Sequence record: PZ386974.1
DNA length: 64,000 bases
Reading direction: 5' to 3' (one strand)
Source: a phage
Positions 1 to 64,000 of this stretch are shown piece after piece (position 1 is the first letter of the stretch; each line of letters starts with the position of its first letter). Made by a program: the position numbers and the translations under genes. The notes beneath the pieces are model-generated. The model was given only the letters and a program-made list of their open reading frames with translations, did not search any database and was not told the DNA's origin.

Positions 1-353
1 CTATATTGGTCAATAAATCCTTGGTCATCATCACAAACTTGTTGAGTAACTAATTGAGGTTTAACTACATCTAAAACTTCTGCCATATCTTTAGAATAAT
101 GGCGAGCACCTGGAATAATAAGAGTTCGTCCATCTTTTAATTTAAAACGATTAGCTGCACAGACAATTCGTCGTTGATACTTTTGGTTTTCATCCCAATA
201 CAGAGTCTGCCAACAGATTTCAGGAACTTCATCTAAAACATTTTGTTCTGTATATTCACCGCCGTAAGAAGCTAATTTAGCAGCCAGACTTTCCGGAGTC
301 TCACGCGACAAAGCTTTATCTAACAGAGCTAAACGTTCTTTAAAAGTTTTCAT
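1..353 (-). CDS. hypothetical protein, partial (C-terminus beyond window start)
   Basis: ATG at 353-351 overlaps stop of upstream ORF (ATGA); frame open to position 1. Confidence 0.35.
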
Positions 354-679
354 TTAAACCATCCTTTAATACGTTGCCAAATAGATTTTTGTGCTTGTTT
401 ATTTACACCAATCGAACGAATAACCGGTTGTGACTGCTGATATTCTTTATAATCTTCTTTATAGATTTCGTAAGCTGCATCAACAAATGAACTGATCGCT
501 GCCATGTAGTTTTTACGAAGGCCAAATGGCGCGTCATTATTTTCACGAATAACCGTATATTGGCCTGCTTTAATCTTTACAATTGTCCCTAAATAAGCCC
601 CGTGGTACCAAATATCCCATCCTTCTTGAGTAGGTTCTGCACATTTACGAAGTTCGTTAATAATATTCAGCTTATTCAT
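350..679 (-). CDS. hypothetical protein (109 aa)
   Basis: ATG start with GAGGA SD; ATGA-coupled to downstream ORF. Confidence 0.5.
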
Positions 680-689
680 TATGTATTCC

Positions 690-1322
690 TCACAGTACGT
701 TAGTTACAAGGGTAATGATTTCTTTGGACACATTAGGGAAGTCAATGTAAGTATATTTACCACCGATCTTAATCTTAACATCATTTTCAAGAGAAGTAAA
801 CAGCTTTGATTCAGTTTCTGACATGTTGTATGCAAAGATTCTAAGAGAACCATCTCGACGAATTTCGATCTGACGAATACCTAGAACTCGTTTAGCGAAT
901 CGAACTTCTAAGTTACTACGGTTTTCACCAATTTCTTTAACTTCAACTTTATCTTTAATATTTTCAAAAACAAAGTTTGCTAATTCATGCATTTCAGGAG
1001 TAACTCCACGTGCTTTTCTAGTGTTACGTTTCTGAAGAAGTTCTGGAGCATTTTCTTGGGCAAAGAGGTCTGCAGCTTTTTGGATAATATCCATTGCTTC
1101 GCCTGTTGCTACAAGTCCATCACCGGATTTTTCGACTAAACCTTTCTTAATCAATACACCAATGTTAGAGTTAACAACCGATGCATTGTATTCTGCTTCC
1201 AGAGCTTCACGGACATTGGCAGCAGTGGTGAAGTTGTTCTTAATGATATAAACCATTATTGCAGCAGTTTTTTCATTCAGAGCGTTTTCAGAAGCTTTGA
1301 TGATGTAAGTAACTTTAGACAT
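690..1322 (-). CDS. motA: MotA-like middle transcription activator
   Basis: 210 aa; N-terminus MSKVTYIIKAS matches recalled T4 MotA; located beside gene 52 as in T4; GGAGA SD. Confidence 0.75.
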   Translation of the reverse strand: MSKVTYIIKASENALNEKTAAIMVYIIKNNFTTAANVREALEAEYNASVVNSNIGVLIKKGLVEKSGDGLVATGEAMDIIQKAADLFAQENAPELLQKRNTRKARGVTPEMHELANFVFENIKDKVEVKEIGENRSNLEVRFAKRVLGIRQIEIRRDGSLRIFAYNMSETESKLFTSLENDVKIKIGGKYTYIDFPNVSKEIITLVTNVL

Positions 1323-1391
1323 TTTATTTCTCCAATTTGGGTGTTTTGTTTTGATAGGTCTATACTATCATGTTTGAAGCAAAAGTAAACT
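1314..1391 (-). repeat. 78 bp direct repeat copy A (promoter-leader cassette including first 9 nt of motA)
   Basis: Identical to 1635..1712 except one mismatch. Confidence 0.8.
1362..1390 (-). promoter_or_regulatory. early-type promoter cassette (GTTTAC-N17-TAGTAT) with flanking inverted repeat TGATAG/CTATCA
   Basis: Minus-strand GTTTAC at 1390-1385; -10 at 1367-1362; upstream of motA. Confidence 0.5.
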
Positions 1392-1427
1392 TTATTTTGG
1401 GCTCTTTTTCAAAAGCCCTGGTAAAAT

Positions 1428-1643
1428 TTACAAACTCATTTCTTTAATAAGGCTAATAAGTTTTGCCTTTTTAGAACGAAGCTTTTCTAAATGATGTCCA
1501 TTTGAACCGCGAACCACTAAAGAATTGATTTCAACTTCTAAGAAATTTAATTCTTCAACAAGTGCTTTACGTGGAGCATTCATACCAGGTTTAACTTTAC
1601 CGAAACGAGTAGTTGTGTTTTGGGTTAATTTCATTTTAGACAT
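1428..1643 (-). CDS. hypothetical protein (71 aa)
   Basis: ATG with GGAGA SD; shares identical 78 bp promoter-leader with motA. Confidence 0.5.
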   Translation of the reverse strand: MSKMKLTQNTTTRFGKVKPGMNAPRKALVEELNFLEVEINSLVVRGSNGHHLEKLRSKKAKLISLIKEMSL

Positions 1644-1712
1644 TTTATTTCTCCAATTTGGTTGTTTTGTTTTGATAGGTCTATACTATCATGTTTGAAG
1701 CAAAAGTAAACT
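1635..1712 (-). repeat. 78 bp direct repeat copy B (promoter-leader cassette including first 9 nt of 71-aa ORF)
   Basis: Identical to 1314..1391 except one mismatch; period 321 bp. Confidence 0.8.
1683..1711 (-). promoter_or_regulatory. early-type promoter cassette (duplicate of motA promoter)
   Basis: GTTTAC-N17-TAGTAT; upstream of 71-aa ORF. Confidence 0.5.
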
Positions 1713-1721
1713 GTTTTGTGA

Positions 1722-1752
1722 GAAAAATGCACAAAAGGGAGCCGAAGCTCCC
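1722..1752 (-). terminator. intrinsic terminator, UUCG-tetraloop hairpin GGGAGC/GCTCCC plus U-rich tail
   Basis: Stem 1737-1752, T-rich 1722-1736 on minus strand; downstream of gene 52. Confidence 0.5.
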
Positions 1753-1828
1753 TAATCATGTTTGTCCAACCAATACAGCCAAATCACTAGTACAGCTATT
1801 GCACCGAGAAATCCTAAGGCTAGGGCAC

Positions 1829-3154
1829 TCAAAGTGCCTCCAAGTCTTTAGTGTACTCGGTCACAACATCAGTAGACTTCCAATACTCATTTTCTTCTTT
1901 CTTAGCTTTAGCTTCTTCTGCTAGTTTACGTGCTTCGTCGGAAGTGATATGGAAGATGTTAAGACCTACCAGTTTATCGACATGTTCTTTATACATTTCG
2001 ATTTGTGCTAGCTCTTCAGTCAAAGCTTTACGAGTCTTGCCCTGAATCACAATTTCACCTGTAATAACTTTTTTGATGAAGTGTGCCTTAGCAAAAGCCA
2101 GTTTAAATGCTTTTTCAGATTCAAGGATTTTGTTGTCAATACGTTTCTGAACGTAAGTCTTACGGACTTCAACAAAATCTTTGATTAAGTCCACTACGTT
2201 ATCGTAGACAGCTAATTTACCCTTTTCATTAATCACTGTGATGTTTTGAGAACGGCGTTCGATGAGACTAAAATCTTTCATGATTTTTTCATGACGTAGC
2301 TCTTCATCATCAGGAAGCGAGTACTCTTTACGGAACTTCACTTTAAACCCAAAGCCGTGTTCACCACAATCATCTTCCCAAGAGATTAGACCTTTGTCTT
2401 CCAACGGGTCAAGAACCTTACTCACATACGTTTCACGGTCGAATTTATATGGGATTTCAGTTATCTGCATTTGAGTGCGAGATGTGAACTTATATGTTCC
2501 GTGAATCTCATAACGCCCATCAACTTCATGTACTTCACCACGGAATTCCGGGAATTCAACTTTTGGCTTAGTGACATTTTTACCTTGAAGAGCTTGTAAT
2601 ACAGCCTTTTTGACTGATTTAAAACTATGAGGCAGAATATTTGTTGCGTAACCGGTTGCAATACCAGAAACACCATTCAAAAGAACTGTCGGAATAATAG
2701 GAAGATAGAATTTTGGTGGAATGTGTTCTTTATCTTCATGAGCTGGAGCATATTCAGTATCTTTATATACGTTATAGAAATTTTTACTTACACGAGCAAA
2801 AATATAACGAGATGCTGCAGCTTTTTGGACTGTTCTAGAACCAAAGTTGCCTTGGCCATCTAACAGTGGATAGTTGTTGTTCCATGTGTTAGCCATCAAT
2901 GCACCTGCATCTTGTGCAGAAGATTCACCATGGTGATAACCTAAATCTGCAACACCACCTGCAATTGACGCAAGTTTATGAAATTTTTCTTTATTACCAC
3001 GAGCCAAATCTAACGCACGATGAACCACAAAACGTTGAACCGGCTTAAATCCATCAATCATGTTTGGGATTGCACGGTTTTCAACGGTGTACATCGCATA
3101 TGCTAAGGCTTCGTTATCAATAATACTTTTTAGATTACGAGAATTCAATTGCAT
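1829..3154 (-). CDS. 52: DNA topoisomerase II medium subunit (GyrA-like)
   Basis: 441 aa; N-terminus MQLNSRNLKSIIDNEALAYAMYTVENRAIPN matches recalled T4 gp52. Confidence 0.9.
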   Translation of the reverse strand: MQLNSRNLKSIIDNEALAYAMYTVENRAIPNMIDGFKPVQRFVVHRALDLARGNKEKFHKLASIAGGVADLGYHHGESSAQDAGALMANTWNNNYPLLDGQGNFGSRTVQKAAASRYIFARVSKNFYNVYKDTEYAPAHEDKEHIPPKFYLPIIPTVLLNGVSGIATGYATNILPHSFKSVKKAVLQALQGKNVTKPKVEFPEFRGEVHEVDGRYEIHGTYKFTSRTQMQITEIPYKFDRETYVSKVLDPLEDKGLISWEDDCGEHGFGFKVKFRKEYSLPDDEELRHEKIMKDFSLIERRSQNITVINEKGKLAVYDNVVDLIKDFVEVRKTYVQKRIDNKILESEKAFKLAFAKAHFIKKVITGEIVIQGKTRKALTEELAQIEMYKEHVDKLVGLNIFHITSDEARKLAEEAKAKKEENEYWKSTDVVTEYTKDLEAL

Positions 3155-3158
3155 ATTT

Positions 3159-3299
3159 TCACCATATTAATGAACGAATAGCCATTATAACATCTGAAAT
3201 GAAAAGCACTACTTTGATTAGTCCAAACATCACACCATAGTACAGAACCGTAAGCAACAACAAGAGCCCGAAGGCTCCTGCTAAGATTTTCTTAATCAT
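3159..3299 (-). CDS. small hydrophobic peptide (46 aa), below track threshold
   Basis: ATG at 3299-3297; translation MIKKILAGAFGLLLLLTVLYYGV...; TAATG-coupled to upstream small ORF; position equivalent to T4 52.1/ac/stp region. Confidence 0.3.
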   Translation of the reverse strand: MIKKILAGAFGLLLLLTVLYYGVMFGLIKVVLFISDVIMAIRSLIW

Positions 3300-3445
3300 T
3301 ACTCGCCTTTTAATACGTTAAGAAGAGCTAAGACCGCTAAGGTACCTTGTGATACGGCCTGTTGAAATACTGTTGTTTCACCTGTAACTAAAGTGTTAAC
3401 GAATAAAAACGACCAACACAGCAATGCAATAATCCATGCTACCAT
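3299..3445 (-). CDS. small membrane peptide (48 aa), below track threshold
   Basis: ATG at 3445-3443; translation MVAWIIALLCWSFLFVNTLVTGETTVFQQ...; position equivalent to T4 ac/stp region. Confidence 0.3.
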   Translation of the reverse strand: MVAWIIALLCWSFLFVNTLVTGETTVFQQAVSQGTLAVLALLNVLKGE

Positions 3446-3497
3446 TTTAATTACCTCAAAAATAAATTAAAGGCCTATTAAGCTAGGCCCGTATAAA

Positions 3498-3944
3498 TTA
3501 GTAACTCTGCAGAATGAATTTGAAATTATCTGCCAGAAGACGGTTCATTTCAGTGAGTGTTTGATATTCTGATGTATGGTTGCGAGTGAATGCCAGAGCC
3601 AATTGTCCTTTACCATAACCAGTAGTCAGTGGTTTCATGTTCTTAGCTGCAACAAAGATTACATCATATTCAATATTGTTAGTGCCCATGGTACGGGCTA
3701 GTTGCGAACGGCCTTGACGAATGTGAGAAAGAATTGCATCCAACCCTTGTTTAGAACGTTGACGTCCTACAAAGAATCGTGCTGCTACTTGTCGCCAATC
3801 AGATGAACCTTTAACAAAGAAGTAAAAACCTTCGCGAGAACGAAACTCTTTAGAAACTTCAGAACCGTATTCGCCATTACGAACTACTGCAACAACTTCA
3901 CCACCAACTGCCAGAAGGTCTTTACGAGTTAAATATTTGGACAT
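3498..3944 (-). CDS. ndd: possible Ndd nucleoid-disruption protein (148 aa)
   Basis: Size and position (clockwise of 52) match T4 ndd; ATG with GAGGAA SD; identity not verified by alignment. Confidence 0.4.
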
Positions 3945-3988
3945 GCTAATTTCCTCAATTGATTAATGTTTTTGTAATCCATGAGAGC

Positions 3989-4016
3989 ATTATACTCTGC
4001 TCTCAAGAGTTTGTAC
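3989..4016 (-). promoter_or_regulatory. early-type promoter (GTACAA-N-TATAAT) with inverted repeat GAGAGCA/TGCTCTC around -10
   Basis: Upstream of ndd-like ORF. Confidence 0.45.
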
Positions 4017-4020
4017 AATT

Positions 4021-4221
4021 TTATTCGGCTATATCAGAACGTTCAAAAAGCTCTTCAACAGTTAAACATTCAGTGTCATCTTCAATAAAGAATCGAGTCC
4101 AACACGTTGGGGCGATACAGTTATGAGTTTGTCCGGCGATAGAAGCTACACGAATAAGCTGCTGACCATTATTCAGAACAAATTTTTCACCAATTTCAAC
4201 ATCTTTAAAAAGCTTAGCCAT
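4021..4221 (-). CDS. hypothetical protein (66 aa)
   Basis: ATG with GAGGAA SD; own early promoter upstream. Confidence 0.45.
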   Translation of the reverse strand: MAKLFKDVEIGEKFVLNNGQQLIRVASIAGQTHNCIAPTCWTRFFIEDDTECLTVEELFERSDIAE

Positions 4222-4249
4222 TTTGTGTTCCTCGTGTTTCAGTAGGACT

Positions 4250-4279
4250 ACTATACCATAATCCTACCTTGATGTAAAC
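4250..4279 (-). promoter_or_regulatory. early-type promoter cassette (GTTTAC-N18-TATAGT), IR TAGGA.TA
   Basis: Upstream of 66-aa ORF. Confidence 0.45.
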
Positions 4280-4471
4280 AATTAAATTACATTAAAATAT
4301 GTTAAAGCCAACCATGTTCCAGTGAACGAACATGCGATGTAAAAACCCGTATCACAAATTGTTCTTAGTACAATAAGAAGTGCATTTTTCATAAGTACCT
4401 CAATACAATTGAAAATATTATACAAATCATAGGGATACTAAGCAACCATATTCCGATCCACATTTTAGAGC

Positions 4472-4735
4472 TCATATCTCAACTTCCGCGAGTTCCATAT
4501 ATCCTTTGTTGATAACCTCTTTAAGGTCTTTAGAAAGAATAACACTAAAATGGTCGTTCATATGCCCATTAACCAGACGAGTTATTTCGGCTTCAGATGA
4601 CATATAAGGCACGTCTGAGTCCCAATGAGATAGACCCAAATGGGTATAAATCATCCCTTCGTCATCTGCAGTGTTGTACATTGAAACAAATTCGCCTGTT
4701 ACTTTATGTTTTGCGTAGAAAAATTTAAATTTCAT
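4472..4735 (-). CDS. hypothetical protein (87 aa)
   Basis: ATG with AAGAGGA SD; own early promoter upstream. Confidence 0.45.
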   Translation of the reverse strand: MKFKFFYAKHKVTGEFVSMYNTADDEGMIYTHLGLSHWDSDVPYMSSEAEITRLVNGHMNDHFSVILSKDLKEVINKGYMELAEVEI

Positions 4736-4761
4736 GATGTTATCCTCTTTTAGATAGGACT

Positions 4762-4791
4762 ACTATATCATAGTCCTACTTAGTTGTAAAC
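4762..4791 (-). promoter_or_regulatory. early-type promoter cassette (GTTTAC-N18-TATAGT), IR TAGGACTA/TAGTCCTA
   Basis: Upstream of 87-aa ORF. Confidence 0.5.
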
Positions 4792-4803
4792 ACTTTTATG
4801 AAA

Positions 4804-5361
4804 TTAAAGTTGAAGATACCACCCGTTGTAGTTGCTCTTGCGGACGATTTTCTTTAGGTCTTCATGGTCTCCCACAAACTTTATAGAATAAGAGAAGACG
4901 TCAGGTGAGGTTTCTTTGGCATCTAATATAATAATGCAATCTGCGACTCGATGGTTCAAGAAGGGGCCTATATTGATTCCATTACCACCCGGATAATCAC
5001 CACTGTATCCTGTGGTAACCGAAATCCATTTAGAATCCATCTGATGTGTCTTGACTTCTACACGAATTCCACAATATTTGGGATGGGCTAACACGTCCCA
5101 TGCATACGTGTACGGGTCTTCTACATCTTCAATACCTTTATTAACATATCCGTCTAGCCAATTTGCTACTACATACTCTGCAAAGACCGCAACCTTACAA
5201 CGTCGAACTACATCTTCTTTGTTTTGGTCAGGATTTTGGCTCAGGGAATACCGAGCCGTGTCAGCAATCTTCACCTTCATTTCACTAGTCAAAAACTCAT
5301 TCGACAGGATAAATGTCGGAAGATTCTTCAGTCTCAACAGTCCCAAGTTCGTCTTTACCAT
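4804..5361 (-). CDS. possible DenB endonuclease IV (185 aa from internal ATG)
   Basis: Track ORF 4804..5424 trimmed to ATG at 5361 with AGAGG SD; 185 aa equals T4 DenB length; position between ndd and rIIB. Confidence 0.4.
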   Translation of the reverse strand: MVKTNLGLLRLKNLPTFILSNEFLTSEMKVKIADTARYSLSQNPDQNKEDVVRRCKVAVFAEYVVANWLDGYVNKGIEDVEDPYTYAWDVLAHPKYCGIRVEVKTHQMDSKWISVTTGYSGDYPGGNGINIGPFLNHRVADCIIILDAKETSPDVFSYSIKFVGDHEDLKKIVRKSNYNGWYLQL

Positions 5362-5584
5362 AGATACCTCTGATGTGTAGTTCGCCAAAATAAATGCGGT
5401 CACCTTCTTCAAGATATTCTGCATCTACAGGCGGAATTTCAATAACAACTTCGTCGCATTCTAACCAGCCGTAGTGTGCATCGCCGGGATGTTTTACCAA
5501 TTTAGCACAATAAACTGATTTACACTTATGATGACCACGAAGACTAGCAATTTTGGATTCTGATACGTCAAATGGATGAATCAT
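5297..5584 (-). CDS. hypothetical protein (95 aa; denB.1 position)
   Basis: Track start is TTG; first ATG at 5584 follows the rIIB terminator. Confidence 0.4.
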   Translation of the reverse strand: MIHPFDVSESKIASLRGHHKCKSVYCAKLVKHPGDAHYGWLECDEVVIEIPPVDAEYLEEGDRIYFGELHIRGIYGKDELGTVETEESSDIYPVE

Positions 5585-5594
5585 AATTACCCCT

Positions 5595-5619
5595 AAAGAA
5601 AAAGGGGACCGAAGTCCCC
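5595..5619 (-). terminator. intrinsic terminator, UUCG-tetraloop hairpin GGGGAC/GTCCCC plus U-run
   Basis: Immediately downstream of rIIB stop. Confidence 0.55.
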
Positions 5620-5624
5620 AATTA

Positions 5625-6560
5625 TTATTCTGCAAACAATTCAGTAACGTCTGAAATTACTTCATAACGACATGTACGCATCTTAGCATCACCATAGTCA
5701 ACTGGGATGGACACAACATCACGTGGATGAACTTTAACCTTAACAACTTTATCTGAGCTAGAACCAAAGTAACGAATATATGATTTAGCACAAACATGTA
5801 GACCGCGAGAACAAGTTTGTGTATCATCGTCGTTAACTCGAGTACGAGGCATTGAAACAACTTTACCTGGGGAGTTATCAAATGTACCACTATAGCAGTC
5901 TAAATAGTCCTTACGAACTACTTTCCACGCATAGAAATGACCATCTTCAGTGATTTCAATATCGTTTGCAACCAAGAAGTCGAATAAACGTTGTACAGCT
6001 TTTTCGCTTGGGTTTTCTAACAGGTTTTCAAGGAATGGCAGATAGAATTTAAAGTCTTCACCTTTTTCCATGGAATCAATAATACGGTTAACCAGCCCTG
6101 AACGAATCTCTATACCTTGATAAAATAAACTACCACCTTCAATAGTAACATTACCATCAACAAACTTAGTAATAGCTTTCTTGACGTTAATAAGTTCGAC
6201 AGCTTTACTAAGGTTTCCTGCGACCAAATTAGCTTTAATTTCTTCAAAATTTGCATGACTTGATGGGGTCGCATTGTATGCTACGCGTCCTTCAATGATT
6301 GAGATAAATTTAGATGACGCGTTCCATACGATTTCTGGACGATGTCCGCCGATAATAGGTTCATCATTTTCTGGGACCTGTTCTTCGTCTTCAAATTCAG
6401 CTGCTTTCTCTTCAGCTTTAAAATTCTTAACAATCTTACGAAGAGTATCTGTTGAAATGTCGAAGTAATCGGCAATTTCTTTACGGGTCCATTTGCCTGA
6501 TTTGACCAGGTCGTAAGCTTCTAACTGTTCTTCTTGGGACAAGCATTTGATATTGTACAT
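5625..6560 (-). CDS. rIIB: rIIB membrane-associated protein
   Basis: 311 aa; N-terminus MYNIKCL matches recalled T4 rIIB; adjacent to rIIA. Confidence 0.85.
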   Translation of the reverse strand: MYNIKCLSQEEQLEAYDLVKSGKWTRKEIADYFDISTDTLRKIVKNFKAEEKAAEFEDEEQVPENDEPIIGGHRPEIVWNASSKFISIIEGRVAYNATPSSHANFEEIKANLVAGNLSKAVELINVKKAITKFVDGNVTIEGGSLFYQGIEIRSGLVNRIIDSMEKGEDFKFYLPFLENLLENPSEKAVQRLFDFLVANDIEITEDGHFYAWKVVRKDYLDCYSGTFDNSPGKVVSMPRTRVNDDDTQTCSRGLHVCAKSYIRYFGSSSDKVVKVKVHPRDVVSIPVDYGDAKMRTCRYEVISDVTELFAE

Positions 6561-6569
6561 AATGTTTCC

Positions 6570-8783
6570 TTATTTGGCCGCTTCCACGGCCTTCATGAAT
6601 TTAACGATTTGAGCGACCTGTTCTTTAGAAAGAGTACCACGTCGTCCCATGTATTCTGACACAATATGATAATTGGTTTCAAATTCAATAACCATTTTAT
6701 CATCATTATCGTAAGCATTATCTTTAAGCTTATCGAAAATTTTAGCACACAATTCTAACTTCTTATTCAGATCTCTGTTAGTAGCACCTGAGAATCGATT
6801 CCATCCCCAACGATTATTTACTGTTGAAAGTTTTGCAAAATCTTTACTGATTTCTTTGTTCTTAGAGCTAAAATACTTACTAAGGAAGTTGAGCTCTTCA
6901 TTACGAGTAATATGATTCAAATAAGGCTGTGCTCTACGACTTGGTGATACATACTCATCATAATCTACTTTATCGATTAGCATAATATAGTCATTAATTG
7001 ATTTTTCAAACAAACATTCTACTTCACCAAGTTTACGAACTTTCTTAGCAATCTGTGGACGGACTACAGTGAACTCTTTAATACCTGACAAATCAGCAAT
7101 ACGGGTCAAGAAATTGGAGTCATAGTTCAACCAACCTTTATCTGCGTCAAGACATTCAGCATTAGAACGATTACGAACTATAGCATAACCTTGGATTTCA
7201 TCAGCTTCACTCGCCGGAATAAAGAGATCTTCTGATACCCAAACATCGTTTTCATTCTTAAAGAACCGATGAGCACTCGGGGATTTAGGACGAGGCCCAT
7301 TAGAACGAGTCTTGACTTCAATCCATGGCTTAACGATTTGTAAAAGCTCTGAAGTCTTGTACATGTTAATGTTGTCGCCATCAAAGATAACTTTAAGGCG
7401 TTCCAGAAGTTTCATTGCGTCTTCGTCTGTAGGGTCAACGAATAGTACGCTTTTACCAAAACCACGTGGGACTTTACCGGTTAATTTAACCTCGTCTTTA
7501 GACATTTCAATTGAATTAAGAGCTCGCATTAATGGAACACGTCCCTTAACGTCATCAATAACAATTTCAACGTTTTTAATGTTAATGCCAATCAGACTGT
7601 TAATTGAAATAGTTGCAGATGAGCTACCACTTTCACGAATACGACGAAGACGAGGGTCTTCAATGATATCGTATACGACGCCGAGATTACACCATTCGGG
7701 TCCCATTTTAAAACGTTTGTACAACTCAGAATAAGTTAGTTGTTCTTTAGAATATTTCAGAGATTCAATATTAGACCCAGCCTTTTCCATGTATTTGCGA
7801 GCGGTATAGCCAAGAGAATCAATTTCACGGAACACATGGCGCGGGTATTTACAATCAATCCATTTCTTAGAATCTTCAGCGAACAATTTAGCATCGATTT
7901 CTGCAACGCGTTTATGGATATTTGCTACTGTACGTTTATCAAATGACAATGCTTCACGAGACGGGGCTACATCTAGTTCACCCATAGGGAATTTAATATA
8001 AGCTGTAGTGCATCGCGTCATCATCCATGTTTGTTCTTTAATAACACTTCCGATTGGATATACAATACCACCATAAACAGCCATGATATTACCACGTTCA
8101 CCCCATGGAGCTTCCTTGGCCAAATATACATCGTCAAATTCAGGGAAGTATTTGATATCTTTAACACCGCGAACTTCTGCAATATCACCTAGAGGACGCA
8201 TAACATATGCAATTTCAGATGCGAACTTTTCAAAATCTTCTGGGTTAACCGGTACAACTACTTCTACACCCGTACGGTCATCAGGGCCCATCTTATCTAC
8301 GAAGGTTGGCTTAATCTGTGGACCACTGTCATCTTGATAAATTACATAACCACGAACTTCACCGTTGTGATAAGATGTAAGGTTAAACGTATCGGTATAT
8401 GCTAGTGGAGCTTTAGAGCCGAGTCCGAATCCACCAATGAAATCGTTACTCGATGTTTTAGTTGAAGCAAAATATGAGTTATAGATTCCTGGCTCTTCGT
8501 CATTACCTCGAATGGTGAAATCACTCATACCAGGACCAAAGTCTCGAACTACAAAACGCGGGTCTAAACGACCTGGAGCCTGAACAATAAACTTATCAGT
8601 GCAACCATTAAGAATTTGTCCATCGATACAGTTTGTGATTAATTCACGTACACAAGCCAATTCTTTGTTTGTATAAAGGTCATTAGACAAAATCTTATAA
8701 ACTTTGCTATTGCCTTGAATAGTAAATGCTGTGCTCTTACCGCCTGAACCAATAATCGTTTCTTTAGCCGTTTCAATAATCAT
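6570..8783 (-). CDS. rIIA: rIIA protein
   Basis: 737 aa; N-terminal region with DLYTNK...RELITN...PGRLDPRFV...DFGPGMS matches recalled T4 rIIA. Confidence 0.85.
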   Translation of the reverse strand: MIIETAKETIIGSGGKSTAFTIQGNSKVYKILSNDLYTNKELACVRELITNCIDGQILNGCTDKFIVQAPGRLDPRFVVRDFGPGMSDFTIRGNDEEPGIYNSYFASTKTSSNDFIGGFGLGSKAPLAYTDTFNLTSYHNGEVRGYVIYQDDSGPQIKPTFVDKMGPDDRTGVEVVVPVNPEDFEKFASEIAYVMRPLGDIAEVRGVKDIKYFPEFDDVYLAKEAPWGERGNIMAVYGGIVYPIGSVIKEQTWMMTRCTTAYIKFPMGELDVAPSREALSFDKRTVANIHKRVAEIDAKLFAEDSKKWIDCKYPRHVFREIDSLGYTARKYMEKAGSNIESLKYSKEQLTYSELYKRFKMGPEWCNLGVVYDIIEDPRLRRIRESGSSSATISINSLIGINIKNVEIVIDDVKGRVPLMRALNSIEMSKDEVKLTGKVPRGFGKSVLFVDPTDEDAMKLLERLKVIFDGDNINMYKTSELLQIVKPWIEVKTRSNGPRPKSPSAHRFFKNENDVWVSEDLFIPASEADEIQGYAIVRNRSNAECLDADKGWLNYDSNFLTRIADLSGIKEFTVVRPQIAKKVRKLGEVECLFEKSINDYIMLIDKVDYDEYVSPSRRAQPYLNHITRNEELNFLSKYFSSKNKEISKDFAKLSTVNNRWGWNRFSGATNRDLNKKLELCAKIFDKLKDNAYDNDDKMVIEFETNYHIVSEYMGRRGTLSKEQVAQIVKFMKAVEAAK

Positions 8784-8795
8784 ATTTTTCTCTCA

Positions 8796-8996
8796 TCACA
8801 AGTTACGTTTAAAAATTTCTGCTACTTCAAGAAGTTCTTCTTTAGTAGCTGTATCGGTTTGTATTTTATATCGAATTTCTTTAAAGCGTTCTTTAAAGGA
8901 CTCTGCTGACTCGATATCAAAAAATCTTTGGATAAGCCGGAATTCCCGGAGCACTGCTTTATCAAAAAGTTCCAAGTCCACGTTATATGTTCTCAT
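8796..8996 (-). CDS. hypothetical protein (66 aa; rIIA.1 position)
   Basis: ATG start; positional equivalent of T4 rIIA.1. Confidence 0.45.
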   Translation of the reverse strand: MRTYNVDLELFDKAVLREFRLIQRFFDIESAESFKERFKEIRYKIQTDTATKEELLEVAEIFKRNL

Positions 8997-9088
8997 AATA
9001 TTCTCTTCAGTAGATTCCTAGGGCACTATTACTAAAGACCATATAATCTATCATCTTATGTGTAATAGTGCCTCAGGCGATTCAGGAT

Positions 9089-10189
9089 TTACGCTGTGAA
9101 GATTTTATCCCACATCGCAACAACTGCATCTCGATTATACTTCTTCCATACTGCTTCAGCACGTTTAACTCGAGCTTCGTATGTGTCAGTGAATTCTAAT
9201 ACAGCTTTTGTGTAAAGCGCAACTACTTCTTTCTTAGGAGTAGAGGAATCAATTTCTACACGCACAGTATCTGGGTCATATTCGAATGTCGCGTGCGGAT
9301 AATCCTTAAAAACTAACTGGATTACAGGGACACCTTTAGAGATGGCTTCAATAGAACTATTCTCTACCGTACCTGTGTCAGGACACGTATTAATAAGTGC
9401 TTTAGCTGTTTTAAGACGTTCCATAATTTCACTGTGTGGAGCATCAATAATAACAGGATATTTAGCCGGTGGTGCCCATTTACTAGGACAGTATCCTACA
9501 CCATTTTCGCCTAGTGCTTTAATCGCTTCAAGAGCAACATCAGTACGACGCATTTTAGTGTCATAACGTTGTGCACTAATAATCAGATCAGTCGCCGGAA
9601 GAACTTCAGGTTTCTCATTCAAACAAATAACCGGATAATCTTCGGCTTCAAACAACGGATTTGCTCGCCAATAATCATAATCAATTTTGTCAGTCAGACC
9701 CGAAGTCATATAACAATATTTACGTTCAAATTCACGGAAGGCTTTAGTAGGAGCATAACTCTTACCACCATTCTTATGAATTTGAATAGTCTGGTCCCAA
9801 ATTTGAACAATGCCACGAGATACCGGTTCAAATGGTGTTGCCATAAAATTCTTATGAACTTTAGAGAGACCTGCGTCTTTAATTGCCTGAACGGTTAGTT
9901 TGGTCGGTTCCATTGTAACAACGAAATCATACTCATTAATGCCGGCTAGTTCAACAATCTTACGAGCCATAGTATAACTCATACCTAGACTGAATTTAGT
10001 CAGATGACCAACAGGATGATGATTAACTTTCCAATCACCAAATGTGTCATTATCAAAACCGATATAATCAATATCGGCACCGATGGACACAAGATATTTC
10101 AACACATTTAAATGTACTGCTTCAAGACCACCTTGTACACGTTCTGGGTTAAATGGGACTGCGCGAGATGGGATAAACATAACTTTCAT
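9089..10189 (-). CDS. GT-B fold glycosyltransferase, candidate hmC-DNA pentosyl(arabinosyl)transferase
   Basis: 366 aa; C-terminal segment TGTVENSSIEAISKGVPVI resembles GT4-type donor-binding motif; sits where T4 has gene 60/mobA. Confidence 0.6.
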   Translation of the reverse strand: MKVMFIPSRAVPFNPERVQGGLEAVHLNVLKYLVSIGADIDYIGFDNDTFGDWKVNHHPVGHLTKFSLGMSYTMARKIVELAGINEYDFVVTMEPTKLTVQAIKDAGLSKVHKNFMATPFEPVSRGIVQIWDQTIQIHKNGGKSYAPTKAFREFERKYCYMTSGLTDKIDYDYWRANPLFEAEDYPVICLNEKPEVLPATDLIISAQRYDTKMRRTDVALEAIKALGENGVGYCPSKWAPPAKYPVIIDAPHSEIMERLKTAKALINTCPDTGTVENSSIEAISKGVPVIQLVFKDYPHATFEYDPDTVRVEIDSSTPKKEVVALYTKAVLEFTDTYEARVKRAEAVWKKYNRDAVVAMWDKIFTA

Positions 10190-10200
10190 AATTAAGCCTT

Positions 10201-10233
10201 ATTAAAATTAAAATGAAGCTCCCGAAGGAGCTT
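10201..10233 (-). terminator. intrinsic terminator, UUCG-tetraloop hairpin AAGCTCC/GGAGCTT plus U-rich tail
   Basis: Overlaps gene 39 stop codon. Confidence 0.5.
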
Positions 10234-12049
10234 AGGACATCCATTCTTTACGAAGTTCTGAATCATCACCCATCAACATTTCAAAGAGTTCTTTCCAATT
10301 TTCAGGAAGTTTAACTACGTCGTACACAGGGTTCTGAATCATTTCACGATATTCTGACTTTTCAAGGGAGCCTAATCCCTTGATGTATCGAATACTATGC
10401 TTAGGCAGTGTATATTTAACTTCTTCATACTCAGCTACAGTATAAAACCATTTTTGAGTTTTGCCAATTTGTGCAATAATTACAGGTGTTTTAACAAAGC
10501 GAATACGTCCTTGTTCAAACAATTCAGGCCAATTACTAAAGAAAGCAAGCAAAGCTGGATAAATGCTTCCAAGACCGTCATGATCGGCATCAGTCATAAT
10601 TGCAATATTACGATAGTTCGTATTCTCTGCCTTTTCACCAAGAATAAGACCTGTGATAGCACAGATATCAAAGAGCTCTTTGTTCTTCATCATATCAGCA
10701 TATGACATACCCCAGCTATTCATCACCTTACCACGTAATGGGAATCCACCATGTAGTTCACGGTCACGAACATCAATGAGATAACCAATTGCCGAATCAC
10801 CTTCTGTTAAGAACAATGTCGTATCTGCATCTTTACCACATTGGTTAGCTTTAATATGCTTATGAACCTTAGCTTTAGTTGCCTTTTTAGCTGCTTTAGT
10901 TTCTGCAGCCTTTTCTGCCGCCAATTTACGAGCTAATGCTGCTTCAACAATAGGCATAATCAAGGCTTCGTTTTTAAGAAGTGCCTGAGCAATTTTCTTA
11001 GCATCTAATTGGATATGATTACGAATATCACCATATGTTGACGTTAAACGTTCTTTAGTCTGAGAATCAAAACGCATGTTGCTCATGTCTCTAATAAACA
11101 TCAACATTGTGAGACATTCTTTAACACGAGCTTTAGTGACTTCAATACCCTTATATTTCTTTTTAATACCGGGCAAAAGATGTTCGCAGATATCATCCAT
11201 TACACATTCAACATGATGACCACCATTTTTAGTATGGATGTTATTCACATAAGTTAAATGACGGAAGCCATCTGGTGATGTTGTGAATGCTATAGAGACT
11301 TTATCATTTTCTTGAATGATGTTATCTTCGCCAAATTGTTTAGCAAATCGTTTAAAATTACCATCAACCTTTTTACCATTAAATGTGAACTTGATATCAG
11401 GATAAACGACTGCCAACGTTTGAAGTCGGTCTAAAGTAATATCTAAATAAACTTGAGATAAATTATGCTCTTCAAATGAAGAGAAATCAGGAGTGAAGAT
11501 TACTTTAGTGCCTTTACCTTTAGATTTCTTAGAAGACCATGATTTGTTTTCCATTCCGTTTGAACAGTTAACAGTGATTTCATTTTCGCCATCTGACGTG
11601 ATGCCTGTAAACAACGTAGAGAAGATATTAGTTAAACTACTCCCGACGCCGTTCATACCACCAGTCTTGCGTTCAGAGTCATCACCAAAGTTACCACCGG
11701 CCTTTGGAATAGTCCAGGCTGCTACAGGCCCAGGAATTTGTTCACCTGTTTGGTCTGTAACTAAACCTTGAGGAATACCACGTCCGTTATCTTCCACCGA
11801 AACTTGATTATTTTTAATTTGCACATCAATTTTATTTGCAAACTTAAATGATGTACGAATAGCTTCATCAACCGAGTTGTCAATAATCTCATCGATTAAT
11901 TTAACCAGACCAGGAACATATTCAACTTGCTGATATTTACCAAACAAAAAACGCTCATGTGCTTCTTTGGCCGAAGAACCAATATACATACCACTGCGTT
12001 TCTTAATATGTTCTACATCTGACAATACCTTAATTTCATTTTTAATCAT
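10232..12049 (-). CDS. 39: DNA topoisomerase II large subunit (GyrB-like), unsplit
   Basis: 605 aa single ORF; N-terminus MIKNEIKVLSDVEHIKKRSGMYIGS matches recalled T4 gp39; GAGGAGA SD. Confidence 0.9.
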   Translation of the reverse strand: MIKNEIKVLSDVEHIKKRSGMYIGSSAKEAHERFLFGKYQQVEYVPGLVKLIDEIIDNSVDEAIRTSFKFANKIDVQIKNNQVSVEDNGRGIPQGLVTDQTGEQIPGPVAAWTIPKAGGNFGDDSERKTGGMNGVGSSLTNIFSTLFTGITSDGENEITVNCSNGMENKSWSSKKSKGKGTKVIFTPDFSSFEEHNLSQVYLDITLDRLQTLAVVYPDIKFTFNGKKVDGNFKRFAKQFGEDNIIQENDKVSIAFTTSPDGFRHLTYVNNIHTKNGGHHVECVMDDICEHLLPGIKKKYKGIEVTKARVKECLTMLMFIRDMSNMRFDSQTKERLTSTYGDIRNHIQLDAKKIAQALLKNEALIMPIVEAALARKLAAEKAAETKAAKKATKAKVHKHIKANQCGKDADTTLFLTEGDSAIGYLIDVRDRELHGGFPLRGKVMNSWGMSYADMMKNKELFDICAITGLILGEKAENTNYRNIAIMTDADHDGLGSIYPALLAFFSNWPELFEQGRIRFVKTPVIIAQIGKTQKWFYTVAEYEEVKYTLPKHSIRYIKGLGSLEKSEYREMIQNPVYDVVKLPENWKELFEMLMGDDSELRKEWMS

Positions 12050-12090
12050 GTTGTCTCCTCGTTATGAAGGTATTCTATCATCCGAAATCT

Positions 12091-12112
12091 AAAGCAAAAA
12101 GGGCCGAAGCCC
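12091..12112 (-). terminator. intrinsic terminator, UUCG-tetraloop hairpin GGGC/GCCC plus UUUUU
   Basis: Between 39.1-position ORF and gene 39. Confidence 0.5.
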
Positions 12113-12535
12113 TTATTTAAATTTAATTTTCTGAAGTGCATCAATTGCAGCCAAACGCCCTTGTTCACTTTTAACTGTAATGACCACATCGCCTGATACG
12201 ATCACCGAACCATCAACAAATTCTATAGAGCCTTTTTTGAAATCGACAGCTGTATCTGGTTCCGGAACTTCTTCAAAGAATTTAAATTCTGCACCATAAA
12301 GCAGAATATCACCTTGCATACTAATGATTGTACGTCCAGGTCCATCGGTTTCAGCGGCAATCATTGAAACACCGTAACCAATCATCTCTTCTACAATAAA
12401 ATCTCTTGATAATAAAACTGTATGCAGAGTAGTGTTAAGACGTTTACCAGTTGTATTAAGAATTCTCAAGAAATTATCTTCTTGACCTTTGATAATACGA
12501 TATTTCTTACCAACTTCAAAACCTTTAAAAGCCAT
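12113..12535 (-). CDS. hypothetical protein (140 aa; 39.1 position)
   Basis: ATG start; followed by UUCG-loop terminator. Confidence 0.5.
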   Translation of the reverse strand: MAFKGFEVGKKYRIIKGQEDNFLRILNTTGKRLNTTLHTVLLSRDFIVEEMIGYGVSMIAAETDGPGRTIISMQGDILLYGAEFKFFEEVPEPDTAVDFKKGSIEFVDGSVIVSGDVVITVKSEQGRLAAIDALQKIKFK

Positions 12536-12537
12536 AA

Positions 12538-12717
12538 TTAACCCTTCTTAAGTAAGTCGTAAAAACCACCGTTCACATGTTTAGGAGCAGAAACCCGACG
12601 AGTAGACAGACGATGACATTCAGGGCAAACATCGTTTTCTCGTTCAGAAATCCTTTTAATTTTTTCATATTCATGGCCACAATCTTCAGATTGGCATTTA
12701 TAGTCGTATAACGGCAT
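12538..12717 (-). CDS. FmdB-like zinc-ribbon protein (59 aa), below track threshold
   Basis: Translation [59 protein letters not shown]; two CxxC pairs; TAATG-coupled to upstream ORF. Confidence 0.45.
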   Translation of the reverse strand: MPLYDYKCQSEDCGHEYEKIKRISERENDVCPECHRLSTRRVSAPKHVNGGFYDLLKKG

Positions 12718-13130
12718 TATTGTTCCTTAAAGTGAGCTTTCAACATTTGATACAAAGACCATGCCTGGTCATTATTTTCGATAGTAATCGTCATCACAGG
12801 AAATTCAGACAATTCGTCAAGTTCACCAGAATCTTGCTCTTCGGACGCTTGATATGGATTTCCAACTTCGTCAAAGAACTCTGCTTCATTCGTGGAGAGC
12901 CAGATAAAGTTTTCATCAAGGATATCACCACCTGTTGCGTATCCAACCATGCCAGTAGATGTCACAATTTTAGTAGGACGACCAAGATGGTCAACATCTA
13001 ATACTTTAAATGGTTCCATGCCAAGACGTCGTGCATAAATCCCATTATCAGTGTGGTCTTTAATAAACTCTTCTTGGGCACGTTTATCTATGAACTGATA
13101 CCATTTATTAACTTCAAATTTATTAGCCAT
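12717..13130 (-). CDS. hypothetical protein (137 aa; goF position)
   Basis: Track start is TTG; ATG at 13130 with GGAAGGAA SD. Confidence 0.5.
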
Positions 13131-13357
13131 TAGTAAGTTTCCTTCCAATAAGTTGTGCCGTTTTCAGTGATTTCACGGAAGATACCATAGATAGGCATTT
13201 CATCGCCGAGTTTTTCGTAAACGTAAACCACTTCGGTGTAGCATAAAAATTCGGTCCAGTTTTTCTGTACAACAACTAAATCAGGATTAAACAGAACATC
13301 TTCAAACTCATCAATGTTTGAATCAGTAGTTACGTTTTTAATGATTTGACGTTTCAT
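13130..13357 (-). CDS. hypothetical protein (75 aa; cef position)
   Basis: Track start at 13402 lies inside promoter element; ATG at 13357 with AGGAGA SD. Confidence 0.4.
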
Positions 13358-13385
13358 AATATTCTCCTCTTGTTTTGATAGGTCT

Positions 13386-13413
13386 ATAGTATCATAGGCC
13401 ATAGTTGTTGTAC
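13386..13413 (-). promoter_or_regulatory. early-type promoter cassette variant (GTACAA ... TACTAT AGACCTATCA)
   Basis: Upstream of 75-aa ORF. Confidence 0.4.
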
Positions 13414-13414
13414 A

Positions 13415-13939
13415 TCATTTTAGCAAAATAAAATCAACTTGTTCTGCCAATGAACGTCTAAACATTAATTGACAACTTCCGAGGATGAAATCAGGTGCTT
13501 CATAGACAGCGATGTAGTATCCTTTAGCTTTCAAGAGTTCAACATCCACCTGGTCATCAAACCATGCATAAACCGCGTCAACACTTTCAAATCCAAAATA
13601 GAACCCTTGAGCCCAATCTTCACTCAATTCAAATGTGTGCTCAATTCTATGGTATCTTAAGATATTTTGTTCAAGGAGTTTGTCTTCATTTACTGTAGGA
13701 CGATTAGGGACATTATAGTTGTCGCCGTGATGGTAGAAGTTACCTGAGATTATTCCGTGTTTATCAAGGAACTCCCATGTTTCTTCAGAGTTGTCGGTGC
13801 CAGACCAACCGTATGGCGAGCGAGGTTCTTTATTCCAAGAGGTTTCCCAAATTCTGACGGCTTTACCGTCTTCGATAGCAATTCCTGGTAATGATTCACG
13901 TTGAGTACAAAAACTACGTTCTACGCGGTAAACTAACAT
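13415..13939 (-). CDS. hypothetical protein (174 aa; motB position)
   Basis: ATG with GAGGAGA SD; own early promoter. Confidence 0.5.
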   Translation of the reverse strand: MLVYRVERSFCTQRESLPGIAIEDGKAVRIWETSWNKEPRSPYGWSGTDNSEETWEFLDKHGIISGNFYHHGDNYNVPNRPTVNEDKLLEQNILRYHRIEHTFELSEDWAQGFYFGFESVDAVYAWFDDQVDVELLKAKGYYIAVYEAPDFILGSCQLMFRRSLAEQVDFILLK

Positions 13940-13965
13940 ATTATTCTCCTCTGGTTGATAGGTCT

Positions 13966-13994
13966 ATAATACCAAAACCAGAGGAGAAGTAAAC
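13966..13994 (-). promoter_or_regulatory. early-type promoter cassette (GTTTAC-N17-TATTAT AGACCTATCA)
   Basis: Upstream of 174-aa ORF. Confidence 0.5.
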
Positions 13995-13998
13995 AACT

Positions 13999-14418
13999 TT
14001 ATGCGAAAGCCGCTGGGCTATATTTTTTAATTTGGAATTCAGGAACTACCATGAACTGTCCAGCAAAAACAATATTGTAGAGCTTGACGCCATCTTCTAT
14101 CCAACGGTCGCTAATAAATCCGGCGATTTGCTTAGTTTTCCATGGCGTTCCATCAGTTGCCGCAGCAATAGTGAATTCATGGTCTTTTTCAACAGAAACT
14201 GATCTGCATAGTCCCCATTTGAACGCACGTTCTTCTGGCTCAATGAACTGGCTTGAGACGTAGCCAATATTACCATTGGCATCACGAACTTTAACTTGGT
14301 TACGACCAAAAACCGGATCACTCACAGAAAGAACTTCAACCAACTTCCCGGCAACTTTAGAGCGAGAAGCAACAGATACATATACGTAATCACCTGTAGA
14401 GAGATTTACAATATTCAT
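13999..14418 (-). CDS. hypothetical protein, tandem paralog family member A (139 aa)
   Basis: Shares C-terminal motif GFISDxWIEDGxKLYNIVFxGxF with next two ORFs. Confidence 0.5.
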   Translation of the reverse strand: MNIVNLSTGDYVYVSVASRSKVAGKLVEVLSVSDPVFGRNQVKVRDANGNIGYVSSQFIEPEERAFKWGLCRSVSVEKDHEFTIAAATDGTPWKTKQIAGFISDRWIEDGVKLYNIVFAGQFMVVPEFQIKKYSPAAFA

Positions 14419-14427
14419 AATAATTCC

Positions 14428-14892
14428 TTAAGCTTTACGAGGAGACACATAGCGAGTGATTTCAGATTCTTTAACAACTCGGAAGTCACCTAAGAATACG
14501 ATATTGTATAACTTTTCACCATCTTCAACCCATTGGTCACTAATGAAGCCACACATAGTATCAGTTTTGCTTGGATAACCGTATTCATCGATGAAGTCAA
14601 ATTCTTTATCGGTTATAAATTCAACGCCTTTGCAAAGGGCCCATTTGAACTGTGTAGTAGGCTCAACGATATCGCTTGAAGCAAAGTGGGCACTTACACG
14701 AGTTTCCAAGAATTTAGGACTTACATAGGCGAACTGAGTTTCAGTTTTTCCAGAACTAGGAATGATTCGAACTTTAACTTCTTTAATACGTCCCATGCCA
14801 TTTGTGCGAAGTCCGACAACTTCAACCAGACGACCTGCGGCTTTAGAACGGGATGCAGTTGATACACGCTTAATTTCACCAATATTAATCAT
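14428..14892 (-). CDS. hypothetical protein, tandem paralog family member B (154 aa)
   Basis: Start moved to ATG at 14892 by alignment with paralog A (MINIGEIKRVSTASRSKAAGRLVEV); track start lies in promoter element. Confidence 0.5.
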   Translation of the reverse strand: MINIGEIKRVSTASRSKAAGRLVEVVGLRTNGMGRIKEVKVRIIPSSGKTETQFAYVSPKFLETRVSAHFASSDIVEPTTQFKWALCKGVEFITDKEFDFIDEYGYPSKTDTMCGFISDQWVEDGEKLYNIVFLGDFRVVKESEITRYVSPRKA

Positions 14893-14923
14893 ATTTTTTC
14901 TCTCTTTGTTTAAATTGAATTCA

Positions 14924-14951
14924 TTATACTCCATCCATCCTTGGATGTACA
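14924..14951 (-). promoter_or_regulatory. early-type promoter cassette variant (TGTACA ... TATAAT)
   Basis: Upstream of paralog B; overlaps track-predicted N-terminal extension. Confidence 0.4.
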
Positions 14952-14954
14952 ACA

Positions 14955-15449
14955 TTAATTTAGAATATTAACCATAGCACTACGTGGAACTACACTAAAA
15001 TCACCTGCATGAACAACGTTCAGAAGTTCAACACCGTCTTCAATCCACTGATCAGTTACCCATCCACTCACTGGACCTGCGAACGGACGTCGAATTGAAA
15101 CAGCTTTACACAACAAATCAGTAGGCTCAATAGGCTTAATCAGAGTACCGTACATACAAGCGATATCCATATCAATACAGATGTCTTTAACGGGTTCTAC
15201 TTCTTCAATCAACAGTTCAAAGTCAGTGCTTGGAATGGCGGTAGTAGAAATTGTACCGTGTGAATTTTTAATTTCTAAGAATAACCAAGGGCCTTCAGCT
15301 TGTTTGATGAAGTTAACAATAGTGAAACTATTACCTTGAGTGGCACCTAAAATTTCACAAAACTTTTCATAAGCTCGCACTGAAGCACCGTACCAGTTGA
15401 TTTGTTTTTCGTCTTTCATGATGTAAGTAGCCGTAGTATTGATGTTCAT
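14955..15449 (-). CDS. hypothetical protein, tandem paralog family member C (164 aa)
   Basis: C-terminal motif WVTDQWIEDGVELLNVVHAGDF shared with paralogs A/B. Confidence 0.5.
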   Translation of the reverse strand: MNINTTATYIMKDEKQINWYGASVRAYEKFCEILGATQGNSFTIVNFIKQAEGPWLFLEIKNSHGTISTTAIPSTDFELLIEEVEPVKDICIDMDIACMYGTLIKPIEPTDLLCKAVSIRRPFAGPVSGWVTDQWIEDGVELLNVVHAGDFSVVPRSAMVNILN

Positions 15450-15480
15450 AATGTTTTTCCTGTTTGGTTAAGATAGAAAG

Positions 15481-15510
15481 ATTATACTCCAACCATCCTT
15501 GGTTGTAAAC
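15481..15510 (-). promoter_or_regulatory. early-type promoter cassette (GTTTAC-N18-TATAAT) with spacer hairpin CAACCA/TGGTTG
   Basis: 30 bp identical to 56985..57014; upstream of paralog C. Confidence 0.5.
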
Positions 15511-15515
15511 TGATT

Positions 15516-16193
15516 TTATCGCTGTTTTACACTTAACGGGTCAGGATTCTCAGGGACATCTTCAAGGCCAAGCGCATAACGCTGAGCATATTTTAACATC
15601 AAAATATCTTTAGCACAATCATGAATACTATCATGAGCAACGAATCCTTTTAGCGTACCCATCGGTAATGGACACATACTTAATCCTCGTGTCAACGAGT
15701 AAGCTTCGATTGCCGTACGAATATCACGTTGAGCCCAGAATTTAACCGGTTCTAATTTATCAGTATCAATCTCTGGTTCAAGAACACCTTCATCACGATA
15801 GAGGTCACGAATCAAATCGACCAAGATCGGGAAGTCAAAGCTCATACCGCGGCACCACATCTGTGATTTCCATTGGTCAACTTTATTAGCTCGACAATAA
15901 TCTAAAAAGATTTTAATGCCTTCAAGCGTAGTGACATCGTCTTCAGACGGAGCCAAGTTTTTACGCGCTTCAGCCGATTGTTCTTTCCACCATTTCATAG
16001 TGGATTTAGCGAAAACTCGCTTCCCTTTCTGAGAAGCTAAATTAAATTTAATTCGCTTACCTCGTTGAACAAGTTCTTCAAATGATTCAACAACTTCAGG
16101 GTCGGAATTATATGCAATAACCGCAAGGTCAATAACAGCCGCTTTTGATGTATTGCCGAATGTTTCAAAATCTATAATAACATCAGTGCTCAT
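15516..16193 (-). CDS. dexA: exonuclease A (DEDD-type)
   Basis: 225 aa; N-terminal DFETFG exonuclease motif; adjacent to dda as in T4. Confidence 0.75.
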   Translation of the reverse strand: MSTDVIIDFETFGNTSKAAVIDLAVIAYNSDPEVVESFEELVQRGKRIKFNLASQKGKRVFAKSTMKWWKEQSAEARKNLAPSEDDVTTLEGIKIFLDYCRANKVDQWKSQMWCRGMSFDFPILVDLIRDLYRDEGVLEPEIDTDKLEPVKFWAQRDIRTAIEAYSLTRGLSMCPLPMGTLKGFVAHDSIHDCAKDILMLKYAQRYALGLEDVPENPDPLSVKQR

Positions 16194-16202
16194 AATTTTC
16201 TC

Positions 16203-17516
16203 TCAAATAAAATGGACGTCAAACCGGCCACGAGTTGTGCCGACATACAATAACTGTTTAGCTAATTCCGAATCAGCATAATGGATACACGGTGTATAAA
16301 CAAAGGCCGTGTCAACAGACATACCCTGGGCCTTATGGAAGGTTGATACTGGTAGTGCCTTCACCTTAGTGAACATACGTTTAGCATCCCAGAATTCGCT
16401 CCATGGAGCTTTACCACCTTTATTCCAGAATTTGTATGTTTCTGCGGCCTTAGCCAAAAACAAATTGAATTTATAAAGCTCTTCTTCTGAAGAAATAACC
16501 TTTATATCTTCGCGGATGTATTCTTCATCATCCCCATATGTTTCTACTGTAAGATTCCAGTATCGTATCATATATTCGCCTGAAACACCACGTGCTTTAA
16601 CGAATGTAGACGTTTCTACAGCATCTCGAATACGAACGAATTGCCCGTTATTGAAAAGCATTTCGGTCATATTTTTACAATCTAGCTTATATGTCTTAGT
16701 AAATGGCTCTTGTAGAACAATGACTTCGTCTTTAATAAATGGTTTTTCTGTTTCAAGAAGTTTTCGGCGAATAATTGAATTTAACTTGTCCACCGACTTA
16801 TTTGTGAATGCCATCATTCGATTTTCGAAAAGGTCTTCAGGAGTTTTAACGACATTAAAATAGTTCGTCATATACGATTTAAGGTCTGTATATCCATGAA
16901 CACCATGCCCGTCAACTACTTTATCGTAAATCCATTTGCCATTACGAATATCAGTCGCAACATCAATAATTGGTGCATTGCTACGTTTAACTTCTGTAAG
17001 GTTGCATTGCACGAAGTCTTTGTGAGTGAAGAAAGGACTTAGATACGCAGTTGATTCGCCTGGATCTACCGGACGAATCTGGCATCGGTCGCCGATTCCA
17101 ATTACTGTACACCATTTAGGGATACTAGCTAACATTATTTTAAACAGAGAACGGTCGCACATTGACGCTTCATCAAATAACAGTACACGACACAAGGCTA
17201 AGTCGGGAACCTTTTTCTGTTCAAACAATACGTTTTCTTCGTATGTAGTTGGGTTGATTTTAAGAATGCTATGAATAGTCGATGCTTCTTGACCAGCAAG
17301 TTTGCTTAGAACCTTTTTAGCAGCATGTGTAGGGGCTGCTAAAATAATGCCTGATTCTCCGGCAGAAATAAGAGCTTCAACGATGAATCTAGTAAGGGTT
17401 GTTTTACCTGTACCAGCAGGCCCATTAATAGTTACGTGATGTTTCTTTTCTTTAATAGCTTTCATAACAACGTTGAAGGCGTTTTTCTGGCCTTCAGTCA
17501 AATCATCAAATGTCAT
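16203..17516 (-). CDS. dda: Dda DNA helicase (SF1)
   Basis: 437 aa; MTFDDLTEGQKNAF...GPAGTGKTT matches recalled T4 Dda. Confidence 0.9.
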   Translation of the reverse strand: MTFDDLTEGQKNAFNVVMKAIKEKKHHVTINGPAGTGKTTLTRFIVEALISAGESGIILAAPTHAAKKVLSKLAGQEASTIHSILKINPTTYEENVLFEQKKVPDLALCRVLLFDEASMCDRSLFKIMLASIPKWCTVIGIGDRCQIRPVDPGESTAYLSPFFTHKDFVQCNLTEVKRSNAPIIDVATDIRNGKWIYDKVVDGHGVHGYTDLKSYMTNYFNVVKTPEDLFENRMMAFTNKSVDKLNSIIRRKLLETEKPFIKDEVIVLQEPFTKTYKLDCKNMTEMLFNNGQFVRIRDAVETSTFVKARGVSGEYMIRYWNLTVETYGDDEEYIREDIKVISSEEELYKFNLFLAKAAETYKFWNKGGKAPWSEFWDAKRMFTKVKALPVSTFHKAQGMSVDTAFVYTPCIHYADSELAKQLLYVGTTRGRFDVHFI

Positions 17517-17824
17517 CGTAAAGTCCCTGCAATTGGAATACTAACAATACGGCCTGTGTCCAGGATTCGTTGATACAATCTTTGCGTCTCCGCATCTAGT
17601 TTAATGTGTTTCATTTCGAGCTTATTAAACCAGAACTTACGCGGAGTTTCGACCATTCTTAGAACTCCCATTTTTAAATCTGTTTTATACTGTGTTTTCA
17701 AAGTATCGAAAACTTTATCTGCAATATCCTTTCTAAAAAATACTGCAGGACGATGCTCATCAAGTGGAACCGGGACAGTAAATCCTTCCATATCTCGATA
17801 AACTATTGCATATACATAAACCAT
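17513..17824 (-). CDS. hypothetical protein (103 aa; dda.1 position)
   Basis: ATG start overlapping dda stop region. Confidence 0.5.
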   Translation of the reverse strand: MVYVYAIVYRDMEGFTVPVPLDEHRPAVFFRKDIADKVFDTLKTQYKTDLKMGVLRMVETPRKFWFNKLEMKHIKLDAETQRLYQRILDTGRIVSIPIAGTLR

Positions 17825-17826
17825 AA

Positions 17827-18573
17827 TTAACCTTTAATCAGTTGGAATAATGATGCGCTAAGTGGTAGGCCACGTTTCAATTTTAATTTACCAATGAAAC
17901 CAATCTTTTCAAAACGTTGCAGACCTTGGATAACTTTATCATATGTATCGAAAAGCGATTCAGCGTCAGTTAATTTAGTTTTAGTTTTCCAGTCAGAGCC
18001 TTTAAGAAGAACATTGAGTTTAGTAAGTTCATGGCCTTCTGCTTGATGTGAGCCATTAATGCGTGCTTTCAAAGCAACAATTCTAAGTTTAGATTCGTTA
18101 GATAAAGGTTGATTTTTCATCATGTTCGCCATATGCTTAACACGATTTTCACGTTTTGCTCGGATTTTTAAAATAGTGCCATAAACCTTTTTAATTTGGG
18201 CCCATTTCTTCTCGTCGAGATTAAGTTTCTCTACTTTACGGGCAGAAGGATTAGCGATACGTCTTGCAATGGCATCACGTTTCTCAATAAGTTCTTCTAA
18301 TGTTAAATCAGAACGAGCCGTGTTATATTTTTTCTTAACTGGGATGACATTACCTTTAATGTAGCCTATATCATTATTAAAACGTTCTAAGGATAATTTC
18401 TCACCTTCAACAGAGTTATTAAAAGATTCACCTGAGTAAGCGCAGACCTTTTGATCAAGAATGTTTTTAAGGTAATTAAAGTCTAAGTTAAAATCCTTAG
18501 AGCGTCTCTTCGCAGAAGCTCTGGTGTGGTCAAGACGACGATTGATTTTGTTAATTTTATTATTTGATAACAT
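17827..18573 (-). CDS. srd: Srd (sigma-70-like decoy/regulator)
   Basis: 248 aa; N-terminus MLSNNKI.KINRRLDHTRASA matches recalled T4 Srd; position between dda and mod genes. Confidence 0.65.
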   Translation of the reverse strand: MLSNNKINKINRRLDHTRASAKRRSKDFNLDFNYLKNILDQKVCAYSGESFNNSVEGEKLSLERFNNDIGYIKGNVIPVKKKYNTARSDLTLEELIEKRDAIARRIANPSARKVEKLNLDEKKWAQIKKVYGTILKIRAKRENRVKHMANMMKNQPLSNESKLRIVALKARINGSHQAEGHELTKLNVLLKGSDWKTKTKLTDAESLFDTYDKVIQGLQRFEKIGFIGKLKLKRGLPLSASLFQLIKG

Positions 18574-18622
18574 AATATTTTCCTCTGTCTTACGGACGTT
18601 AGGTCATTTAGCTGATAGGTCT

Positions 18623-18650
18623 ATAATATCATGCCCTCAGGTAGTGTACA
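18623..18650 (-). promoter_or_regulatory. early-type promoter cassette variant (TGTACA ... TATTAT AGACCTATCA)
   Basis: Upstream of srd. Confidence 0.4.
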
Positions 18651-18725
18651 CTCTTTTTTCGTAAAATGCTTTAATTTTTTATGTGTTATAATGGTTCTGA
18701 GTTCCATCCGGTTATTCCAATCCAG

Positions 18726-19334
18726 TCAGTAACTGACAATAGACAGATTCCAAATTGTATAACGTCCATCTTGAATAATAGAATCTACACGCAGTGTAGT
18801 CCCTATAGGGAGCATAAATTCACATTCGTCAGATATAAGTCTAGCATTAGACCGTCTTGTCGCTTCAGGGAAAGCTCCATTGAACTCACAAGATGGCGCA
18901 GCCAGAATCATGTTAAGCATATGTTCACGGAAGTTGAAAGCAAATGATGCATCTTTGATGCAGAACATATTAAATGTTCCATAAAAATTATATGAAGCGA
19001 AGTTACGTGCTACACCAAACACCGGACTAAAGCTCATTACTCTGTCAAATTTAATAATACTACCAATGCCTTTATCATCAAGTGTGGCCATAGTTTTCTT
19101 AGAGATTCCACGATACATTGTCTCAGGAACAGAAGACGTCCAATTTCTACGAACGATTGAACTTAACTCCTGTTGAATACAGTCTGGCTTGTTTTCCATA
19201 CACTGCCAAAGGATGCTTTGTTCATTATCGTTGAATTGACTATCAATTTCGTACTGCAATACATCTTGATATTCGGGGTTTTGAGCACGACGAACCATTT
19301 CTTCAATTTCACACTCGTTATACGGCATAAACAT
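18726..19334 (-). CDS. modA: ADP-ribosyltransferase, ModA-like
   Basis: 202 aa; R (YRG), S-x-S and E-x-E motifs; paralog of adjacent ORF; T4 order srd-modA-modB. Confidence 0.5.
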   Translation of the reverse strand: MFMPYNECEIEEMVRRAQNPEYQDVLQYEIDSQFNDNEQSILWQCMENKPDCIQQELSSIVRRNWTSSVPETMYRGISKKTMATLDDKGIGSIIKFDRVMSFSPVFGVARNFASYNFYGTFNMFCIKDASFAFNFREHMLNMILAAPSCEFNGAFPEATRRSNARLISDECEFMLPIGTTLRVDSIIQDGRYTIWNLSIVSY

Positions 19335-19362
19335 TTAGGTTTCTCCTCTGGTTGATAGGTCT

Positions 19363-19390
19363 ATAGTATCATCGTCCTTGTTGTTTGTAC
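19363..19390 (-). promoter_or_regulatory. early-type promoter cassette variant (GTACAA ... TACTAT AGACCTATCA)
   Basis: Upstream of modA-like ORF. Confidence 0.4.
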
Positions 19391-19391
19391 A

Positions 19392-19973
19392 CTAAAAATT
19401 CAACATTTTCAAATGAATGATTTTGTATAATCGAGATAAAGGGTCATATTCTAAGTCTTCAATTTCAACAATCTCAAATCTAGAGATACCTGAGACCATG
19501 TACTCTTGTTCAGATTCAATCATATCTAGGACGTCAACACGCTTTTCTTCCATAACATGCTTAGGGTTCTTTCCGGCGAGTACAATGTTAACCATGTTTT
19601 GGTAGTAATCAAAAATGAATGGAGCATTCCTGAGACTAAGAATAGTGTACGTCTGATATTCCCAACTCCCAGAGAATTGACGAGCTGTACTGAAATCAGT
19701 TGTGAACGATGTTACTCGTCCAGGAGACCAATGGCATCCAACAGAAAGAAGTGAAAGACGTTCTACTTCTTCTGGAGTTACACCACGGTAGAGTTCTACT
19801 GGTACTGTAGAAGTCATATGCTTACGAACAAGATGGTCTAATTCATAGTGGAAATCCGGGTCTTCCTTAGAATCGGTGCAAGCCCAGAGAATGTTTTGTT
19901 CTTGGCGGGTGAATTTGCTATCAATCAGATTTGTTAGGTATTCACGTTCTTGAAGTTCAGATTGACATGTCAT
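19392..19973 (-). CDS. modB: ADP-ribosyltransferase, ModB-like
   Basis: 193 aa; YRG...SFTT...EQE motifs; paralog of previous ORF. Confidence 0.5.
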   Translation of the reverse strand: MTCQSELQEREYLTNLIDSKFTRQEQNILWACTDSKEDPDFHYELDHLVRKHMTSTVPVELYRGVTPEEVERLSLLSVGCHWSPGRVTSFTTDFSTARQFSGSWEYQTYTILSLRNAPFIFDYYQNMVNIVLAGKNPKHVMEEKRVDVLDMIESEQEYMVSGISRFEIVEIEDLEYDPLSRLYKIIHLKMLNF

Positions 19974-20000
19974 GATAGACCTCCATTTAAAGATAAGCCT

Positions 20001-20029
20001 ATCATAACACGAGAGGAGGGAATGTAAAC
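20001..20029 (-). promoter_or_regulatory. early-type promoter (GTTTAC-N17-TATGAT)
   Basis: Upstream of modB-like ORF. Confidence 0.45.
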
Positions 20030-20189
20030 TACTTTTTAAGCTTTCCTACTAAAGGTCCATCAGGGCCAGGTTGTTCTAACATGAATAACGATGCTTTAAA
20101 AAGCAATGTCAACCCTTTCACCATTCGATACCATGTCTCAAAGTCTTTTTCCTTGATTTCTAGTAAGAATTTCTCTTTCAATTTCTCTT

Positions 20190-20369
20190 TCATTTCCAAG
20201 GACTCCATGGTGGAGGGTCATCATAATAAGAGGCGAGGTCTTTCAGGACATCTAATGGTAAACTAAAGCCATGACGCTGTATAATACTATCTAGTTCATC
20301 AACAAGTTCACTACGATGCACTTTAGGAGCCTCAACTTCAGGCTCGTCAAACATACTCATAAGGTCCAT
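20190..20369 (-). CDS. hypothetical protein (59 aa)
   Basis: Track start is GTG; first ATG at 20369. Confidence 0.35.
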   Translation of the reverse strand: MDLMSMFDEPEVEAPKVHRSELVDELDSIIQRHGFSLPLDVLKDLASYYDDPPPWSPWK

Positions 20370-20370
20370 A

Positions 20371-20835
20371 TTATTCACCTAAATAAAAACTAGCAGGTTC
20401 AGAGAATGTTTCTAGTGCTACACCTTTTGTCTTAAAAAATTTCCAAATAGCTCGTTGCAAATGGATTAAATCTGCTAATGATGTAATAAAGTATTTTTTG
20501 GCAAAATACGTATGGTCTCGCTTTTCAAACAGGTCTAAACGCTTTTCAGGATTCACATAAACCGCATTTTCTGTGGATTCATACCCTAAGTCCTTTATGC
20601 CTTCTTCAAGACTAAACGGAGAATTTTTAGAACGAGTAATAGCTCCAACTCGCTCTACACGAATTTTGTAACCTTTAGGAATCTGCAATTTGCAGAATTC
20701 TTCTACGATATATTGCGGATTATTTAGACTTTTGTTAATGAGAATAGCTATTTCTAGTGGAGTCTTATCTTCTACTGGTATATGTTTAAACGACTTGGCT
20801 TCAAGCAAGTACATTTTAAATAACATAGCATCCAT
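20371..20835 (-). CDS. hypothetical protein (154 aa; mrh position)
   Basis: ATG start. Confidence 0.5.
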   Translation of the reverse strand: MDAMLFKMYLLEAKSFKHIPVEDKTPLEIAILINKSLNNPQYIVEEFCKLQIPKGYKIRVERVGAITRSKNSPFSLEEGIKDLGYESTENAVYVNPEKRLDLFEKRDHTYFAKKYFITSLADLIHLQRAIWKFFKTKGVALETFSEPASFYLGE

Positions 20836-21014
20836 TATAATTTCCTCGATGGTTCACCCATATAAAGTTTTACAATACGTTCGCCTTCATCTTCGACGAG
20901 CTTTTCTTCATGTTTCTGGAATTCTTTAGCCATATTCTCTTCAAGAACATCCAGCCAATCTTCTGGACCGACACCATAGTCCCAGCTTTTAAACCATTTA
21001 ACTATCTTGTTCAT
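20835..21014 (-). CDS. hypothetical protein (59 aa)
   Basis: Track start is TTG; ATG at 21014 ATGA-coupled to upstream ORF. Confidence 0.35.
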   Translation of the reverse strand: MNKIVKWFKSWDYGVGPEDWLDVLEENMAKEFQKHEEKLVEDEGERIVKLYMGEPSRKL

Positions 21015-21211
21015 TCGCAGCTCCCTGAGCTTGAACCACAATCAGAATAACTTGACCCAGAATCACCAGGCCAAGACGATACGTATGAATGATTATAACT
21101 TGAAGAGCTTGAAGCATTAATCTGTTTTGTTTTTGGACGAACAACTTCTTCCATCATTCCGTCACCAATGTATTCCCAACTTTTTTCGTGTGTATCAGGA
21201 ATAGGCATCAT
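21011..21211 (-). CDS. hypothetical Ser-rich protein (66 aa)
   Basis: Track start is GTG with hydrophobic extension; ATG at 21211. Confidence 0.35.
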   Translation of the reverse strand: MMPIPDTHEKSWEYIGDGMMEEVVRPKTKQINASSSSSYNHSYVSSWPGDSGSSYSDCGSSSGSCE

Positions 21212-21224
21212 ACCTTCGCCTGGT

Positions 21225-21452
21225 TTAACAGCAAATAACTTCTTCAGTATCGTAAGCATTAATTGTTCCTCGAACAAAACGAACACCACCATCATCCCAG
21301 CGGATTTCGGCATTAAATTTGATGTCTTCACCGTCCATCATGAAAGAATGTACCACAACATCATCATAGTATCCAAGACCGTACTTTAATGAAACTTCTT
21401 GAGCAATCAAAGCGCCTAATGTGTTATTAGGTTTAATCCAACGATTTAACAT
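21225..21452 (-). CDS. hypothetical protein (75 aa)
   Basis: ATG start; weak promoter-like element upstream. Confidence 0.4.
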   Translation of the reverse strand: MLNRWIKPNNTLGALIAQEVSLKYGLGYYDDVVVHSFMMDGEDIKFNAEIRWDDGGVRFVRGTINAYDTEEVICC

Positions 21453-21519
21453 ATTGTTCTCCTCTTGAGTAAGTAAGAATATCTTAACACAGTTTTTAGT
21501 GGTTGTAAACTCTAGAAAC

Positions 21520-21545
21520 GAAAAAAGGAATCCCGAAGGATTCCT
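21520..21545 (-). terminator. intrinsic terminator, UUCG-tetraloop hairpin AGGAATCC/GGATTCCT plus U6
   Basis: Immediately downstream of soc. Confidence 0.6.
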
Positions 21546-21553
21546 TAAATTAT

Positions 21554-21790
21554 TTAACCACTTACTGGTGTAGGGGTAAACATTGCAGCGTTCTTAGTTT
21601 TCCAAGTTGCTGCGTCAGAAACGACATCAGAATAAGCTGCCTTTTCTGACGGAAAGATTTGGTAATGGGAATCTGCAATTCGATGTTCGTTTGAATAAAT
21701 CTCAAACGGTACAGAAACTTCCATACCTTTAACTTCTTTACCTTCACCAGCTGGACGTGTAAAGGTTTTGATATTAACGTAACCACCCAT
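21554..21790 (-). CDS. soc: small outer capsid protein Soc
   Basis: 78 aa; GYVNIKTF...HYQ.FPSEKAAYS matches recalled T4 Soc; AAGGAG SD; terminator downstream. Confidence 0.7.
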   Translation of the reverse strand: MGGYVNIKTFTRPAGEGKEVKGMEVSVPFEIYSNEHRIADSHYQIFPSEKAAYSDVVSDAATWKTKNAAMFTPTPVSG

Positions 21791-21835
21791 AATTAACTCC
21801 TTTGTTGTTTAATTACAGGTGTATTTATAACTTAA

Positions 21836-22357
21836 TTAGTAACCATTATCCTGGCGTTCAAAGTTGTGTTGGTTTTTCAAGTAGTAAAGTTTAAAGATTT
21901 CTTCAGCAGTAAGACCAAGACCTTGGAACATATTCAGAACAAAGTGGAGGATATCAATCATTTCAAATTTAATTTCAAGCTGGTCTTCAGGAGACAGTTC
22001 ATCGATACGACGATTTCGATATTCAGCATGTTGTGCCTTCCACGGCTTCCATACACTGCTGGCGGCTTTTTCACCATTGCTCATACCACCAAGTGAAGTC
22101 AGCAGTTCACGAAATTCATCATCAATATAATCTTTCTGATTACGCAGCCAATCAACAACATCACCAGCAGTGGCCAATTCATCAGGATGTTTGTTATGTT
22201 CAGGCTTGTCATTTGCCAGACGAACCTGTAAAGATTTCTGCATATCAAGCATTACCTGCAGTGGGTCTTTATCTTCGTGAATCAGAGCATTAAAATAAGC
22301 TTCTTCTGCTTTATCAACACCAGAAATAAGTTGTGAACATTCGTTAAAGTGTGCCAT
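21836..22357 (-). CDS. 56: dCTP pyrophosphatase (MazG-like)
   Basis: Start set to ATG at 22357 (MAHFNEC...) with AAAGGAA SD; matches recalled T4 gp56. Confidence 0.85.
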   Translation of the reverse strand: MAHFNECSQLISGVDKAEEAYFNALIHEDKDPLQVMLDMQKSLQVRLANDKPEHNKHPDELATAGDVVDWLRNQKDYIDDEFRELLTSLGGMSNGEKAASSVWKPWKAQHAEYRNRRIDELSPEDQLEIKFEMIDILHFVLNMFQGLGLTAEEIFKLYYLKNQHNFERQDNGY

Positions 22358-22445
22358 TATTTTTCCTTTCAATTCAGTATAAGAGAGTTAATTCTAACAT
22401 TAATTTTATAAAGCGTAATAAATAATAGGTAACTAAGGAGATATT

Positions 22446-22643
22446 ATGTTTAAACTTCCATCGTTAATCAACGCTATTAAAGGCAATAAAAAGAAAACTG
22501 CTATCGCTGCAATAGTTGTAGGTGGCATTATTTCATGGAACTTCGGGATTGCACCATTGTTAGTTGCCCATGGTATTATAGTTCCTTCTGTTCCATTGGA
22601 TACTGTAGTTGATTTGGCCTTTGCTATTATAGGGCTTGTTTAA
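22446..22643 (+). CDS. small membrane protein (65 aa), only convincing plus-strand gene
   Basis: ATG with TAAGGAG SD 6 nt upstream; hydrophobic; fills the gap between gp56 start and gp61 stop. Confidence 0.45.
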   Translation: MFKLPSLINAIKGNKKKTAIAAIVVGGIISWNFGIAPLLVAHGIIVPSVPLDTVVDLAFAIIGLV

Positions 22644-23662
22644 ATCTTCGAATAACGAGATAATCTCATTTTAGCATGCAACCCACTTGAAATATTCTGT
22701 TTCATATATTCTAAAATTTCTTGTGGTGTTGCATTTTCTTTCATTACCATATCATTCACATCCTTTGATCTCCATGGAGCTCGATCCCAGAACATGACAC
22801 GTTCGCCTGCATCAACTAATCGCTTCATGCGAGCTATAGTATCCGGATGCCTAGGTTCATTATCCATTACCCATACCCGACGCTCTTTAAATGGTACCAC
22901 ATCTAAATCTATTGAGCCGCCTGTAATAGCGATTGCGTTGGGTATGAATAAACTATCAATAGGACCTTCCATTACCCAGACGTCCCCTTCCTTAACACGT
23001 TCAACACCATAAATTTTTGTTGCAGACTCAAACGCTTTAATAGTGATATATTTCTGAGGAGCATCTTTACGAAGTGCACGTCCTTGGAACGACTCTGCCT
23101 TCCCATCTTTATTAAAAATAGGAATCACTAAACGCGGTTCAGGAATCTCTTTCTTATACGTACCCGGTTGAATCTTGTTGACCAATTTAGGCCATTCTAA
23201 TGTGAACCATAATCTGTTCCATGATTCTTTAGGAATGCATCGAGACTTAACATATTTCACAATAGGATGCTCTTCAGGCAGCTTGTCCAGACGAGAACAA
23301 GACGGCAAAGAATTTATAGTCTTTTTCTCCGGTTCTGGTTTATGTTCAGGAACCTTTTCAATCTTTGGTTCCATTCTAGCTTTTTCTTTACGAACTTCCA
23401 TTAGATACTCACGATAAAGCTCTTCATCATACTCTTTTAAGTATCCGGAAATTGTATTGTGGTATTGACAGTTATAGCAATGTACATTACCAGGAGTACC
23501 GCCATAATACCACCCGCGAGCTTTCATTGCATCTGTCTGGGAGTCGCCACAAACTGGACATCGAAACGTTAATTTAAATGTGCTTGAATTATTGATTTGT
23601 CTAAAACGAGGGAGGTGAGAAAACGCACGATAAGCAAATTCATTATCTATCCATTCAGCCAT
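22640..23662 (-). CDS. 61: DNA primase
   Basis: 340 aa; zinc ribbon CPVCGD...CYNC and Toprim EGPID; matches recalled T4 gp61. Confidence 0.9.
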   Translation of the reverse strand: MAEWIDNEFAYRAFSHLPRFRQINNSSTFKLTFRCPVCGDSQTDAMKARGWYYGGTPGNVHCYNCQYHNTISGYLKEYDEELYREYLMEVRKEKARMEPKIEKVPEHKPEPEKKTINSLPSCSRLDKLPEEHPIVKYVKSRCIPKESWNRLWFTLEWPKLVNKIQPGTYKKEIPEPRLVIPIFNKDGKAESFQGRALRKDAPQKYITIKAFESATKIYGVERVKEGDVWVMEGPIDSLFIPNAIAITGGSIDLDVVPFKERRVWVMDNEPRHPDTIARMKRLVDAGERVMFWDRAPWRSKDVNDMVMKENATPQEILEYMKQNISSGLHAKMRLSRYSKI

Positions 23663-23701
23663 AGTATTCTCCAGAGGCCTTAAATTAATAAGGCCATCTT
23701 A

Positions 23702-24169
23702 TCACAACTTATTAATATTTACTTTAATTCGCTTTCTTTTCTTGGAAGGAATTTGTTCTGGACCTTTATTTACGACTGCACCCGTAGTTGTTCCTGATGC
23801 AATAGCTTGAGGACTGCCGCCTGAATCACCAGCAACCATATCCTCAAATAAAGGGAGTTCTTTAAATATTTCTTTCTGTTGTTCTTCCGTAATGTTATAG
23901 CGTGAAGCTACAGCACTCCAAGCAGACATCATTGATGCCATTCCATTAAGACCTGGAACAGTGCTCATCATTCGCTTCATTGAACGAACTGAAGCATGAA
24001 AAGGTGTATACGCCGCTTTTTCTTCGGGAGTAGAAGGACGTTTAAGAACACTTCCACGTTCATCGATGATTTTGGCTTCGTATGCTTTCCATTCGGTAAA
24101 AGGTTTTTGCATTAGTCGAATAAACTTATATGCATAAACAGAATCTATTGCAGTGTTAATAATACCCAT
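23702..24169 (-). CDS. hypothetical protein (155 aa; 61.1 position)
   Basis: Track start is TTG; ATG at 24169 with AGGAGG SD. Confidence 0.5.
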   Translation of the reverse strand: MGIINTAIDSVYAYKFIRLMQKPFTEWKAYEAKIIDERGSVLKRPSTPEEKAAYTPFHASVRSMKRMMSTVPGLNGMASMMSAWSAVASRYNITEEQQKEIFKELPLFEDMVAGDSGGSPQAIASGTTTGAVVNKGPEQIPSKKRKRIKVNINKL

Positions 24170-24188
24170 AGGTACCTCCTGAGTATAT

Positions 24189-24386
24189 TTAATCAATTAC
24201 AAAGATTGCTTTGGCACCATTTATATCTGTGACTTCATATGTAGTGCCTTCATACTGTGGAATATTCCAAATTACACCATCATTAGCTTTTACGCTAATA
24301 TGGTATTGGTGTTTTGAAACAACTTCATAATCTTCAAAACTTGTAAAAACACTAATTTTAGAACCAGTGCAAATTGCAGTAGTCAT
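24189..24386 (-). CDS. hypothetical protein (65 aa)
   Basis: ATG with GAGG SD. Confidence 0.4.
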   Translation of the reverse strand: MTTAICTGSKISVFTSFEDYEVVSKHQYHISVKANDGVIWNIPQYEGTTYEVTDINGAKAIFVID

Positions 24387-24387
24387 T

Positions 24388-25038
24388 TTAACCTCGATTC
24401 ATAAATGCATTAAATATTTGGTCATCAACAGAAATTTCTAATTCGACTTCAATTGCTTCAGCCTTTTCTTCAGGTGGTAATTCGTATCCACACACTACAA
24501 TTTTTTCATCGATATCAAAATATACAGAAGCAATACGATTAATGTTATTTTCAGTTAAGTCCAAATCAACATCAACGTCTTTTTGGCCTACACTTAGAGG
24601 ATAACTAATACGGGTTATTTTATTATCTTTAACAAAGAGTCCACCAACATACTCTGTACTACGTTTGAAGTCTACACGTTTCCGAATTGAAAGATATGAT
24701 ACATCTTTACCGTGAGCTCGGCTCATAGGACATAATGAATAACTAGAATAAGAGATGTCAAATCCTACACCTTCAATATGAGCCAACGCGTCATGATTAA
24801 ACCAATTATAATCATATGCCAAATCCATTATATTGTAATATGTGAAAGGCACAGGATTAACATCATATGTTGTACCTTTAAAATCTGCCCAGGCAACGAT
24901 TTCGTTATCTTTAACAATTACAAAAATTACACCGAGATGGTATCCGTTATTATTTTCATTAGGCGTTATATTATAACATTGTGCATTAGGAAATTTACCA
25001 TATTTAAATGGTGCGTTTTTGTGCATATAATAAATCAT
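24388..25038 (-). CDS. hypothetical protein (216 aa; 61.2 position)
   Basis: Track start is GTG; ATG at 25038 with AGGTG SD. Confidence 0.5.
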   Translation of the reverse strand: MIYYMHKNAPFKYGKFPNAQCYNITPNENNNGYHLGVIFVIVKDNEIVAWADFKGTTYDVNPVPFTYYNIMDLAYDYNWFNHDALAHIEGVGFDISYSSYSLCPMSRAHGKDVSYLSIRKRVDFKRSTEYVGGLFVKDNKITRISYPLSVGQKDVDVDLDLTENNINRIASVYFDIDEKIVVCGYELPPEEKAEAIEVELEISVDDQIFNAFMNRG

Positions 25039-25039
25039 A

Positions 25040-25333
25040 TTATTCACCTGTGATTTCGGTTACGATATCTTTGTTATCGAAATTAGGGTCACAATACAAG
25101 ACATAGTTGTACTGCATGATACCACCAGACTTAAGTTGTTCAACAACTTTATTAACCATATTAGGACGGTCTCGTTTAGTGATGTTCATGATATCAGAGA
25201 AGATTTGTTGTTCAACATCTTCTTGATTTGCAGTCATTGACCACTCACAGAGGTCTTTATCATAACCTGCCGTAACTGGAGCCGGTGTACATGATACTGC
25301 AAGTAAGATTGCTGCCAATGATAACTTTTTCAT
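25040..25333 (-). CDS. sp: Spackle-like periplasmic superinfection-exclusion protein
   Basis: 97 aa; signal peptide MKKLSLAAILLAVSC; 97 aa as in T4 Sp; position 61.3; AAGGAG SD. Confidence 0.55.
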   Translation of the reverse strand: MKKLSLAAILLAVSCTPAPVTAGYDKDLCEWSMTANQEDVEQQIFSDIMNITKRDRPNMVNKVVEQLKSGGIMQYNYVLYCDPNFDNKDIVTEITGE

Positions 25334-25362
25334 TTTAACTCCTTAGTTGATTTGATAGGACT

Positions 25363-25392
25363 ACTATACTATAGTCCATCTATAATGTAAAC
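25363..25392 (-). promoter_or_regulatory. early-type promoter cassette (GTTTAC-N18-TATAGT)
   Basis: Upstream of sp. Confidence 0.5.
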
Positions 25393-25396
25393 AAGT

Positions 25397-25645
25397 TTAT
25401 TCTTTTTCGCGAATAATAATTACTTGTTGAGGCTGCTGAGCAGATTTCTTTTCGGCAACGATAGACCAAATTAAAGTTCCAATCCAACCAACCATCGTCC
25501 AGTTAAAGAGTAAAGATACAAAGAAGATTGCTGTTGTGCTTTTTGTGCCACGAATAAGTGCGATTATCCAAGGCAACATGTAAATGATGATTGAACCAAT
25601 ACCTGCGATTAAAACTGCTACTGAACTAGCTACGAATAATTCCAT
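25397..25645 (-). CDS. small membrane protein, two predicted TM helices (82 aa; 61.4 position)
   Basis: Hydrophobic segments; own early promoter. Confidence 0.5.
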   Translation of the reverse strand: MELFVASSVAVLIAGIGSIIIYMLPWIIALIRGTKSTTAIFFVSLLFNWTMVGWIGTLIWSIVAEKKSAQQPQQVIIIREKE

Positions 25646-25673
25646 GTTAATTTCCTCTTGATTTGTTATGTTT

Positions 25674-25703
25674 ATAGTATCTTATTTTAACTTTGGTGTA
25701 AAC
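25674..25703 (-). promoter_or_regulatory. early-type promoter (GTTTAC-N18-TACTAT)
   Basis: Upstream of 82-aa membrane ORF. Confidence 0.45.
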
Positions 25704-25706
25704 CAA

Positions 25707-26075
25707 TTAGTTAAATTTGTTTAAACGTTCAATACACTGGATGTAGTTATTCGCTATTTGTTTCTGGGTAGGCTCTTTACCGGTTGTTTCAACATAGCGA
25801 ATGAATGCGATTTCAGTAGCCTGTAAGCAATGTTCTTTAACGCGTTGTTCTTTTGACAATGCTACAGTATCAGAGTCACGATACCGTTGAGCATGAGCAT
25901 CAGCTTGAATCATTCGATTACCTACAGTAACCGGGTCTTCCACTTCAACTTTAGGTTGGTCATACTGTTTAACATTCGGATTGTAAATCAATTGGCCAAC
26001 GTTATTAGGGATAAAGCCATGGGCACCACATCCGGTTAATCCGAATACCATTGCTAAAGCGATTAATTTTTTCAT
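25707..26075 (-). CDS. putative lipoprotein (122 aa)
   Basis: Signal peptide with lipobox LTGC (MKKLIALAMVFGLTGC). Confidence 0.5.
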   Translation of the reverse strand: MKKLIALAMVFGLTGCGAHGFIPNNVGQLIYNPNVKQYDQPKVEVEDPVTVGNRMIQADAHAQRYRDSDTVALSKEQRVKEHCLQATEIAFIRYVETTGKEPTQKQIANNYIQCIERLNKFN

Positions 26076-26146
26076 TTCAATTTCCTCTGTAGTTGATAGA
26101 AAGATAGTAACACAGTATGCGGTGCTTGTAAACAGTTTATTTAAAA

Positions 26147-26335
26147 TTATCGAAAATCTGCTTCGAAAACTTTCTCGTCATTAACAAATGCTTTAACCAG
26201 TGCACTGTTCACTTCAGCAAGTTGTACCGTAACCCACTCGATTTCTTCGCGATCACCTGATAACATGATATCTTTAGTGAACATCTCACCGCTTTTAAAC
26301 CAGCCAATAAAAGTAACTTTAGTTAATTTGCTCAT
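26147..26335 (-). CDS. dmd: Dmd-like antitoxin (discriminator of mRNA degradation)
   Basis: 62 aa; FxGWFK..MFTK...AEVN.ALVKAF pattern matches recalled T4 Dmd; position 61.5 next to gene 41. Confidence 0.6.
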   Translation of the reverse strand: MSKLTKVTFIGWFKSGEMFTKDIMLSGDREEIEWVTVQLAEVNSALVKAFVNDEKVFEADFR

Positions 26336-26649
26336 ATTTCCTCACAGAATGCCCATTCAGCATGATAAACTGTAGCACCTTTAGTATCATTCATTTGAAC
26401 TACATCTACCGGAGAAATTACTCGATAGAGACGTGGTTCACCTCCATAAGAGCGTGCTGCTCGTCCTGCATAAATCTTTGCTAAACCGATATCTTCAGTA
26501 AAGAATACACGATCCAAGTTTTTCTTACGTCCAGTTTCAGACAGAACTCCTGTTTCCTCAGGAGGACAAAGCATGTTTTCGATGTTAGCTGAACTACTTG
26601 AACCGTGATAAAAAATCTTAAATTCTGCTTTACAATCGATGGTTTTCAT
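26332..26649 (-). CDS. hypothetical protein (105 aa)
   Basis: ATG; ATGA-coupled to dmd. Confidence 0.5.
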   Translation of the reverse strand: MKTIDCKAEFKIFYHGSSSSANIENMLCPPEETGVLSETGRKKNLDRVFFTEDIGLAKIYAGRAARSYGGEPRLYRVISPVDVVQMNDTKGATVYHAEWAFCEEI

Positions 26650-26675
26650 TTTGTTCTCCAGTAGTTGATAGGTCT

Positions 26676-26704
26676 ATAATAACACAACTACTGGAGAAGT
26701 AAAC
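26676..26704 (-). promoter_or_regulatory. early-type promoter cassette (GTTTAC-N17-TATTAT AGACCTATCA)
   Basis: Upstream of 105-aa ORF. Confidence 0.5.
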
Positions 26705-27079
26705 TTAAAAATGTAATTTAGATACATCTGCGTTGATTTCACTTTGGTTTGCGTCATATGCAATTAAACGAACCGCTTTAGATGGGTCATTCAATGCATA
26801 GAAATGATGGAACATTGCTCGAACGATATCACCATTTACGAGTTCTACCTGGATAGGAGAACCTTTTTCGAGTTGGAAATGTTCATAAGCTTTGATGGTT
26901 CGCAGATAATCAAGTTTTTGATTTCCGGCTCCAACGATTTGTACGATACGTTTGCCCATGTTTTCCATACGAGATACAATAGATTTAGGAGCAAGAATAA
27001 CGTAGGTTGCCAGCGGAGAAACTACTTCAACAGTTGTGTTTTCGGTGATTGCAGTAAAAATTGCTTGAGACATATTCAT
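26705..27079 (-). CDS. hypothetical protein (124 aa)
   Basis: ATG; own early promoter. Confidence 0.5.
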   Translation of the reverse strand: MNMSQAIFTAITENTTVEVVSPLATYVILAPKSIVSRMENMGKRIVQIVGAGNQKLDYLRTIKAYEHFQLEKGSPIQVELVNGDIVRAMFHHFYALNDPSKAVRLIAYDANQSEINADVSKLHF

Positions 27080-27108
27080 AATGTTTTCCTCTTGGTTGGT
27101 GTAAGTAC

Positions 27109-27138
27109 ATCATATCATGCCTAGAGGAAGATGTAAAC
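27109..27138 (-). promoter_or_regulatory. early-type promoter (GTTTAC-N18-TATGAT)
   Basis: Directly after gene 41 hairpin; upstream of 124-aa ORF. Confidence 0.45.
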
Positions 27139-27140
27139 CC

Positions 27141-27161
27141 CGAAAGGAGACCGAAGTCTCC
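27141..27161 (-). terminator. UUCG-tetraloop hairpin GGAGAC/GTCTCC (weak U-tail on minus strand, T5 on plus)
   Basis: 7 nt downstream of gene 41 stop. Confidence 0.35.
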
Positions 27162-27167
27162 TTTTTA

Positions 27168-28610
27168 TTAAAATTTTAACTCATTGGCTAAGCTATCTAG
27201 GTCAGCACGTGTTGCTTTGGCTTTACCTACGCGTTCCGTACGATTCACCTCTGCCTGACGCATCTGAGCACCTGCGTTTTCATTTACTGTGTTAGGTGTG
27301 TTCATGCCTTCTTGCTCAATCTCGATCCATTTCTGGTTGCCTTTACGTACACCCATCAGGAATTTATTCCACTTATTCTTATCACCATATCGTGATTTTA
27401 TTTGTTTGATAAGTTGTTGTTCAGCTTGTGCAAGTTCTTCGGTTTCAATTACGGCCAACATGAAATCTGCCGTTGCTGGTAAACCTGCTGATTCTGCGAT
27501 ATCACTCATGTTCATGTCTGAAGCATCCCATGCTGCACGTCCTACTTGAGCTGCAGTCCATAGAACTGTTTCAGATTCTACTGCTAATGCACGAAGTTCT
27601 TCTGCGATAGCTTTAACTAATGTGTAGCTATTTTCAGTGTAAACTCTGATACGACAAGACCCACAAATACCTAAGTAATCAACCATGATTACAGACGGCA
27701 CAAAGTTCTTCTTAAGTTTTAACTCATTAAGCAATGCACGAAATGTATTAGCATTAGCTCCACCAGTAGGATACTGTTTAACTACTAAACGTCCTAATGT
27801 GGATTTTGAACGCCATTTTTCCATCTTGGCTTTATATTCAGCATAAGATACGTTACCATCATCGATATCATCGAGTGATACGTCAAGCATGTTTGCATCT
27901 ATACGCTTAGCACAAACTTCTTCAGCCATTTCCATGGAAATATAAAGAACATTATGACCTGTTTGAAGATAATCTGCAGCAAGTGAACAAAGGCCTAAAG
28001 ATTTACCAACGTTAACACCGGCCATTAAAACATTCAGTGTACCGGTTTCAGCACCACCTTTAGTGATTTTATTCAGAATGTTTAATTTGAACGGGACCTT
28101 ACGTGCTTTATTTAGATAAGAAAGCCAGCGTGCTTCGTAGTCTTCCATCCAGTCATGTCCAACATAACTATCAAACGAAATTGAAAGTGCTTGACGCATA
28201 ATATCAGGAATAGCTCCTACGTCAGGCATTTTCTTGTTACGTTGTTCTGGAGGTAGTTCAGCATTAGACTGAATCTCAATGATTTTGGATGTAGCATTAT
28301 ACATCGCTTTTTGCTGGACATATTTCTCAGTTTCTTTAACCAACCATTCATGGTCTTCAGGAGTATCAGCCAATTTTTCAATTAGGTCTGAAGTTCCTTT
28401 ATATTCTGCTTCAGTTAAAGAACTATTATCTAAAGCCACCTTTAATGCATTGATAGATGGCATTGCATTATATTCGTTAACGTGGCTCTTTATAATTTTA
28501 AAGACGTTTTTTGCCGGTCCACGCTCAAAATACTCAGAATCCATATAAGGCCAGACCTTAGAAAAATAAGCCTGGTCATATACTAGATGAGACAAAATAA
28601 TTTCTACCAC
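27168..28610 (-). CDS. 41: replicative DNA helicase (DnaB-like)
   Basis: 480 aa; MVEIILSHL... and Walker A GVNVGKS match recalled T4 gp41; start codon is GTG after AAGGAG SD. Confidence 0.9.
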   Translation of the reverse strand: MVEIILSHLVYDQAYFSKVWPYMDSEYFERGPAKNVFKIIKSHVNEYNAMPSINALKVALDNSSLTEAEYKGTSDLIEKLADTPEDHEWLVKETEKYVQQKAMYNATSKIIEIQSNAELPPEQRNKKMPDVGAIPDIMRQALSISFDSYVGHDWMEDYEARWLSYLNKARKVPFKLNILNKITKGGAETGTLNVLMAGVNVGKSLGLCSLAADYLQTGHNVLYISMEMAEEVCAKRIDANMLDVSLDDIDDGNVSYAEYKAKMEKWRSKSTLGRLVVKQYPTGGANANTFRALLNELKLKKNFVPSVIMVDYLGICGSCRIRVYTENSYTLVKAIAEELRALAVESETVLWTAAQVGRAAWDASDMNMSDIAESAGLPATADFMLAVIETEELAQAEQQLIKQIKSRYGDKNKWNKFLMGVRKGNQKWIEIEQEGMNTPNTVNENAGAQMRQAEVNRTERVGKAKATRADLDSLANELKF

Positions 28611-28619
28611 GATAACTCC

Positions 28620-28961
28620 TTAAAAGAATTTAAATTTTTTCTTGGTCCGTTCATTAAAAGCTTGTTGTACTTGCATTGTAACACATTTTTCAACATGTGG
28701 TGCAAGTTCTGCTTTTCTGTCCTGATCAAGAACTGCAAAGTCCATTACGATTTTACCATCAACCCAGTCTAGTTTTGTAATATAGACTATATGATGGGAA
28801 CCGTCTTCAAGTGTAATCAGAATCTCTTGAATGACATTTTCCATTGCTGAACGGACAATTTTAAGAGATTCATTAAACACTCGTTCTTTGCGAATGTCTT
28901 CCCCTTCCGAAGAAGGGGATTCATCAACGATTTCTAGATTTAAATCATCGAGATTATTCAT
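28620..28961 (-). CDS. 40: gp40-like protein (113 aa)
   Basis: Position between uvsX and 41 as in T4; track start is TTG, ATG at 28961. Confidence 0.45.
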   Translation of the reverse strand: MNNLDDLNLEIVDESPSSEGEDIRKERVFNESLKIVRSAMENVIQEILITLEDGSHHIVYITKLDWVDGKIVMDFAVLDQDRKAELAPHVEKCVTMQVQQAFNERTKKKFKFF

Positions 28962-30126
28962 CGAAATCTTCCATTTCGTCAAGGTCGTTTTCTATATCTG
29001 CTGCAGATGGAGCATCAGAAGTTTTAACCGGAACTTTAGTTGTTGCTTTGCAATTAATAAGGTCGTTAACAGCGTCATCAACTTCTTTAATAGAAGAGAT
29101 AGCACCTAGTTTATATTTAGTTTCAATTGCATCTCGGAAAGGTTTGTGTTTAAACAAAGGTCCCCAGAATTCTACACAATCAGTAGCTTTAGCACGCCAT
29201 GATTTTTCTTCACGAATCATTTCACCTGTTTCTTCGTCAAGGAATTCACGAGCATACCAACCGGCTTTAGGCTTAACTACAAAACCAATTTCAGTTGCCA
29301 TTTCTAACAAGCCACTGAATGGGTCAATACCGCCATCAAAATTAACCGTGATTGGGAAAGTAGATTTCTCTTTAACTGTACGAGATTTTTCTGCTTTCAA
29401 CGTGAAGTCATAACCGGTCAATTCTGTACCTTCTTTAACCTGACGTTTAGAGATAAAGAATACAGTGTTAGCAGAGTAAAGAATACCTGTACCACCACCC
29501 ATAATCTCTTTAGGATACAATCCGCCGATTTCCATTGCTGTATGGTTGATTGCAACACACGGAATATCTTTAATAGTCAGATAAGGAGTCACAATGCGGA
29601 ACAGAGATTTAAGTGCCTTAGCACGAGACATATCACCTACAACTTTCTCGTTCAACGCATCTTCGGTTTCTTTCTTAGATGCAGTATTACCAATCGAGTC
29701 AATAAAGATAATAACTTTATCACCGCGTTCAATAGCATCAAGCTGATTAGTCATATCAACTTTAAGTTGTTCGACAGATTGAATCGGAGTATGAACTACA
29801 CGGTCTAAATCAACACCCATTGAACGAAAATAAGATTCTGAAGCACCAAATTCCGAATCATAGAACAAACAAATTGCATCTTTATATTTCTTCATATATG
29901 CTGCAACCATGGTCAGTCCAAACAATGTTTTAAAATGTTTAGAAGGAGCAGCAAAAATAGTTAAGCCTGATTGCAACCCGGCATTCAGTGCACCACCTAA
30001 TGCAATATTCAACATCGGAATACGAGTAGGGACTTCATCACGATTATTAAACAGCTTAGACTTAGTCAAGTCTGCAGTCATTTTAGAAGTAGAAGCTTTA
30101 ATCAGACGAGATTTTAAATCAGACAT
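28954..30126 (-). CDS. uvsX: UvsX RecA-like recombinase
   Basis: 390 aa; RecA fold motifs; matches recalled T4 UvsX length and position. Confidence 0.9.
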   Translation of the reverse strand: MSDLKSRLIKASTSKMTADLTKSKLFNNRDEVPTRIPMLNIALGGALNAGLQSGLTIFAAPSKHFKTLFGLTMVAAYMKKYKDAICLFYDSEFGASESYFRSMGVDLDRVVHTPIQSVEQLKVDMTNQLDAIERGDKVIIFIDSIGNTASKKETEDALNEKVVGDMSRAKALKSLFRIVTPYLTIKDIPCVAINHTAMEIGGLYPKEIMGGGTGILYSANTVFFISKRQVKEGTELTGYDFTLKAEKSRTVKEKSTFPITVNFDGGIDPFSGLLEMATEIGFVVKPKAGWYAREFLDEETGEMIREEKSWRAKATDCVEFWGPLFKHKPFRDAIETKYKLGAISSIKEVDDAVNDLINCKATTKVPVKTSDAPSAADIENDLDEMEDFDE

Positions 30127-30224
30127 TGTATTTTTCCATAGGCATCATTATATTTTACTCATGTTTAAAAGATAAGACGATTATATACTAAGGGTTATAC
30201 AGCATTTAAAACTTTAAATGGCTC

Positions 30225-30773
30225 TTAACGAGCCCATTTGATGATTTCTGTAATCAAACCATTACGTTCGCTTGCATTAAATCCTATAACTTTGTTAGCA
30301 CCATCATGATTAAGTAATTGATACGTTTGGATTTTGTTATGAATTGCAAACTCTTCAAAATGTGAAATGACTGTATTAAAACCGAATGAAGACAAAGTAA
30401 TAAGGTCGTCTTCAAAACTTTCAGTCATTTCGTTACGTGTTAAAATAATTGTGAACACATCATGGTTTTGGCAAAGACGAACATAATCCTGTTCATAAAC
30501 ATCAAGAACCGAGTCCGCATCTTGTCGAATACGTCCATAAACCCAGTTACTAATATATCCACGGTCTAACAGATAAATCTTAGTAGGGTCTAAATAATTC
30601 AACATCGTTTCGAAACAGCCAACTTCATTTCGAGACTTAACATCGAAACGTCCATCAACCGTTCGTTTAGGGAAATCAATCTTTACATATCTTTCACTAA
30701 TTTCCATTATGTCATTAATGAAAGTTGTTTTACCAGCATTATCCGGGCCATCTACTAAAATAATTTTAGCCAT
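30225..30773 (-). CDS. P-loop kinase-like protein (182 aa)
   Basis: Walker A GPDNAGKTT near N-terminus; small nucleotide/sugar kinase-like size. Confidence 0.5.
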   Translation of the reverse strand: MAKIILVDGPDNAGKTTFINDIMEISERYVKIDFPKRTVDGRFDVKSRNEVGCFETMLNYLDPTKIYLLDRGYISNWVYGRIRQDADSVLDVYEQDYVRLCQNHDVFTIILTRNEMTESFEDDLITLSSFGFNTVISHFEEFAIHNKIQTYQLLNHDGANKVIGFNASERNGLITEIIKWAR

Positions 30774-30774
30774 T

Positions 30775-31674
30775 TTATTCCTCGATTACGACATCTTCGT
30801 ATTTAGGTATATTATACGGCGAAGAAATTAAAGCATTAAAGTAGATGAACTCACCAAGACCTGGATGGAATACTTCTTCAGGATTTTCGAAATATTGAAT
30901 CTTCGGACGTCCTTTAAGAATTTGATAGTACTCAGTTTTAGTTGGTTTAAAAATTCGAATCAGCGCTTCTTCAGGATACTTATTTCTGTCGAAGCTATTA
31001 TTTGGATCGGTTATATAAAGCGGTTGGCCTAATTGAATTGCACATTCAACCACTTGTTCAAAACGATAGCATGGGTCACTAATTCGAAATGGATGAAAAA
31101 TACCATCTAGATGAATAGGAGCCAAATCACCTACAAGACGCTGCATGATGGAAGGACGTATAACTTTCTGCGTTACGATAATCTTATTACCATCTGCACC
31201 TGCGTTAACCAGCACTTCTTTTTGACGTTCATTCAACACAGTAGTTTGAAGTGAACGATTAACAGACAACATGTCGGTTTTTAAGAATTCATCAATATAA
31301 AAACGTGGTTTATTAGGGTCTGCAGTGATATTGAAATTGAATTCTACGTCAAAAGCGCCATCATATCCAGTGATATCTGTGATTAGAAAATCACAATCAT
31401 AATAAGCAATTAATGAATCAACCACAAATTCATTTTCAGACCAGAAATATTTACGAGTGTTATACGCGTTATCTTTATACCATAATGGAACAAACTTAAA
31501 TTCTGGGAAAAGACGTTCACATTCTTTAATATCAGATGCATTACGTGGATATGTAATCACATCGCCTGGATTAGCACGGTGCAAATGAAGTTGGAAGTTG
31601 CCATCCTTAAGGATAGCATACTGTCCAGTTTCATAAGACCGCATACTCAAAATAGGTACGCGGAAAATAGCCAT
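30775..31674 (-). CDS. hypothetical protein in beta-glucosyltransferase position (299 aa)
   Basis: Occupies T4 beta-gt locus between 42 and uvsX; no recognisable motif; TAATG-coupled to gene 42. Confidence 0.45.
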   Translation of the reverse strand: MAIFRVPILSMRSYETGQYAILKDGNFQLHLHRANPGDVITYPRNASDIKECERLFPEFKFVPLWYKDNAYNTRKYFWSENEFVVDSLIAYYDCDFLITDITGYDGAFDVEFNFNITADPNKPRFYIDEFLKTDMLSVNRSLQTTVLNERQKEVLVNAGADGNKIIVTQKVIRPSIMQRLVGDLAPIHLDGIFHPFRISDPCYRFEQVVECAIQLGQPLYITDPNNSFDRNKYPEEALIRIFKPTKTEYYQILKGRPKIQYFENPEEVFHPGLGEFIYFNALISSPYNIPKYEDVVIEE

Positions 31675-32390
31675 TAGTCAAGAAATCCTTTAACATAATC
31701 AAAATCACGTTCAAACACATGGGCACTTACCATGGTATGAGTATAATCACCAACTTCTACACCACATTCGTTAGCGATATAATGAAGTAATTTTCCTTGG
31801 AGATAAAAATCCAACTGCATAACAACAGCACAGTTCTGAGAACGCATATGACAGTGGGTATAAAGCTTACCATCGCGAATATAATAAGTCACTGAGTCAG
31901 TACATGGATATTCAAGCGTTTCGTCCGAATCAAGCAAAGCCTGATCAGAACTTTCTAGAATTTGGAACACAACTCTTCGAGAGTTAGGCTTCTCTTTAAG
32001 TTCTTTTAGAAGAGCCGGTAATTGGGCCGCAATGCGAGGACCATAGAAAGTGTTGAAGTTCGCAGGCAAAGCATCTGATTTTGGTTTAGAAATAAATTTA
32101 GCGACATTAGGATATGCTTTAAACGCTTCTTCTGCATCAGTACCACCAGAAATCATAAACTTCCAGAAGTCTTCGGCATATTCATAAGAGATGCGGTTAA
32201 TACGTGGGTCGGTCATTTTGAATGATGATGGATTGTCAACAACTACTGTCATGGACCCGATTTCATTACAACGTCCAATACGAGAATTAGTTACGAATTC
32301 GGGGTTTTCTAAAATTTCACGATTGACTGCTTTAAATGCGGTTTGAAAATCTGCGGCTTTGATATATTTCATTGTGTTATGTTTTCCCAT
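31674..32390 (-). CDS. 42: dCMP hydroxymethylase (thymidylate synthase family)
   Basis: 238 aa; active-site region YPCTDSVTYYIRDGKLYTHCHMRSQN parallels TS/gp42 PC(H)...YQRSxD core. Confidence 0.65.
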   Translation of the reverse strand: MGKHNTMKYIKAADFQTAFKAVNREILENPEFVTNSRIGRCNEIGSMTVVVDNPSSFKMTDPRINRISYEYAEDFWKFMISGGTDAEEAFKAYPNVAKFISKPKSDALPANFNTFYGPRIAAQLPALLKELKEKPNSRRVVFQILESSDQALLDSDETLEYPCTDSVTYYIRDGKLYTHCHMRSQNCAVVMQLDFYLQGKLLHYIANECGVEVGDYTHTMVSAHVFERDFDYVKGFLD

Positions 32391-32432
32391 GTTTACCTCA
32401 ATACAATTTATTATATACTCAATTCGTAAAGC

Positions 32433-32672
32433 TTATTTGAATTTCTTGGCAATGTTGATATAACGTAAAGCTTCAGAATCTATACTTCCAAGAACACTAT
32501 GAAGGAATGCATCAGTGTAGTATTCCAATTGAACAGGTTCTTTAATCACTTTAGCCGCTTTGGTTTCAAACAGGCCCATAAGGGCCTTTTTAAGAATTTG
32601 TTCGTTAGTGTTCAGTTTAATAGTCAAAATCTCTTCGTTAAGATTATAATTAAAAGTTTTTCTAGAAATCAT
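32433..32672 (-). CDS. hypothetical protein (79 aa)
   Basis: ATG ATGA-coupled to upstream ORF. Confidence 0.4.
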   Translation of the reverse strand: MISRKTFNYNLNEEILTIKLNTNEQILKKALMGLFETKAAKVIKEPVQLEYYTDAFLHSVLGSIDSEALRYINIAKKFK

Positions 32673-33838
32673 TCCGGGTACCTCAAAGCGTCATCAGAGT
32701 TAGTTATATCAATAATAGATATAGAGTTTTCTGCTAACCCGTTTTTAGATAATTGACGTTTATAATACCTTTCACAATATGTACACGTTGACCCACAGAT
32801 TTCATTAGCACAATCAAAATCTGGATGTCTGAACCACCTTTTTTCTAAAAAGCCATCTAACAAAGAGGTTTCAATATTTACTGTATGTGAAAACTCAGTC
32901 TCATTTTCAAGAGTGAAAATAGTCTCTAAAGGCTTCCACAGTTCTAACAAATTACCTTCAAACTTTTCAGAAGCGTATGCTTCAAGAACTTTCAAAATGT
33001 AGTCTGTGCTACCTGTACGTCCTGAAACTTTGAATTGAGTGATACCAATATCATTATAAAGTTTCAAATCTTGAGGACGAACAAAACGAGTTCTCAACCA
33101 ATTAAATGGGTCTGTATCACGAGCTTTAATACAGTGCTGCATTGGATATCCGTTTAAGGATTTAGCATCATCAGCTGTAACATCAGTACTATGGAAAATA
33201 TAGCAAGAGTCACGATAGCTACAATGTGTTGTATACCCTTTACCAGCATTAGAACAGAACTCGTTTACAAGAACTTCAAATATTATATTGTTCTTATTGC
33301 AAAACTCTGCTGCACGCTTCAGGAAAGAAACTGAACGGTTCTTATGAATTCCGCAACAGACCTTTTTGATGTTATATTGGTCATGCAAGTATTTGATTTG
33401 AGTTACAGCATCGACATGTAGAATTGTTGAAACTTCAATCTCAATATCTTTATTGACTTCACGAACAATTTCCATAACAACAGGGTTAGCGATAGTAATA
33501 CGCCATACGCCTATTGACCAAAGATACTGAACATAATCCTGAATAGCTTTCTTCTTCCACTCAACTAGTTCTCTTTTTGAACCAGGATTTATCGTGTTGA
33601 GTGTATAGTTAAAGCAAATACCTAATTCGTTACAACGTTTAACGTAATCTTCTAACATCTTTTTGTCAACGTCAGGAAGCCTAAAATCAGGTCTGGCTGC
33701 TACAAAAGCCATTTCTCTTGTAGAGCCGTATACTTCGTTTATCAAGCTATTAGGATAAGTTTTATTGAGCTCTACGATTTTATCAAGAAGAGCTAAATCA
33801 AAATTCGTTCCGATTTTAAAAGTATTCATTTTTTGCAT
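32669..33838 (-). CDS. Cys-rich enzyme of unknown function (389 aa), candidate Fe-S protein
   Basis: C-terminal CANEICGSTCTYC (CX4CX3CXYC) plus internal CSNAGKGYTTHCSYRDSC cluster; embedded in sugar module. Confidence 0.5.
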   Translation of the reverse strand: MQKMNTFKIGTNFDLALLDKIVELNKTYPNSLINEVYGSTREMAFVAARPDFRLPDVDKKMLEDYVKRCNELGICFNYTLNTINPGSKRELVEWKKKAIQDYVQYLWSIGVWRITIANPVVMEIVREVNKDIEIEVSTILHVDAVTQIKYLHDQYNIKKVCCGIHKNRSVSFLKRAAEFCNKNNIIFEVLVNEFCSNAGKGYTTHCSYRDSCYIFHSTDVTADDAKSLNGYPMQHCIKARDTDPFNWLRTRFVRPQDLKLYNDIGITQFKVSGRTGSTDYILKVLEAYASEKFEGNLLELWKPLETIFTLENETEFSHTVNIETSLLDGFLEKRWFRHPDFDCANEICGSTCTYCERYYKRQLSKNGLAENSISIIDITNSDDALRYPE

Positions 33839-33884
33839 CTCGCGTTAATTGATGCGATGGTTTTTGCAGGTCTTACTTAAATTA

Positions 33885-34286
33885 TTATAGGTTCGGTTTA
33901 TATGATTTAAATGTTTCGAATTCGCCTTTATTCATAAGAGCTTTGAATTCGTCGGGACGCATAGCTTTGTCGTCGATAATCCAATCATATACTGGTTTAT
34001 GTGTTAGCAAATTATGGTACTTCAAACCAATGTTTTCCAAGTTCTGAATCAGACTTGGGAGAATGTCAATTGCTATACGACCAGGACCTACTGACTTCAT
34101 ACCGCGAGCAGTGTAAAGCGTTATGGTATGCCCTGCATCATACAGGGCATTAATGGCAGACACCATTTCGACGTCTGGTTTGAAGTTCACGTAATCACGA
34201 TTGTTATTCCACTCTGTTATACAATCATCGACATCAAAATAAAGATTAAGCATGTTTTCTACACGGTGCATTAGATTCGTTCCCAT
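33885..34286 (-). CDS. HAD-superfamily phosphatase-like protein (133 aa)
   Basis: Motif I FDVDDCIT near N-terminus and DD motif DWIIDD near C-terminus. Confidence 0.5.
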   Translation of the reverse strand: MGTNLMHRVENMLNLYFDVDDCITEWNNNRDYVNFKPDVEMVSAINALYDAGHTITLYTARGMKSVGPGRIAIDILPSLIQNLENIGLKYHNLLTHKPVYDWIIDDKAMRPDEFKALMNKGEFETFKSYKPNL

Positions 34287-35956
34287 TGATGAGTGATATC
34301 GCCACCGATTGGACGGTAAGAAACACCAGTTTCTTTATCAGTTAGTACCCATTTACCAGGATTTTTTGTAATCAGAGTAGCCGTTACAGGTTCTGCTACG
34401 TCATAACTAATAGAGCCGTCTTGAAGTACACGGCCCATGTTACGTAATTGCTTAGTCAGAAGTTCCATACCTTTATAATATGCGGCTACCGCTTTAAGTG
34501 GATTATTCTTGAAATAACCACCTAATGCAATCCAGATAATTGCTACGGCCAAATGATGATACTCGTTAAACGAACTCAGCTTTCCATATTTGTAAATTAA
34601 TGGATTGATGTTAATAGTCACATTACAAGTTGTTTCGTCAATAGTAAACTGTCCCCAGGTCGGATTAGCGTTGAATTCATCATAACCTGAAACAGCATAA
34701 AGCACTTTAGCTTCATCATACAATTTTGGCCCGTAAATCTTGGTTTCACCAAAATATCCACGAGGGTCGATAAACTTGACTTCGCCGTTATCAGTAATCA
34801 TAGTATTACTGAAGTTCGGGTCACCATGAATAACAGAGTACTGTCCCTGAGAACGGTTATGATAACGAATAAGGTGTTCTAAAGCTTGTTTCAGCATTGG
34901 CTTCAGACGCCCAATCTTAGTGTAGTTCACATGGGTGATTTTACCAAATGAATCAATCAATGGTTGAATGCTTTCACAACGATCAATAACTTTCGTATAG
35001 AATTCTTTAGTGAAATCACGACGAACAGTTTCAGGACTTACAAAATAAGTGTCTGTGCTGAATTTCAGTGCATCTAAAATTGCATCAACAATTTGTGGAC
35101 GAGCAAGACTTGATTTGGATTTAATATATTCAAATGCCGGCTTACCTTTAATGCGTTCCATTTCAAAGTTATTTTCATTAACAGAAACTAACTGAGGAAC
35201 TGAATCTGATTTCACTTTAAGATACCATGAAATCTCATCTTTCTGAAGAGCTCGACCCTGTTCGGTTAATGCGAATTTAGTTACAGTTTCTTCACCAATT
35301 TCAACTGCATTAAAACTACGATTAAGTTCACGAACTTCATGAGCTTTTTCAAGTTTAGGCATATCACCTAAATCAATTAGATTCATAAGCTCTGATTTAT
35401 TGAATGCGCTGCCGTAAAGGAATTCTACGAAATCACGTCCTTTGCAGTATTCATGAATTTCCTCATCGGTAGAACCCATATAGAATTCCCAGTCTTTGAA
35501 CTGATAAATTCCTACAACATTACCACCTGTTGAACCTACGTTAGTGATATTTTCACCGTCGAAATTATATCGACATTCGTCACCCTTAACATAGATTGCG
35601 TTAACATTCCAAGACCATGAACCAAAATCGGGAATAATATCACACCAGTTAACAATTACATTATGGCCGTCTAAATCTTTGTGTAATTTAGCAAGAGCAT
35701 AAGCAGAACCATACGCTTCATCAACTGTGCGAATAGTCACATTGAACCCTTCTTGCTCACAATAAGCTCGAACAGTTTCAGCAAATTTTGAATGAACTAC
35801 TACAATAATTTCATCTGCGCCAAGGTCAGAATAAATTGTATACAAATTGCTCAGAATAGTGTCTTGTTTATAGTTAACAAGCACCTTAGGAATATGATGC
35901 GTTATTGGATATAAACGAGTCGCCAGTCCAGCACCAAGAATAACAGCTTTTTTCAT
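34271..35956 (-). CDS. bifunctional sugar-1-phosphate nucleotidyltransferase / APH-like sugar kinase
   Basis: N-terminus ILGAGLATRLYPIT (G-x-G-T-R-L NTase motif); C-terminal HGDPNFSNTMITDNGEVKFIDPRG (Brenner kinase motif). Confidence 0.7.
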   Translation of the reverse strand: MKKAVILGAGLATRLYPITHHIPKVLVNYKQDTILSNLYTIYSDLGADEIIVVVHSKFAETVRAYCEQEGFNVTIRTVDEAYGSAYALAKLHKDLDGHNVIVNWCDIIPDFGSWSWNVNAIYVKGDECRYNFDGENITNVGSTGGNVVGIYQFKDWEFYMGSTDEEIHEYCKGRDFVEFLYGSAFNKSELMNLIDLGDMPKLEKAHEVRELNRSFNAVEIGEETVTKFALTEQGRALQKDEISWYLKVKSDSVPQLVSVNENNFEMERIKGKPAFEYIKSKSSLARPQIVDAILDALKFSTDTYFVSPETVRRDFTKEFYTKVIDRCESIQPLIDSFGKITHVNYTKIGRLKPMLKQALEHLIRYHNRSQGQYSVIHGDPNFSNTMITDNGEVKFIDPRGYFGETKIYGPKLYDEAKVLYAVSGYDEFNANPTWGQFTIDETTCNVTININPLIYKYGKLSSFNEYHHLAVAIIWIALGGYFKNNPLKAVAAYYKGMELLTKQLRNMGRVLQDGSISYDVAEPVTATLITKNPGKWVLTDKETGVSYRPIGGDITHQWERI

Positions 35957-35997
35957 GTTGAAGTCCTCATTGGTAAGTAGGAGTATTGTACACTATT

Positions 35998-36141
35998 CTA
36001 GTTAAAGCATTCATACTTTGCTTGTAGTCCAATCATAATCCATCCAATTACAAGTGTTGGAATCATTACTGGAGCCGTTAAGCTCCAGTAGATAGTCATG
36101 ACAAGCATCAATAGTAAAAGTCCTATTGTTATTGCTTTCAT
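35998..36141 (-). CDS. small membrane peptide (47 aa), below track threshold
   Basis: ATGA-coupled to SIS gene stop; translation MKAITIGLLLLMLVMTIYWSLTAPVMIPTLVIGWIMIGL... Confidence 0.3.
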   Translation of the reverse strand: MKAITIGLLLLMLVMTIYWSLTAPVMIPTLVIGWIMIGLQAKYECFN

Positions 36142-36773
36142 TGTTCGCCTCGTAACATGGCACCTAGTGCACCGCCTGGATGGAACTTAAGGAAGTCATT
36201 AGAGGTAAATCCACGCTCAGACGAAAGGTTGATAGCGAACGTATCGATAAGCGCTAACAACAATGTAGTGGACATAGTCGGAGCTAAAGAGTTCTCGTCA
36301 ACTTCTACCGCGATACCGGTACAGAACGTATAATCAAAAAGAGCTTCGTATTCTTGTGGAATGTCAGGGTTACAATGTAACAGAATCTGTTTAACCTGAG
36401 GACGAATCATACGAAGATGTTTAGCAACACCTATCATTTCTTCAGTCTTACCAGAACGACTGATGTGAACTAATACATCATTAGGTGCAATAAATCCTGC
36501 GTCACCATGAGAATAATGCCCGGTGTTCAAGTACATACTCGGGATACCGAGTGAAGCAAATGTCTCAGAAGCTTTAGTTGCAATATTAGCATTCTTACCA
36601 ACACCTGTAATAATTACTCGGCTTTCATAATTACTAAGTCCTGGGCGTCGAAGAGTTTCTAGAATAGCATTATAACGAGCAGGGTTTTGACTAATTACTT
36701 TGGCCATAGCGGCCAAAGAAGAAGCTTGTTTTATGATTGCGTCAATAGCGATAGTAATAGGAGTAGTTTTCAT
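36138..36773 (-). CDS. SIS-domain sugar-phosphate isomerase (KdsD/GutQ-like arabinose-5-phosphate isomerase type)
   Basis: 211 aa; GVGKNANIA...HGDAG...SRSGKTEE...LAPTMSTT match SIS/API motifs. Confidence 0.7.
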   Translation of the reverse strand: MKTTPITIAIDAIIKQASSLAAMAKVISQNPARYNAILETLRRPGLSNYESRVIITGVGKNANIATKASETFASLGIPSMYLNTGHYSHGDAGFIAPNDVLVHISRSGKTEEMIGVAKHLRMIRPQVKQILLHCNPDIPQEYEALFDYTFCTGIAVEVDENSLAPTMSTTLLLALIDTFAINLSSERGFTSNDFLKFHPGGALGAMLRGEQ

Positions 36774-36813
36774 ATTTCTCTCATTTAATTAGTTTACCGT
36801 CCATGTCATTATA

Positions 36814-39525
36814 TCAAAAATCGAACATATCGAACAGAGATGCTTTCTTCTCGTAATCGAGTTTCGCTGCTGATGTGAATCCTTCAAGTGGTTTAATAAA
36901 TGTCTTCTCAAGGAGAACAGTGTAGTCCATCCAATGAAGTACGTCGTCTTTAATTAAATCTGTGATTTCAGTACCAGAAGGCCATGCGATACATTTATCA
37001 CCGAATGGGTTTCCTTCACGTAAAGGCAGAACATATACTTTTTCACCTTCTACAACTTGCGGCGCATCGATATTACCTTTGATAGCCCGGTTATACGTCA
37101 GAATTCCACGAATATGGAACGGGCATTTGGGACCAGGGAATCCACCGACGTCATATTTAGCAATGTTATTCGCAGAAGATACCGACGCGATGCTAATATA
37201 ATTCAATTGACGGAATTCTTTTTCAAACTCTTTAAAATATTCTTGTAATGATTCTTCACCTTCTTGAAGCATACGACGAATACATTCCTTAAGAGCTTTC
37301 TGTACTGCTTTAGGGGTCGAAGATTTCTGAGTCTCTAGACCCATGATTTTGAGTTTAGGCTCAGCGTATCTGGTTCCTTCCATATCCCACACGTTTAATG
37401 CATAACGTTTCTTACCAGTCCAAAATCCGCCAATACCTTTAGAACCAAGCGGAGGCCCAGCGATAGCTTCTCGGTCCATGAACATTAAGTGTTGTTTATT
37501 GTTCATGTATTCACACATTTCACGGAAACCTCTATCAATAGCAGGTTCCATACGTTCACGTGCAAACTTATCTAAGAAGTCTACCCAATGGTTGGTATCA
37601 CGGAATTTAGATTCACCAACCTTATCGATAATTTTATCAGCAGATACGTAAATAGAGTCTGTATCACCATAAAGAACGAAAGCTTCACCTTCTGTACCAC
37701 AAACTTCATTCAGATATTCATTAACTTTACGTTCAATCCACTGTAAAGCCATTTGCCCGAATGTTGTGATTGCAGTAGCATTACGCAAATCATAATAACG
37801 GAACCAAACGTTGCCAAGTGCACCATAAAGTGAGTTGATGAGCAATTTACGGTTAATTTGTGCAGTCATACCTGCAACTTCAGTACGTTGAGCTCTAAAC
37901 AACATTTCGTTAAGAGATTTAGCAGACAACTTTTTAATCTTTTCTTTAATCTCATCACTGAAGTCGAAACGATAATCAACATCTAATGGTTCGTCAACAG
38001 AAAGATTAGGATTATGCAATGCCTCTTTAATTATTTCACCATTGCGTTGAGCCGCAAGCATATAACCTTTGTGTTCTTTACGTTGATTAAAGACTTTAGT
38101 GATTTCAGTTGGAACAACACCGTCACGGTCTTTATAATACATCATGCCGTTAGGAGAACAACTGTACACATCAGAAGGACGTTCAGCAACAGCGTTAATA
38201 TAATCATGCAATGGAGCTACTTTAAACGTTCCTGCTATTGTTTCTGGGCTAATATTCACTTGGCGAATAATACTTGGATACAGAGATGTGAGGTCGAAGC
38301 TCATCACATATTTGTATCGATTTGGAATAGGTTCCTTAACAAAAGCGCCAGGATAAGGTTGAACCGGATGAGAACGACCTTGTGGAATCACCTTGTTCTG
38401 CTCTTTAAGGCTATTAAAAATAATAGCATCCCATGTTTTAATTGGGCTAAACACAGATTGAATCTGTATCTTAGCATAATAACCCATGTCCAAGCTCAAG
38501 TTAATGAACTGACGTTTACCATCAATTTGCAATACACGATACACGTCGATAATGTTATAAGAAATATATCGTTGGTGATTGCTTTCACGAAGCTTAGAAA
38601 TAGGGCCGTCATATTTCAGTTTACCAACGTTCAATTCAAATTCTGAAATGTAATCCAGAGAATACGACGGTTGATTGGTAAAAGAGAATTTTTTGTAAAG
38701 GTCAATGTAATCAAGAACAGAGATACCGAACAATGTAATGATTTCACGAGAACCATACATGTTTTCGATAACTTTAACACGAGTTTTACGATGTGGTGAT
38801 AAACGTTTCGCAGTAGATTCGCCAAAAATATTCTTGATTCGGTTATACACATATGGAATATCAAATGACTCAACGTTCCATCCAGTCAAAATGACAGGAG
38901 TTTTCTGTTGCCAGAAGTTGAGATATTCCATCAACAATTCTTTTTCATTATCGAACGGCATATAAATGATTTTATCGATAATTTCGGATGGAACTTCATC
39001 ACCACCTTGTTCTTGAAGCTTAGCCGCAATTTCGATAGACCATTCTTCCACATTACCGTATGGAGAATTCAAAAGGTCAAATACGTAGAACCTGTCGTCA
39101 ATTGAGTCATAATGGGTGATAGCATCAATCGGATGTTTTGCTTGTGACGGCTCAGGGAACCCGTCCGGAGATGTTACTTCGATGTCGAAGTTAGCCACAC
39201 GAATTTTTGTATGGTCGTATTTGATTTCATAGTTATAAGTGTCAGACAAATACGCCAATTTGAAATCGTCCATGCCAAGTGCTTCAAGTCCGATATCTTC
39301 CATGCGTTTAATCCATTGGGAGGCATCACGCATATTAGCGAACAACTTACGAGTACACGGCTTACCGTAGATATCGAAATATTTCGTAGCCTGACTTTCT
39401 GGACAATGAGCAAACAGTGATGGTTTATATTCTACTTCACGAGTACGTTCACGGCCATTAGAATCGATGTAACGTTCAAAAATTGAATCACCAATCTGTT
39501 CAACCGTTAAGTAAAATTCTTTCAT
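36814..39525 (-). CDS. 43: DNA polymerase (family B)
   Basis: 903 aa; sequence appears essentially identical to RB69 gp43 as recalled (MKEFYLTVEQIGDSIFERYIDSNGRER..., YGDTDS). Confidence 0.95.
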   Translation of the reverse strand: MKEFYLTVEQIGDSIFERYIDSNGRERTREVEYKPSLFAHCPESQATKYFDIYGKPCTRKLFANMRDASQWIKRMEDIGLEALGMDDFKLAYLSDTYNYEIKYDHTKIRVANFDIEVTSPDGFPEPSQAKHPIDAITHYDSIDDRFYVFDLLNSPYGNVEEWSIEIAAKLQEQGGDEVPSEIIDKIIYMPFDNEKELLMEYLNFWQQKTPVILTGWNVESFDIPYVYNRIKNIFGESTAKRLSPHRKTRVKVIENMYGSREIITLFGISVLDYIDLYKKFSFTNQPSYSLDYISEFELNVGKLKYDGPISKLRESNHQRYISYNIIDVYRVLQIDGKRQFINLSLDMGYYAKIQIQSVFSPIKTWDAIIFNSLKEQNKVIPQGRSHPVQPYPGAFVKEPIPNRYKYVMSFDLTSLYPSIIRQVNISPETIAGTFKVAPLHDYINAVAERPSDVYSCSPNGMMYYKDRDGVVPTEITKVFNQRKEHKGYMLAAQRNGEIIKEALHNPNLSVDEPLDVDYRFDFSDEIKEKIKKLSAKSLNEMLFRAQRTEVAGMTAQINRKLLINSLYGALGNVWFRYYDLRNATAITTFGQMALQWIERKVNEYLNEVCGTEGEAFVLYGDTDSIYVSADKIIDKVGESKFRDTNHWVDFLDKFARERMEPAIDRGFREMCEYMNNKQHLMFMDREAIAGPPLGSKGIGGFWTGKKRYALNVWDMEGTRYAEPKLKIMGLETQKSSTPKAVQKALKECIRRMLQEGEESLQEYFKEFEKEFRQLNYISIASVSSANNIAKYDVGGFPGPKCPFHIRGILTYNRAIKGNIDAPQVVEGEKVYVLPLREGNPFGDKCIAWPSGTEITDLIKDDVLHWMDYTVLLEKTFIKPLEGFTSAAKLDYEKKASLFDMFDF

Positions 39526-39584
39526 TTAATTTCCTTTAGACGAGTTATTGTCTTTTGTTTGTTGATGAACTTATTATACTCCAA

Positions 39585-39602
39585 ATGGGACCGAAGTCCC
39601 AT
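39585..39602 (-). terminator. UUCG-tetraloop hairpin ATGGGAC/GTCCCAT (terminator-like or RNA-stability element)
   Basis: Between regA stop and gene 43 start; short U-tail; TATAAT follows on minus strand. Confidence 0.3.
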
Positions 39603-39606
39603 TGCT

Positions 39607-39975
39607 TTAATTACCAATTGTATATTTTGCTTTCAAAGTCCAGTCATCTTTCTGTTTAAAAGAGATAACACGGAAGTTATTAGTCAGGCCAAACAGATCT
39701 TCACGAGCAGAGTCTTCAATAACAATCAATCCCCAGTCTTCAAGCAACTGGGCAATCGAATCACGTCGTTGGTAGTCTTCACCATCAATATCAACTTGAC
39801 GCCCGTCCATACGCAACATTTCTTTAAAGTGGACGATGTAATATTTACCTTGCTTTTGGAGGATATGACAGGACTGATAAAGAACTTTATCCTTGTTATT
39901 AGCGATGCCCATACGGGTCAGAGTCTCTTTGACTTTAAGAAAATCTTCGGGGTTCTTCAATTTAATTTCAATCAT
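39607..39975 (-). CDS. regA: RegA translational repressor
   Basis: Start set to ATG at 39975 (MIEIKLKNPEDFLKVKETLTRMGIANNKDKVLYQSCHILQK) matching recalled T4 RegA, 122 aa. Confidence 0.8.
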   Translation of the reverse strand: MIEIKLKNPEDFLKVKETLTRMGIANNKDKVLYQSCHILQKQGKYYIVHFKEMLRMDGRQVDIDGEDYQRRDSIAQLLEDWGLIVIEDSAREDLFGLTNNFRVISFKQKDDWTLKAKYTIGN

Positions 39976-39977
39976 TT

Positions 39978-40541
39978 TTACCATTCCAATGCTAATTTTT
40001 TAAATTGTTTTTGTTCTTTCACATTTTTTGTAACTTCTTTGAGAAACTCATCAGTGACCATGGCCTTCAGTTCTTTAAGGACTATTGGCAACTTGTTATT
40101 TTTTTCAAGGAGCCGCTTATACTCAGTAGCATCATTCATGTTGATTGTGTAACGTTTCATCAACAGTTTGATAACTAGTAACTCTGAAGTGTCTTCGACT
40201 AGTTTAGCCCATTTAGAGAATCGACGACCACGCGGAATTGCCGCCATCATATAGTTGAAGTGCGCTTCATCACTTAATTCAGAACCGACTAAGTTCATCA
40301 TGTAAACAGCTGGCATACATTCTGGAAACTGGGATAATGAGTTCTCAACCATAAATTTTGAGTAGTCAACCTGAGCAATTGACATAGGTTTCTTTTCATT
40401 AATAGCATTAATGATTTTAAAGAATTCATTCTCAGGTTTTTCTTTAAACATATCAGCACATTTTTGAATCGCATCAGCGTCATTAGACTTCCATGCAATT
40501 TGGTGCTCGTTAAGCCGGACGTCATCATCGAATAAGTTCAT
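39978..40541 (-). CDS. 62: clamp loader small subunit
   Basis: 187 aa; matches recalled T4 gp62 (…[15 protein letters not shown]). Confidence 0.85.
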
Positions 40542-40542
40542 A

Positions 40543-41505
40543 TTATTTCCAAGTCAGTTCGCAGGTCAGTTGAAGAAGCATATACATAACATGTAATTCA
40601 ATATTACTTGCTAATCCATGAAACTTGTTGTTTTCGCCTGCAATTTCATAAAGCGAAATAATACTTTTACCAGGTGCAACTTGGTCATAACATTCTGAAA
40701 CTAATTTATCGATGAACCATGAATAATCTGCGGCATATTTTGGAGCTAATGCACGAAGCTGTTTGATATCTTTGTTCTTCATTGCTTCGATAACATCAGA
40801 GACTGTGCCACGGTCATTAGTTACGATAGACAAAATACCCGCATCAAGAACACCTTTAGACGAGTACTGGTCTAATTGGCCAATTGTACGACGAAAGTCC
40901 GGGAAGTTCTTTTTAACCAGAGCTGCAACAACTTTCATATCAGCGATTTCGATATTTTCATTCTTACAGATTTCAACCATACGATGAATCATTTTCTTCA
41001 TCATCGAGATTTTATCTTCTTCGGTTGGACGTCCGAATTCGATAACTCGACAACGACTACGTAACGGTTCGATAATTCCATCGATGTTGTTGGCAGTAAT
41101 AATAATAGAACAGTTACTAGAGAATTCTTCCATAAACGTACGAAGGTGACGTTGTGATTCGGCGAGACCACTACGATCAAATTCATCAATAACAATAACT
41201 TTAGGCTTGCCTTCCATTGAGACTGAACGAGCGAATGCAGTTAATGGACCACGCACAAAATCAATCTTACAATCAGAACCGTTGACGAACATCATTTCGG
41301 CATTGATATCATTACATAATGCTTTTGCTACGGTTGTTTTACCTGTACCAGGAGAAGGAGAGTGCAAAATAATATGAGGAAGTTTTCCTTTAGATACTAA
41401 AGACTTGAATGTTTCATGGTCATACGCAGGCAGAATACATTCGTCAATGGAAGAAGGACGATATTTCTGTTCTAGAATGTGTTCTTTGGAATTGATAGTA
41501 ATCAT
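40543..41505 (-). CDS. 44: clamp loader large subunit (AAA+)
   Basis: 320 aa; [18 protein letters not shown]...[10 protein letters not shown] matches recalled T4 gp44. Confidence 0.9.
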
Positions 41506-41580
41506 GTAATTTTCCTCATTATCATTAAACTGGAGGATTTCTCCTCCATAATCGTACTACATTAAACGTAAAGCTTTGAC

Positions 41581-42267
41581 TTAGAAGTCGTGAGTAGAAT
41601 CGGCTTCCATCGCAATAACATAACTTACTTGAGAGCTTTCAAACTTAGCTGCAACTTTATCACCAGCTCCCCACAACATTACTTTATAGTTACCTGGCTG
41701 AATTTTCATATTAGCCATATTGATTACGAAGTTAAAGTTGTTAGAACCATCATAATCAGTAAGAGTCAAAGAATACTTAGGACGAGTTAGTCCAGAATCT
41801 TCAACTTTATTATAACCATTGATAACAATTTTACCATCTTTATTTGTAATAGCAATTGTATCAATCTGGAGACCACGTGAAACTCGAAGCAATTGTTGAA
41901 GGTCTTCAGCTTTAATTTCAGTAATCACAGAAGCCACCGGGAATTGAATTGGCTTATTAGGAAAAACAATGGTGCTCTTGTCGGCAGCAGGCCAATAAAC
42001 TGTGGAACGTGTATCTGCAATTTTAATATTGCCGTCAGTGTGCATTGAAATTTCAGCATCGTCAGACACTAGACTCAAAATGCTTAAGAAGCTATTCAAA
42101 TCATAAAGTGCTACGTCAAAATCAATTTCATCAGAGATATTTGCTTCCGCATAAGTGGTGCCATTAACTGCACGAGTCATAATAAATTTACCTTGACTCA
42201 GCAGAATGCCGGAGTTAATAGAGGCAAAGTTTTTCAGAATAGCGATAGTATCTTTAGACAGTTTCAT
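41581..42267 (-). CDS. 45: sliding clamp
   Basis: Start set to ATG at 42267 (MKLSKDTIAILKNF...), 228 aa as T4 gp45; AAGGAAA SD. Confidence 0.9.
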   Translation of the reverse strand: MKLSKDTIAILKNFASINSGILLSQGKFIMTRAVNGTTYAEANISDEIDFDVALYDLNSFLSILSLVSDDAEISMHTDGNIKIADTRSTVYWPAADKSTIVFPNKPIQFPVASVITEIKAEDLQQLLRVSRGLQIDTIAITNKDGKIVINGYNKVEDSGLTRPKYSLTLTDYDGSNNFNFVINMANMKIQPGNYKVMLWGAGDKVAAKFESSQVSYVIAMEADSTHDF

Positions 42268-42309
42268 TTTATTTCCTTTCAAGACAATTCAAAGTTTATA
42301 ACAAATTTA

Positions 42310-42726
42310 TTATGCAGCAACCATCTGCTTTTTAATAGCTTCAGGCAGTGATTCAATATATTCTGGAATTTTAGAAGCAACAATTTCACCAGCTGCAATT
42401 AGTTGTTCGTCGGCATCAACACAGTAAAAATCTTCAAGGCGTTCAGAACCGTCTTTATCAAGAACGATTTTAGCACCTGCTTCGATAGAATCTTTATAGT
42501 GCTTACGCATCAAATGAATCCACATATCAGACACATCGTTATCAATAAAACCATAAATCATAAAACGAGTTTCTTGTGGCAAAGATTGGAGTTTTTTAGC
42601 ACTTGCGTCATCACAATGCAGGACCCATGCTTTACGAACACGATTATGGTTATGCGGGTTAGCGTCAGTACGGATAGAAGTAACTTTCAGATCAGCAGCG
42701 GTAAAACCTTTAGCAGTAGTAAACAT
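42310..42726 (-). CDS. rpbA: RNA polymerase-binding protein RpbA-like (138 aa)
   Basis: Position between 45 and 46 as in T4; size similar; not sequence-verified. Confidence 0.45.
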   Translation of the reverse strand: MFTTAKGFTAADLKVTSIRTDANPHNHNRVRKAWVLHCDDASAKKLQSLPQETRFMIYGFIDNDVSDMWIHLMRKHYKDSIEAGAKIVLDKDGSERLEDFYCVDADEQLIAAGEIVASKIPEYIESLPEAIKKQMVAA

Positions 42727-42738
42727 ATTATTTCTCTC

Positions 42739-42939
42739 TTATTCGTAGAAGTCGGTAACTGTCCATGCGGAATTGCGATTAGACATTATTTTATTATACT
42801 CATCTTTAAAAGCAGATTTGAGCATTTGTTCAGTAACAATATGTTCTTCACCTGAAAACGTATTGGTCAAAACATATTTTTTAATTTCAGGGACAACGAG
42901 AAGATGTTGGCCAGTTGAATACTCCATGTTGTTCTCCAT
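42739..42939 (-). CDS. hypothetical protein (66 aa)
   Basis: ATG start. Confidence 0.4.
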   Translation of the reverse strand: MENNMEYSTGQHLLVVPEIKKYVLTNTFSGEEHIVTEQMLKSAFKDEYNKIMSNRNSAWTVTDFYE

Positions 42940-42981
42940 TTAATTTGATGTGGTCATTATAACCACATCGTGTTAAAGCGT

Positions 42982-44670
42982 TTATGAAACAGTCATTACA
43001 GTAAATCGTCCAACTTTGCTCATCCGAAGATGTTGTCCATAACGTTGAGGGTCATGGTCTCGATGAGAGATAATGAACACATTAGTATTTTGTAAACTTC
43101 CAAGAATGGTATCTATAGCCTTAACAGCCTCAGAATCGACAGCCCCGTCAAAAACCTCATCAAGAATCAGAGTGTTGATTTTAACACCAGAGACCTTTTC
43201 AGCAATATCTCTCCATGTAAACAACAATGCGATATCGATACGTGCCTTTTCACCTTGACTAAATGAAGCATAACTAAAATCTTCACGACCACGTGATTTT
43301 ATAGATTCATTGAATTCTTCGTCAATAGAAAACACGTAATCAGCTTCCATGATTTTAAGATAATGGTTAATCTGCTTGTTGAACAGAGGCACATATTTTT
43401 TAATGATAGCACCTTTAATACCAGAATCTTTTAACATATCTGTGATAATACCACGATGGTATTTTTCAAGAACGATATCCGATTTTGTTTTAATGATTTT
43501 ATCAAGTTCTTTTTGAAGCAAAGCTATCTCATCGGCATGGTCGATAAATTCTGCTGAGGCTTGCTCTATTGCAGCTTTAACTTTCTTAGCTTTATCAATA
43601 GTGGCAATCATTGCTTGTTTCTTGGTATGAATATCAGATGCAAGGTCCTGTTTAGTCTTAACATTAGCTCTATATTCGTCCACTAGGACACTCAGATTAT
43701 CTCTGTGACATGTAAGTTGCTCGAATGAGTGATTACATTCGTGAAGCTTATCGGTAATCTTAGAGACAATAGGATCACCCTGGTGCAACTGTGATGCACA
43801 AGTAGGACATGTGCCACCATCATGATACATCTTAATAACTTTGTTGTATGAGTCGATTTTAGATTTAATCAAGAATGCTTCTTGTCCTATCTTGTTGAAT
43901 GCCTCAGTAGGGTCTTCATCAAGAACGATATTAAGTAGTCGCTCATTAGCTTCTTCGATTTCTGCTTTTAATGAACGAGCTTCTTTGGCTAGGTCGTCAT
44001 ACATATTCTGTAGACGCGCTACATTATCACCAGATAATTTCTTTTGACGTTCGATATTCTCGTTATAAATCTTAATTTGTTGGATAACACCATCTTTCTT
44101 GGCATCGAGAACTTGTCCCTGGGAATTAAGTTCTCGAACTTGAGACTTATTGATTTTATCCATTTCGGCGAGTGTGCCGACTTCTAAAAGGTCTTCGACA
44201 AGTTTTCTACGAGCAGGGGTGCTAAGAGCCATGAAAGGGGTATACCCTGCCGTCCCAAGCACAACGATCTGTTTAAAAGACGCGTATGACATTCCGATGC
44301 TACGTTCAAATTCTTCTTGGAAGTCACGACTGCTGGCAGATTCATCGAGACGAACACCGTCAACGGAGATTTCGAAAATATTGGGCTTTTGGCCACGTCT
44401 AATGAAGTATTTTTTATCATCGAATTCCATCCAAAGCTCAACTAAGAGCTCTTTCTTGTTCGTGCTATTAATGATTTGTCCTTTCTTAACATCACGAAAT
44501 GGTTTACCGAAAAGTCCGAAAGTAATGGCTTCTAACATCGTAGATTTACCACCGCCATTTTTACCAGTGATTAATGTCTTTTGGACTTTATCTAATTGGA
44601 TATCAATAGGATTCCCACCTACCGACATGATGTTTTGATAACGAACACGATTTAATTTAAATGATTTCAT
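42982..44670 (-). CDS. 46: recombination endonuclease subunit (SbcC/Rad50-like)
   Basis: 562 aa; Walker A GKNGGGKST; coiled-coil centre with CPTC zinc hook; matches T4 gp46. Confidence 0.9.
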   Translation of the reverse strand: MKSFKLNRVRYQNIMSVGGNPIDIQLDKVQKTLITGKNGGGKSTMLEAITFGLFGKPFRDVKKGQIINSTNKKELLVELWMEFDDKKYFIRRGQKPNIFEISVDGVRLDESASSRDFQEEFERSIGMSYASFKQIVVLGTAGYTPFMALSTPARRKLVEDLLEVGTLAEMDKINKSQVRELNSQGQVLDAKKDGVIQQIKIYNENIERQKKLSGDNVARLQNMYDDLAKEARSLKAEIEEANERLLNIVLDEDPTEAFNKIGQEAFLIKSKIDSYNKVIKMYHDGGTCPTCASQLHQGDPIVSKITDKLHECNHSFEQLTCHRDNLSVLVDEYRANVKTKQDLASDIHTKKQAMIATIDKAKKVKAAIEQASAEFIDHADEIALLQKELDKIIKTKSDIVLEKYHRGIITDMLKDSGIKGAIIKKYVPLFNKQINHYLKIMEADYVFSIDEEFNESIKSRGREDFSYASFSQGEKARIDIALLFTWRDIAEKVSGVKINTLILDEVFDGAVDSEAVKAIDTILGSLQNTNVFIISHRDHDPQRYGQHLRMSKVGRFTVMTVS

Positions 44671-44915
44671 ATGTATTCTCTTCGAATGAAGTCCTCTACA
44701 TATTTTAACATGTCATCTCTATCAGCAAAATATTCATCTAGTTCTGCATACATAACAACACCTGGCGCGTACTCACAGGTAACATACATTGTTCCAAAGA
44801 AACTAGGAGTTGATTCCTCGTAATTCTCAGTCCATTCAACGATACCAATATAACCGTCACCAATACTAAATTCATGACGATGGATTTCATAATCAGTCTT
44901 CGTCATTATACGCAT
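44667..44915 (-). CDS. hypothetical protein (82 aa; 46.1 position)
   Basis: Track start is TTG; first ATG at 44915. Confidence 0.4.
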   Translation of the reverse strand: MRIMTKTDYEIHRHEFSIGDGYIGIVEWTENYEESTPSFFGTMYVTCEYAPGVVMYAELDEYFADRDDMLKYVEDFIRREYI

Positions 44916-45150
44916 CCTCAATACACGCTTCAGCCATTTTAAGAATAGAGCCAGGAGTATCGTTGTCCATTATATTAAAGCTAAATTCAATAGCCCAGTC
45001 GGTGCAGACATGAACTGCTTTAACTTCATTGCCTTCAACGCGTAATGGCTCAATCCAATACTTGATAGTGTTCTCGAATCCATCATCATCTTTAACGTCA
45101 ATTTCAACTTCAAGGTTGAGTCCAGCATTGTTAAATTCATCTAAAGTCAT
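44893..45150 (-). CDS. hypothetical protein (85 aa; 46.2 position)
   Basis: ATGA-coupled to gene 47. Confidence 0.4.
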   Translation of the reverse strand: MTLDEFNNAGLNLEVEIDVKDDDGFENTIKYWIEPLRVEGNEVKAVHVCTDWAIEFSFNIMDNDTPGSILKMAEACIEDAYNDED

Positions 45151-46166
45151 TGTGTTGCCTCGATATAAAGTTCGTTGGAATATTTGACCAGCGCTTCTCT
45201 GTCTTCGTCTGAGATATCTGGAATCGCGTCAATATATTCTTTAATGATATCTTGAAGTGATTTAATCTCTATTTCCTGGTCGTCATCAGATTCAACACTG
45301 TTATCAACTTTAGAAACCATACGAAGAGAGTGAACTACTTTTTCAAGTTCAGATTCAAACTTAGTCAACTCTGAATCGATTTCTGATACTATAACACGTA
45401 CGGCTAGATTAGTATAATCAGAATAATTGATTTTGCCTTTAAACGGATAAGTGATTCGTCGATGCCATGTTGTTTCATTAGGAATAAATTCCATACGTTC
45501 AACATCAGTGTCAAATACCCAGAATCCTCGAGGGTCGTTCTCATCGCCTGCAGTAAGGGTCCATGGTGTCCCAATATATTTGACGTTAGCAGCTTCAGAG
45601 ATTGTGTGGAAGTGGCCGGACCAGACTTGTTTATAGGTCTTTAAGAAATCAGGTTCAAGCCCATGAGACTTCATTCCTTTATAGAAATAAAAGCCATTCA
45701 GTTCCCAGTGCCCAACACAATACGCTGCGGAAGAAGTCTTGATGTGCTCTAAGATTTCACCTGTATTTTCTTCACACATCCATGGAACGATATCAATCAG
45801 ACATCCGTCAAAATCTACAGTAGTTGGATGTTCATAAATAGTAAAGTTTTCAAATTGAGTTAACAATTCAGAAACAGTGTTAGGTGTTATTGTATTCTTA
45901 AACGCCATGTCATGGTTTCCTATCGTGACATGAACGTGAATGCCTGCTTTAGAAATCATATCAACGATTTCACGATTGAATTCCATTGTACGATGTGTTA
46001 TTGCTTTACGGACGTCAAACCAATCACCGTACTGAATCCAAGTTTTAATCCCGTGTTTCTTAGAGTATTCAATTGCTTGTCGAATACCATCACGTTGAAT
46101 ATCTTGAACCCATGGGTCGTCTTGTTTGACTCCGATATGGAAGTCGCCTAAGTGCAAAATTTTCAT
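45147..46166 (-). CDS. 47: recombination endonuclease subunit (SbcD/Mre11-like)
   Basis: 339 aa; phosphoesterase motifs (LHLGDFH, GNHD); matches T4 gp47. Confidence 0.9.
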   Translation of the reverse strand: MKILHLGDFHIGVKQDDPWVQDIQRDGIRQAIEYSKKHGIKTWIQYGDWFDVRKAITHRTMEFNREIVDMISKAGIHVHVTIGNHDMAFKNTITPNTVSELLTQFENFTIYEHPTTVDFDGCLIDIVPWMCEENTGEILEHIKTSSAAYCVGHWELNGFYFYKGMKSHGLEPDFLKTYKQVWSGHFHTISEAANVKYIGTPWTLTAGDENDPRGFWVFDTDVERMEFIPNETTWHRRITYPFKGKINYSDYTNLAVRVIVSEIDSELTKFESELEKVVHSLRMVSKVDNSVESDDDQEIEIKSLQDIIKEYIDAIPDISDEDREALVKYSNELYIEATQ

Positions 46167-46212
46167 ATTATTTCCTCATTAGTTAATTCATTTTATCATC
46201 CGTTTATAAAGC

Positions 46213-46236
46213 AAAAAAGGAACTCCGAAGAGTTCC
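46213..46236 (-). terminator. intrinsic terminator, UUCG-tetraloop hairpin GGAACTC/GAGTTCC plus U6
   Basis: Upstream of gene 47. Confidence 0.55.
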
Positions 46237-46409
46237 TATCCACATAATACACCGTACAGAGGCTCATTTGAACTTTTAAATCGAATGGGCTTGTACGTAA
46301 TAGTTCCTTCGGCTTTAGCTTTATCATAAGACTCTTTAAAACGTCTCATTCTTTCTGCTTTGCCTTTACGGATTTTATCGAAATTTTCAGAAGTCGGGAT
46401 GTTCGTCAT
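46236..46409 (-). CDS. hypothetical basic protein (57 aa), below track threshold
   Basis: ATG with GAGGTG SD; stop overlaps UUCG-loop terminator. Confidence 0.3.
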   Translation of the reverse strand: MTNIPTSENFDKIRKGKAERMRRFKESYDKAKAEGTITYKPIRFKSSNEPLYGVLCG

Positions 46410-46448
46410 GCATAAGCACCTCTCAGAAAATGCCTAAATCAATTTCTC

Positions 46449-46655
46449 TCATCGTTTCCACCATTTCTTAACTTGAAATGAATCGACCCACACGAGTTGT
46501 TTTGGGTCTGCCTTTACAATAGGCGGACAAATTTCTGTAATAGAACCGTCGTGATATTCCTTTTCAGAAATTTTAACACAAAGAGGACCTCCCAATTTAA
46601 GGGTGAACCCTGCGTTCAGCTTCAGACGTTTAAACTTTGTTTGAACTAGCGCCAT
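46449..46655 (-). CDS. hypothetical protein (68 aa)
   Basis: Track start is TTG; first ATG at 46655. Confidence 0.35.
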   Translation of the reverse strand: MALVQTKFKRLKLNAGFTLKLGGPLCVKISEKEYHDGSITEICPPIVKADPKQLVWVDSFQVKKWWKR

Positions 46656-46953
46656 TAATGATGTCCTCAATAGCCTGACGAGTAGTAACCCACTGGATTT
46701 TAATTAACTTGTCATTGTACGGTTGTCGTAGAATATCCCGAGATTTCTTAATAGCATATTCGTAAGCTTCGAAGTTGTTTTGAATTGCTGCTTCTTGAGC
46801 ATGAGCATAAAGACGGTTTAGTTCAAAACGATTCTTTTTAAGAATCTTTTCGGATTTTTTACGTGCTTCAGCTTCATTTTTCTTTTGGATTTCTTGTAGC
46901 ATTTTAGCTACTGCATCTTCTGCTTCTTTATTTTCAATAATCTCGGTAGTCAT
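46630..46953 (-). CDS. hypothetical protein (107 aa)
   Basis: ATG start. Confidence 0.45.
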   Translation of the reverse strand: MTTEIIENKEAEDAVAKMLQEIQKKNEAEARKKSEKILKKNRFELNRLYAHAQEAAIQNNFEAYEYAIKKSRDILRQPYNDKLIKIQWVTTRQAIEDIINGASSNKV

Positions 46954-46954
46954 A

Positions 46955-47164
46955 TTATCTCATTAAATTAAAATAAAAACGTCCATCCTCTTCAATACAG
47001 AACTCATACTCAACCGGAGTCCCGTTTATTGAAAATGACACGTCATGTGGGTTCAAAGGGTCGATGTCAAAATTAATTTTAAATTCACGACCCAACAGTT
47101 TTACCAAATAAGGGATTGCTTCGTCAAAAGGTTCTTCTAAGTAGTTAGAGATGTCAATTGTCAT
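46955..47164 (-). CDS. hypothetical protein (69 aa)
   Basis: Track ORF overlaps gene 55; trimmed to ATG at 47164 just after gene 55 stop. Confidence 0.4.
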
Positions 47165-47711
47165 CCTCATATAAAAAATCCAAACTAGGCGAATCGCTAA
47201 CAACTTCCTTCTTTTCAGCCCCAGGAGCTTTATAAGCGGATTCTTCATAATGCGTCATTTTATCGTAGATGTCTTGAATAAACGTTTCATCTACCAACGC
47301 TACCATATCATCGTCATGACTGTCATAGACATTATGAACGAAGTAACTATATTTCTTTGCAACTTCCTTACGTTCTTTTTTGATACGTTGGACAAAAGCA
47401 TTAAAACAAGCTCGAGTTATGTATGCATGTGGGTTATTGTACTTAGTTTCGTCGAAATTATGAAGTCCCTTAATAGAGGCTTCAATCCCATCTGCAATCA
47501 TCTCCTGCTTCCAAGACTGGGTATATCCTGAAAAGTTGAAACGTTTGGACAGGCCTTCGGCGATAAGCATAATTGCTAAACCGATGGTATCATTCTGACG
47601 AATAATTTTGTTTGGGTCTTTATTATTTAAGAGCTCCTTTTTCCACTCGATTATAGCGGCGAGAAGCTCTTTATTATTCACATAGTTATTTTTAGGTTTT
47701 TGTTCAGTCAT
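47154..47711 (-). CDS. 55: late-transcription sigma factor
   Basis: Start set to ATG at 47711 giving 185 aa; internal …[48 protein letters not shown] matches recalled T4 gp55. Confidence 0.85.
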
Positions 47712-47783
47712 AAGTACCTCTTGGCTCAATTCATAGGTCTATTATATCATAATATTTAGAGACCTATCTTAAAGCACGAGATA

Positions 47784-48053
47784 CTATCGGAGCAAACAAT
47801 AAGCCTGAAACACTTTTTCCATTAAACGTTTGAACTCATGGATATCGATATAAAACTCAGTAAGACCGGCATTATAAAGAAAATCTAAAAAGTTATCATG
47901 TGTTTCGTTATAGTCGCCTTCGTTTAATTGAGATACATGAGTTTCCCAAAAACCAACACCTTTAACGAATGGAAAATACGTGACTTTCATGAAGTTATCG
48001 ACGTAAAATTCGCCCAGCTTTTCTTCAGTTATACTGATTCGAGTTAATTTCAT
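47784..48053 (-). CDS. hypothetical protein (89 aa)
   Basis: ATG; ATGA-coupled. Confidence 0.45.
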   Translation of the reverse strand: MKLTRISITEEKLGEFYVDNFMKVTYFPFVKGVGFWETHVSQLNEGDYNETHDNFLDFLYNAGLTEFYIDIHEFKRLMEKVFQAYCLLR

Positions 48054-48277
48054 TTTAGTTCCTTTGCTGCTTCAAGAGCAGCATCCAGCGAATCAAATTG
48101 GTCAACGAAATCAATATTCAACGCATCGTCAACCGTAGCATATAACCACCATTGTTTGAATTCATATTCTAGGATAAATCCAGGCCCTTCAATCTGAGGA
48201 AGACCTAGACTATTTGTACCAACTTCGTAACCAGCTAGACGCAGGTCATTAATCAAAGTTTCTGTTAATACGCTCAT
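48050..48277 (-). CDS. hypothetical acidic protein (75 aa)
   Basis: ATG; ATGA-coupled. Confidence 0.45.
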   Translation of the reverse strand: MSVLTETLINDLRLAGYEVGTNSLGLPQIEGPGFILEYEFKQWWLYATVDDALNIDFVDQFDSLDAALEAAKELK

Positions 48278-48606
48278 TTTACCGCCTTAACAATTTTAAG
48301 GTCAACGAATTTTTTCTTACGTTGATTTTTCATACGACGGATAGTCTTTTCAGAGATTTCATGTTTCTGATAAGCTTTAGATTCAACACCAAATGCAGCA
48401 ACGTCAAATTCAGAAAGAATATATTGTACTAGAATTTCACGAATAGAATTACGTCCAATTTTCTGGTCGTGTTTTTGCATGATTTCGTAAAGACGGAATT
48501 CCCATGCGTCAAGAACTTGAGGAGTAACAATATTGCCAGATTCCAGAAGAGCAACAACTTTATCGAAAGCGAAAGAATTAACTACGTTTTTGATTTTAGT
48601 AGACAT
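48274..48606 (-). CDS. hypothetical protein (110 aa)
   Basis: Track ATG at 48645 lies inside promoter -10; ATG at 48606 has GAGGAA SD. Confidence 0.45.
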   Translation of the reverse strand: MSTKIKNVVNSFAFDKVVALLESGNIVTPQVLDAWEFRLYEIMQKHDQKIGRNSIREILVQYILSEFDVAAFGVESKAYQKHEISEKTIRRMKNQRKKKFVDLKIVKAVK

Positions 48607-48643
48607 ATTATTTTCCTCGGTTATTTTATTATCCAACGAGAGC

Positions 48644-48672
48644 ATTATACTCTGCTCCCAAGAGTCTGTACA
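48644..48672 (-). promoter_or_regulatory. early-type promoter variant (TGTACA-N17-TATAAT) with IR GAGAGCA/TGCTCTC
   Basis: Upstream of 110-aa ORF. Confidence 0.45.
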
Positions 48673-48912
48673 CTATTTTTTAAGCATGAAAAGTAAGTAA
48701 TTTGTATCACGTGGAGTAATATCAACACCCATATCAAAGATGCCTTTATAGATCGGGTATTTGTTTTCGGTTGTATCGAAGCTGAAACTATTTCCATCAC
48801 AACTAACAGTAATAGCATCTGTTAAAATGTCATACTCAATCCTAACAATTGAATCCCCAATTTTAACGTCGAGGTGTTTTTTGAATTTGATAAAATCTAA
48901 TTCTTGGGCCAT
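48673..48912 (-). CDS. hypothetical protein (79 aa)
   Basis: ATG; own promoter. Confidence 0.45.
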   Translation of the reverse strand: MAQELDFIKFKKHLDVKIGDSIVRIEYDILTDAITVSCDGNSFSFDTTENKYPIYKGIFDMGVDITPRDTNYLLFMLKK

Positions 48913-48943
48913 GATATTTTCCTCATTTTAAGACGATAGGAAG

Positions 48944-48972
48944 ATAATAACATGTCTTCCTATCGTTGTACA
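48944..48972 (-). promoter_or_regulatory. early-type promoter variant with IR GATAGGAAGA/TCTTCCTATC around -10
   Basis: Upstream of 79-aa ORF. Confidence 0.4.
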
Positions 48973-48975
48973 TTA

Positions 48976-49176
48976 TTAACCGAACTTTTTAGCGCCTTTC
49001 CAGCCTTCGTACATAACTGCACAAGTCAGTAGTACAGCGTGCTGGCATTCTTTGTATTTGTAAATCCAGAACCAGCGTAAGAAGTCTTCATCCTCAACGC
49101 CGTTGAGTTTCATATTGGCAAAGAATTCGGCACGTTCTTCACGAAGCTTTTGCGATAACATAGATTCAGGATTCAT
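48976..49176 (-). CDS. hypothetical protein (66 aa)
   Basis: ATG start. Confidence 0.4.
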   Translation of the reverse strand: MNPESMLSQKLREERAEFFANMKLNGVEDEDFLRWFWIYKYKECQHAVLLTCAVMYEGWKGAKKFG

Positions 49177-49307
49177 TTTGTGTTCCAGGCCCCATTTTCA
49201 TCGATGAACTTAATCCAGTCATTTACAGACCATTTAGTTGTATCACCCTTTGGATTAACATTTAAAGTATATAATCCCTGCTTAAAAAGCATTCGTTTGA
49301 TATTCAT
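49173..49307 (-). CDS. hypothetical small protein (44 aa)
   Basis: Track ORF 49173..49400 overlaps next gene by 86 nt; ATG at 49307 has GAGGAA SD. Confidence 0.3.
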   Translation of the reverse strand: MNIKRMLFKQGLYTLNVNPKGDTTKWSVNDWIKFIDENGAWNTK

Positions 49308-49314
49308 AATTTCC

Positions 49315-49608
49315 TCAACTGTAACGATAACATTCGTTAGCTTTACGTTTGGCTTCAGTATGAGAAGTATTATAATCATAATCTTCTTTACTGTAAACAT
49401 CTTTTTTCAACTTACGAACTTCTTTGCGGAGTTGTCGATTCATTTCATTCTTGACTTCAGAATCAACGCCTTTCATACGTTTCCATTTATCTGAGCGGAA
49501 AATGTTTTCAACCATGTCTTTGTGGCTAACACCGTCAGGAGCTTTACGCTTACCAAAATAGTCGTAATCGCGAACTTTCAAATCTTTACGACGATATGTT
49601 TTACCCAT
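49315..49608 (-). CDS. hypothetical basic protein (97 aa)
   Basis: Track start is TTG; ATG at 49608 with GAGGT SD. Confidence 0.4.
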   Translation of the reverse strand: MGKTYRRKDLKVRDYDYFGKRKAPDGVSHKDMVENIFRSDKWKRMKGVDSEVKNEMNRQLRKEVRKLKKDVYSKEDYDYNTSHTEAKRKANECYRYS

Positions 49609-49615
49609 AAGTACC

Positions 49616-49864
49616 TCAGAGGTTGATCGATACAACGCGTTTGATAAAATTCACTTCACTTACTGAAAGGTCTTTAAGACCGATTGATTCTAAACGCTGA
49701 GTAAGCGTCAACATCGGGATATAATCCCATTGAGTTTTATTTGCTTGATAAGTACGAACGCCATTAGCAATTTCAACATGCAAATCGGAAATGGTAATGA
49801 ATACCGGATGCTCGTCATTAACTTTAAGGGTTAGAACAACCTTCTTTGAATCTAAACTAATCAT
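49616..49864 (-). CDS. hypothetical protein (82 aa)
   Basis: ATG; ATGA-coupled. Confidence 0.45.
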   Translation of the reverse strand: MISLDSKKVVLTLKVNDEHPVFITISDLHVEIANGVRTYQANKTQWDYIPMLTLTQRLESIGLKDLSVSEVNFIKRVVSINL

Positions 49865-50043
49865 GGCTTAATTTCCTTCGCAATTGAACAGAAGATACTA
49901 CGGTCACAAAGCATTTCACCAATTTCTGGATATTTGATTGAACGGTACCAAACATCCAGGCTTGAAACTCTGGTTATCTGTACTGCATTACCGTTGACAG
50001 AATAGTACTGGTCAACCTTAATTTCTTTATCTTCAATTGTCAT
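49861..50043 (-). CDS. hypothetical protein (60 aa)
   Basis: Track start is GTG with junk-like extension; ATG at 50043 with AGAGGAA SD. Confidence 0.4.
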   Translation of the reverse strand: MTIEDKEIKVDQYYSVNGNAVQITRVSSLDVWYRSIKYPEIGEMLCDRSIFCSIAKEIKP

Positions 50044-50209
50044 TTTGTTTTCCTCTGTGGTAGATGGTGCTAATCTTAACATATCTATCGAGGATGTAAA
50101 CTGTTTTATGAAAATATTTTTGATTTGAGAGGGGCACAAGGAGATAATGAAGTGAAGATTCCAATGGATTATATTAGAAATGAGATAAAGAAGACCAGGC
50201 GGCACCTGG

Positions 50210-50533
50210 TCAATCTTCTATGATATCAGAGTCATATCCTAATGAAATCAAGGACTTTTTAAACTCTGCAATATTCTTTTGTTTCTTATCATTTAAAAAT
50301 ATGACAGGATAACGAATATTAAGTGAAGTGAATCCTGCACGTTTAGCAAGAGATACGATTAAAGGACGGTCATATTCAATCTTACCATTATTAGTGAGGA
50401 CTTTATAAAATGTATAAGGAGCATTGAGCTCCTTTAAAAGTTTTGTAACAGTATAACATCCTGGACAACGTCCTACTTCTTCAGGGATGCCATAGATTTC
50501 AATCTTGTTCTTTAAGTTCGAGTTTTGTTCCAC
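50210..50533 (-). CDS. nrdH: NrdH-like glutaredoxin (107 aa)
   Basis: CPGC redox motif; position between nrdG and 55; start set to GTG at 50533 after AAGGAA SD (track extension is hydrophobic low-complexity). Confidence 0.5.
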   Translation of the reverse strand: MEQNSNLKNKIEIYGIPEEVGRCPGCYTVTKLLKELNAPYTFYKVLTNNGKIEYDRPLIVSLAKRAGFTSLNIRYPVIFLNDKKQKNIAEFKKSLISLGYDSDIIED

Positions 50534-50817
50534 GAGAAATAATTCCTTGGTAAGCCCAATAAGGAGGATTAACAGAATCCTCGCCAGAGTTTTCTTCAGG
50601 AAAATAAACCTGGATAACAAATCCAGACTCATCAAAGGTAAAATAAACCGTAGGCAGTTCACCTAACAATTCGACACGAGCATTAATTTCTTCTAGATCT
50701 CGTTCACGTCCAGCCCAAAAAACTAGGATTTAGACTACATTCATAGAAATAATAGTCATTACCGAACATATCAAAACCTTTCCAACTCTCTACCACATAC
50801 CGCTCAAAACTAATCAT
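50499..50817 (-). pseudogene. ORF interrupted by a +1 frame change at a T6 run (programmed frameshift, pseudogene or sequencing error)
   Basis: ATG at 50817 opens 37 codons then TGA at 50706-50704; +1 frame is open from 50729 to stop at 50501-50499; frames overlap at minus-strand TTTTTT (plus 50717-50722). Confidence 0.3.
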
Positions 50818-50819
50818 AA

Positions 50820-51035
50820 TTAAGCCTTTTTATCAAGAACAGAATTCAGTTTATTAGTAATTTTGTCCAAACGTTCATTGAATTCGCTGGAGGATAAACC
50901 CTTTTCTGGAGAAATTAAACTAATCACGAAAAATACACCAGTAAAAGGAATAAGAAAAATAGCTCCAACTGCCATAAACAAAAAGAACGTTACAGTTGTA
51001 AGAAAATCAGCTAAACCTTTACGAAATTTATACAT
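50820..51035 (-). CDS. small membrane protein (71 aa)
   Basis: ATG; hydrophobic segments. Confidence 0.45.
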   Translation of the reverse strand: MYKFRKGLADFLTTVTFFLFMAVGAIFLIPFTGVFFVISLISPEKGLSSSEFNERLDKITNKLNSVLDKKA

Positions 51036-51145
51036 ATTTACCCTTAATTAACTAAGCATTGATAATCATTAAACTATATTGCGAATAAAATTCTGGGCCA
51101 AAACGAAAAATCATATCATTTATAGTATCCATAATATAATTCAAT

Positions 51146-51616
51146 TTAATCATGTTTCCACACCCCATCGGTATTTGACCAAAGTCGCTGATTATCTGAT
51201 CCTCGCCACAGCTTTTTAGTCGGAAGATTTTTCTCATACTTCCCATCAATAATAACATCAACATATTTAAGCATTTCTAGTTGTTTAATATCTTCAAACT
51301 TATATCCTGTCCACAACCAAATGCTTTTATTGGGATAAAGATTTTTTACTGTTTGAACAATGCGATGAATAACATCTCGGTTATCAGGATAGAGAGGGTC
51401 TCCTCCGGTTATAGTTAATCCTTCTATATAATCATTATTCAAACATTCAATTAATTGTTCTAGTGTCTCTCCAGTGAATGGAACACCGTTTCTAGCATTC
51501 CATGTTGATTTATTATAACACCCTTCGCATTTATGCAAACAACCTGTGACGAAAAGAACGACCCTGCAACCAGGGCCATTCACAAAATCGCAAGGATAAA
51601 ATCTATCATAATTCAT
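51146..51616 (-). CDS. nrdG: anaerobic ribonucleotide reductase activating protein (radical SAM)
   Basis: 156 aa; N-terminal CDFVNGPGCRVVLFVTGCLHKCEGC; ATGA-coupled to nrdD. Confidence 0.85.
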   Translation of the reverse strand: MNYDRFYPCDFVNGPGCRVVLFVTGCLHKCEGCYNKSTWNARNGVPFTGETLEQLIECLNNDYIEGLTITGGDPLYPDNRDVIHRIVQTVKNLYPNKSIWLWTGYKFEDIKQLEMLKYVDVIIDGKYEKNLPTKKLWRGSDNQRLWSNTDGVWKHD

Positions 51617-53430
51617 TGGTGTTTAACCCTATGCATGATTTCTTTATTTTTGCCTAGATTAAATCCGCGTTCGTTCGGGTTTCCAAGATAACCACACGTT
51701 CTTCTTATTGTGTTCATCTTTTTAGGATCAGTTTCTCCACAAATAGAACAAACAAATCCGTTTTCAGTAGGAGTCATTTCATGGGTACTTCCACACGTAA
51801 AACATTTATCTACTGGCATATTAACACCAAAATAATCTAAATGTTGTGCAGCATAATCCCAGACAGCCTCAAGTCCCTTTAAATTGTTTTTCATATCTGG
51901 AAGTTCAACATAAGAAATGTGACCACCTGACGCAATGAAATGATATGGCGCTTCACGAGAAATCTTTTCAAACGGAGTAATATTTTCTTCTACTGAAACA
52001 TGGAAACTATTAGTGTACCAGCCTTTATCAGTGACATCCTTTACACTTCCATATTTTTCCGTGTCGAGTTTACAGAAACGATAACACAAGTTTTCAGCAG
52101 GAGTAGAATACAAGCTAAAAGCAAAACCGGTTCTTTCGGTCCACTGTTTAAGATGAGTATTCATTTTAGTTAAAATTTCTTGTCCAATATCACGACCGAC
52201 AAGAATATTCAATTCGTGAATACCAATGTATCCTAGGGACACTGAACTTCTACCGTTTTTAAATAACTCAATTATATCGTCATCAGGTTTAAGACGGACC
52301 CCGAATGCACCTTCTTGGTAAAGAATAGGAGCAACAGTCGCTTTAACCCCTTTTAAGGAACTAATTCTACACATCAAAGCTTCAAAACACAAATCCATTC
52401 GTTCATCGAACAATTCGGCAAATTTCTGTTCATTGAACTGTGTTCCAATATAAGAATCTAATGCGATACGAGGAAGATTCAGTGTTACAACACCGAGATT
52501 ATTACGTCCATCAAGAATTTCATTACCGGTCGAATCTTTCCATACGCTCAAGAAACTACGGCAACCCATTGGAGAAACAGGAACTGAAGAACCGGTAATA
52601 GCTTTATTATTCTTAACCGAAATAATATCAGGATACATTCTTTTGCTTGCGCACTCTAGAGCAAGCTGCTTAATATCATAGTTCGGATCATCTTTATAAA
52701 GATTAACACCTTCTTCAACAAACATAACAAGCTTAGGGAAAATAGGAGTTATTCCATCACGACCAAGACCTTTAATGCGGTTTTTAAGAATTGCCTTCTG
52801 AATCATTCGTTCAGTCCAATCGGTTCCCGTACCAAATGTAATTGTTACAAAAGGCGTTTGTCCGTTTGAACTAAAGAGAGTATTTACTTCATATTCATAA
52901 GCTTGGAATGCGTCATAGACATCTTTTTCTGTTTTGGATTGAGCATAATTCAACGCATCAGCGATTTGCCATTTTTCTGCATCTTCAATATGTTTTGCAT
53001 AGGTGCGTTTAACATAAGGAGAAAGTACTTTATCTACATTAGCAAAAGTCGTTCCGCCATACTGGTGAGAAGCAACTTGTGCGGTAATTTGTGCCATAAT
53101 TGCAGTAGCAACGCCAATAGATTTAGGCGTTTCAATTTGAGCATTGCCTAATTTAAATCCATTCTCAAGCATCCCATTTAAATCGACTAAACAGCAATTA
53201 GTAAATGGAAGAGCAGGAGAATAATCAATATCATGCATGTGAATGATTCCGCTTTCATGCGCATTCATAATAAAAGACGGGACCATATTTTTGGCAATGT
53301 GCTTAGACACAATACCAGCCATAAGGTCCCGTTGAGTTGGAAAAACACGAGAATCTTTATTAGCATTCTCGTTTAAAAGGTCTTTATTAGTTTTATGAAT
53401 TAATCCTTCAATTTCTTTTTCAATTTTCAT
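51613..53430 (-). CDS. nrdD: anaerobic ribonucleoside-triphosphate reductase, intact
   Basis: 605 aa; C-terminal zinc ribbon and glycyl-radical region (RTCGYLGNP); single uninterrupted ORF. Confidence 0.9.
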   Translation of the reverse strand: MKIEKEIEGLIHKTNKDLLNENANKDSRVFPTQRDLMAGIVSKHIAKNMVPSFIMNAHESGIIHMHDIDYSPALPFTNCCLVDLNGMLENGFKLGNAQIETPKSIGVATAIMAQITAQVASHQYGGTTFANVDKVLSPYVKRTYAKHIEDAEKWQIADALNYAQSKTEKDVYDAFQAYEYEVNTLFSSNGQTPFVTITFGTGTDWTERMIQKAILKNRIKGLGRDGITPIFPKLVMFVEEGVNLYKDDPNYDIKQLALECASKRMYPDIISVKNNKAITGSSVPVSPMGCRSFLSVWKDSTGNEILDGRNNLGVVTLNLPRIALDSYIGTQFNEQKFAELFDERMDLCFEALMCRISSLKGVKATVAPILYQEGAFGVRLKPDDDIIELFKNGRSSVSLGYIGIHELNILVGRDIGQEILTKMNTHLKQWTERTGFAFSLYSTPAENLCYRFCKLDTEKYGSVKDVTDKGWYTNSFHVSVEENITPFEKISREAPYHFIASGGHISYVELPDMKNNLKGLEAVWDYAAQHLDYFGVNMPVDKCFTCGSTHEMTPTENGFVCSICGETDPKKMNTIRRTCGYLGNPNERGFNLGKNKEIMHRVKHQ

Positions 53431-53900
53431 TTTAAACTCTTTCTAAGCTGCTTTTTGAATGAAGCTATTAATTGTGTTTTAGTGTCAGATTCATTATATT
53501 TAAATCCTCTTTGAAGCATCTCAGTCATCATTTCCTCTTTACCTAGTCTTGAGAACTCTTTAGTTTTGTCTGGAACAAAATTAGGATGGATATTATTATC
53601 AGAATAATCTTGTTTCAAATAAGCAAGAAGAGCTTCAAGCCATTCGAGGTAATCAACGTTTTGACCTTTAAGACCAGAACGGTTGAACTTATGCTTCATT
53701 TGACCTTCTGCTGCGTTGCACAGGTTACATAGTAAACCACGAACCTTACCTGCTTTTGGCCCGTTTAATTCATGGTCGTGGTCAAGATGGTTACCTTGAA
53801 CATCAGGGTCTAATTCACGGTGGCAAATAGGACACTTACCGTTCTGTGCATCATAAAATTTTTGTTTTTCTTCTTTATATTTTGCGCCTGATAATAACAT
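53427..53900 (-). CDS. 49: endonuclease VII (Holliday junction resolvase)
   Basis: 157 aa; CPICHRELD...H-N-H-like motifs; length equals T4 gp49. Confidence 0.85.
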   Translation of the reverse strand: MLLSGAKYKEEKQKFYDAQNGKCPICHRELDPDVQGNHLDHDHELNGPKAGKVRGLLCNLCNAAEGQMKHKFNRSGLKGQNVDYLEWLEALLAYLKQDYSDNNIHPNFVPDKTKEFSRLGKEEMMTEMLQRGFKYNESDTKTQLIASFKKQLRKSLK

Positions 53901-53935
53901 GATAAACCCTTACCTTAAATAGATAAGGGTATTTA

Positions 53936-54349
53936 TTAACTTAAACGTCTTTCTAAATATTCAATGTATTCTGCGGCTGCTTGCATCAGGTTACCTTCAT
54001 AGCCGTCGTTATTTTCTTGTCCGGCTAATTTAGCTAATGCATAAGAAATTCGTTCACCTTCGAATTCACCAAGTCCGCCATCACAAACTTCTTGGTCAAT
54101 TTCTTCGAGTTCATCTATTGAATGGGATTCCCAGAAGCACCAAAGAGAAGTATCACGGTCATAGATGCAAAGTTTCTCACCTGTGTTCAACATCACTTCG
54201 ATAATGCCATGGTCGCCATAACCATCTTCGGTAGTAGTACCAATTACCTTGATGATTGTTCCTTTCTTTAATTCAGGAAACTTGACTTGTAGTTCTTCAT
54301 CTTCTTTAACAATCTTGAACCATTTACCGCGAGTTTCAGAAATATTCAT
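53936..54349 (-). CDS. hypothetical acidic protein (137 aa)
   Basis: Track start extended through hydrophobic junk; ATG at 54349. Confidence 0.45.
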   Translation of the reverse strand: MNISETRGKWFKIVKEDEELQVKFPELKKGTIIKVIGTTTEDGYGDHGIIEVMLNTGEKLCIYDRDTSLWCFWESHSIDELEEIDQEVCDGGLGEFEGERISYALAKLAGQENNDGYEGNLMQAAAEYIEYLERRLS

Positions 54350-54350
54350 A

Positions 54351-54521
54351 TCAATATTCTCTATAAAAGTTACGATGAGAACGTTTAGCTTTGCGAAGCT
54401 GACGTTTAGTAGGACGAACTGTAAATGGTTGTCCAGAGAAAAAATTCGGATCGGTTTTAATAAGCAAATACCAATCATGCTTGCCATTTTTTAATAAACG
54501 GTACAATAATTTAACTTGCAT
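54351..54521 (-). CDS. hypothetical basic protein (56 aa)
   Basis: Track start is TTG; ATG at 54521 with GGAAGAG SD. Confidence 0.3.
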   Translation of the reverse strand: MQVKLLYRLLKNGKHDWYLLIKTDPNFFSGQPFTVRPTKRQLRKAKRSHRNFYREY

Positions 54522-54822
54522 AATAATCTCTTCCCATTTCCATATCAATTAATTCATTTATTGAAGGTTCATCATAACACGTTTCTTCGTCGTTGTAAAA
54601 TGTTTCGACGTCTGGCTCGACCGTCTCCCATCGAGCCGAATACCACGGTTTAACCGCGGAGCTTATTGAGCTCTTCATAATCAATCCAGGATTCTAGTCC
54701 GGATGGTAAAGCCGATTCAATTTCCCAAAGAAGCTCTTCAATTTTTTGAAGACGATCTAATTCTTCAACAGGAATAGTAACCATTGATGGAGCTCTTGCT
54801 GCACTAATATCGTAAATCATAT

Positions 54823-55038
54823 TTACCCCAGTTTAACCATGCAATCGCCGTATTTCCATTTAGAAATAGACTTTTCGCCATTAGAATAATAAACTTCGAG
54901 TTTAGCACGATTATTTTTAATTTGAATAACCTTGGCTGTCATCAAAGTTCCATACCCATAGTAAACTGCAACTTCATCACCTACATACACCGCGTTTCCA
55001 CGGTAGTCATGGATATAATCAGTTCCTTTAAGCATCAT
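54823..55038 (-). CDS. hypothetical protein (71 aa)
   Basis: ATG; ATGA-coupled to nrdC. Confidence 0.45.
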   Translation of the reverse strand: MMLKGTDYIHDYRGNAVYVGDEVAVYYGYGTLMTAKVIQIKNNRAKLEVYYSNGEKSISKWKYGDCMVKLG

Positions 55039-55298
55039 TTAAAATATTCCCGCAGTTGATCAAATCCACCGATCGAAGTTCCATCAGGAGCAAACACCTG
55101 AGGCATCGTCAACCCAACATGTGTTTCACGTCCTAGTTTATTCAGAAGCTCGTCAATTTTTTCTTCATCAAATACACCTTTCTCTGGCATCACGTTAATG
55201 AATTCGAACGGCTGTTTCTTAACAGTCAGCAATCGTTTCGCATTATCACAATAAATGCATTTATGAATAGTAGAGTCATACCCGTACACTTTAAACAT
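55035..55298 (-). CDS. nrdC: glutaredoxin/thioredoxin NrdC
   Basis: Start set to ATG at 55298 (MFKVYGYDSTIHKCIYCDNAKRLL...) giving 87 aa as recalled T4 NrdC; AAAGGA SD. Confidence 0.85.
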   Translation of the reverse strand: MFKVYGYDSTIHKCIYCDNAKRLLTVKKQPFEFINVMPEKGVFDEEKIDELLNKLGRETHVGLTMPQVFAPDGTSIGGFDQLREYFK

Positions 55299-55704
55299 TA
55301 TTTTTCCTTTCATCAATTAAATATGCAATGCCAAATACAATACATGTAATAAAACCTGTGATACAGATAGAAACCAACAACACTGTACCAAAGAACCAAA
55401 TCAAGTTATCTTTAGTAGTTTGTTTGATATCCATCTCACGAATTTCTATAGCTATCGTATCACCTTTATTCAGAAGCGTATAAAACGATGGCGATACACG
55501 CCTGTCAAAAACTCGTCCTTGCTCATCTTTATAGACGGCAATAAATTCTAATTTAGAATATTTTCCTGTAGATTGACCTGAGATTAGCTCTACTACCTCC
55601 ACAGGAATTACTTTAGTTTCCATGTAAGTATTCTGGCTGTTCCAAATGAACGGGATGATGGCAAAAACTAAAGCTGCAATAAAACAACGAAGACTATATC
55701 TCAT
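55291..55704 (-). CDS. membrane protein (137 aa, two hydrophobic segments)
   Basis: ATG; TAATG-coupled. Confidence 0.5.
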   Translation of the reverse strand: MRYSLRCFIAALVFAIIPFIWNSQNTYMETKVIPVEVVELISGQSTGKYSKLEFIAVYKDEQGRVFDRRVSPSFYTLLNKGDTIAIEIREMDIKQTTKDNLIWFFGTVLLVSICITGFITCIVFGIAYLIDERKNNV

Positions 55705-56009
55705 TATAATGTTCTCTCAAATTTGTGGAAGCATTTACGGCATTTCAATTTCAAGTTATCACTGGTCCAGTTAACCAGTTGGACTTGGATAGTTCCACAT
55801 TCTGGGCATGGGTGTTTTGCTGCCGATTTGGCAGCATTTTCACGTCGTTCAACCATTTTCATTATTTCGTTCCATGCTGGAGGAACGAACTCTTCTTCAC
55901 CATGAATTTTATCTCGCTGAACAAATTCAATCTTTGAACTATCATCAATAAACTTAACTAAGCCATGATTAGTGCTCATATCAATATCCTCTAGAAGACG
56001 TAGGTTCAT
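55704..56009 (-). CDS. zinc-ribbon protein (101 aa)
   Basis: CPECG...CRKC pairs; TAATG-coupled. Confidence 0.5.
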   Translation of the reverse strand: MNLRLLEDIDMSTNHGLVKFIDDSSKIEFVQRDKIHGEEEFVPPAWNEIMKMVERRENAAKSAAKHPCPECGTIQVQLVNWTSDNLKLKCRKCFHKFERTL

Positions 56010-56956
56010 TATAACACCTCAATGGCATTTCGTAAACCATCCGCTTTCGCGTTCAGAGCTTTTAACGATTTAGTCTGTTCTTTAATCTGGGCTTCGACTT
56101 CTTTAAGACGAGATTTGAGATATTCACGTTCTTCGCTCAAGTTGTCAACTTTTTCTACTTTAGGTTCTTTAATAGTCTTAAGTTTATACTCGTTAGGGTT
56201 CTTCAACTTAATTTGAATGCGAGAACTGAATAACATCGAACCGTTATCTTCGGTTTCGTCATACATTTCTACTACGTCCATGATTCTTAACATCATGCGA
56301 AGTTTATAAGACAGCGAACGAACGGTTTTATTGTGCTTCTTAATTTCTTCAGCTTTCATGGTGCCGAGATTACGTGAGTAGTAATAAGGAACCTGGATAT
56401 CAATTGACAATGATGCGTTACCATTACCTGTTGGTTTGAATACTGCAGTAACCCAATCTTTAACATGAACTTTATTTGTACGATCATCGCCACCAGTGAA
56501 TAATTTACGAGAATGTTTAAAAAGCATATTCACTTGGTTATTGAATTCACAAGCAAATTTATCAGCAAATTTAGTTTCAGGAATGGTAGATAACCAATCA
56601 GCCAAATGAGTCTTTTTAACATCATTAACAATAGTGAATTCAACCAAATCGGTTTTAGATGTCACAGATTTAATAAAGCTCGGCTTCATAAAGTTTTTAA
56701 TGTTATCGCGAGCTACAGTAGAAGATAATAAACGAGAACGTTTGAACCATTGAAGCAGCGTCCCTAATGAATGAGAATATGCATTTTGAGTATCTTTACA
56801 GATATGATTTTCTTGGCCTGTGTATGTAAGAAAATCACGAAGAATACTATAAACCACACCTTTATGTGGAACATCAGTCCAAGCACCAGTAGCACGTTGA
56901 GCGTGAGCGTTAGCGATAAGACCGGCAAAGTATTCAATGTAATGTGAACGTGTCAT
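56009..56956 (-). CDS. hypothetical protein with C-terminal coiled coil (315 aa)
   Basis: ATG; own promoter cassette. Confidence 0.5.
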   Translation of the reverse strand: MTRSHYIEYFAGLIANAHAQRATGAWTDVPHKGVVYSILRDFLTYTGQENHICKDTQNAYSHSLGTLLQWFKRSRLLSSTVARDNIKNFMKPSFIKSVTSKTDLVEFTIVNDVKKTHLADWLSTIPETKFADKFACEFNNQVNMLFKHSRKLFTGGDDRTNKVHVKDWVTAVFKPTGNGNASLSIDIQVPYYYSRNLGTMKAEEIKKHNKTVRSLSYKLRMMLRIMDVVEMYDETEDNGSMLFSSRIQIKLKNPNEYKLKTIKEPKVEKVDNLSEEREYLKSRLKEVEAQIKEQTKSLKALNAKADGLRNAIEVL

Positions 56957-56984
56957 AATATTTTCCTCTCGTTAAGATAAATTC

Positions 56985-57014
56985 ATTATACTCCAACCAT
57001 CCTTGGTTGTAAAC
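56985..57014 (-). promoter_or_regulatory. early-type promoter cassette (GTTTAC-N18-TATAAT), spacer hairpin
   Basis: 30 bp identical to 15481..15510; upstream of 315-aa ORF. Confidence 0.5.
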
Positions 57015-57018
57015 TGAT

Positions 57019-57978
57019 TTATGATTTTAACGCATTCATTGCGTTAAAAAGTTTAGAATACTGCAACTGGAGATTCGTTACAACACTTTGAGCATCACGA
57101 AGCTTAGCTTGTGCTTTGTCAAGTTCAACAGACAGTTGGTCCATAGTGGCCTTGATTTGATTGTAATGGTAATCTTCGACCGGAAGAAGGTCATTAGAAA
57201 CATTTAGTTTTACTGCAGACAGTTTGCACACATTTGGCAAACCTTTAAACATTGATTTACCCGAAGTAGAATAAGCACTTAGGACTTCGGCCTGTTCAAT
57301 TGGGGTCCCAGTAAGCGATGCTTCAAACGTTGCATTTTCCTTTTTAAGATTTTGATAATATTCGGAGTCTTTGTGCCACCATGGCGCAGGAACCTTTTTA
57401 CCAATAGATACACGAGCCTGGATAGCGATATGGCCCTTATTCTTGATAGGGTTGATAATATTAAGCTCACGAGAATAAATTGCTTTAATCTGGTGGATAT
57501 TATCACCTAACACTTCCAATGCTTGGTGGAATACACGAGCAACGTTATCATTCTTAGGTTTATACGTAAGAGTGAACTCATTCTCACTGATAACCATGAT
57601 TTCCAACTTATCGTAAGTATATTTCAAATGTTTCATGTTAATTGCTTGAGGACGAATACGAGAAGCAATGGCCATCAGATTGTTAAGGTTATTCCGGAAC
57701 TGCTTAGCGAAATATTGACCTTCACCGCCAATACAAAAATTACGAAGTTTCTGTTTGGCCAATAAACGGCTGAACTCACCATTTTTAATGAACTCTTTAA
57801 CGGGTGTGTTAGTAACGCATTCAAATTGGGTAAACATACGAGAAGTAATCCCATAATATGAACAGATTTCCTCAATCTCTTCAGGAGTCTTTACAGGCAT
57901 ACGGATAGGATTAGGTCCTGGAGTATATGCGTTCGAGGTAAATTCTTTGATAAGTTCTCTACGTGTAATAAAAGCCAT
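57019..57978 (-). CDS. hypothetical protein with C-terminal coiled coil (319 aa)
   Basis: ATG; own promoter cassette. Confidence 0.5.
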   Translation of the reverse strand: MAFITRRELIKEFTSNAYTPGPNPIRMPVKTPEEIEEICSYYGITSRMFTQFECVTNTPVKEFIKNGEFSRLLAKQKLRNFCIGGEGQYFAKQFRNNLNNLMAIASRIRPQAINMKHLKYTYDKLEIMVISENEFTLTYKPKNDNVARVFHQALEVLGDNIHQIKAIYSRELNIINPIKNKGHIAIQARVSIGKKVPAPWWHKDSEYYQNLKKENATFEASLTGTPIEQAEVLSAYSTSGKSMFKGLPNVCKLSAVKLNVSNDLLPVEDYHYNQIKATMDQLSVELDKAQAKLRDAQSVVTNLQLQYSKLFNAMNALKS

Positions 57979-58004
57979 TTTATATTCCTCATGTTGAAAA
58001 ATTT

Positions 58005-58034
58005 ATTATACTCCAACCATCCTTGGTTGTACAT
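58005..58034 (-). promoter_or_regulatory. early-type promoter cassette variant (TGTACA ... TATAAT), spacer hairpin
   Basis: 28/30 identical to 15481..15510; upstream of 319-aa ORF. Confidence 0.45.
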
Positions 58035-59029
58035 CATTCCTTAAGAAGTTTTACTACTTGAATAAGATTAGCTCGTTCTGTTTTATTTTTACCGTTTAAG
58101 CCTGCTAATCGTGAGATTTCATCGTCAGTCTGTTGAATAGTTACATTAAGTTCGTTAATCAAAGCTTCAAAGTATTTGATTTGCTCAGCATGTTTTGATT
58201 CAAATTTCTGAACCGGAATAACGTCTTGGTTCAGTTCATCAATAAGGTCTTTAAGAGCATCTTCTTGGTTGATATCATATTCAACTTCTTTTATTTCTTC
58301 AACTAGCTCGTCTTTATATCTAACGTCTTTTAGTCCTGGTGCTGGTCCTGAAATCTCTTCTTTAAGAGTACAAACATACCCAATACGGTATCCAGTGCCG
58401 TCTCGCTTGATATCAACTTCGTCGATAAATCCACAATGTTTGAGACCAGAGCCGATTAGGTCAAAATATCCTTGACGACGTCCTTCAAACGTTACACGAA
58501 CTACTAAGACAGTTTTGCCTGCAATCTTTTGAAGCTCACATTTATAAAAGTCAGTTGAACCTGAATAACGTGGATGAGTTTTAAAGTTCATCTGACGATC
58601 TAGGCCCATTTGTAAACGTGCTGTTACGGCCATAAAACGTGTTTGGTTCTCGTTAAGATGAGCAACAATCCATTTCAAAGGCATTTTACACTGTTCACGA
58701 CCGAACAAATCAGTACGTCCTAGATTACGCAGGATGTTGTTAGAGTTAATCATCGACAGAACGTTAAGTTTATTCAGCGCGCTGAAGATTCCATCAGCCA
58801 TTGATTTTCCGTAGCCTTTACACGCTTTAATAAGCGCTCGCGGTAGATTAGTATAGATTTCAGACGGCATATGAAAATCAAATTTACTAACCAGTAATTG
58901 ATGAACTTGGATAGCAATTCGTTCATAATTAAGCGCTCTGCGATCATTATGGTCTTTAAACCACACTTTAATCTGTGAAGCACATAAACCGTTAATTTCA
59001 TGTTTTATCGCATCAGATGTAATGCTCAT
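58034..59029 (-). CDS. hypothetical protein with C-terminal coiled coil (331 aa)
   Basis: ATG; own promoter cassette. Confidence 0.5.
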   Translation of the reverse strand: MSITSDAIKHEINGLCASQIKVWFKDHNDRRALNYERIAIQVHQLLVSKFDFHMPSEIYTNLPRALIKACKGYGKSMADGIFSALNKLNVLSMINSNNILRNLGRTDLFGREQCKMPLKWIVAHLNENQTRFMAVTARLQMGLDRQMNFKTHPRYSGSTDFYKCELQKIAGKTVLVVRVTFEGRRQGYFDLIGSGLKHCGFIDEVDIKRDGTGYRIGYVCTLKEEISGPAPGLKDVRYKDELVEEIKEVEYDINQEDALKDLIDELNQDVIPVQKFESKHAEQIKYFEALINELNVTIQQTDDEISRLAGLNGKNKTERANLIQVVKLLKE

Positions 59030-59091
59030 AACTATTTCCTCAGATTGAATTGGAACTCAAAACCATTATAACCCGTCCTTGGGTAAAGCGT

Positions 59092-59619
59092 TTATGCGTG
59101 AACCGTCTTTAAACGTTCTTCAAATTTCCGAAGAGTACTAATACGTTCTGCTTTCTGTTTTGTATAGTTTGCAATACGTTCCGAAGTGAGAGCGTATCGT
59201 TCGTTTACTGTTTCTTTCATGAAGTCAGGGATTTCACGAGAAGCTTTAATTTCATCAAACTTATCGAGTACTGCCTGGTCTTCAGCGATTAAATTTTCGT
59301 ACATCTCGATATCTTTCTTAATAAACTCGATATCTTCCTGGGTTACTTTGGATAAACGAGATGCTTTATCCTTTTTGTACTGCTCGTTAGTTTCACGAGA
59401 CCAGAATAATGTACGGTTTTTGTTAGTGTTTTTGTAGACTTCCACAATTCCAACTGAATCGATGATAACAATCCAATTCCAGCGAGATTTGAAAATCTGA
59501 CCTCCATCTACGGTAATCTCGTTACCATAAGCAACGTCATTAAAGAACTTGCTTTGTGCTTCAGATTTAAATTTACCGTCGTTATAATTTACCAGGTTGA
59601 AAATATCTTTAGCGTTCAT
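59092..59619 (-). CDS. hypothetical protein (175 aa)
   Basis: ATG; own promoter cassette. Confidence 0.5.
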   Translation of the reverse strand: MNAKDIFNLVNYNDGKFKSEAQSKFFNDVAYGNEITVDGGQIFKSRWNWIVIIDSVGIVEVYKNTNKNRTLFWSRETNEQYKKDKASRLSKVTQEDIEFIKKDIEMYENLIAEDQAVLDKFDEIKASREIPDFMKETVNERYALTSERIANYTKQKAERISTLRKFEERLKTVHA

Positions 59620-59646
59620 GTTTTACCTCCAGTAGTTGATAGGTCT

Positions 59647-59675
59647 ATAATAACATAACCATAGACCTTGTAAAC
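59647..59675 (-). promoter_or_regulatory. early-type promoter cassette (GTTTAC-N17-TATTAT AGACCTATCA)
   Basis: Upstream of 175-aa ORF. Confidence 0.5.
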
Positions 59676-59677
59676 AA

Positions 59678-59965
59678 CTAAAAGAAACTTTTTTCGGTAT
59701 TTTTTCCACTGAACCAAACCGACTTCGGGATTTTTTGTAATTTTTCAGATTTAAGTTTCTCTTCCTGTTCTTTCTTATATACACCCTTGTCGTACTGGAG
59801 CATCTCTATGGCATTCTTTTGCAAACGATCTAAGGTAATTAAGGCTTTAGTTTTTCCTTTCAAGGAAGAGTCCTGGCGAACCTCCTCGCTATATTGCATC
59901 GTAGAACTAACCATACGATGAGCATAGAGTTCGACTGCGGCTTTAATTTTTTGCATAAAATCCAT
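59678..59965 (-). CDS. hypothetical protein (95 aa)
   Basis: ATG start. Confidence 0.45.
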   Translation of the reverse strand: MDFMQKIKAAVELYAHRMVSSTMQYSEEVRQDSSLKGKTKALITLDRLQKNAIEMLQYDKGVYKKEQEEKLKSEKLQKIPKSVWFSGKNTEKSFF

Positions 59966-60102
59966 AACATATCCTCTTTGATTTGTACATCATTATTTTA
60001 AATATTTCTATGCCCTCAGTAGGTTCCTAGTGTCCTTCTTTGAGGTAAGCCATATGATTATTCATCTTTATGGCTTTTGTTACCTCAGAACTTCCTATAA
60101 GC

Positions 60103-61083
60103 TTATTTCAGTAAAGTTACTTCGGAGATTTCCTCCCAACCATCTTTATCAGTTGAAATAAAATCTGCTACATAAAGAGCCGTACGTAATGATACATTGC
60201 GAAGACGAGATACGTTAGCCTTCATCCAGGACAATGCTTTGTACGTTTCAGCATCAGTCAGACCACGTTTCTGCATCATGTCAGTAGATAATATTACGTC
60301 TTCAACTCGAACCATAATCTCTTCATTAGAGTGTACTCCAAGGTCGAGATACACTGAACGAGATACTAAAGCTTGAAGGTGTGGGGCAAGTTTCGAACCA
60401 CGTTCTAACTCTTTATCGATATCAACGTTTGTAATGAAAACGATAGTACCTTCAAACTCAAATTCTTTATCAATACCCTTATCATCAAGATAAGATGACG
60501 CAGTGCTCCAACAAACTTTGCGTTTATCTCCGGTATCTAATGCTGCTTTAAGAAGGTTCAAGATATCCATATCAGAGAATACATCAACATCGTCGATTAA
60601 GAGAACGCTGTCTGCATCACGGTTGAGCCAAAGTTGTTCGTAAAGGCCGATACCAGAGATTTTACCATTAATGCTTTTGTATTTGATGAAACCATTATCA
60701 TTAGCATTATTAAGTGCTTTATCCAGAGAATACGTCTTACCAATACCGGCTGCACCTGAAATGATGAGTGAACGAATTTTGCCATCGATAATGCCATTCG
60801 TCATCATGTTCATTACTTTAAAGCGTTTGTTGATACGAGTTTTCATATCTTCAGTGCTTTCAACAACTGCAACTGGTGATGTCTCAACTCCTTCCATTAC
60901 GATGTCTGATTTGAAGACCCATACTCCACGTTCAGAACCATCAATCATAACGAAAATTTTACCATCACCTAAGTGGGAACATTCAGGATTAAGCTTTGCT
61001 GGGAACCATGTCTTTGTGGCGACATAAGAACCAGAGATTTCGTTATTACGATAGATACCTTTTTTGATTTGAACGTTGAACAT
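60103..61083 (-). CDS. P-loop ATPase (AAA-like), 326 aa
   Basis: Walker A GAAGIGKT and Walker B LLIDDVD; start set to ATG at 61083 with GGAGAA SD. Confidence 0.6.
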   Translation of the reverse strand: MFNVQIKKGIYRNNEISGSYVATKTWFPAKLNPECSHLGDGKIFVMIDGSERGVWVFKSDIVMEGVETSPVAVVESTEDMKTRINKRFKVMNMMTNGIIDGKIRSLIISGAAGIGKTYSLDKALNNANDNGFIKYKSINGKISGIGLYEQLWLNRDADSVLLIDDVDVFSDMDILNLLKAALDTGDKRKVCWSTASSYLDDKGIDKEFEFEGTIVFITNVDIDKELERGSKLAPHLQALVSRSVYLDLGVHSNEEIMVRVEDVILSTDMMQKRGLTDAETYKALSWMKANVSRLRNVSLRTALYVADFISTDKDGWEEISEVTLLK

Positions 61084-61121
61084 TTTATTCTCCAATTTAC
61101 TCATTTCGTTTCGATAGGTCT

Positions 61122-61149
61122 ATAATAACATATCCTAAAAGCATGTACA
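61122..61149 (-). promoter_or_regulatory. early-type promoter cassette variant (TGTACA ... TATTAT AGACCTATCGA)
   Basis: Upstream of P-loop ATPase gene. Confidence 0.4.
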
Positions 61150-61177
61150 CTACTTTTTAAAAATATTTTAACCCCCT

Positions 61178-61196
61178 AAAGGGACCCGAAGGTCCC
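61178..61196 (-). terminator. UUCG-tetraloop hairpin GGGACC/GGTCCC (terminator-like)
   Basis: Downstream of secreted-protein ORF; weak U-tail. Confidence 0.35.
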
Positions 61197-61201
61197 CACA
61201 T

Positions 61202-61483
61202 TTACTTATCGCACTTAGCAACATAATTAGGCATATCACAGAATACGGAGCGAGTAACTACTCGACCCTTTGACCATGCTTCAGTTGCTTGTCCGGCAGT
61301 GCTATTAATATAGCTTGATTTGATATTCTCAATACCCTGAGAATGTGATGCATTTACCGAACCGTTGGAAGGCCCAGAAGACTGGTTACCACCAGCTCCT
61401 GCACTACCGCTGGCTGCACCCGTGGTAGCACCAACAGAGAACGCCATCATTACTGCGAATAAACCAATTACTAATTTTTTCAT
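61202..61483 (-). CDS. secreted Gly/Ser-rich protein (93 aa)
   Basis: N-terminal signal peptide MKKLVIGLFAVMMAFSVGA; two C-terminal Cys. Confidence 0.5.
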   Translation of the reverse strand: MKKLVIGLFAVMMAFSVGATTGAASGSAGAGGNQSSGPSNGSVNASHSQGIENIKSSYINSTAGQATEAWSKGRVVTRSVFCDMPNYVAKCDK

Positions 61484-61514
61484 ATTTACCTCAAGTGAAT
61501 GGTTATTTATCTAT

Positions 61515-62504
61515 TTATTTATAGTAAGAATTATGATTTTCGAGATAGACTTGCTCAAGGAAATCATCCCAGAAACTCATATCTACTTTTTGTTGCATAC
61601 CGTTCTTAGCGGCTTGTTCTGATGCTTGTTCAACTTGGTCAACGATATCTTCTAGGAATTCTTGTACAGTTTTAAACGTATGTTTACCAAGCTTAACATC
61701 GAGAATAAATGGAGCATCCTGAAGCGGGTAAACCAGGTCACCGGTTTTGTAAATTTCCAATAATTGAAGTCCACCACGACATGCATGACTCAATGCTTTC
61801 CAGTCAATACCTTCGTTGGCTTCCGCCTTACGAGCACGTTCACCATAGTTCTCTTCCAGTTTAACCAGGATGGCATTGAACTCTTTATTGGTTAACGTGT
61901 CTTGGAATTTACGGTCCAACAGATTATAGAATGTTTGCTTACCTGTTTTCTCGTTTTCGGTTTCAACCCACGAAGCAAATTCACCTACAGGCAGAACATT
62001 CTTCATATGTGATAAACGAATTACTGCACCATTATCAAAGTATTGTCCCCATTCATTAGAACGTTTAAGGGCTTGTCGAAGAACAGCCAGTCGAGAACCC
62101 TTGACACCGTATTTAGAAGCTTGCTTACGGACATACCCTAAATAAGATTTCATGTTAGTGGTATAGAAACGAGACCTGTTATCTTGAATATACTTCCATA
62201 CATCAGGCAAATCAGATTTAACTACTAGACTTTGTGGAGTGTGAAGCATATCTAATGCGACGGTTTCACCATCTGCAGCTAGTTTAAAGAAATATTTGAG
62301 ACTATATAACTCATGGTCCACGTCGTCTTTTGTGTTCTTAGAAGATGTGTTATTCGTGTTCTTGCTCATATGTTCTTTAACGTTACCGGTCAAGATATCA
62401 CGAGCATGAGGGACATAAATTTCTTTAAAATCAACGTCAGATTCTGGGGTAGACGTTCCATAAAGGTGGCTACCAAAGTAGCCTTTCATAATTGTTTTCA
62501 TCAT
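61515..62504 (-). CDS. Pol-beta superfamily nucleotidyltransferase-like protein (329 aa)
   Basis: N-terminal GSHLYGTSTPESDVDF (G-S-x9-D-x-D) motif. Confidence 0.55.
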   Translation of the reverse strand: MMKTIMKGYFGSHLYGTSTPESDVDFKEIYVPHARDILTGNVKEHMSKNTNNTSSKNTKDDVDHELYSLKYFFKLAADGETVALDMLHTPQSLVVKSDLPDVWKYIQDNRSRFYTTNMKSYLGYVRKQASKYGVKGSRLAVLRQALKRSNEWGQYFDNGAVIRLSHMKNVLPVGEFASWVETENEKTGKQTFYNLLDRKFQDTLTNKEFNAILVKLEENYGERARKAEANEGIDWKALSHACRGGLQLLEIYKTGDLVYPLQDAPFILDVKLGKHTFKTVQEFLEDIVDQVEQASEQAAKNGMQQKVDMSFWDDFLEQVYLENHNSYYK

Positions 62505-62974
62505 TTAGCCTTATATTCAAGAGTAGGACAGACTTTTTCTTTACGAGCTTTAAGGTATTCACCTATTAATGATTTCTTACGTTCAATAGGCGCAAGTCCA
62601 TTTTTAATTCGTTCTTGGTTTTGTGCAATGAGCTCAATTTCTTTATAATATTTTCTGTCGTTATATTTGTCTAACAACCAAGACGGACCAATTACCGCCC
62701 CGACAGCAATAAGAACCATTACTGATATTGTTAAAATGCCTATACCAATTGAAGCAGGAACTAATGTCCATAAACTACTAAAGACAAAGAATTTAGTTAA
62801 AATTTCTTGGCCAATGATTGCGGCACCTGCTAAAGTTGCAAATCCAACAATTGAAACAGCCAATACCGGAATAAACGTTTTCCAAAAATAAGCACATAAT
62901 GTTTTCGGACGATTCCATGTACTATTGAACGTGGCATAAATTTTAAAGTGCCAAGAGTTTTCATTGATAATCAT
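62501..62974 (-). CDS. membrane protein (157 aa)
   Basis: Multiple hydrophobic segments; ATGA-coupled. Confidence 0.5.
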   Translation of the reverse strand: MIINENSWHFKIYATFNSTWNRPKTLCAYFWKTFIPVLAVSIVGFATLAGAAIIGQEILTKFFVFSSLWTLVPASIGIGILTISVMVLIAVGAVIGPSWLLDKYNDRKYYKEIELIAQNQERIKNGLAPIERKKSLIGEYLKARKEKVCPTLEYKAK

Positions 62975-62983
62975 AATAATTCC

Positions 62984-63514
62984 TTATTTCAAAGTCGGGA
63001 TAATAGAATCGAGATAAGCTTTAAGAGCAACTGCTTCATCTTTGTCTAATGTAATGATATGTTGACGAAGGTCGTCAATTTGACGAATAACTACAACATC
63101 ACCGTCTTCATAAGAAGGATTAACGCTCAGGACTGTTGTATAGTCAGGGTTGTCCTGATTTGTAATAAAAGCATTACGACATTTAGCCCATTGAAGTTTG
63201 GCCTTTTTGGCTGTTTCAGATTCCATGAATTCTTTCACTTTAGCGACGAATGTTTTCCAATTATTAATAGAAAAACATTCGTCTTCTGTTTCGATATTAA
63301 CCCCACTATAAAGTCCGTGATAAAAACGAACTTGAAGGTCTTCATCAATGTTAATTACAGATGCATGGCCTGGTGGATTGAGTTTCAAAATCTTGTCCAG
63401 TTCCATAGGAAGAATAGTAACAGCATCATCTTCTTGCGTCAGAACGTAAGCATAACCGCGTTTTTCAATACATAAATCACCAAACAATTCAGTTGTTTCA
63501 ATTACAGTTTTCAT
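62984..63514 (-). CDS. hypothetical protein (176 aa)
   Basis: Track start is TTG; ATG at 63514 with GGTGA SD. Confidence 0.5.
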   Translation of the reverse strand: MKTVIETTELFGDLCIEKRGYAYVLTQEDDAVTILPMELDKILKLNPPGHASVINIDEDLQVRFYHGLYSGVNIETEDECFSINNWKTFVAKVKEFMESETAKKAKLQWAKCRNAFITNQDNPDYTTVLSVNPSYEDGDVVVIRQIDDLRQHIITLDKDEAVALKAYLDSIIPTLK

Positions 63515-63515
63515 A

Positions 63516-63695
63516 TTATTCACCAATTAAAGTTTCAACAAAATTCACCAAAGCATTCTGGCAAGCGTCAACCTGATTTTCATAAAAGTCTCCGTTATCA
63601 TTTACCGCATGATAAGCTACATCATTCAAATCTGAATCGGCTTCACGTAAGTCATGGATAAGGTCCATCAATTTATTAGCTTGTTCACGGGTCAT
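63516..63695 (-). CDS. hypothetical acidic protein (59 aa), below track threshold
   Basis: Translation MTREQANKLMDLIHDLREADSDL...; ATGA-coupled to upstream 36-codon ORF. Confidence 0.3.
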   Translation of the reverse strand: MTREQANKLMDLIHDLREADSDLNDVAYHAVNDNGDFYENQVDACQNALVNFVETLIGE

Positions 63696-63802
63696 TTTAC
63701 CATACTCGTTTCAATAAGATTCACTATGCCGTTTACCATGTTATAAGTAAACATCGGATAATTGTATTGTACTACAACATAAGCGATAAGCAAAAGTTTC
63801 AT
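63692..63802 (-). CDS. small hydrophobic peptide (36 aa), below track threshold
   Basis: ATG with GGAGAA SD directly downstream of promoter cassette. Confidence 0.25.
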   Translation of the reverse strand: MKLLLIAYVVVQYNYPMFTYNMVNGIVNLIETSMVK

Positions 63803-63830
63803 TTTGTTCTCCGTTCGTTTTGATAGGACT

Positions 63831-63860
63831 ACTATAACATAGTCCTATCAAGTTGTAAAC
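63831..63860 (-). promoter_or_regulatory. early-type promoter cassette (GTTTAC-N18-TATAGT), IR TAGGACTA/TAGTCCTA
   Basis: Upstream of small ORF chain and 176-aa ORF. Confidence 0.45.
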
Positions 63861-64000
63861 TACCGATTGTGTTTTAAATGTTGATAAAGTTCTTCAACTT
63901 GTTTAGGGTCCAAAACAATTAAGTCATTTTCTTGACGAAGATAAATCCATCCCTTATCCCCAGGGCCATTTTTACAAAACATCACCGTCGTCATATCGTC
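63860..64000 (-). CDS. hypothetical protein, partial (N-terminus beyond window end)
   Basis: Open frame from window end to TAG at 63862-63860. Confidence 0.35.
   Translation of the reverse strand, partial: DDMTTVMFCKNGPGDKGWIYLRQENDLIVLDPKQVEELYQHLKHNR

Follow-up and report, generated by a model that had tools for sequence, protein, structure and literature searches.

A Mosigvirus cluster for arabinosylated 5-hydroxycytosine DNA and a candidate second cytosine hydroxylase of the U32 family

The genes at positions 30,225 to 36,773 of the window (the whole 64,000-nucleotide stretch of phage DNA analysed, sequence record PZ386974.1) very probably belong to a Mosigvirus (RB69-type) cluster that swaps the cytosine of phage DNA for arabinofuranosyl-5-hydroxycytosine. 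Since the same genes occur in the same order as RB69 gp45-gp55 plus gp3, or the Afh cluster of phage HY126, this finding is already known. One member of the cluster, a U32-family protein, we are inclined to read, with modest confidence, as a second cytosine C5 hydroxylase, prephenate-dependent and O2-independent, that would likewise make 5-hydroxycytosine. We found no report of such a role in the literature searched, which did not extend to He 2026 and Mahler 2025, where it may be addressed. If the reading is true, the enzyme would let the phage build modified DNA in the anoxic gut.

A known cluster and its layout

The region shares 98.6% DNA identity with PhAPEC2, which places the window among the Mosigviruses. 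As many as 152 phage records retain 80% or more of the length of the block, which is therefore no chance feature. Its proteins are 99-100% identical to their counterparts in RB69, HY126 and Bas47, and three of them, the hydroxylase (9iqc), the phosphatase (9iqw) and the second glycosyltransferase (9iqz), have near-identical entries in the PDB. Proposals of such a module go back to 2018 (PMC6024577), published work on it includes Thomas 2018, Mahler 2025, He 2026 and Lee 2026, and GenBank records, for example that of phage AlbertHofmann, already annotate it as such. What has been demonstrated, for near-identical proteins rather than for those of this window, is the DNA chemistry together with the hydroxylase, AfhE and AfhF activities; for the isomerase, the two transferases and the thymidylate-kinase-like (TMK-like) enzyme we infer the roles.

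The module fills the slot between gene 43 and uvsX, with neighbouring genes packed or overlapping (gaps of -26 to +54 nt) and a G+C content of 0.32-0.41, equal to that of the flanks. All ORFs named in the preliminary description recur in the ORF list at the same places and on the minus strand, which is also the strand of the additional genes assigned here. The idea that the module replaces imm has to be given up: imm is still at 25397-25645 and imm.1 at 25707-26075, some 5 kb off and adjoining sp and dmd, and in JS98 imm remains beside gene 43 with the module present too. A 50-aa ORF resembling RB69 ORF054c (36011..36163) overlaps the end of the isomerase gene; AlbertHofmann lists it as a hypothetical protein, LC53 adds a transmembrane segment to the same label, and it gave no family match in a PHROG profile search.

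The base branch

The base branch would start with dCMP from a phage dCTP pyrophosphatase, a gp56 homolog (21836..22372) placed by synteny with PhAPEC2 gp025, whose record describes a T4 gp56-like nucleoside triphosphate pyrophosphohydrolase. Judging from synteny, the enzyme would both supply dCMP and keep dCTP from the precursor pool. At the position of gene 42 lies a protein with a thymidylate-synthase fold (31674..32390, RB69 gp48), previously taken for a dCMP hydroxymethylase. That identification does not survive comparison: the protein matches PDB 9iqc/9ir2/9iqu at 1e-160 with about 98% identity, is only 24% identical to T4 gp42, and by alignment combines Cys146 with L143E, D169N and N177D, where T4 gp42 keeps Asp169. 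These alignments predict a flavin- and O2-dependent 5-hydroxy-dCMP synthase and no hydroxymethylase. RB69 gp48 forms 5-hydroxy-dC with oxygen derived from 18O2 (PMC13326640), and the enzyme of the window would in the same way hydroxylate C5 of dCMP with flavin and O2. Phage nucleotide kinases would then lift the product to the triphosphate for incorporation by the polymerase. The acceptor must be revised along with the enzyme, as NMR and MS identify it not as hydroxymethylcytosine (hmC) but as 5-hydroxycytosine, ether-linked to the sugar (PMC13326640, PMC13390438); PMC13390438 confirms chemistry and enzymology for another Mosigvirus.

The sugar branch

Domain searches bear out the isomerase, kinase, nucleotidyltransferase and phosphatase classes proposed from the sequence in the preliminary description. 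The 211-aa homolog of RB69 gp55 (36138..36773) has a KdsD/GutQ-type SIS core without the CBS pair. It matches Pfam SIS (9.6e-10), PHROG 5670 (2.6e-116) and the NCBIfam models KpsF/GutQ (8.9e-32) and KdsD (3.9e-30), both under their full-length cut-offs, along with PDB entries 3etn (9.6e-25), 2xhz (2e-18) and 5uqi, and it carries the motifs GVGKN and HGD. By homology it is a likely D-arabinose-5-phosphate isomerase. The 561-aa protein at 34271..35956 (RB69 gp52:53), which keeps 99% identity or more across 133 phage records, joins an N-terminal NTP_transferase domain (8.5e-10, residues 3-99; GAGLATRL at 8-15) to a C-terminal part with weak APH/Fructosamin_kin matches (residues 352-409), a kinase catalytic loop HGDPNFSN (377-384) and IDPR (396-399); NCBIfam sugar-1-phosphate nucleotidyltransferase models and PDB 1jyk (2.1e-5) match as well. 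Following its HY126 homolog AfhE, for which kinase and pyrophosphorylase activities are reported (He et al. 2026, as outlined in PMC13326640), it would be bifunctional, with a C-terminal arabinose-5-phosphate 1-kinase and an N-terminal UDP-arabinofuranose pyrophosphorylase. The third gene (33885..34286) encodes a 133-aa HAD-type phosphatase (AfhF, RB69 gp51), recognised by PDB 9iqw (1.9e-85) and 1xpj (1.8e-10), the NCBIfam capsule-biosynthesis phosphatase TIGR01689 (3e-13) and a DVDDC motif; Pfam gave no match.

The route of He et al. 2026, as relayed in PMC13326640, runs from ribulose-5-phosphate (Ru5P) via arabinose-5-phosphate (Ara5P), arabinose-1,5-bisphosphate and arabinose-1-phosphate to UDP-arabinofuranose (UDP-Araf): the kinase domain of AfhE makes the bisphosphate, AfhF removes its 5-phosphate to leave arabinose-1-phosphate, and the nucleotidyltransferase domain of AfhE makes UDP-Araf. 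In the window the SIS isomerase would thus provide arabinose-5-phosphate, the kinase domain of the 561-aa protein would yield the bisphosphate, the HAD phosphatase would take off the 5-phosphate, and the N-terminal domain of the same 561-aa protein would complete the donor. The preliminary description was right about an NDP-arabinose donor and RB69-type arabinosylation; its free arabinose is no intermediate of the published route, as far as that source outlines it.

Could the pathway nevertheless be T4-like throughout, with gene 42 making hydroxymethyl-dCMP, Ara5P passing through free arabinose to arabinose-1-phosphate, and NDP-arabinose being transferred onto hmC DNA? The first report on RB69 DNA described it as arabinosyl-hmC (PMC6024577), Table 1 of PMC13326640 is still worded 'Araf5P to Ara, Ara to Araf1P', and the enzyme classes fit. 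However, the ether link to 5-hydroxycytosine, the 18O2-derived oxygen, and the Asn169 and low identity to T4 gp42 in the window protein all speak against it, and the text of PMC13326640 takes the 1,5-bisphosphate route shown for HY126 AfhE and AfhF. We consider this version very unlikely.

Less credible still is a role in host surface sugars (Kdo, capsule, LPS), with the module serving as an auxiliary metabolic cassette. The KdsD-like isomerase and the capsule-type family of the phosphatase would suit such a role, and PHROGs files both proteins under host takeover. Yet the module sits between gene 43 and uvsX in the company of a base hydroxylase and a DNA-type glycosyltransferase. According to the literature, the DNA of RB69, NP and DLP3 bears arabinose, phage glycosyltransferases have used UDP-Araf on DNA, and the cited studies report in outline that AfhE or AfhF knockouts lose DNA arabinosylation.

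Transfer and the TMK-like kinase

The 299-aa ORF at 30775..31674 (RB69 gp46:47), previously left unassigned, has no Pfam or NCBIfam match; its compact GT-B fold and its place at the beta-gt position suggest a glycosyltransferase, arabinosyltransferase 1 (GT1). It would place the first arabinose on the 5-hydroxyl. The second would be added by a 366-aa enzyme encoded outside the cluster (9089..10189, RB69 gp3 homolog), between rIIA.1 and the topoisomerase gene. This protein matches PDB 9iqz/9ir0, 'phage HY126 glycosyltransferase', at 7.4e-249 and is syntenic with PhAPEC2 gp003; its homolog is described as the second arabinosyltransferase (PMC13326640).

The P-loop kinase-like ORF of the preliminary description is now a probable thymidylate-kinase-like nucleotide kinase (30225..30773, 182 aa, RB69 gp45), with a match to PHROG 761 (thymidylate kinase, 5.7e-45), a weak match to NCBIfam dTMP kinase and no sequence match in the PDB. 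Homologs occur in JS98, DLP1 and Thanatos-2, and all Straboviridae modules that were examined pair the kinase with the glycosyltransferase; in divergent phages, Thymidylate_kin-like proteins adjoin GT1 or U32.

The U32 protein

The Cys-rich enzyme (32669..33838, 389 aa with 13 cysteines, RB69 gp50) was correctly noted as such but had been left out of the proposed route; it is now a Peptidase_U32-family Fe-S protein (Pfam 7.4e-11). Ten of the cysteines are invariant across 121 homologs. Its AF2 model (pLDDT 93) has as top PDB fold match 5d88, a U32 protein, and hhalign aligns it with E. coli TrhP, RlhA, UbiU and UbiV at a probability of 96.8% (E 3e-10). C206 and C212 fall on the first two Fe-S cysteines of TrhP; that only two of the four canonical Fe-S cysteines can be aligned counts against a hydroxylase. 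Conservation of the protein is high: with the homolog of Shewanella phage Thanatos-2 it shares 79% identity, above gp43 (65%), UvsX (68%), gp41 (67.5%) and every other module protein. Fe-S clusters and prephenate are required by RlhA, the enzyme that forms 5-hydroxycytidine, by TrhP and by UbiU/V, prephenate being the oxygen donor in UbiU/V-dependent hydroxylations (PMC5727448, PMC10990095, PMC6599085), keeping in mind that direct hydroxylase activity in vitro has been demonstrated for no U32 protein (PMC10990095).

The gene neighbourhoods point the same way. An AroQ chorismate mutase adjoins U32, each time downstream, in 13 of 15 Straboviridae-like IMG/VR loci, in 51 GenBank phage records, and in PEi20, phiR1-RT, LC53, kv_tblp2 and Thanatos-2; in a metagenomic T4-like contig (L015) it is directly upstream. 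These phage proteins match Pfam CM_2 (1e-13 and 8e-8) and PDB chorismate mutase profiles (1e-17), with the catalytic Arg/Arg/Lys/Glu/Ser/Gln residues invariant. Against this, no chorismate mutase is recognisable in Mosigviruses, including the window, or in Klebsiella phage Marfa. By synteny its slot is filled in Mosigviruses by a 79-aa ORF (32433..32672, RB69 ORF049c) that overlaps the U32 stop codon by 4 nt, is confined to the genus and is often truncated; it is not recognisably a chorismate mutase, with no Pfam or NCBIfam match and an hhalign probability of 0.65% against the phage enzymes of the sister genera.

We also surveyed some 50 loci on unrelated phage contigs with a divergent U32 gene (40-58% identity). 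GT1 occurs in about 21 of them, directly abutting U32 in eight, AfhE in about 20 and TMK-like kinases in several. Seven loci carry chorismate mutase, either fused to DAHP synthase or free-standing, and one more has DAHP synthase alone. The D169N ThyA-type hydroxylase was absent from all of these loci within +/-10 kb, and four (L013, L014, L039 and L044) hold TMK-like/GT1/U32 trios without sugar-activation genes. In GTDB, U32 relatives fall in bins of Phocaeicola, Romboutsia, Tannerella, Oscillospiraceae, Gastranaerophilaceae and colon Clostridia, strict anaerobes, although unreliable assignment of phage contigs to MAG bins limits this link. Phages of Acinetobacter, an obligate aerobe, are missing from the U32 matches, even though 57 of them carry AfhE. 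From family membership, invariant cysteines, gene neighbours, the absent ThyA-type hydroxylase and the anaerobe bins we infer the prephenate-dependent hydroxylase.

Two other roles deserve consideration. The protein might act on a sugar or another small molecule, or be a true peptidase, and play no part in base hydroxylation. For RB69 gp50, Lee et al. give the label 'sugar or heterocycle reductase' (PMC13326640, Table 1), a peptidase is suggested by the name of the family and by reports of collagenase activity for PrtC and HP0169, and Dhakavirus and Acinetobacter phages make the modification without U32. That Dhakaviruses, which infect E. coli, have the module without U32 also tells against a hydroxylase. 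A reductase or peptidase would, however, leave unexplained the neighbouring chorismate mutase or DAHP synthase genes, the trios lacking sugar activation and the lack of another hydroxylase in those modules, so that we regard it as unlikely, though not negligible. Alternatively, U32 might hydroxylate host or phage tRNA or rRNA in the manner of TrhP and RlhA, with chorismate mutase boosting prephenate for cmo5U or ho5C, given that tRNA U34 and 23S rRNA C2501 are the sole characterised nucleic-acid substrates of the family. But the U32 gene is embedded in the DNA-modification operon and translationally coupled to it, and travels with GT1, AfhE and TMK-like genes in unrelated phages; moreover, the phage protein resembles TrhP or RlhA no more closely than it does UbiU, lacks the DUF3656 of RlhA and has only a weak UbiU match in NCBIfam. 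This role strikes us as improbable.

Comparison with known systems

From the RB69/HY126 cluster there is no substantive difference: the window is another Mosigvirus copy, except that its 561-aa and 299-aa proteins are each encoded by one unbroken ORF, whereas sequencing errors split both genes in the original RB69 record. With the T4 system for hmC glucosylation (gp42, alpha-gt, beta-gt, gp56, gp1) it shares the slot (43 ... 42 - beta-gt ... uvsX), a ThyA-fold enzyme for a modified dCMP, a dCTPase and a GT-B transferase using a UDP-sugar. Unlike in T4, the base is hydroxylated rather than hydroxymethylated, with flavin and O2 instead of folate and Asn169 for Asp169. The sugar is arabinofuranose and, because the host provides no NDP-arabinofuranose, a donor pathway of four activities is encoded; the U32 protein is a further addition.

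The isomerase shares the SIS catalytic core, GxGK and HGD with KdsD and GutQ, which along with 3etn are its best matches, but at 211 aa it lacks the tandem CBS domains and scores 105 bits against an NCBIfam equivalog cut-off of 505. JS98 has no KdsD-like isomerase by tblastn. The modules of Acinetobacter phage DLP3 / Lazarusvirus, like those of Dhakavirus, encode the ThyA-type hydroxylase, GT1, TMK-like kinase, AfhE and AfhF at 38-79% identity and differ from the window in lacking U32. Additional glycosyltransferases are present in DLP1-type phages, and DLP3 DNA is tri-arabinosylated.

With E. coli RlhA (ho5C2501 of 23S rRNA), TrhP (ho5U34 of tRNA) and UbiU/UbiV (anaerobic ubiquinone synthesis) the phage protein shares the U32 domain, conserved cysteines, a TIM-barrel fold and a genomic tie to prephenate supply, and with RlhA the proposed step, hydroxylation of cytosine at C5. 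Its identity to these proteins is only 14-24%, its first two cysteines are spaced CX5C where TrhP has CX6C, an extra invariant C-terminal CX4CX3CX2C has no known counterpart, and neither DUF3656 nor a UbiT-like partner is present. The functional class is thus a prediction from sequence, and a deoxynucleotide or DNA substrate would be unprecedented. By analogy, an O2-dependent ThyA-fold enzyme paired with a U32 protein would parallel the TrhO/TrhP and UbiIHF/UbiUV pairs of E. coli.

A published arabinosylation cluster and a relocated imm region

The genome comes from an RB69-like T-even phage of the genus Mosigvirus; over bases 30000-37000 it shares 98.6% identity with phage PhAPEC2, and at least 80% of this stretch is found in 152 phage records. 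All ORFs listed in the preliminary description are present and lie on the minus strand. Between gene 43, which encodes DNA polymerase (36814-39525), and uvsX (28954-30126), both on the same strand, are genes for a 211-aa SIS protein (36138-36773), a 50-aa ORF (36011-36163), a 561-aa protein of AfhE type (34271-35956), the 133-aa HAD phosphatase AfhF (33885-34286), a 389-aa U32 protein (32669-33838), a 79-aa ORF (32433-32672), a 238-aa protein with a ThyA fold (31674-32390), the 299-aa glycosyltransferase GT1 (30775-31674) and a 182-aa P-loop protein (30225-30773). Intergenic gaps range from -26 to +54 nt and several gene pairs overlap, including the adjacent AfhE and AfhF genes (by 16 nt). G+C content in the cluster is the same as in its flanks, and the composition profile gives no signal of a foreign island.

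The module had been described as replacing imm. Comparing this slot with T4, where the order is 43 - imm.1 - imm - 42 - beta-gt - segA - uvsX, is apt, but imm (82 aa, a membrane protein; 25397-25645) and imm.1 (122 aa, lipoprotein-like; 25707-26075) are both found on the minus strand of the window, between sp and dmd rather than between 43 and 42. They have been relocated, not lost. In the Dhakavirus JS98, imm lies beside gene 43 and the module is also present.

Enzymes of the base and sugar branches

Two features lead us to reject a T4-type dCMP hydroxymethylase as the product of the gene in the position of gene 42, the reading given in the preliminary description. First, when aligned to E. 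coli ThyA, the 238-aa protein has Cys146, Glu at 143 and Asp at 177 but Asn at 169 (motifs EYPC, MRSQN and QLD), whereas T4 gp42 keeps Asp169 (MRSND). Second, it is only 24% identical to T4 gp42, whose structures do not appear in the 60 top PDB matches listed, as opposed to about 98% identical to PDB entries 9iqc, 9ir2 and 9iqu (9iqc at 1e-160). The D169N change marks 5-hydroxy-dCMP synthases (Lee et al. 2026, PMC13326640), and one of these, RB69 gp48, binds flavin and converts dCMP to 5-hydroxy-dCMP with oxygen derived from 18O2 (PMC13326640). The acceptor must be amended along with the enzyme: hmC had been proposed, but the published base is beta-D-Araf-(1->3)-alpha-D-Araf-5-hydroxy-2'-deoxycytidine, in which the sugar is ether-linked to 5-hydroxycytosine (PMC13326640), and a study of the same chemistry in another Mosigvirus terms the hmC assignment erroneous (PMC13390438). 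In RB69, 5-hydroxy-dCMP is phosphorylated by the dNMP kinase gp159 (PMC13326640). A gp56-type dCTPase is encoded at 21836-22372.

On the sugar side, the preliminary domain assignments (SIS, nucleotidyltransferase plus kinase, HAD, P-loop) are borne out by family, PDB and motif matches. The SIS protein matches the NCBIfam families KpsF/GutQ (8.9e-32) and KdsD (3.9e-30) and the arabinose-5-phosphate isomerase structures 3etn, 5uqi and 2xhz. Only its SIS core (residues 48-207) is matched, at 105 bits against an equivalog cut-off of 505, and the NCBIfam profile comparison finds no CBS region, so that it falls short of full KdsD/GutQ membership. It does resemble the truncated catalytic core 2xhz, and the KdsD/GutQ reaction, arabinose-5-phosphate isomerisation, is therefore the likely one. 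By tblastn and phmmer, no KdsD-like SIS isomerase is found in Thanatos-2 (L005), JS98 (L006) or four of 15 Straboviridae-like loci compared below (L022-L037), where unrelated ORFs of about 166 aa occupy its position; host KdsD/GutQ or another isomerase may serve these phages instead.

The 561-aa protein combines an N-terminal sugar-1-phosphate nucleotidyltransferase domain (GAGLATRL) with a C-terminal region bearing an APH/choline-kinase catalytic loop (HGDPNFSN) and IDPR, and the 133-aa HAD phosphatase (DVDDC) is near-identical to PDB 9iqw (1.9e-85). A phosphatase acting before the kinase had been suggested. According to work on HY126 by He et al. 2026, in the part relayed by PMC13326640, the order is the reverse: AfhE first forms the 1,5-bisphosphate from arabinose-5-phosphate, AfhF takes off the 5-phosphate, and AfhE then makes UDP-arabinose.

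The window encodes two GT-B glycosyltransferases that are probable arabinosyltransferases: GT1 within the cluster and a 366-aa protein (9089-10189) near rIIA, of which HY126 has a near-identical, structurally solved counterpart, 9iqz (7e-249); the HY126 hydroxylase and phosphatase are likewise in the PDB, with this one glycosyltransferase. The 182-aa P-loop protein is thymidylate-kinase-like (TMK-like). It accompanies GT1 in all Straboviridae versions examined and also in the divergent loci L013, L014, L039, L047, L050 and L069. For 5-hydroxy-dCMP the phage has a gp1-type dNMP kinase in any case, which suggests that the dedicated TMK-like kinase may phosphorylate a mononucleotide to which the first arabinose has already been attached. 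Lee et al. obtained no glycosyltransferase activity on 5hoC-DNA (PMC13326640).

Taken together, this is the already known cluster of RB69 (gp45-gp55 plus gp3) and HY126 (Afh), and our analysis confirms published work. Arabinose on the DNA of RB69 was reported by Thomas et al. 2018 (PMC6024577), who suggested that ORF055c and ORF53_52c are UDP-arabinose genes, and genes of this type already carry a UDP-arabinose annotation in GenBank records such as AlbertHofmann. Arabinosyl-5-hydroxy-dC in virion DNA is known for RB69, NP, Bas46/47 and HY126 (PMC13326640, PMC13390438); given protein identities of 98-100%, it is expected to replace dC in the virion DNA of the present phage too. The modification accounts for the resistance of RB69-type phage DNA to restriction enzymes and CRISPR and for the lack of recombination between these phages and T4. 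The preliminary observation is confirmed, including the purpose of the module, arabinosylation of a modified cytosine; its interpretation holds in part and is superseded by the published chemistry, which corrects it to 5-hydroxycytosine and a bisphosphate route. What our analysis adds is a concrete, testable role for an orphan enzyme, the U32 protein.

An orphan U32 protein with ten conserved cysteines

The product of 32669-33838 corresponds to RB69 gp50, which is tabulated without discussion as a 'sugar or heterocycle reductase' in PMC13326640; the bioRxiv version is silent on it. It belongs to Peptidase_U32 (Pfam 7.4e-11; 42.2 bits against a cut-off of 22.4) and aligns by hhalign with E. coli TrhP, RlhA, UbiU and UbiV (probability 96.8%, E 3e-10). 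We used hhalign because the Fe-S region aligned poorly with these four paralogs in MAFFT. In the hhalign alignment C206 and C212 pair with the first two Fe-S cysteines of TrhP, and these are the only two of the four 4Fe-4S ligands of known U32 hydroxylases that could be mapped. In 121 homologs, the most distant of them 48% identical, ten cysteines (161, 180, 195, 206, 212, 236, 343, 348, 352 and 355) are invariant or almost so. The last four form an invariant C-terminal CX4CX3CX2C motif (residues 343-355, CANEICGSTCTYC), whose final three cysteines are spaced in a radical-SAM-like manner (CX3CX2C), the last being preceded by an aromatic residue. This motif, for which the E. coli U32 proteins have no counterpart, may bind a second metal cluster. 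In a search of PDB sequences the U32 protein found no match and no HY126 structure of it. Its AlphaFold model (pLDDT 93) best matches, by Foldseek, the solved U32 protein Mk0906 (PDB 5d88); the other matches are generic TIM barrels, and no solved U32 hydroxylase served as a template.

Relative to Shewanella phage Thanatos-2 the U32 protein is 79% identical, above all other proteins compared: the ThyA-type hydroxylase (72%), UvsX (68%), gp41 (67.5%), gp43 (65%), AfhE (54%) and GT1 (47.5%). It occurs in 222 phage records, all at least 80% identical and with Enterobacterales or Shewanella as hosts. AfhE occurs in 374; the U32 matches include none of the 57 Acinetobacter phages among these, and about 40 Escherichia phages (Dhakavirus) have AfhE and lack U32. 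The idea that U32 marks the number of arabinoses or the presence of a KdsD-like isomerase is rejected: Thanatos is mono-arabinosylated and has U32 with no detectable SIS protein, DLP1 has SIS and no U32, and JS98 has neither. Alternatively, its presence could follow host aerobiosis; as a strict rule this is ruled out by the Dhakaviruses, which infect E. coli and lack U32. In PEi20 (L016), phiR1-RT (L017) and LC53 (L018), members of three sister genera, a seg-type homing endonuclease gene, absent from the window, sits between the HAD phosphatase and U32 genes.

Chorismate mutase as a neighbour of U32

Known U32 hydroxylases depend on prephenate. RlhA-dependent formation of 5-hydroxycytidine in 23S rRNA requires Fe-S cluster biogenesis and prephenate (PMC5727448), TrhP depends on prephenate and is paired with TrhO, which depends on O2 (PMC6599085), and 18O labelling identifies prephenate as the oxygen donor in the UbiU/V-dependent hydroxylations of anaerobic ubiquinone biosynthesis; in vitro reconstitution of a U32 hydroxylase has not yet been achieved (PMC10990095).

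In Thanatos-2 an AroQ chorismate mutase gene directly adjoins U32 on its downstream side (Pfam CM_2, 8.2e-8), and in the metagenomic T4-like contig L015 one lies directly upstream (CM_2, 1.2e-13). By tblastn, a small chorismate mutase gene is present in 51 phage records, in some already so annotated by the depositors, with hosts that include Klebsiella, Serratia, Yersinia, Enterobacter, Edwardsiella, Erwinia, Pectobacterium, Providencia and Morganella. These proteins keep equivalents of Arg11', Arg28, Lys39, Glu52, Ser84 and Gln88, and their profile matches solved chorismate mutases at 1e-17. In the core order of PEi20, phiR1-RT, LC53 and kv_tblp2, U32 is followed by chorismate mutase, the ThyA-type hydroxylase and GT, which places the mutase where the window has the 79-aa ORF (32433-32672).

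Could this ORF be a diverged chorismate mutase? It is not recognisable as one by Pfam (no match at E<=1), by hhalign against the phage chorismate mutase profile (probability 0.65%) or by tblastn, which finds no vestige of the gene in any reading frame of the window. Its homologs are confined to Mosigviruses and several genomes have truncated versions of 47-58 aa, a pattern that suggests a decaying or dispensable gene. Three phage chorismate mutase queries give weak tblastn matches (E 0.06-0.35) at 17860-17994, in the helical C-terminus of an Srd-like ORF (17827-18573), which we judge to be chance coiled-coil similarity. In the window phage, prephenate would come from host PheA and TyrA.

U32 takes the hydroxylase position in divergent phages

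Relatives of U32 at 40-58% identity were gathered from GTDB genomes, IMG/VR and the protein database; we searched the surrounding genes with Pfam and with profiles of the window proteins, looking for ThyA-type enzymes within 10 kb. All 15 Straboviridae-like loci have the D169N hydroxylase ('MRSQN'), GT1, AfhE, the HAD phosphatase and the TMK-like kinase, and 13 have chorismate mutase. In about 50 divergent loci, in contrast, the search to 10 kb finds no D169N ThyA-type enzyme; one has a canonical ThyA ('QRSGD'). Homologs of GT1 are found in about 21 of them, in eight abutting or overlapping U32 (L013, L014, L039, L043, L044, L048, L051, L065); AfhE homologs are found in about 20, and SIS isomerase and thymidylate-kinase-like proteins in many. 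Chorismate mutase is near U32 in seven. A Pfam-confirmed DAHP-synthase/chorismate-mutase fusion lies beside U32 in L047, L050, L052 and L061, L069 has a separate 94-aa mutase about 2 kb downstream, and in L011 a DAHP synthase lacking the mutase domain follows U32 immediately. The usual orders are GT1-SIS-AfhE-TMK-(DAHPS-CM)-HAD-U32 and TMK-GT1-U32; L071 has GT1-SIS-AfhE-U32. The ThyA-type enzyme, GT1 and TMK-like kinase are contiguous in the window (30225-32390), and the divergent phages have the same trio but with U32 in the hydroxylase position.

GTDB bins with U32 include a Phocaeicola faecalis isolate, Romboutsia, Tannerella, Oscillospiraceae, Gastranaerophilaceae, Angelakisella, Erysipelotrichales and colon Clostridia, host assignments from MAGs being soft. 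A hydroxylase that requires O2 could not work in these strictly anaerobic taxa.

Discussion

Family membership and gene neighbourhoods lead us to favour, if modestly, the view that U32 (RB69 gp50) represents a clade of phage pyrimidine C5 hydroxylases that need prephenate but no O2 and take deoxynucleotides or DNA as substrate; in RB69-like phages it would be an anaerobic twin of the gp48-type enzyme. It would hydroxylate a cytosine deoxynucleotide at C5, dCMP being the likeliest substrate because the kinase partner is conserved; prephenate would donate the hydroxyl, and electrons would be taken up by one or more Fe-S clusters. RB69-like phages would gain an O2-independent route to 5-hydroxycytosine beside the aerobic flavin enzyme, whereas in many phages associated with strict anaerobes U32 would be the sole hydroxylase feeding GT1-type DNA glycosylation, with phage chorismate mutase or DAHP synthase supplying the oxygen donor in some. 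Weighing against it are the Dhakaviruses, which have no U32, the window itself, which has no chorismate mutase, and the cysteine alignment, which places two of the four canonical ligands. In the literature searched, of which He 2026 and Mahler 2025 were not part, we found no link of U32, chorismate mutase or prephenate to phage DNA modification.

The appeal of such an enzyme lies in a puzzle: the known hydroxylase needs O2, yet RB69-type phages replicate in the anoxic gut, where a genome with fully hydroxylated cytosine would have to be made without oxygen. If real, a prephenate-dependent U32 hydroxylase would solve it. It would be the first member of its family directed at DNA, and the first case of a phage drawing on the shikimate pathway, as an auxiliary function, to modify its DNA. 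The reach of this little-understood family would extend to DNA precursors, and U32 chemistry could be reconstituted in a tractable setting. Phage therapy would be affected too, as modification state and with it defence sensitivity could then depend on oxygen and on host aromatic amino acid metabolism. At the least, the analysis leaves a specific hypothesis for the orphan U32 gene that is cheap to test experimentally.

The U32-based glycosylation modules of anaerobe-associated phages apparently form a wider, undescribed set and would, if the proposed activity holds, point to a large unexplored group of glycosylated-DNA phages. Other U32 relatives, on very large phage contigs (L014 and L008-L010, the latter of 466 kb, 60 kb and 14 kb), directly follow a dCMP deaminase gene, with thymidylate kinase, UDG-like and radical SAM genes and a PolIII-alpha/PHP polymerase in the neighbourhood; these phages may have a hydroxylated pyrimidine of another kind. 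In L013 and L044 a protein resembling TET-associated glycosyltransferases follows U32, succeeded in L013 by dUTPase/DCD and UDP-galactopyranose mutase. These two loci recall the galactofuranosyl-5-hydroxycytosine of Rhizobium phage RL38J1 but have no ThyA-type hydroxylase nearby.

Follow-up and report, generated by a model that had tools for sequence, protein, structure and literature searches.

Two genes in the beta-gt slot of an RB69-like phage

Phage T4 uses the slot between uvsX and the neighbouring thymidylate-synthase-family gene for beta-gt (PMC6024577). In a Mosigvirus (RB69-like) phage, of which a 64,000-nucleotide stretch was analysed (sequence record PZ386974.1; hereafter the window), the same slot is occupied by two other genes, and the question raised by this locus is what these genes encode and to which pathway they belong. 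The larger gene (299 aa; 30775..31674, -) and the smaller gene (182 aa; 30225..30773, -; protein start MAKIILVDGPDNAGKTT) are both ATG ORFs in the ORF list, and they are flanked by uvsX (28954..30126, -) and by a gene for a 238-aa thymidylate-synthase homologue (31674..32390, -; Pfam Thymidylat_synt), which agrees with the position given to them in an earlier, sequence-only reading of this DNA. Both are genuine genes, given that homologues were recovered by tblastn for the 299-aa protein (349 phage records) and for the 182-aa protein (344), over a shared range of hosts. The stop codon of the synthase gene overlaps the start codon of the 299-aa gene (TAATG), and a single base separates the stop codon of the latter from the ATG of the 182-aa gene (TAA-A-ATG).

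Beyond the synthase gene, the rest of the modification cluster spans 32669..36773 (-). Pfam, PHROGs and NCBIfam matches identify its products as an Fe-S protein of the U32 family (32669-33838, -), a phosphatase of the HAD type (33885-34286, -), a bifunctional nucleotidyltransferase/kinase (34271-35956, -) and an isomerase of arabinose-5-phosphate (36138-36773, -). Promoter and terminator scans of 29900-37000 returned sites that were no commoner than in shuffled sequence.

The modified base

The sequence-only reading called the flanking gene "gene 42", the name of the dCMP hydroxymethylase gene, and referred to multiply glycosylated hmC. However, the 238-aa protein is near-identical to PDB 9iqc/9ir2/9iqu (E 1e-160), and its RB69 counterpart, gp48, has been proven by experiment to make 5-hydroxy-dCMP (PMC13326640). 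Judged by this sequence match, the product of "gene 42" is a flavin-dependent 5-hydroxy-dCMP synthase and not a hydroxymethylase. The DNA of relatives contains mono- and di-arabinofuranosyl-5-hydroxycytosine (PMC13326640, PMC13390438), and the DNA of this phage type carries Araf-Araf-5-hydroxycytosine, not hmC or glucosyl-hmC. The HAD phosphatase, nucleotidyltransferase/kinase and isomerase of the cluster are the equivalents of AfhF, AfhE and the isomerase, according to the account of He et al. 2026 given in PMC13326640, and would supply UDP-arabinofuranose. Both genes of the slot belong to the known pathway that replaces cytosine by arabinose-decorated 5-hydroxycytosine in RB69-like phages, and to this extent the answer is largely known already.

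The 299-aa protein is a predicted glycosyltransferase with its own sequence family

Structure prediction, the check that had been proposed for the 299-aa protein, revealed a GT-B fold composed of two Rossmann-like beta/alpha/beta domains and a C-terminal helix that crosses back. The protein has no Pfam or NCBIfam match (E<=0.1 or 0.01), including to Glycos_transf_1 and Glyco_trans_4, and no match to PDB sequences with either the single sequence or a 72-sequence profile, and so the fold is visible from structure prediction only. The family is small, with 233 representatives among 1.84 billion, and stands as a sequence family of its own; profile comparison with the GT4-like 366-aa transferase of the same phage detected no relationship. 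The invariant residues of the C-terminal half are F193, P195, F196, R197, D200, Y203, T222, P224, N225, K246, H270, P271 and G272. An Arg appears to follow the first C-domain strand and is accompanied by an invariant Lys, and the canonical GT4 EX7E motif is not visible in the sequence. The closest structural neighbours of the model include sucrose-phosphate synthase, MshA, BshA and tetrahydrobiopterin glucosyltransferase, which act on small, often phosphorylated acceptors.

RB69 ORF046c+047c and the HY126 protein each share 99.3% identity with the 299-aa protein, whose ORF is intact in the window but interrupted in the RB69 reference record because of a sequencing error. The orthologues of the 299-aa protein are RB69 gp46:47, HY126 XAN60474, bas46_0141, DLP3 gp79 and Thanatos TH1_063. 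RB69 gp46:47 and DLP3 gp79 have been named alpha-arabinosyltransferase 1, with the activity predicted (Lee et al., NAR 2026, PMC13326640), and nothing in the sequence sets the window protein apart from them. The transferase assignment has therefore already been published as a prediction (PMC13326640), and the 299-aa enzyme is likewise predicted here to be the base-proximal alpha-arabinofuranosyltransferase that acts on 5-hydroxycytosine. It shows no detectable sequence similarity to the alpha- and beta-glucosyltransferases of T4 and is ~50-100 residues shorter than these enzymes. It is predicted to act on the 5-OH of the 5-hydroxycytosine ring and so to form an ether directly on the base, whereas the T4 enzymes act on a hydroxymethyl group, and its predicted sugar is arabinofuranose, unlike that of the T4 glucosyltransferases.

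The second transferase and the number of sugars

The sequence-only reading had suggested, as one option, a divergent second transferase and a sugar/nucleotide kinase for further decoration. The folds implied by this proposal were borne out (GT-B and a thymidylate-kinase-like dNMP kinase, respectively), but the role of the 299-aa enzyme in extra decoration was not, as this enzyme is universal and most likely base-proximal, and the add-on enzyme is instead the 366-aa product of another gene (9089..10189, -). This RB69 gp3 orthologue matches PDB 9iqz/9ir0, "phage HY126 glycosyltransferase" (E 7e-249), and is 43% identical to DLP3 gp77. RB69 gp3, the HY126 glycosyltransferase and DLP3 gp76-77 constitute a family separate from that of the 299-aa enzyme, with no sequence or profile similarity to it, and the gp3 type is present in only 212 phage records, as opposed to 349.

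Genes of the gp3 type are found in one place in Mosigvirus and in two places in the listed Acinetobacter phages, whereas Thanatos and the Klebsiella, Serratia and Dhakavirus phages yielded none. Adding one to the number of gp3-type copies gives the sugar count reported in Thanatos (one; PMC12838424, PMC13326640), in RB69 and NP (two; PMC13326640, PMC13390438) and in DLP3 (three; PMC13326640). The DLP3 paralogues gp76 and gp77 use DNA that is already arabinosylated (PMC13326640), and the 366-aa enzyme probably adds the second, beta-linked arabinose. Thanatos TH1_065, which takes the position of DLP3 gp77, was considered as a second transferase, which would have broken the argument of one transferase and one sugar, and was found to be a U32 protein instead.

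Thanatos also provides the basis for a different view of the 299-aa protein, namely that it is a UDP-pentose pyrophosphorylase that forms the sugar nucleotide and not a base transferase. Purified TH1_063, which is 47.5% identical to the window protein, formed UDP-xylose from UTP and xylose-1-phosphate in vitro (PMC12838424). Such a function is nonetheless very improbable: the fold is GT-B and not that of a nucleotidyltransferase, a dedicated uridylyltransferase domain is already encoded in the 561-aa protein of the cluster (Pfam; PMC13326640), and Thanatos would be left without any transferase, since no gp3-type homologue was found there and TH1_065 is a U32 protein. Glycosyl transfer in reverse, onto phosphate or UDP, could account for the UDP-xylose, as could a host enzyme that was purified along with TH1_063.

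Co-occurrence, gene order and gene fusions

The other option of the sequence-only reading, that the two genes are unrelated accessory genes, is refuted by their co-occurrence, conserved gene order and fusions. The transferase and the kinase occur together in ~345 phage genomes, whereas the second transferase is much rarer, and the gene order is conserved in homologues that reach down to 25-45% identity (tblastn). HY126, Thanatos, DLP3, WSPA and metagenomic contig L007 have the synthase, transferase and kinase genes side by side, as does Rhizobium phage RHph_N34, and the gene order of Bas46 is that of the window. In JS98 the three genes are contiguous but permuted, with the kinase gene upstream of the synthase gene and not beside the transferase gene. 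The transferase and kinase genes overlap on contig L005, where a synthase-like gene lies ~1 kb upstream, and a synthase homologue also co-occurs at contig L013; at loci L010 and L011 it was not found within the 12-14 kb inspected.

Fusions of the transferase to the kinase were identified in seven representative metagenomic proteins, with the kinase domain C-terminal in six and N-terminal in one, and an hhalign comparison shows homology between the fused and the free-standing kinase (probability 94%, E 1e-7). Several of these proteins lie on contigs too short to reveal their neighbours. Fusions of a HAD phosphatase to the transferase occur too, and a fusion therefore indicates the same pathway but not necessarily consecutive steps. 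On balance, the synthase, the 299-aa transferase and the 182-aa kinase are likely to constitute a conserved three-gene core of the 5-hydroxycytosine glycosylation pathway. The observations that are new here are the co-occurrence of transferase and kinase as opposed to the rarer second transferase, the relation between gp3-type copies and sugar count, the fusions in both domain orders, and the retention of the kinase alongside a gp1-type dNMP kinase.

The 182-aa kinase and its substrate

The 182-aa protein has the fold of a P-loop NMP kinase, including the LID and the NMP-binding region, and is thymidylate kinase (TMPK)-like. Its Walker A motif, GPDNAGKTT, is N-terminal, exactly where the sequence-only reading had located it, and together with FPKR and LDRGYISNWVYG represents the TMPK signatures tested (GxDxxGK(S/T)T, FPxR and DR(Y/H)xxS). 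HMMER aligns these motifs with those of vaccinia and yeast TMPK, and G9, D11, G14, K15, T16, F34, P35, K36, D70, R71 and S75 are invariant across 24 homologues. The conserved residues are presumably those with which TMPK binds the 5'-phosphate and 3'-OH of a dNMP, the Asp of the P-loop motif contacting the 3'-OH. Identity to the thymidylate kinases of vaccinia (2v54) and yeast (1tmk) is, however, only 14-19%, the TIGR00041 score is 16.3 bits against a cut-off of 83, and Pfam PF02223 (Thymidylate_kin) does not match the 182-aa kinase and is sub-threshold in the fused domains. Given that these scores lie below the curated cut-offs, the protein is TMPK-like and not a bona fide dTMP kinase equivalog.

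The orthologues of the kinase are RB69 gp45, bas46_0140, DLP3 gp78 and Thanatos TH1_064. Unlike thymidylate kinases, it is confined to clusters for 5-hydroxycytosine modification, and in some cases it forms a single chain with the transferase. Its database annotation as thymidylate kinase, together with its fold and motifs, would suit a housekeeping enzyme, be it an ordinary dTMP kinase or another nucleotide kinase, that is a neighbour by chance. This is highly unlikely, as its distribution nearly mirrors that of the transferase and does not extend beyond phages that have the 5-hydroxycytosine cluster, several lineages carry it as a fusion with the transferase, and it falls far short of the dTMP kinase models; moreover, T4-type phages cover dTMP with gp1. 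The substrate of the 182-aa kinase is presumably a modified dCMP and not dTMP. In this respect it resembles the T4 gp1-type dNMP kinase (RB69 gp159), likewise a phage kinase that forms the diphosphate from modified dCMP. Because RB69 gp159 already phosphorylates 5-hydroxy-dCMP to this level (PMC13326640), another enzyme with no more than this activity would be superfluous, although the 182-aa type is retained in every genome examined and lies beside a gp1-like kinase in RHph_N34.

Two other substrates were considered. The suggestion of the sequence-only reading that the 182-aa protein may be a sugar kinase is unlikely to be correct, as the route to UDP-arabinofuranose is complete without it in the account of He et al. 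2026 cited in PMC13326640, and the residues that hold a dNMP are kept. The kinase also accompanies the synthase and transferase in the Pootjesviridae phage RHph_N34, whose family member RL38JI uses hexoses and has hexosylated 5-hydroxycytosine (PMC13326640). By analogy with 5-hydroxymethyluracil DNA kinases (5-HMUDK), the kinase might instead act on the polymer and phosphorylate the 5-OH of the base or the attached arabinose, which would correspond to the phosphorylation that the sequence-only reading listed as further decoration. P-loop kinases that phosphorylate a base in DNA have a precedent in thymidine hypermodification (PMC8989533), and analyses of virion nucleosides use phosphatase, so that a sugar phosphate would be missed (methods, PMC13326640). 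The probability of this activity appears to be very small: the validated 5-HMUDK M6 gp54 matches the kinase family over only 22-23 residues of the P-loop (hmmsearch, hhalign), the TMPK residues for the 5'-phosphate and 3'-OH of a free dNMP are kept, and a UDP-sugar transferase does not need a phosphorylated acceptor.

Proposed pathway and the level of the first arabinosylation

The pathway would proceed in four steps, the first of which, hydroxylation of dCMP to 5-hydroxy-dCMP by the synthase, has been proven by others. The 182-aa kinase would then use ATP to convert a modified deoxycytidylate, most likely 5-hydroxy-dCMP, to the diphosphate, working beside the gp1-type dNMP kinase, and its product would feed the phage polymerase. 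The third step is suggested by the fold of the 299-aa enzyme, by comparative genomics and by the proposal in the literature: with UDP-arabinofuranose as donor, this enzyme would place the first, alpha-linked arabinose on the 5-OH of 5-hydroxycytosine, most probably in DNA. In the fourth, the 366-aa transferase would add the second. This explanation as a whole, with its three-gene core, a kinase for 5-hydroxy-dCMP and one transferase for each Araf, is considered reasonably probable.

A pre-replicative route is rather unlikely by comparison. Here, the 299-aa enzyme would arabinosylate free 5-hydroxy-dCMP, and the adjacent kinase would be dedicated to arabinosyl-5-hydroxy-dCMP, a bulky substrate that the gp1-type kinase would refuse; host NDP kinase would make the triphosphate, the glycosylated dCTP would be polymerised, and only the second sugar would be added on DNA. 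Such a route is consistent with the fusions in both domain orders, with the usual adjacency or overlap of transferase and kinase in the order synthase, transferase, kinase, and with the retention of the kinase although a gp1-type enzyme handles 5-hydroxy-dCMP. It also fits the inactivity of DLP3 gp79 on 5hoC-DNA, whether UDP-Araf or UDP-Arap was offered as donor; the authors of that study cannot tell whether the first arabinosylation occurs at the mononucleotide or the DNA level (PMC13326640). The acidity of the 299-aa family (median pI 5.2, net charge -10) compared with the DNA-acting gp3 type (pI 5.7-7.2) is a weak hint in the same direction, and the small-acceptor enzymes among the structural neighbours point the same way.

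On the other hand, 5-hydroxy-dCTP is readily incorporated into DNA (PMC13326640), so the acceptor exists there. The HAD phosphatase-transferase fusions make the kinase fusions less telling about consecutive steps, and the kinase gene of JS98 lies away from the transferase gene. To our knowledge, every characterised phage DNA glycosylation is post-replicative, and a pre-replicative route would be the first natural pathway we know of in which a glycosylated dNTP is made for replication of the genome. Addition of the first arabinose in DNA is the more probable route. The sharp question is why phages that glycosylate 5-hydroxycytosine all keep a TMPK-like enzyme as a second kinase, tightly linked to the transferase that is base-proximal, and the fusion proteins offer a direct handle both on the role of the kinase and on whether the first sugar is added at the DNA or the nucleotide level.

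Significance and annotation

Arabinosyl-5-hydroxycytosine protects against restriction enzymes, the Brig1 glycosylase and type I CRISPR-Cas, as reported in PMC13216743 with reference to Mahler et al. 2025, and DNA that carries it is hard to sequence and engineer. In public databases the transferase appears as "hypothetical protein" or under the erroneous name "RNA polymerase binding protein", and the kinase as "thymidylate kinase"; given these misnomers, correct naming is of practical use for the annotation of therapeutic Mosigvirus phages.

The transferase and kinase genes

Two adjacent ORFs on the minus strand, encoding a 299-aa protein (transferase; 30775..31674) and a 182-aa protein beginning MAKIILVDGPDNAGKTT (kinase; 30225..30773), are flanked by uvsX (28954..30126, minus strand), a neighbour whose adjacent slot is filled in T4 by beta-gt (PMC6024577), and by a 238-aa thymidylate-synthase-family gene (synthase; 31674..32390, minus strand). 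The ORF list confirms the span 30225-31674 given for the pair by the sequence-only reading. The stop codon of the synthase gene overlaps the transferase start (TAATG) and one base separates the transferase stop from the kinase start (TAA-A-ATG), so that the three genes are, on the nucleotide sequence, packed for coupled translation.

Many Mosigvirus genomes match this 2-kb region at 99% identity, among them those of the LF82 phages, Shf125875 and Bas46 'ChristianSchoenbein'; in Bas46 the transferase is bas46_0141 (hypothetical) and the kinase is bas46_0140 (putative thymidylate kinase). By tblastn, the transferase exhibits 99.3% identity with RB69 ORF047c+ORF046c, into which the old RB69 record splits the ORF, 99.3% with XAN60474 from HY126, 46% with DLP3 gp79 and 47.5% with Thanatos TH1_063. 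Public annotation of the transferase is still wrong or empty: records label it either 'hypothetical protein' or, in what appears to be an annotation error, 'RNA polymerase binding protein', a name spread by UniRef and also used in the LC53 record.

RB69 DNA was first believed to hold arabinosyl-hmC (PMC6024577), a view revised by Lee et al. (NAR 2026), who identified the base as 5-hydroxycytosine (5hoC), carried as beta-D-Araf-(1-3)-alpha-D-Araf-5-O-dC (Araf, arabinofuranose), and the 'gene 42' homologue gp48 as a flavin-dependent 5-hydroxy-dCMP synthase that converts dCMP to 5-hydroxy-dCMP (PMC13326640). The synthase in the window is near-identical to PDB 9iqc/9ir2/9iqu. The earlier assignment of this gene to gene 42 with hydroxymethylcytosine chemistry is therefore incorrect, since the RB69 orthologue yields 5-hydroxy-dCMP and not hydroxymethyl-dCMP, and other findings in the window that rest on that chemistry need re-reading. 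The same study treats gp46:47 as a single ORF, predicted to be 'arabinosyltransferase 1', with gp3 as predicted transferase 2, and lists gp45 as a 'nucleotide kinase' in its Table 1 only, without further discussion (PMC13326640); for Mosigvirus, a paper on the Durham collection likewise proposes two transferases (PMC13390438). An orthologue of the transferase has thus already been published as a predicted enzyme and the kinase is listed but unexplained in this literature, and so the finding in the window is already known. New here are the counts of co-occurrence, the copy-number rule, the spread of the family into a Pootjesviridae phage and metagenomic lineages, and the fusions of transferase with kinase.

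Structure and role of the transferase

The transferase has no sequence match in Pfam, NCBIfam or PDB and falls within a PHROGs family of unknown function. An AlphaFold2 model, predicted from an alignment of 72 homologues (A1), is very confident (pLDDT 95.5, pTM 0.90), and its structural comparison scores are 17.3 with sucrose-phosphate synthase (6kih), 16.7 with BshA, 15.9 with PimA, 14.3 with the HY126 glycosyltransferase (9iqz) and 13.2 with T4 alpha-glucosyltransferase (1y6f). The best Foldseek match is MshA (3c4q), a retaining enzyme. The glycosyltransferase fold proposed earlier is recovered in the model as GT-B, and these structural results reproduce published ones. The family is small: a search of 1.84 billion proteins yields 233 representatives (E<=1e-3). 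It possesses its own invariant residues. It shows neither sequence relationship nor profile similarity to the gp3-type transferase of the same phage (366 aa; 9089-10189, minus strand), an RB69 gp3 orthologue virtually identical to PDB 9iqz and 9ir0 (with UDP).

By tblastn, 349 phage records contain the transferase and 344 the kinase, and the hosts break down in nearly the same way for both; in Serratia phage WSPA the kinase was missed by tblastn, yet is present and overlaps the transferase gene. The gp3-type transferase is present in only 212 phage records, and none was found in Thanatos, Klebsiella, Serratia or Dhakavirus phages; copies occur at one place in Mosigvirus and at two in the Acinetobacter phages listed. 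The reported number of sugars is one more than the number of gp3-type copies (Thanatos, 1 sugar; RB69 and NP, 2; DLP3, 3), in support of a base-proximal role for the 299-aa family. The divergent transferase and kinase of the sequence-only reading stand as folds, whereas its base, its sugar and the role of a 'second' transferase do not. Here, as in the literature, the 299-aa enzyme is proposed to add the first, alpha-linked arabinose, a stereochemistry that the retaining GT4-like fold fits. UDP-Araf is described as the product of an isomerase, a bifunctional kinase/uridylyltransferase and a phosphatase (PMC13326640, citing He et al. 2026). TH1_063 was reported to form UDP-xylose from UTP and xylose-1-phosphate, with no xylosylation of plasmid DNA (PMC12838424); a GT-B fold does not readily account for the UDP-xylose, which may come from a contaminant or from the reaction running in reverse.

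The kinase and its likely substrate

In HMMER alignments, the P-loop and FPKR of the kinase match GLDKSGKTT...FPQR of vaccinia thymidylate kinase (TMPK) and GLDRTGKTT...FPER of the yeast enzyme, LDRGYISNWVYG aligns with the TMPK DRY region, and these motif residues are invariant in 24 homologues. In TMPK, the P-loop Asp contacts the deoxyribose 3'-OH and two arginines hold the dNMP 5'-phosphate. By analogy, the most likely substrate is a deoxynucleoside monophosphate; of the sugar or nucleotide kinase suggested previously, the nucleotide type is retained and, given the same motifs, a sugar or polymer substrate is unlikely. The kinase scores far under the trusted cut-offs of dTMP-kinase models and matches M6 gp54, a validated DNA-base kinase, at the P-loop only.

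Gene order, fusions and the level of glycosylation

The synthase, transferase and kinase genes travel together well beyond T4-like phages. One metagenomic locus (L007) carries in a row a flavodoxin-like reductase, a synthase (55% identical), a transferase and a kinase (30% identical); in another (L005) the transferase and kinase genes overlap, with a synthase-like gene ~1 kb upstream. Rhizobium phage RHph_N34 (Pootjesviridae; L017 1568-5091) encodes in one row a gp1-like dNMP kinase, an NTP pyrophosphohydrolase, a synthase, a transferase-family protein and a TMPK-like kinase. Another Pootjesviridae phage, RL38JI, carries hexosylated 5-hydroxycytosine (PMC13326640), and so the transferase family is probably not arabinose-specific.

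The kinase would be an integral part of the pathway rather than a redundant one, acting on a modified dCMP. A gp1 homologue is able to form the diphosphate of 5-hydroxy-dCMP (PMC13326640), and it is on balance probable that the kinase enhances, or is specialised for, phosphorylation of 5-hydroxy-dCMP while the transferase works on DNA. In the main alternative, which appears rather improbable, the nucleotide would be the acceptor of the transferase and arabinosylated dCMP the substrate of the kinase. No product was formed on 5hoC-DNA by DLP3 transferases tested singly, gp79 among them, which favours nucleotide-level transfer; the gp3-type enzymes gp76 and gp77 act jointly on arabinosylated DNA (PMC13326640). 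The retention of two kinases, which coexist in RHph_N34 as a gp1-like and a TMPK-like enzyme, and the usual gene order also favour transfer to the nucleotide, although precedent and the JS98 order (kinase, synthase, transferase) argue against it.

Fusion proteins bear on both sides of this question. Seven representative proteins combine transferase and kinase domains in a single chain, with the kinase C-terminal in six (P0254, P0255, P0260, P0264, P0280, P0286) and N-terminal in P0261, and the occurrence of both orders favours nucleotide-level transfer. By hhalign, the fused kinase domain is a homologue of the free-standing enzyme (probability 94%, E 1e-7, 135 columns), and it has sub-threshold matches to Pfam Thymidylate_kin; the fusions lie in arabinosylation-type clusters, together with genes for an isomerase, an AfhE-like protein and a U32 protein. 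Against transfer to the nucleotide, a HAD-type phosphatase is fused N-terminally to the transferase in at least six proteins (P0166, P0176, P0178, P0179, P0195, P0204). One such fusion, in metagenomic locus L013 (7001-8656), follows a synthase and precedes an isomerase and an AfhE-like gene, with no separate phosphatase and no kinase homologue within the 15.6-kb locus.

Other genes of the cluster

The modification cluster includes a 389-aa U32-family protein (32669-33838, minus strand) with ten invariant cysteines, among them a C-terminal CX4CX3CX2C. Its conservation greatly exceeds that of its neighbours, with 79% identity to Thanatos TH1_065 compared with 47.5% for the transferase, and its 90%-identity cluster takes in Mosigvirus, Klebsiella phage Marfa and Pectobacterium PM2. 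TH1_065, at the position of DLP3 gp77, was considered as a transferase and ruled out as a U32 protein. The U32 gene is absent from the DLP3, JS98 and WSPA clusters and accompanies transferase-kinase fusions in two metagenomic loci (L010, L011), where no synthase homologue was found in the 12-14 kb inspected. The cellular U32 proteins RlhA, TrhP and UbiU/V are O2-independent, prephenate-dependent hydroxylases, and RlhA forms 5-hydroxycytidine in rRNA (PMC5727448, PMC6599085, PMC10990095); by analogy, the phage protein may allow 5-hydroxycytosine to be made under anaerobic conditions. In the NAR 2026 paper it appears as a 'sugar or heterocycle reductase' (PMC13326640).

Between the U32 and synthase genes lies a conserved 79-aa ORF (32433-32672, minus strand; phrog_8601, E 5e-50), with 4 bases shared between its start and the U32 stop; its counterpart in Bas46 is the full-length bas46_0143, and in HY126 the ORF annotated at the matching position is only 40 aa long. 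In two unrelated metagenomic phage contigs, a flavodoxin-like/FMN-reductase gene sits directly beside the synthase homologue (L007 4739-5293; L013 5781-6251), suggesting that some phages bring their own flavin reductase, which fits the reported flavin dependence of the hydroxylase.

Follow-up and report, generated by a model that had tools for sequence, protein, structure and literature searches.

The DNA analysed here, a window of 64,000 nucleotides (PZ386974.1), comes from an RB69-like Mosigvirus with arabinosyl-5-hydroxycytosine in its DNA. The genes that surround the protein under study, gp50, are the following.

30225..30773, minus strand: gp45, a thymidylate-kinase-like nucleotide kinase (annotation in relatives; PMC13326640, Table 1)
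30775..31674, minus strand: gp46:47, DNA arabinosyltransferase 1 (synteny with RB69 and Bas46; PMC13326640, Table 1)
31674..32390, minus strand: gp48, a thymidylate-synthase homolog, the O2- and flavin-dependent 5-hydroxy-dCMP synthase (PF00303, E 2.3e-15; PMC13326640)
32433..32672, minus strand: gp49, an ORF of 79 aa (phrog_8601, 'unknown')
32669..33838, minus strand: gp50, a U32-family protein of 389 aa, homolog of RB69 ORF050c (ORF, PF01136, phrog_5757, AF2 model)
33885..34286, minus strand: gp51, a HAD-type phosphatase, AfhF-like (position and size; PMC13326640)
34271..35956, minus strand: gp52:53, a bifunctional sugar-1-phosphate nucleotidyltransferase and kinase, AfhE-like (PF00483 and kinase-type matches; PMC13326640)
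36138..36773, minus strand: gp55, an arabinose-5-phosphate isomerase with a SIS domain (PF01380; PMC13326640)

A preliminary description of the sequence had placed a 389-aa ORF at 32669-33838, without naming its strand, inside a sugar module. The ORF was confirmed on the minus strand, reading in the window from an ATG to a C-terminal LRYPE followed by the stop, and its setting is as described, with the HAD phosphatase on one side and the thymidylate-synthase homolog on the other. The true start may nevertheless lie 9 nt downstream, at the second in-frame ATG (Met4, 33829), giving a protein of 386 aa, because the Shine-Dalgarno spacing is better there than at the first ATG and because most homologs begin with MNTFK. 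The protein is 100% identical to that of Shigella phage Shf125875 and 99.2% identical to RB69 ORF050c, and it matches phrog_5757 with an E-value of 3.6e-267. The gp48 protein likewise shares 99.2% identity with RB69 ORF048c, and gp46:47 is intact in the window, whereas the RB69 reference copy is split by a sequencing error. The ATG of gp49 overlaps the stop codon of the U32 gene (ATGA). Among T4-like genera, the U32 protein is the most conserved of the cluster, at 82-89% identity versus 72-82% for gp48 and 38-88% for the rest.

That gp50 belongs to the U32 family is established by its profile match, its fold and its conserved residues. PF01136 (Peptidase_U32), its sole Pfam match, covers residues 97-289 with 42.2 bits against a cut-off of 22.4 (E 7.4e-11). 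For the AF2 model (pLDDT 93.6, pTM 0.92) the best PDB fold match is 5d88, the U32 peptidase Mk0906 (Foldseek E 5.8e-7, TM 0.69 on the target), which has likewise been reported as a match for RB69p050 (PMC13326640); a search of the PDB by sequence returned noise alone (E>1). This archaeal protein is the best structural match, yet it shares 11% identity with gp50, has 247 aa and lacks the C-terminal cysteine module. The preliminary description had guessed at a 'U32-like' Fe-S enzyme, and the U32 part of that guess is borne out by the profile, by the U32 fold of the model and by the retention of the Glu and Cys on which RlhA and TrhP depend. Its view that no known family could be assigned from sequence alone was mistaken, as the RB69 protein (ORF050c/gp50) had already been called U32 in 2006 (PMC1524935).

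When gp50 was compared by hhalign with the four E. coli U32 proteins, RlhA was found at 74% probability (E 2.8e-5), E193, C206 and C212 of gp50 being aligned with E161, C169 and C176 of RlhA, and the others reached at most 13%. An assignment of gp50 as ortholog of one of these paralogs was considered and rejected. Because TrhP, UbiU and UbiV do not exceed 13% and the alignment is usable with RlhA only, gp50 is treated as a separate, phage-specific subfamily of the U32 family. It scores 18.4 bits against the NCBIfam UbiU model (NF047963, cut-off 440), has no match to NCBIfam RlhA and is devoid of DUF3656; domain fusions among longer homologs are confined to an intein and DUF2621, and are uninformative.

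Of the 13 cysteines in gp50, many fall into two motifs that had been pointed out in the preliminary description. Both are present, as CSNAGKGYTTHCSYRDSC at residues 195-212 and as CANEICGSTCTYC at residues 343-355, the latter followed by 34 residues to the C-terminus, and both are conserved beyond chance: no substitution of C195, C206, C212, C236, C343, C348, C352 or C355 occurs in 115 homologs with identities down to 46%.

33131..33262, minus strand: core U32 motif of gp50, residues 193-236, with E193, C195, C206, R209, C212, Y213, H216 and C236
32774..32812, minus strand: C-terminal CX4CX3CX2C motif of gp50, residues 343-355, with four conserved Cys

The eight residues listed for the core motif are invariant in the homolog alignment (A2), and are candidate ligands of a catalytic [4Fe-4S] cluster. 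The core cysteines are spaced CX10CX5CX23C (C195, C206, C212, C236), as opposed to the canonical U32 spacing CX6CX15CX3/4C, which, like its variants in UbiU and UbiV, holds a [4Fe-4S] cluster. The C-terminal motif, modelled with a pLDDT of 94-98, is a candidate for a second metal or Fe-S site that would be specific to the subfamily. Among more distant relatives, sampled as 132 representatives of 50%-identity clusters, C236 is retained in all 132 and C195 in 131, as is the K-x-x-G-R motif (K270 and R274 in gp50) in 132/132; the four C-terminal cysteines are present in 110-115, E193 in 93, and C206 and C212 in 80-81.

The pathway in which gp50 is embedded has been described as complete without it (PMC13326640, NAR 2026). 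In that work 5-hydroxy-dCMP is made by gp48, an O2- and flavin-dependent thymidylate-synthase homolog, as demonstrated by activity and by 18O2 labelling; the enzyme requires reduced flavin, binds FMN loosely and is active in E. coli without gp50. The synthesis of UDP-arabinofuranose is accounted for by API, AfhE and AfhF, and gp50 appears in a table as 'sugar or heterocycle reductase', which is a placeholder. Since the oxygen introduced by gp48 comes from O2, gp48 cannot work anaerobically. No paper in the literature covered connects phage U32 proteins with arabinosyl- or hydroxy-cytosine, with prephenate or with chorismate mutase, and a Tn-seq preprint on LC53 and Bas46 is without gene-level data for these phages.

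The company that U32 genes keep in other phages is informative in this respect. The gp50-type clade comprises at least 459 clusters at 50% identity, mostly phage-borne. All 15 of the T4-like loci examined that carry U32 also carry a gp48 homolog and the rest of the arabinosyl-5-hydroxycytosine cluster. The converse does not hold: U32 and chorismate mutase are both absent from the inspected syntenic clusters of a Dhakavirus and of Acinetobacter phage Maestro, the latter reported to carry arabinosyl-5-hydroxycytosine (PMC13326640). Genes similar to gp48 occur in 57 Acinetobacter phage records, and Acinetobacter figured neither among the ten most frequent organisms of the 222 U32 matches nor in 60 sampled entries. 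Taken together, these clusters and records suggest that U32 may be dispensable under aerobic conditions. About 67 enterobacterial phage records, for example from Dhakavirus, carry gp48 without U32, so that the absence of U32 is not confined to phages of strict aerobes.

Outside the T4-like phages, 36 dereplicated U32 lineages were scanned by HMM over up to 21 kb per locus (±10 kb), and in 35 of them no gene of the thymidylate-synthase family was found near U32. Instead, U32 sits in DNA-modification and replication modules with DNA glycosyltransferases, methyltransferases, NMP kinases, dCTPase- or dUTPase-like genes and DNA polymerase. A gp46-like glycosyltransferase lies beside it in at least 15 lineages, and further neighbours include a TAGT-like glycosyltransferase, a guanylate-kinase/methyltransferase fusion, Tmk-like kinases and genes for the supply of arabinose or galactofuranose; some loci have a Tmk and a glycosyltransferase alone, with no sugar-activation genes. 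These neighbours are enzymes that need a hydroxyl acceptor, together with a kinase for the modified nucleotide, which suggests that U32 may take the place of the thymidylate-synthase homolog in non-T4 phages. Most of the genomes in which U32 was matched come from obligate anaerobes, as bins or isolates (Phocaeicola faecalis, Romboutsia, Clostridium, Erysipelotrichales and Gastranaerophilaceae), although the host assignment of phage contigs in metagenome-assembled genomes is unreliable. One U32-only contig, IMG/VR 3300045988_074298, gave just 1.4 kb of further sequence beyond the locus.

A second association concerns prephenate. In 13 of the 15 T4-like loci a chorismate mutase (PF01817, 36-50 bits versus a cut-off of 27) is encoded between U32 and gp48, and the same arrangement is seen in 52 GenBank phage records; in LC53 the chorismate mutase gene overlaps the gene on each side by 4 nt. 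Metagenomic phages unrelated to these show a similar linkage: in 8 of the 36 dereplicated lineages, and in at least four different gene architectures, U32 has a small chorismate mutase or a DAHP-synthase/chorismate-mutase fusion 0.7-2.9 kb away, with the catalytic residues R11, R28, K39, S84 and Q88 conserved. This linkage suggests, indirectly, that gp50 may use prephenate. In the present window the slot of the chorismate mutase is occupied by gp49; the ORFs in that slot of sister phages do match CM_2 (PF01817). The idea that gp49 itself is a diverged chorismate mutase was rejected, as it has no Pfam match at E<=10 and an hhalign probability of 0.08% against phage chorismate mutases, and a chorismate-mutase HMM run over all frames of the window detected nothing.

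From these observations we propose, with moderate confidence, that gp50 is an O2-independent, prephenate-dependent isozyme of the hydroxylase gp48, comparable to RlhA for 5-hydroxycytidine, TrhP for 5-hydroxyuridine and UbiU/UbiV. Where O2 is absent or scarce, gp50 would hydroxylate C5 of cytosine, with dCMP as the most likely substrate and DNA as a less likely one. Prephenate would donate the oxygen atom and be released as phenylpyruvate and CO2, and the electrons would exit via the Fe-S centre or centres of gp50. The resulting 5-hydroxy-dCMP would follow the route of the gp48 product: it would be phosphorylated, built into DNA by the phage polymerase and arabinosylated there. Because the window encodes no chorismate mutase, we infer that prephenate would be supplied in this Mosigvirus by host PheA/TyrA. 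Thus gp50 and gp48 would constitute an anaerobic/aerobic enzyme pair, such as UbiU/UbiV and UbiI/H/F, TrhP and TrhO, or NrdD and NrdAB.

Several characterised systems offer precedents for the parts of this proposal. RlhA (YdcP), the 5-hydroxycytidine synthase for C2501 of E. coli 23S rRNA, shares with gp50 the U32 domain, the aligned essential Glu and Cys, and additional C-terminal Cys residues, which RlhA needs; it depends on prephenate and on Fe-S biogenesis, and its chemistry, C5 hydroxylation of cytosine, is the one proposed for gp50. Profile comparison ranks it first among the four E. coli paralogs, but the similarity is remote: RlhA has 653 aa, includes DUF3656 and acts on a ribosome precursor, whereas gp50 has 389 aa, no DUF3656 and presumably a deoxynucleotide or DNA as substrate, and is set apart by its CX10CX5CX23C spacing and its CX4CX3CX2C tail. 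C5 hydroxylation of cytidine requires RlhA and that of uridine requires TrhP; the modification is prephenate-dependent, and E161, C169 and C176 of RlhA as well as E162, C170 and C177 of TrhP are essential for it (PMC5727448, PMC6599085). For the 5-hydroxyuridine at position 34 of tRNA, TrhP and TrhO provide a prephenate-dependent U32 route and an unrelated O2-dependent route to one product, with or without O2, which is the logic proposed here for gp50 and gp48; TrhP acts on tRNA, however, and is weakly similar to gp50, and TrhO is a rhodanese rather than a thymidylate-synthase homolog. In B. subtilis 5-hydroxyuridine is then O-methylated (mo5U), and the kinase/methyltransferase-U32 cassette of loci L048, L068 and L069 resembles that situation. 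UbiU-UbiV, the O2-independent ubiquinone hydroxylases, are U32 proteins each holding a [4Fe-4S] cluster on four conserved Cys, for which prephenate has been shown to be the oxygen donor and which are the anaerobic counterparts of flavin/O2 hydroxylases. They form a heterodimer acting on a lipid with UbiT as carrier, whereas both metal sites may lie within the one chain of gp50. The gp48-type 5-hydroxy-dCMP synthases (RB69 gp48, DLP3 gp80 and the HY126 homolog) share pathway, cluster and proposed product with gp50, but their activity is experimentally proven and relies on a thymidylate-synthase fold, FMN and O2, whereas the activity of gp50 is predicted and its fold and cofactor are unrelated.

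Other roles have to be weighed against that of a hydroxylase isozyme. One is that gp50 is a redox helper of gp48, for instance reducing its loosely bound flavin or passing electrons to it. The two genes are two apart in every T4-like locus, gp48 needs its flavin reduced, Fe-S proteins commonly transfer electrons, and the published table label speaks of a reductase. We nevertheless regard this role as unlikely, since gp48 functions in E. coli in the absence of gp50, U32 occurs where no thymidylate-synthase homolog was found nearby (the 35 of 36 non-T4 lineages, within 21 kb per locus), such a role does not account for the linked genes for chorismate mutase and DAHP synthase, and gp50 conserves the residues required for hydroxylation in RlhA and TrhP. 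Equally improbable is a role unrelated to DNA modification, in which gp50 would use prephenate to hydroxylate a different target: tRNA or rRNA of host or phage, for example, or a small molecule. The characterised nucleic-acid U32 enzymes do all act on RNA, and the chorismate-mutase linkage implies the use of prephenate and says nothing of the substrate, but the consistent position of U32 inside DNA-modification and replication modules, and its co-occurrence with gp48 and the arabinosyl-5-hydroxycytosine cluster in all 15 T4-like loci, argue for a role in DNA modification.

The sugar branch is a slightly poorer candidate still. A reductase or isomerase acting on an arabinose intermediate would fit the location of gp50 between the HAD phosphatase and the base-modifying genes, its TIM-barrel fold, which is frequent in sugar enzymes, and the BASEL annotation 'putative enzyme involved in UDP-arabinose biosynthesis'. 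However, API, AfhE and AfhF suffice for UDP-arabinofuranose, the clusters inspected in the Dhakavirus and in Maestro, with its reported arabinosyl-5-hydroxycytosine, lack U32, and U32 also accompanies galactofuranose genes, a methyltransferase, or just a Tmk and a glycosyltransferase. Of the three targets that the preliminary description had left open, namely sugar, nucleotide and base, the evidence favours the base over the sugar, because the constant partners of U32 in phages use a DNA hydroxyl or are NMP kinases, whatever the sugar pathway. A collagenase-like protease, as implied by the many records annotated 'peptidase', 'collagenase-like protease' or 'putative protease' and by two U32 proteins reported to be collagenolytic, is very improbable, given that no proteolytic catalytic mechanism is known in the family, that its characterised members are all tied to hydroxylation, and that the context of gp50 is nucleotide metabolism and not morphogenesis or lysis. 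Radical-SAM enzymes have their cluster near the start of the barrel and leave one of its irons open for SAM, and the radical-SAM enzyme envisaged in the preliminary description can be rejected with near certainty: C348-GST-C352-TY-C355 has the right CX3CX2C spacing and an aromatic residue before the last Cys, but there is no PF04055 match at E<=1, the motif comes after the barrel (residues 348-355 of 389), C343, which is invariant too, would complete the ligation of the cluster as its fourth Cys, and fold and profile are those of U32.

More tentatively, and with a chance that we put at a little under even, the isozyme proposed for gp50 may be extended to the phage U32 clade as a whole, whose members would be self-contained, possibly two-cluster, prephenate-dependent hydroxylases of free pyrimidine deoxynucleotides. 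To phages of anoxic habitats they would open an O2-free route to O-linked hypermodified bases (glycosyl- and possibly methoxy-5-hydroxypyrimidines). Some of the phages, bringing a DAHP synthase and a chorismate mutase of their own, would also rewire the shikimate pathway of the host so that the oxygen donor is supplied. None of the U32 enzymes has yet been reconstituted in vitro, which has been hampered by their substrates, i.e. ribosome precursors, tRNAs and very hydrophobic quinone intermediates; if gp50 acts on dCMP, a U32 enzyme would for the first time have a substrate that is small and soluble, and the prephenate-dependent mechanism could be tested directly. It would also be the first case of oxygen donation by prephenate in DNA modification. 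The sole proven hydroxylase of the pathway, gp48, requires O2, and a second, anaerobic enzyme would account for replication without O2 by gut phages in which 5-hydroxycytosine derivatives take the place of all cytosine. How Mosigvirus phages perform with or without O2 is of practical weight, since they serve as therapeutic and model phages. More broadly, the shikimate-pathway genes of phages would be auxiliary genes serving DNA modification, and the U32-only modules, with their various glycosyltransferases or a methyltransferase, would point to a wide and unexplored range of phage DNA hypermodifications in anaerobic microbiomes.

Comparison across phage genomes makes it reasonably likely that gp50, the Cys-rich protein of the window, is an O2-independent, prephenate-dependent counterpart of gp48, the flavin-dependent thymidylate synthase (TS) homolog. 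Over positions 30000-36000 the window is 98.8% identical to Escherichia phage PhAPEC2 (Mosigvirus, RB69 group), and gp50 is 100% identical to a Shigella phage Shf125875 protein and 99.2% identical to RB69 ORF050c. The order along transcription is DNA polymerase, gp55 (arabinose-5-P isomerase), gp52:53 (nucleotidyltransferase/kinase), gp51 (HAD phosphatase), gp50, gp49, gp48 (TS homolog), gp46:47 (glycosyltransferase, GT), gp45 (Tmk-like kinase) and UvsX. RB69 DNA bears mono- and di-arabinosyl-5-hydroxycytosine (ara-5hoC) (Lee et al., NAR 2026, PMC13326640). According to the same paper (PMC13326640), gp48 forms 5-hydroxy-dCMP with the help of a loosely bound FMN, the oxygen coming from 18O2; gp55, gp52:53 and gp51 cover UDP-arabinofuranose synthesis; and RB69p050 appears only in Table 1, as a 'sugar or heterocycle reductase' with structural match 5d88; its discussion cites the RlhA and TrhP hydroxylation routes, and gp50's membership of that family goes unremarked. 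In the RB69 reference ORF046/047 and ORF052/053 are split halves, for which Lee et al. blamed sequencing errors (PMC13326640). The window encodes:

30775..31674, minus strand: glycosyltransferase gp46:47, 299 aa, one intact ORF
32433..32672, minus strand: gp49, 79 aa, phrog_8601 (no function given), no Pfam match
32669..33838, minus strand: gp50 (U32), 389 aa
34271..35956, minus strand: nucleotidyltransferase/kinase gp52:53, 561 aa, one intact ORF

The preliminary description had quoted two Cys stretches in gp50, both of which are found (residues 195-212 and 343-355), and had held the protein not assignable from sequence, which is wrong: RB69 ORF050c was already assigned to U32 in 2006 (PMC1524935), and gp50 matches Pfam PF01136 at 42.2 bits (cut-off 22.4). 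This match and an AF2 model (115-homolog alignment, pLDDT 93.6), which among PDB structures most resembles the U32 protein Mk0906 (5d88), bear out its alternative guess of a U32-like protein. PHROGs places gp50 in PHROG 5757, 'peptidase' (E 3.6e-267), and the single NCBIfam match, UbiU, is below threshold. Translation may start at 33829 instead of at the first ATG, because a GAG is better positioned ahead of a second ATG (codon 4) and homologs mostly start MNTFK. When profiles were compared with the four E. coli U32 proteins, a long alignment was obtained with RlhA only (74% probability, E 2.8e-5), in which E193, C206 and C212 of gp50 align with RlhA E161, C169 and C176; these residues are essential for ho5C, as are their TrhP equivalents for ho5U (PMC5727448, PMC6599085). 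Whereas the canonical U32 Cys motif is CX6CX15CX3/4C (PMC6747719), gp50 has CX10CX5CX23C (C195, C206, C212, C236). Its second Cys block, CX4CX3CX2C (C343-C355), is invariant among close homologs and kept in 83-87% of distant ones. A full HMMER scan of 1.84 billion representatives gave 459 clusters at E<=1e-30, and relaxing the threshold to E<=1e-3 raised this only to 1,656; the gp50 group therefore forms a distinct U32 subfamily. P0187, a distant metagenomic homolog of 699 aa, is split by an intein (Hint/intein-splicing domains, residues ~169-537) whose insertion point adjoins the conserved Cys region of the U32 motif, with ~35 extein residues apparently missing.

ORFs were called in 47 non-T4 and 15 T4-like loci, compared with the window's cluster proteins and clustered all against all, and cluster representatives were annotated with Pfam. 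A TS-family HMM built from phage gp48 homologs, the TS-like protein of locus L024, Acinetobacter phage Maestro and E. coli ThyA matches 15/15 T4-like loci and, within +-10 kb (<=21 kb per locus), 1/36 dereplicated non-T4 lineages. In the non-T4 lineages, as seen in <=21 kb per locus, U32 appears to replace the TS homolog. GTs like gp46 adjoin U32 in at least 15 of these lineages, in many cases with the stop codon of one gene overlapping the start of the next; AfhE-like enzymes (sugar-1-P nucleotidyltransferase and kinase) lie nearby in 12 and arabinose-5-P isomerase in 9, and HAD phosphatases and Tmk-like kinases also adjoin U32. A minimal module of dUTPase-like protein, Tmk, GT, U32 and PolIII-alpha recurs, of which the (dUTPase-like)-Tmk-GT-U32 part may constitute a minimal system for base glycosylation without O2. 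In L003, L025, L029, L034, L037 and L051 (contigs of ~45-49 kb) the order is (dUTPase-like), Tmk-like, gp46-like GT and U32 directly upstream of PolIII-alpha, and the TS homolog is absent from the 17-21 kb seen.

What these U32 loci share is a hydroxyl-decorating enzyme with a modified-nucleotide kinase, whatever the sugar. UDP-galactopyranose mutase and an epimerase lie near U32 in two loci, and these mutases and a TAGT-like (TET-associated-glycosyltransferase-like) neighbour elsewhere hint at non-arabinose sugars on the presumed 5-hydroxypyrimidine. In three further loci a guanylate-kinase/SAM-methyltransferase fusion lies two genes upstream of U32, which suggests nucleotide hydroxylation followed by O-methylation, possibly giving 5-methoxypyrimidine in DNA.

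L004 2400-3542 and L055 8523-9686: UDP-galactopyranose mutase, adjoining U32
L030 11086-11979: TAGT-like protein, adjoining U32 (weak match, below the Pfam cut-off)
L048 7943-11086 (viral contig), L068 6929-11086 (BRC1 MAG) and L069 3044-7137 (Phocaeicola faecalis isolate): kinase/methyltransferase-U32 cassette

This conserved cassette runs from the fusion of guanylate-kinase-like NMP kinase and SAM methyltransferase through an unknown protein of ~265-280 aa to U32; a GP88 gene (PF17338) precedes it in L068 and L069.

UbiU/V have been shown to take their oxygen from prephenate (PMC10990095), and the RlhA- and TrhP-dependent hydroxylations genetically require this compound (PMC5727448, PMC6599085). 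In 13 of the 15 T4-like loci the small ORF between U32 and gp48 is a chorismate mutase (CM; PF01817, 36-50 bits, cut-off 27). The same gene occurs in 52 GenBank records of T4-like ara-5hoC phages outside Mosigvirus (Klebsiella, Serratia LC53 and 92A1, Yersinia, Enterobacter, Edwardsiella, Erwinia, Providencia, EcS1 and Shewanella Thanatos). The E. coli catalytic residues R11, R28, K39, S84 and Q88 are conserved in the phage enzymes, which PHROGs lists as phrog_10027, 'unknown function', and in LC53 each neighbouring pair among the U32, CM and TS genes shares 4 nt. Other small CMs lie near U32 in jumbo-phage loci and one Erysipelotrichales bin. Cluster c5 is, by Pfam, a DAHP synthase fused to a type II CM; it adjoins U32 in L033, L035, L036, L038, L047 and L064, and its genes, carried by metagenomic phages, are phage auxiliary genes for the shikimate entry step and the prephenate branch.

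L033 8411-9433, L036 7302-8357, L038 8332-9387, L047 11085-12203 and L064 8940-9968: DAHP synthase with C-terminal CM domain
L022 9384-10130: DAHP synthase alone
L011 11170-11409, L015 11167-11511, L023 11394-11630 and others: minimal AroQ CM, 78-132 aa
LC53, OP617331.1 21181-21525: minimal AroQ CM between the U32 and TS-homolog genes

Mosigviruses are without CM, and a CM HMM found no match in any frame of the 64-kb window. The slot of the CM gene in sister T4-like phages is occupied exactly by gp49, whose ATG overlaps the gp50 stop as ATGA, coupling it translationally to U32. As a CM gp49 was rejected, being unrelated in sequence comparison; nor is it simply a CM replacement, because L017, L019 and L023 carry gp49-like and CM genes in tandem.

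Three context results bear on function: U32 in place of TS, a varying sugar with constant U32, and the prephenate link. Each rival leaves at least one of them unexplained, whether gp50 is taken as a redox helper of gp48, a sugar-pathway enzyme or a hydroxylase of RNA or another target; the same holds for a protease and for the radical-SAM enzyme of the preliminary description. For the proposed prephenate-dependent hydroxylase, two points favour a nucleotide-level substrate: U32 is accompanied by NMP kinases, and in RB69 all cytosine is replaced.

The gp50 protein occurs in 222 GenBank phage records, all T4-like and at >=80% identity; further homologs (45-58% identity) are on metagenomic phage contigs only, from ~45-kb phages with PolIII-alpha polymerase, 130-290-kb phages and one 466-kb contig. 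A one-genome-per-species scan gave only ten U32 loci, mostly in obligate-anaerobe bins, for which host assignment of binned phage contigs is weak, and one in a Phocaeicola faecalis isolate. Among T4-like genera U32 is the best-conserved cluster protein (82-89% identity versus 72-82% for gp48), labelled 'hypothetical protein' in the GenBank record of HY126 and 'putative peptidase' in that of LC53. Of the 346 phage records with the gp48-type hydroxylase, 57 are from Acinetobacter phages; Acinetobacter is absent from the U32 organism counts (top ten organisms) and from 60 sampled rows of the 222 records. The cluster of Maestro (L058) reads isomerase, AfhE, HAD, TS, GT, Tmk, as in RB69 but with U32 and gp49 left out, and this phage is reported to carry ara-5hoC (PMC13326640); U32 is therefore dispensable for making the modification in air. 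E. coli Dhakaviruses likewise are without U32, so its absence extends beyond phages of strict aerobes. L058 and L059 (Escherichia phage vB_EcoM_005, Dhakavirus) share a syntenic AfhE-HAD-(Tmk)-TS-GT cluster with no U32 or CM; by counts, ~67 enterobacterial phage records have a gp48-type hydroxylase but no U32.

Among the papers that our literature search covered, none links phage U32 to hydroxylation, prephenate or CM. The U32 family of gp50 was already known; what comparative evidence adds is a specific, testable and fairly novel putative mechanism. Under anoxia gp50 would make 5-hydroxy-dCMP, or else hydroxylate C in DNA, and, the window being without CM, its phage would, if this proposal is right, depend on host PheA/TyrA for prephenate.
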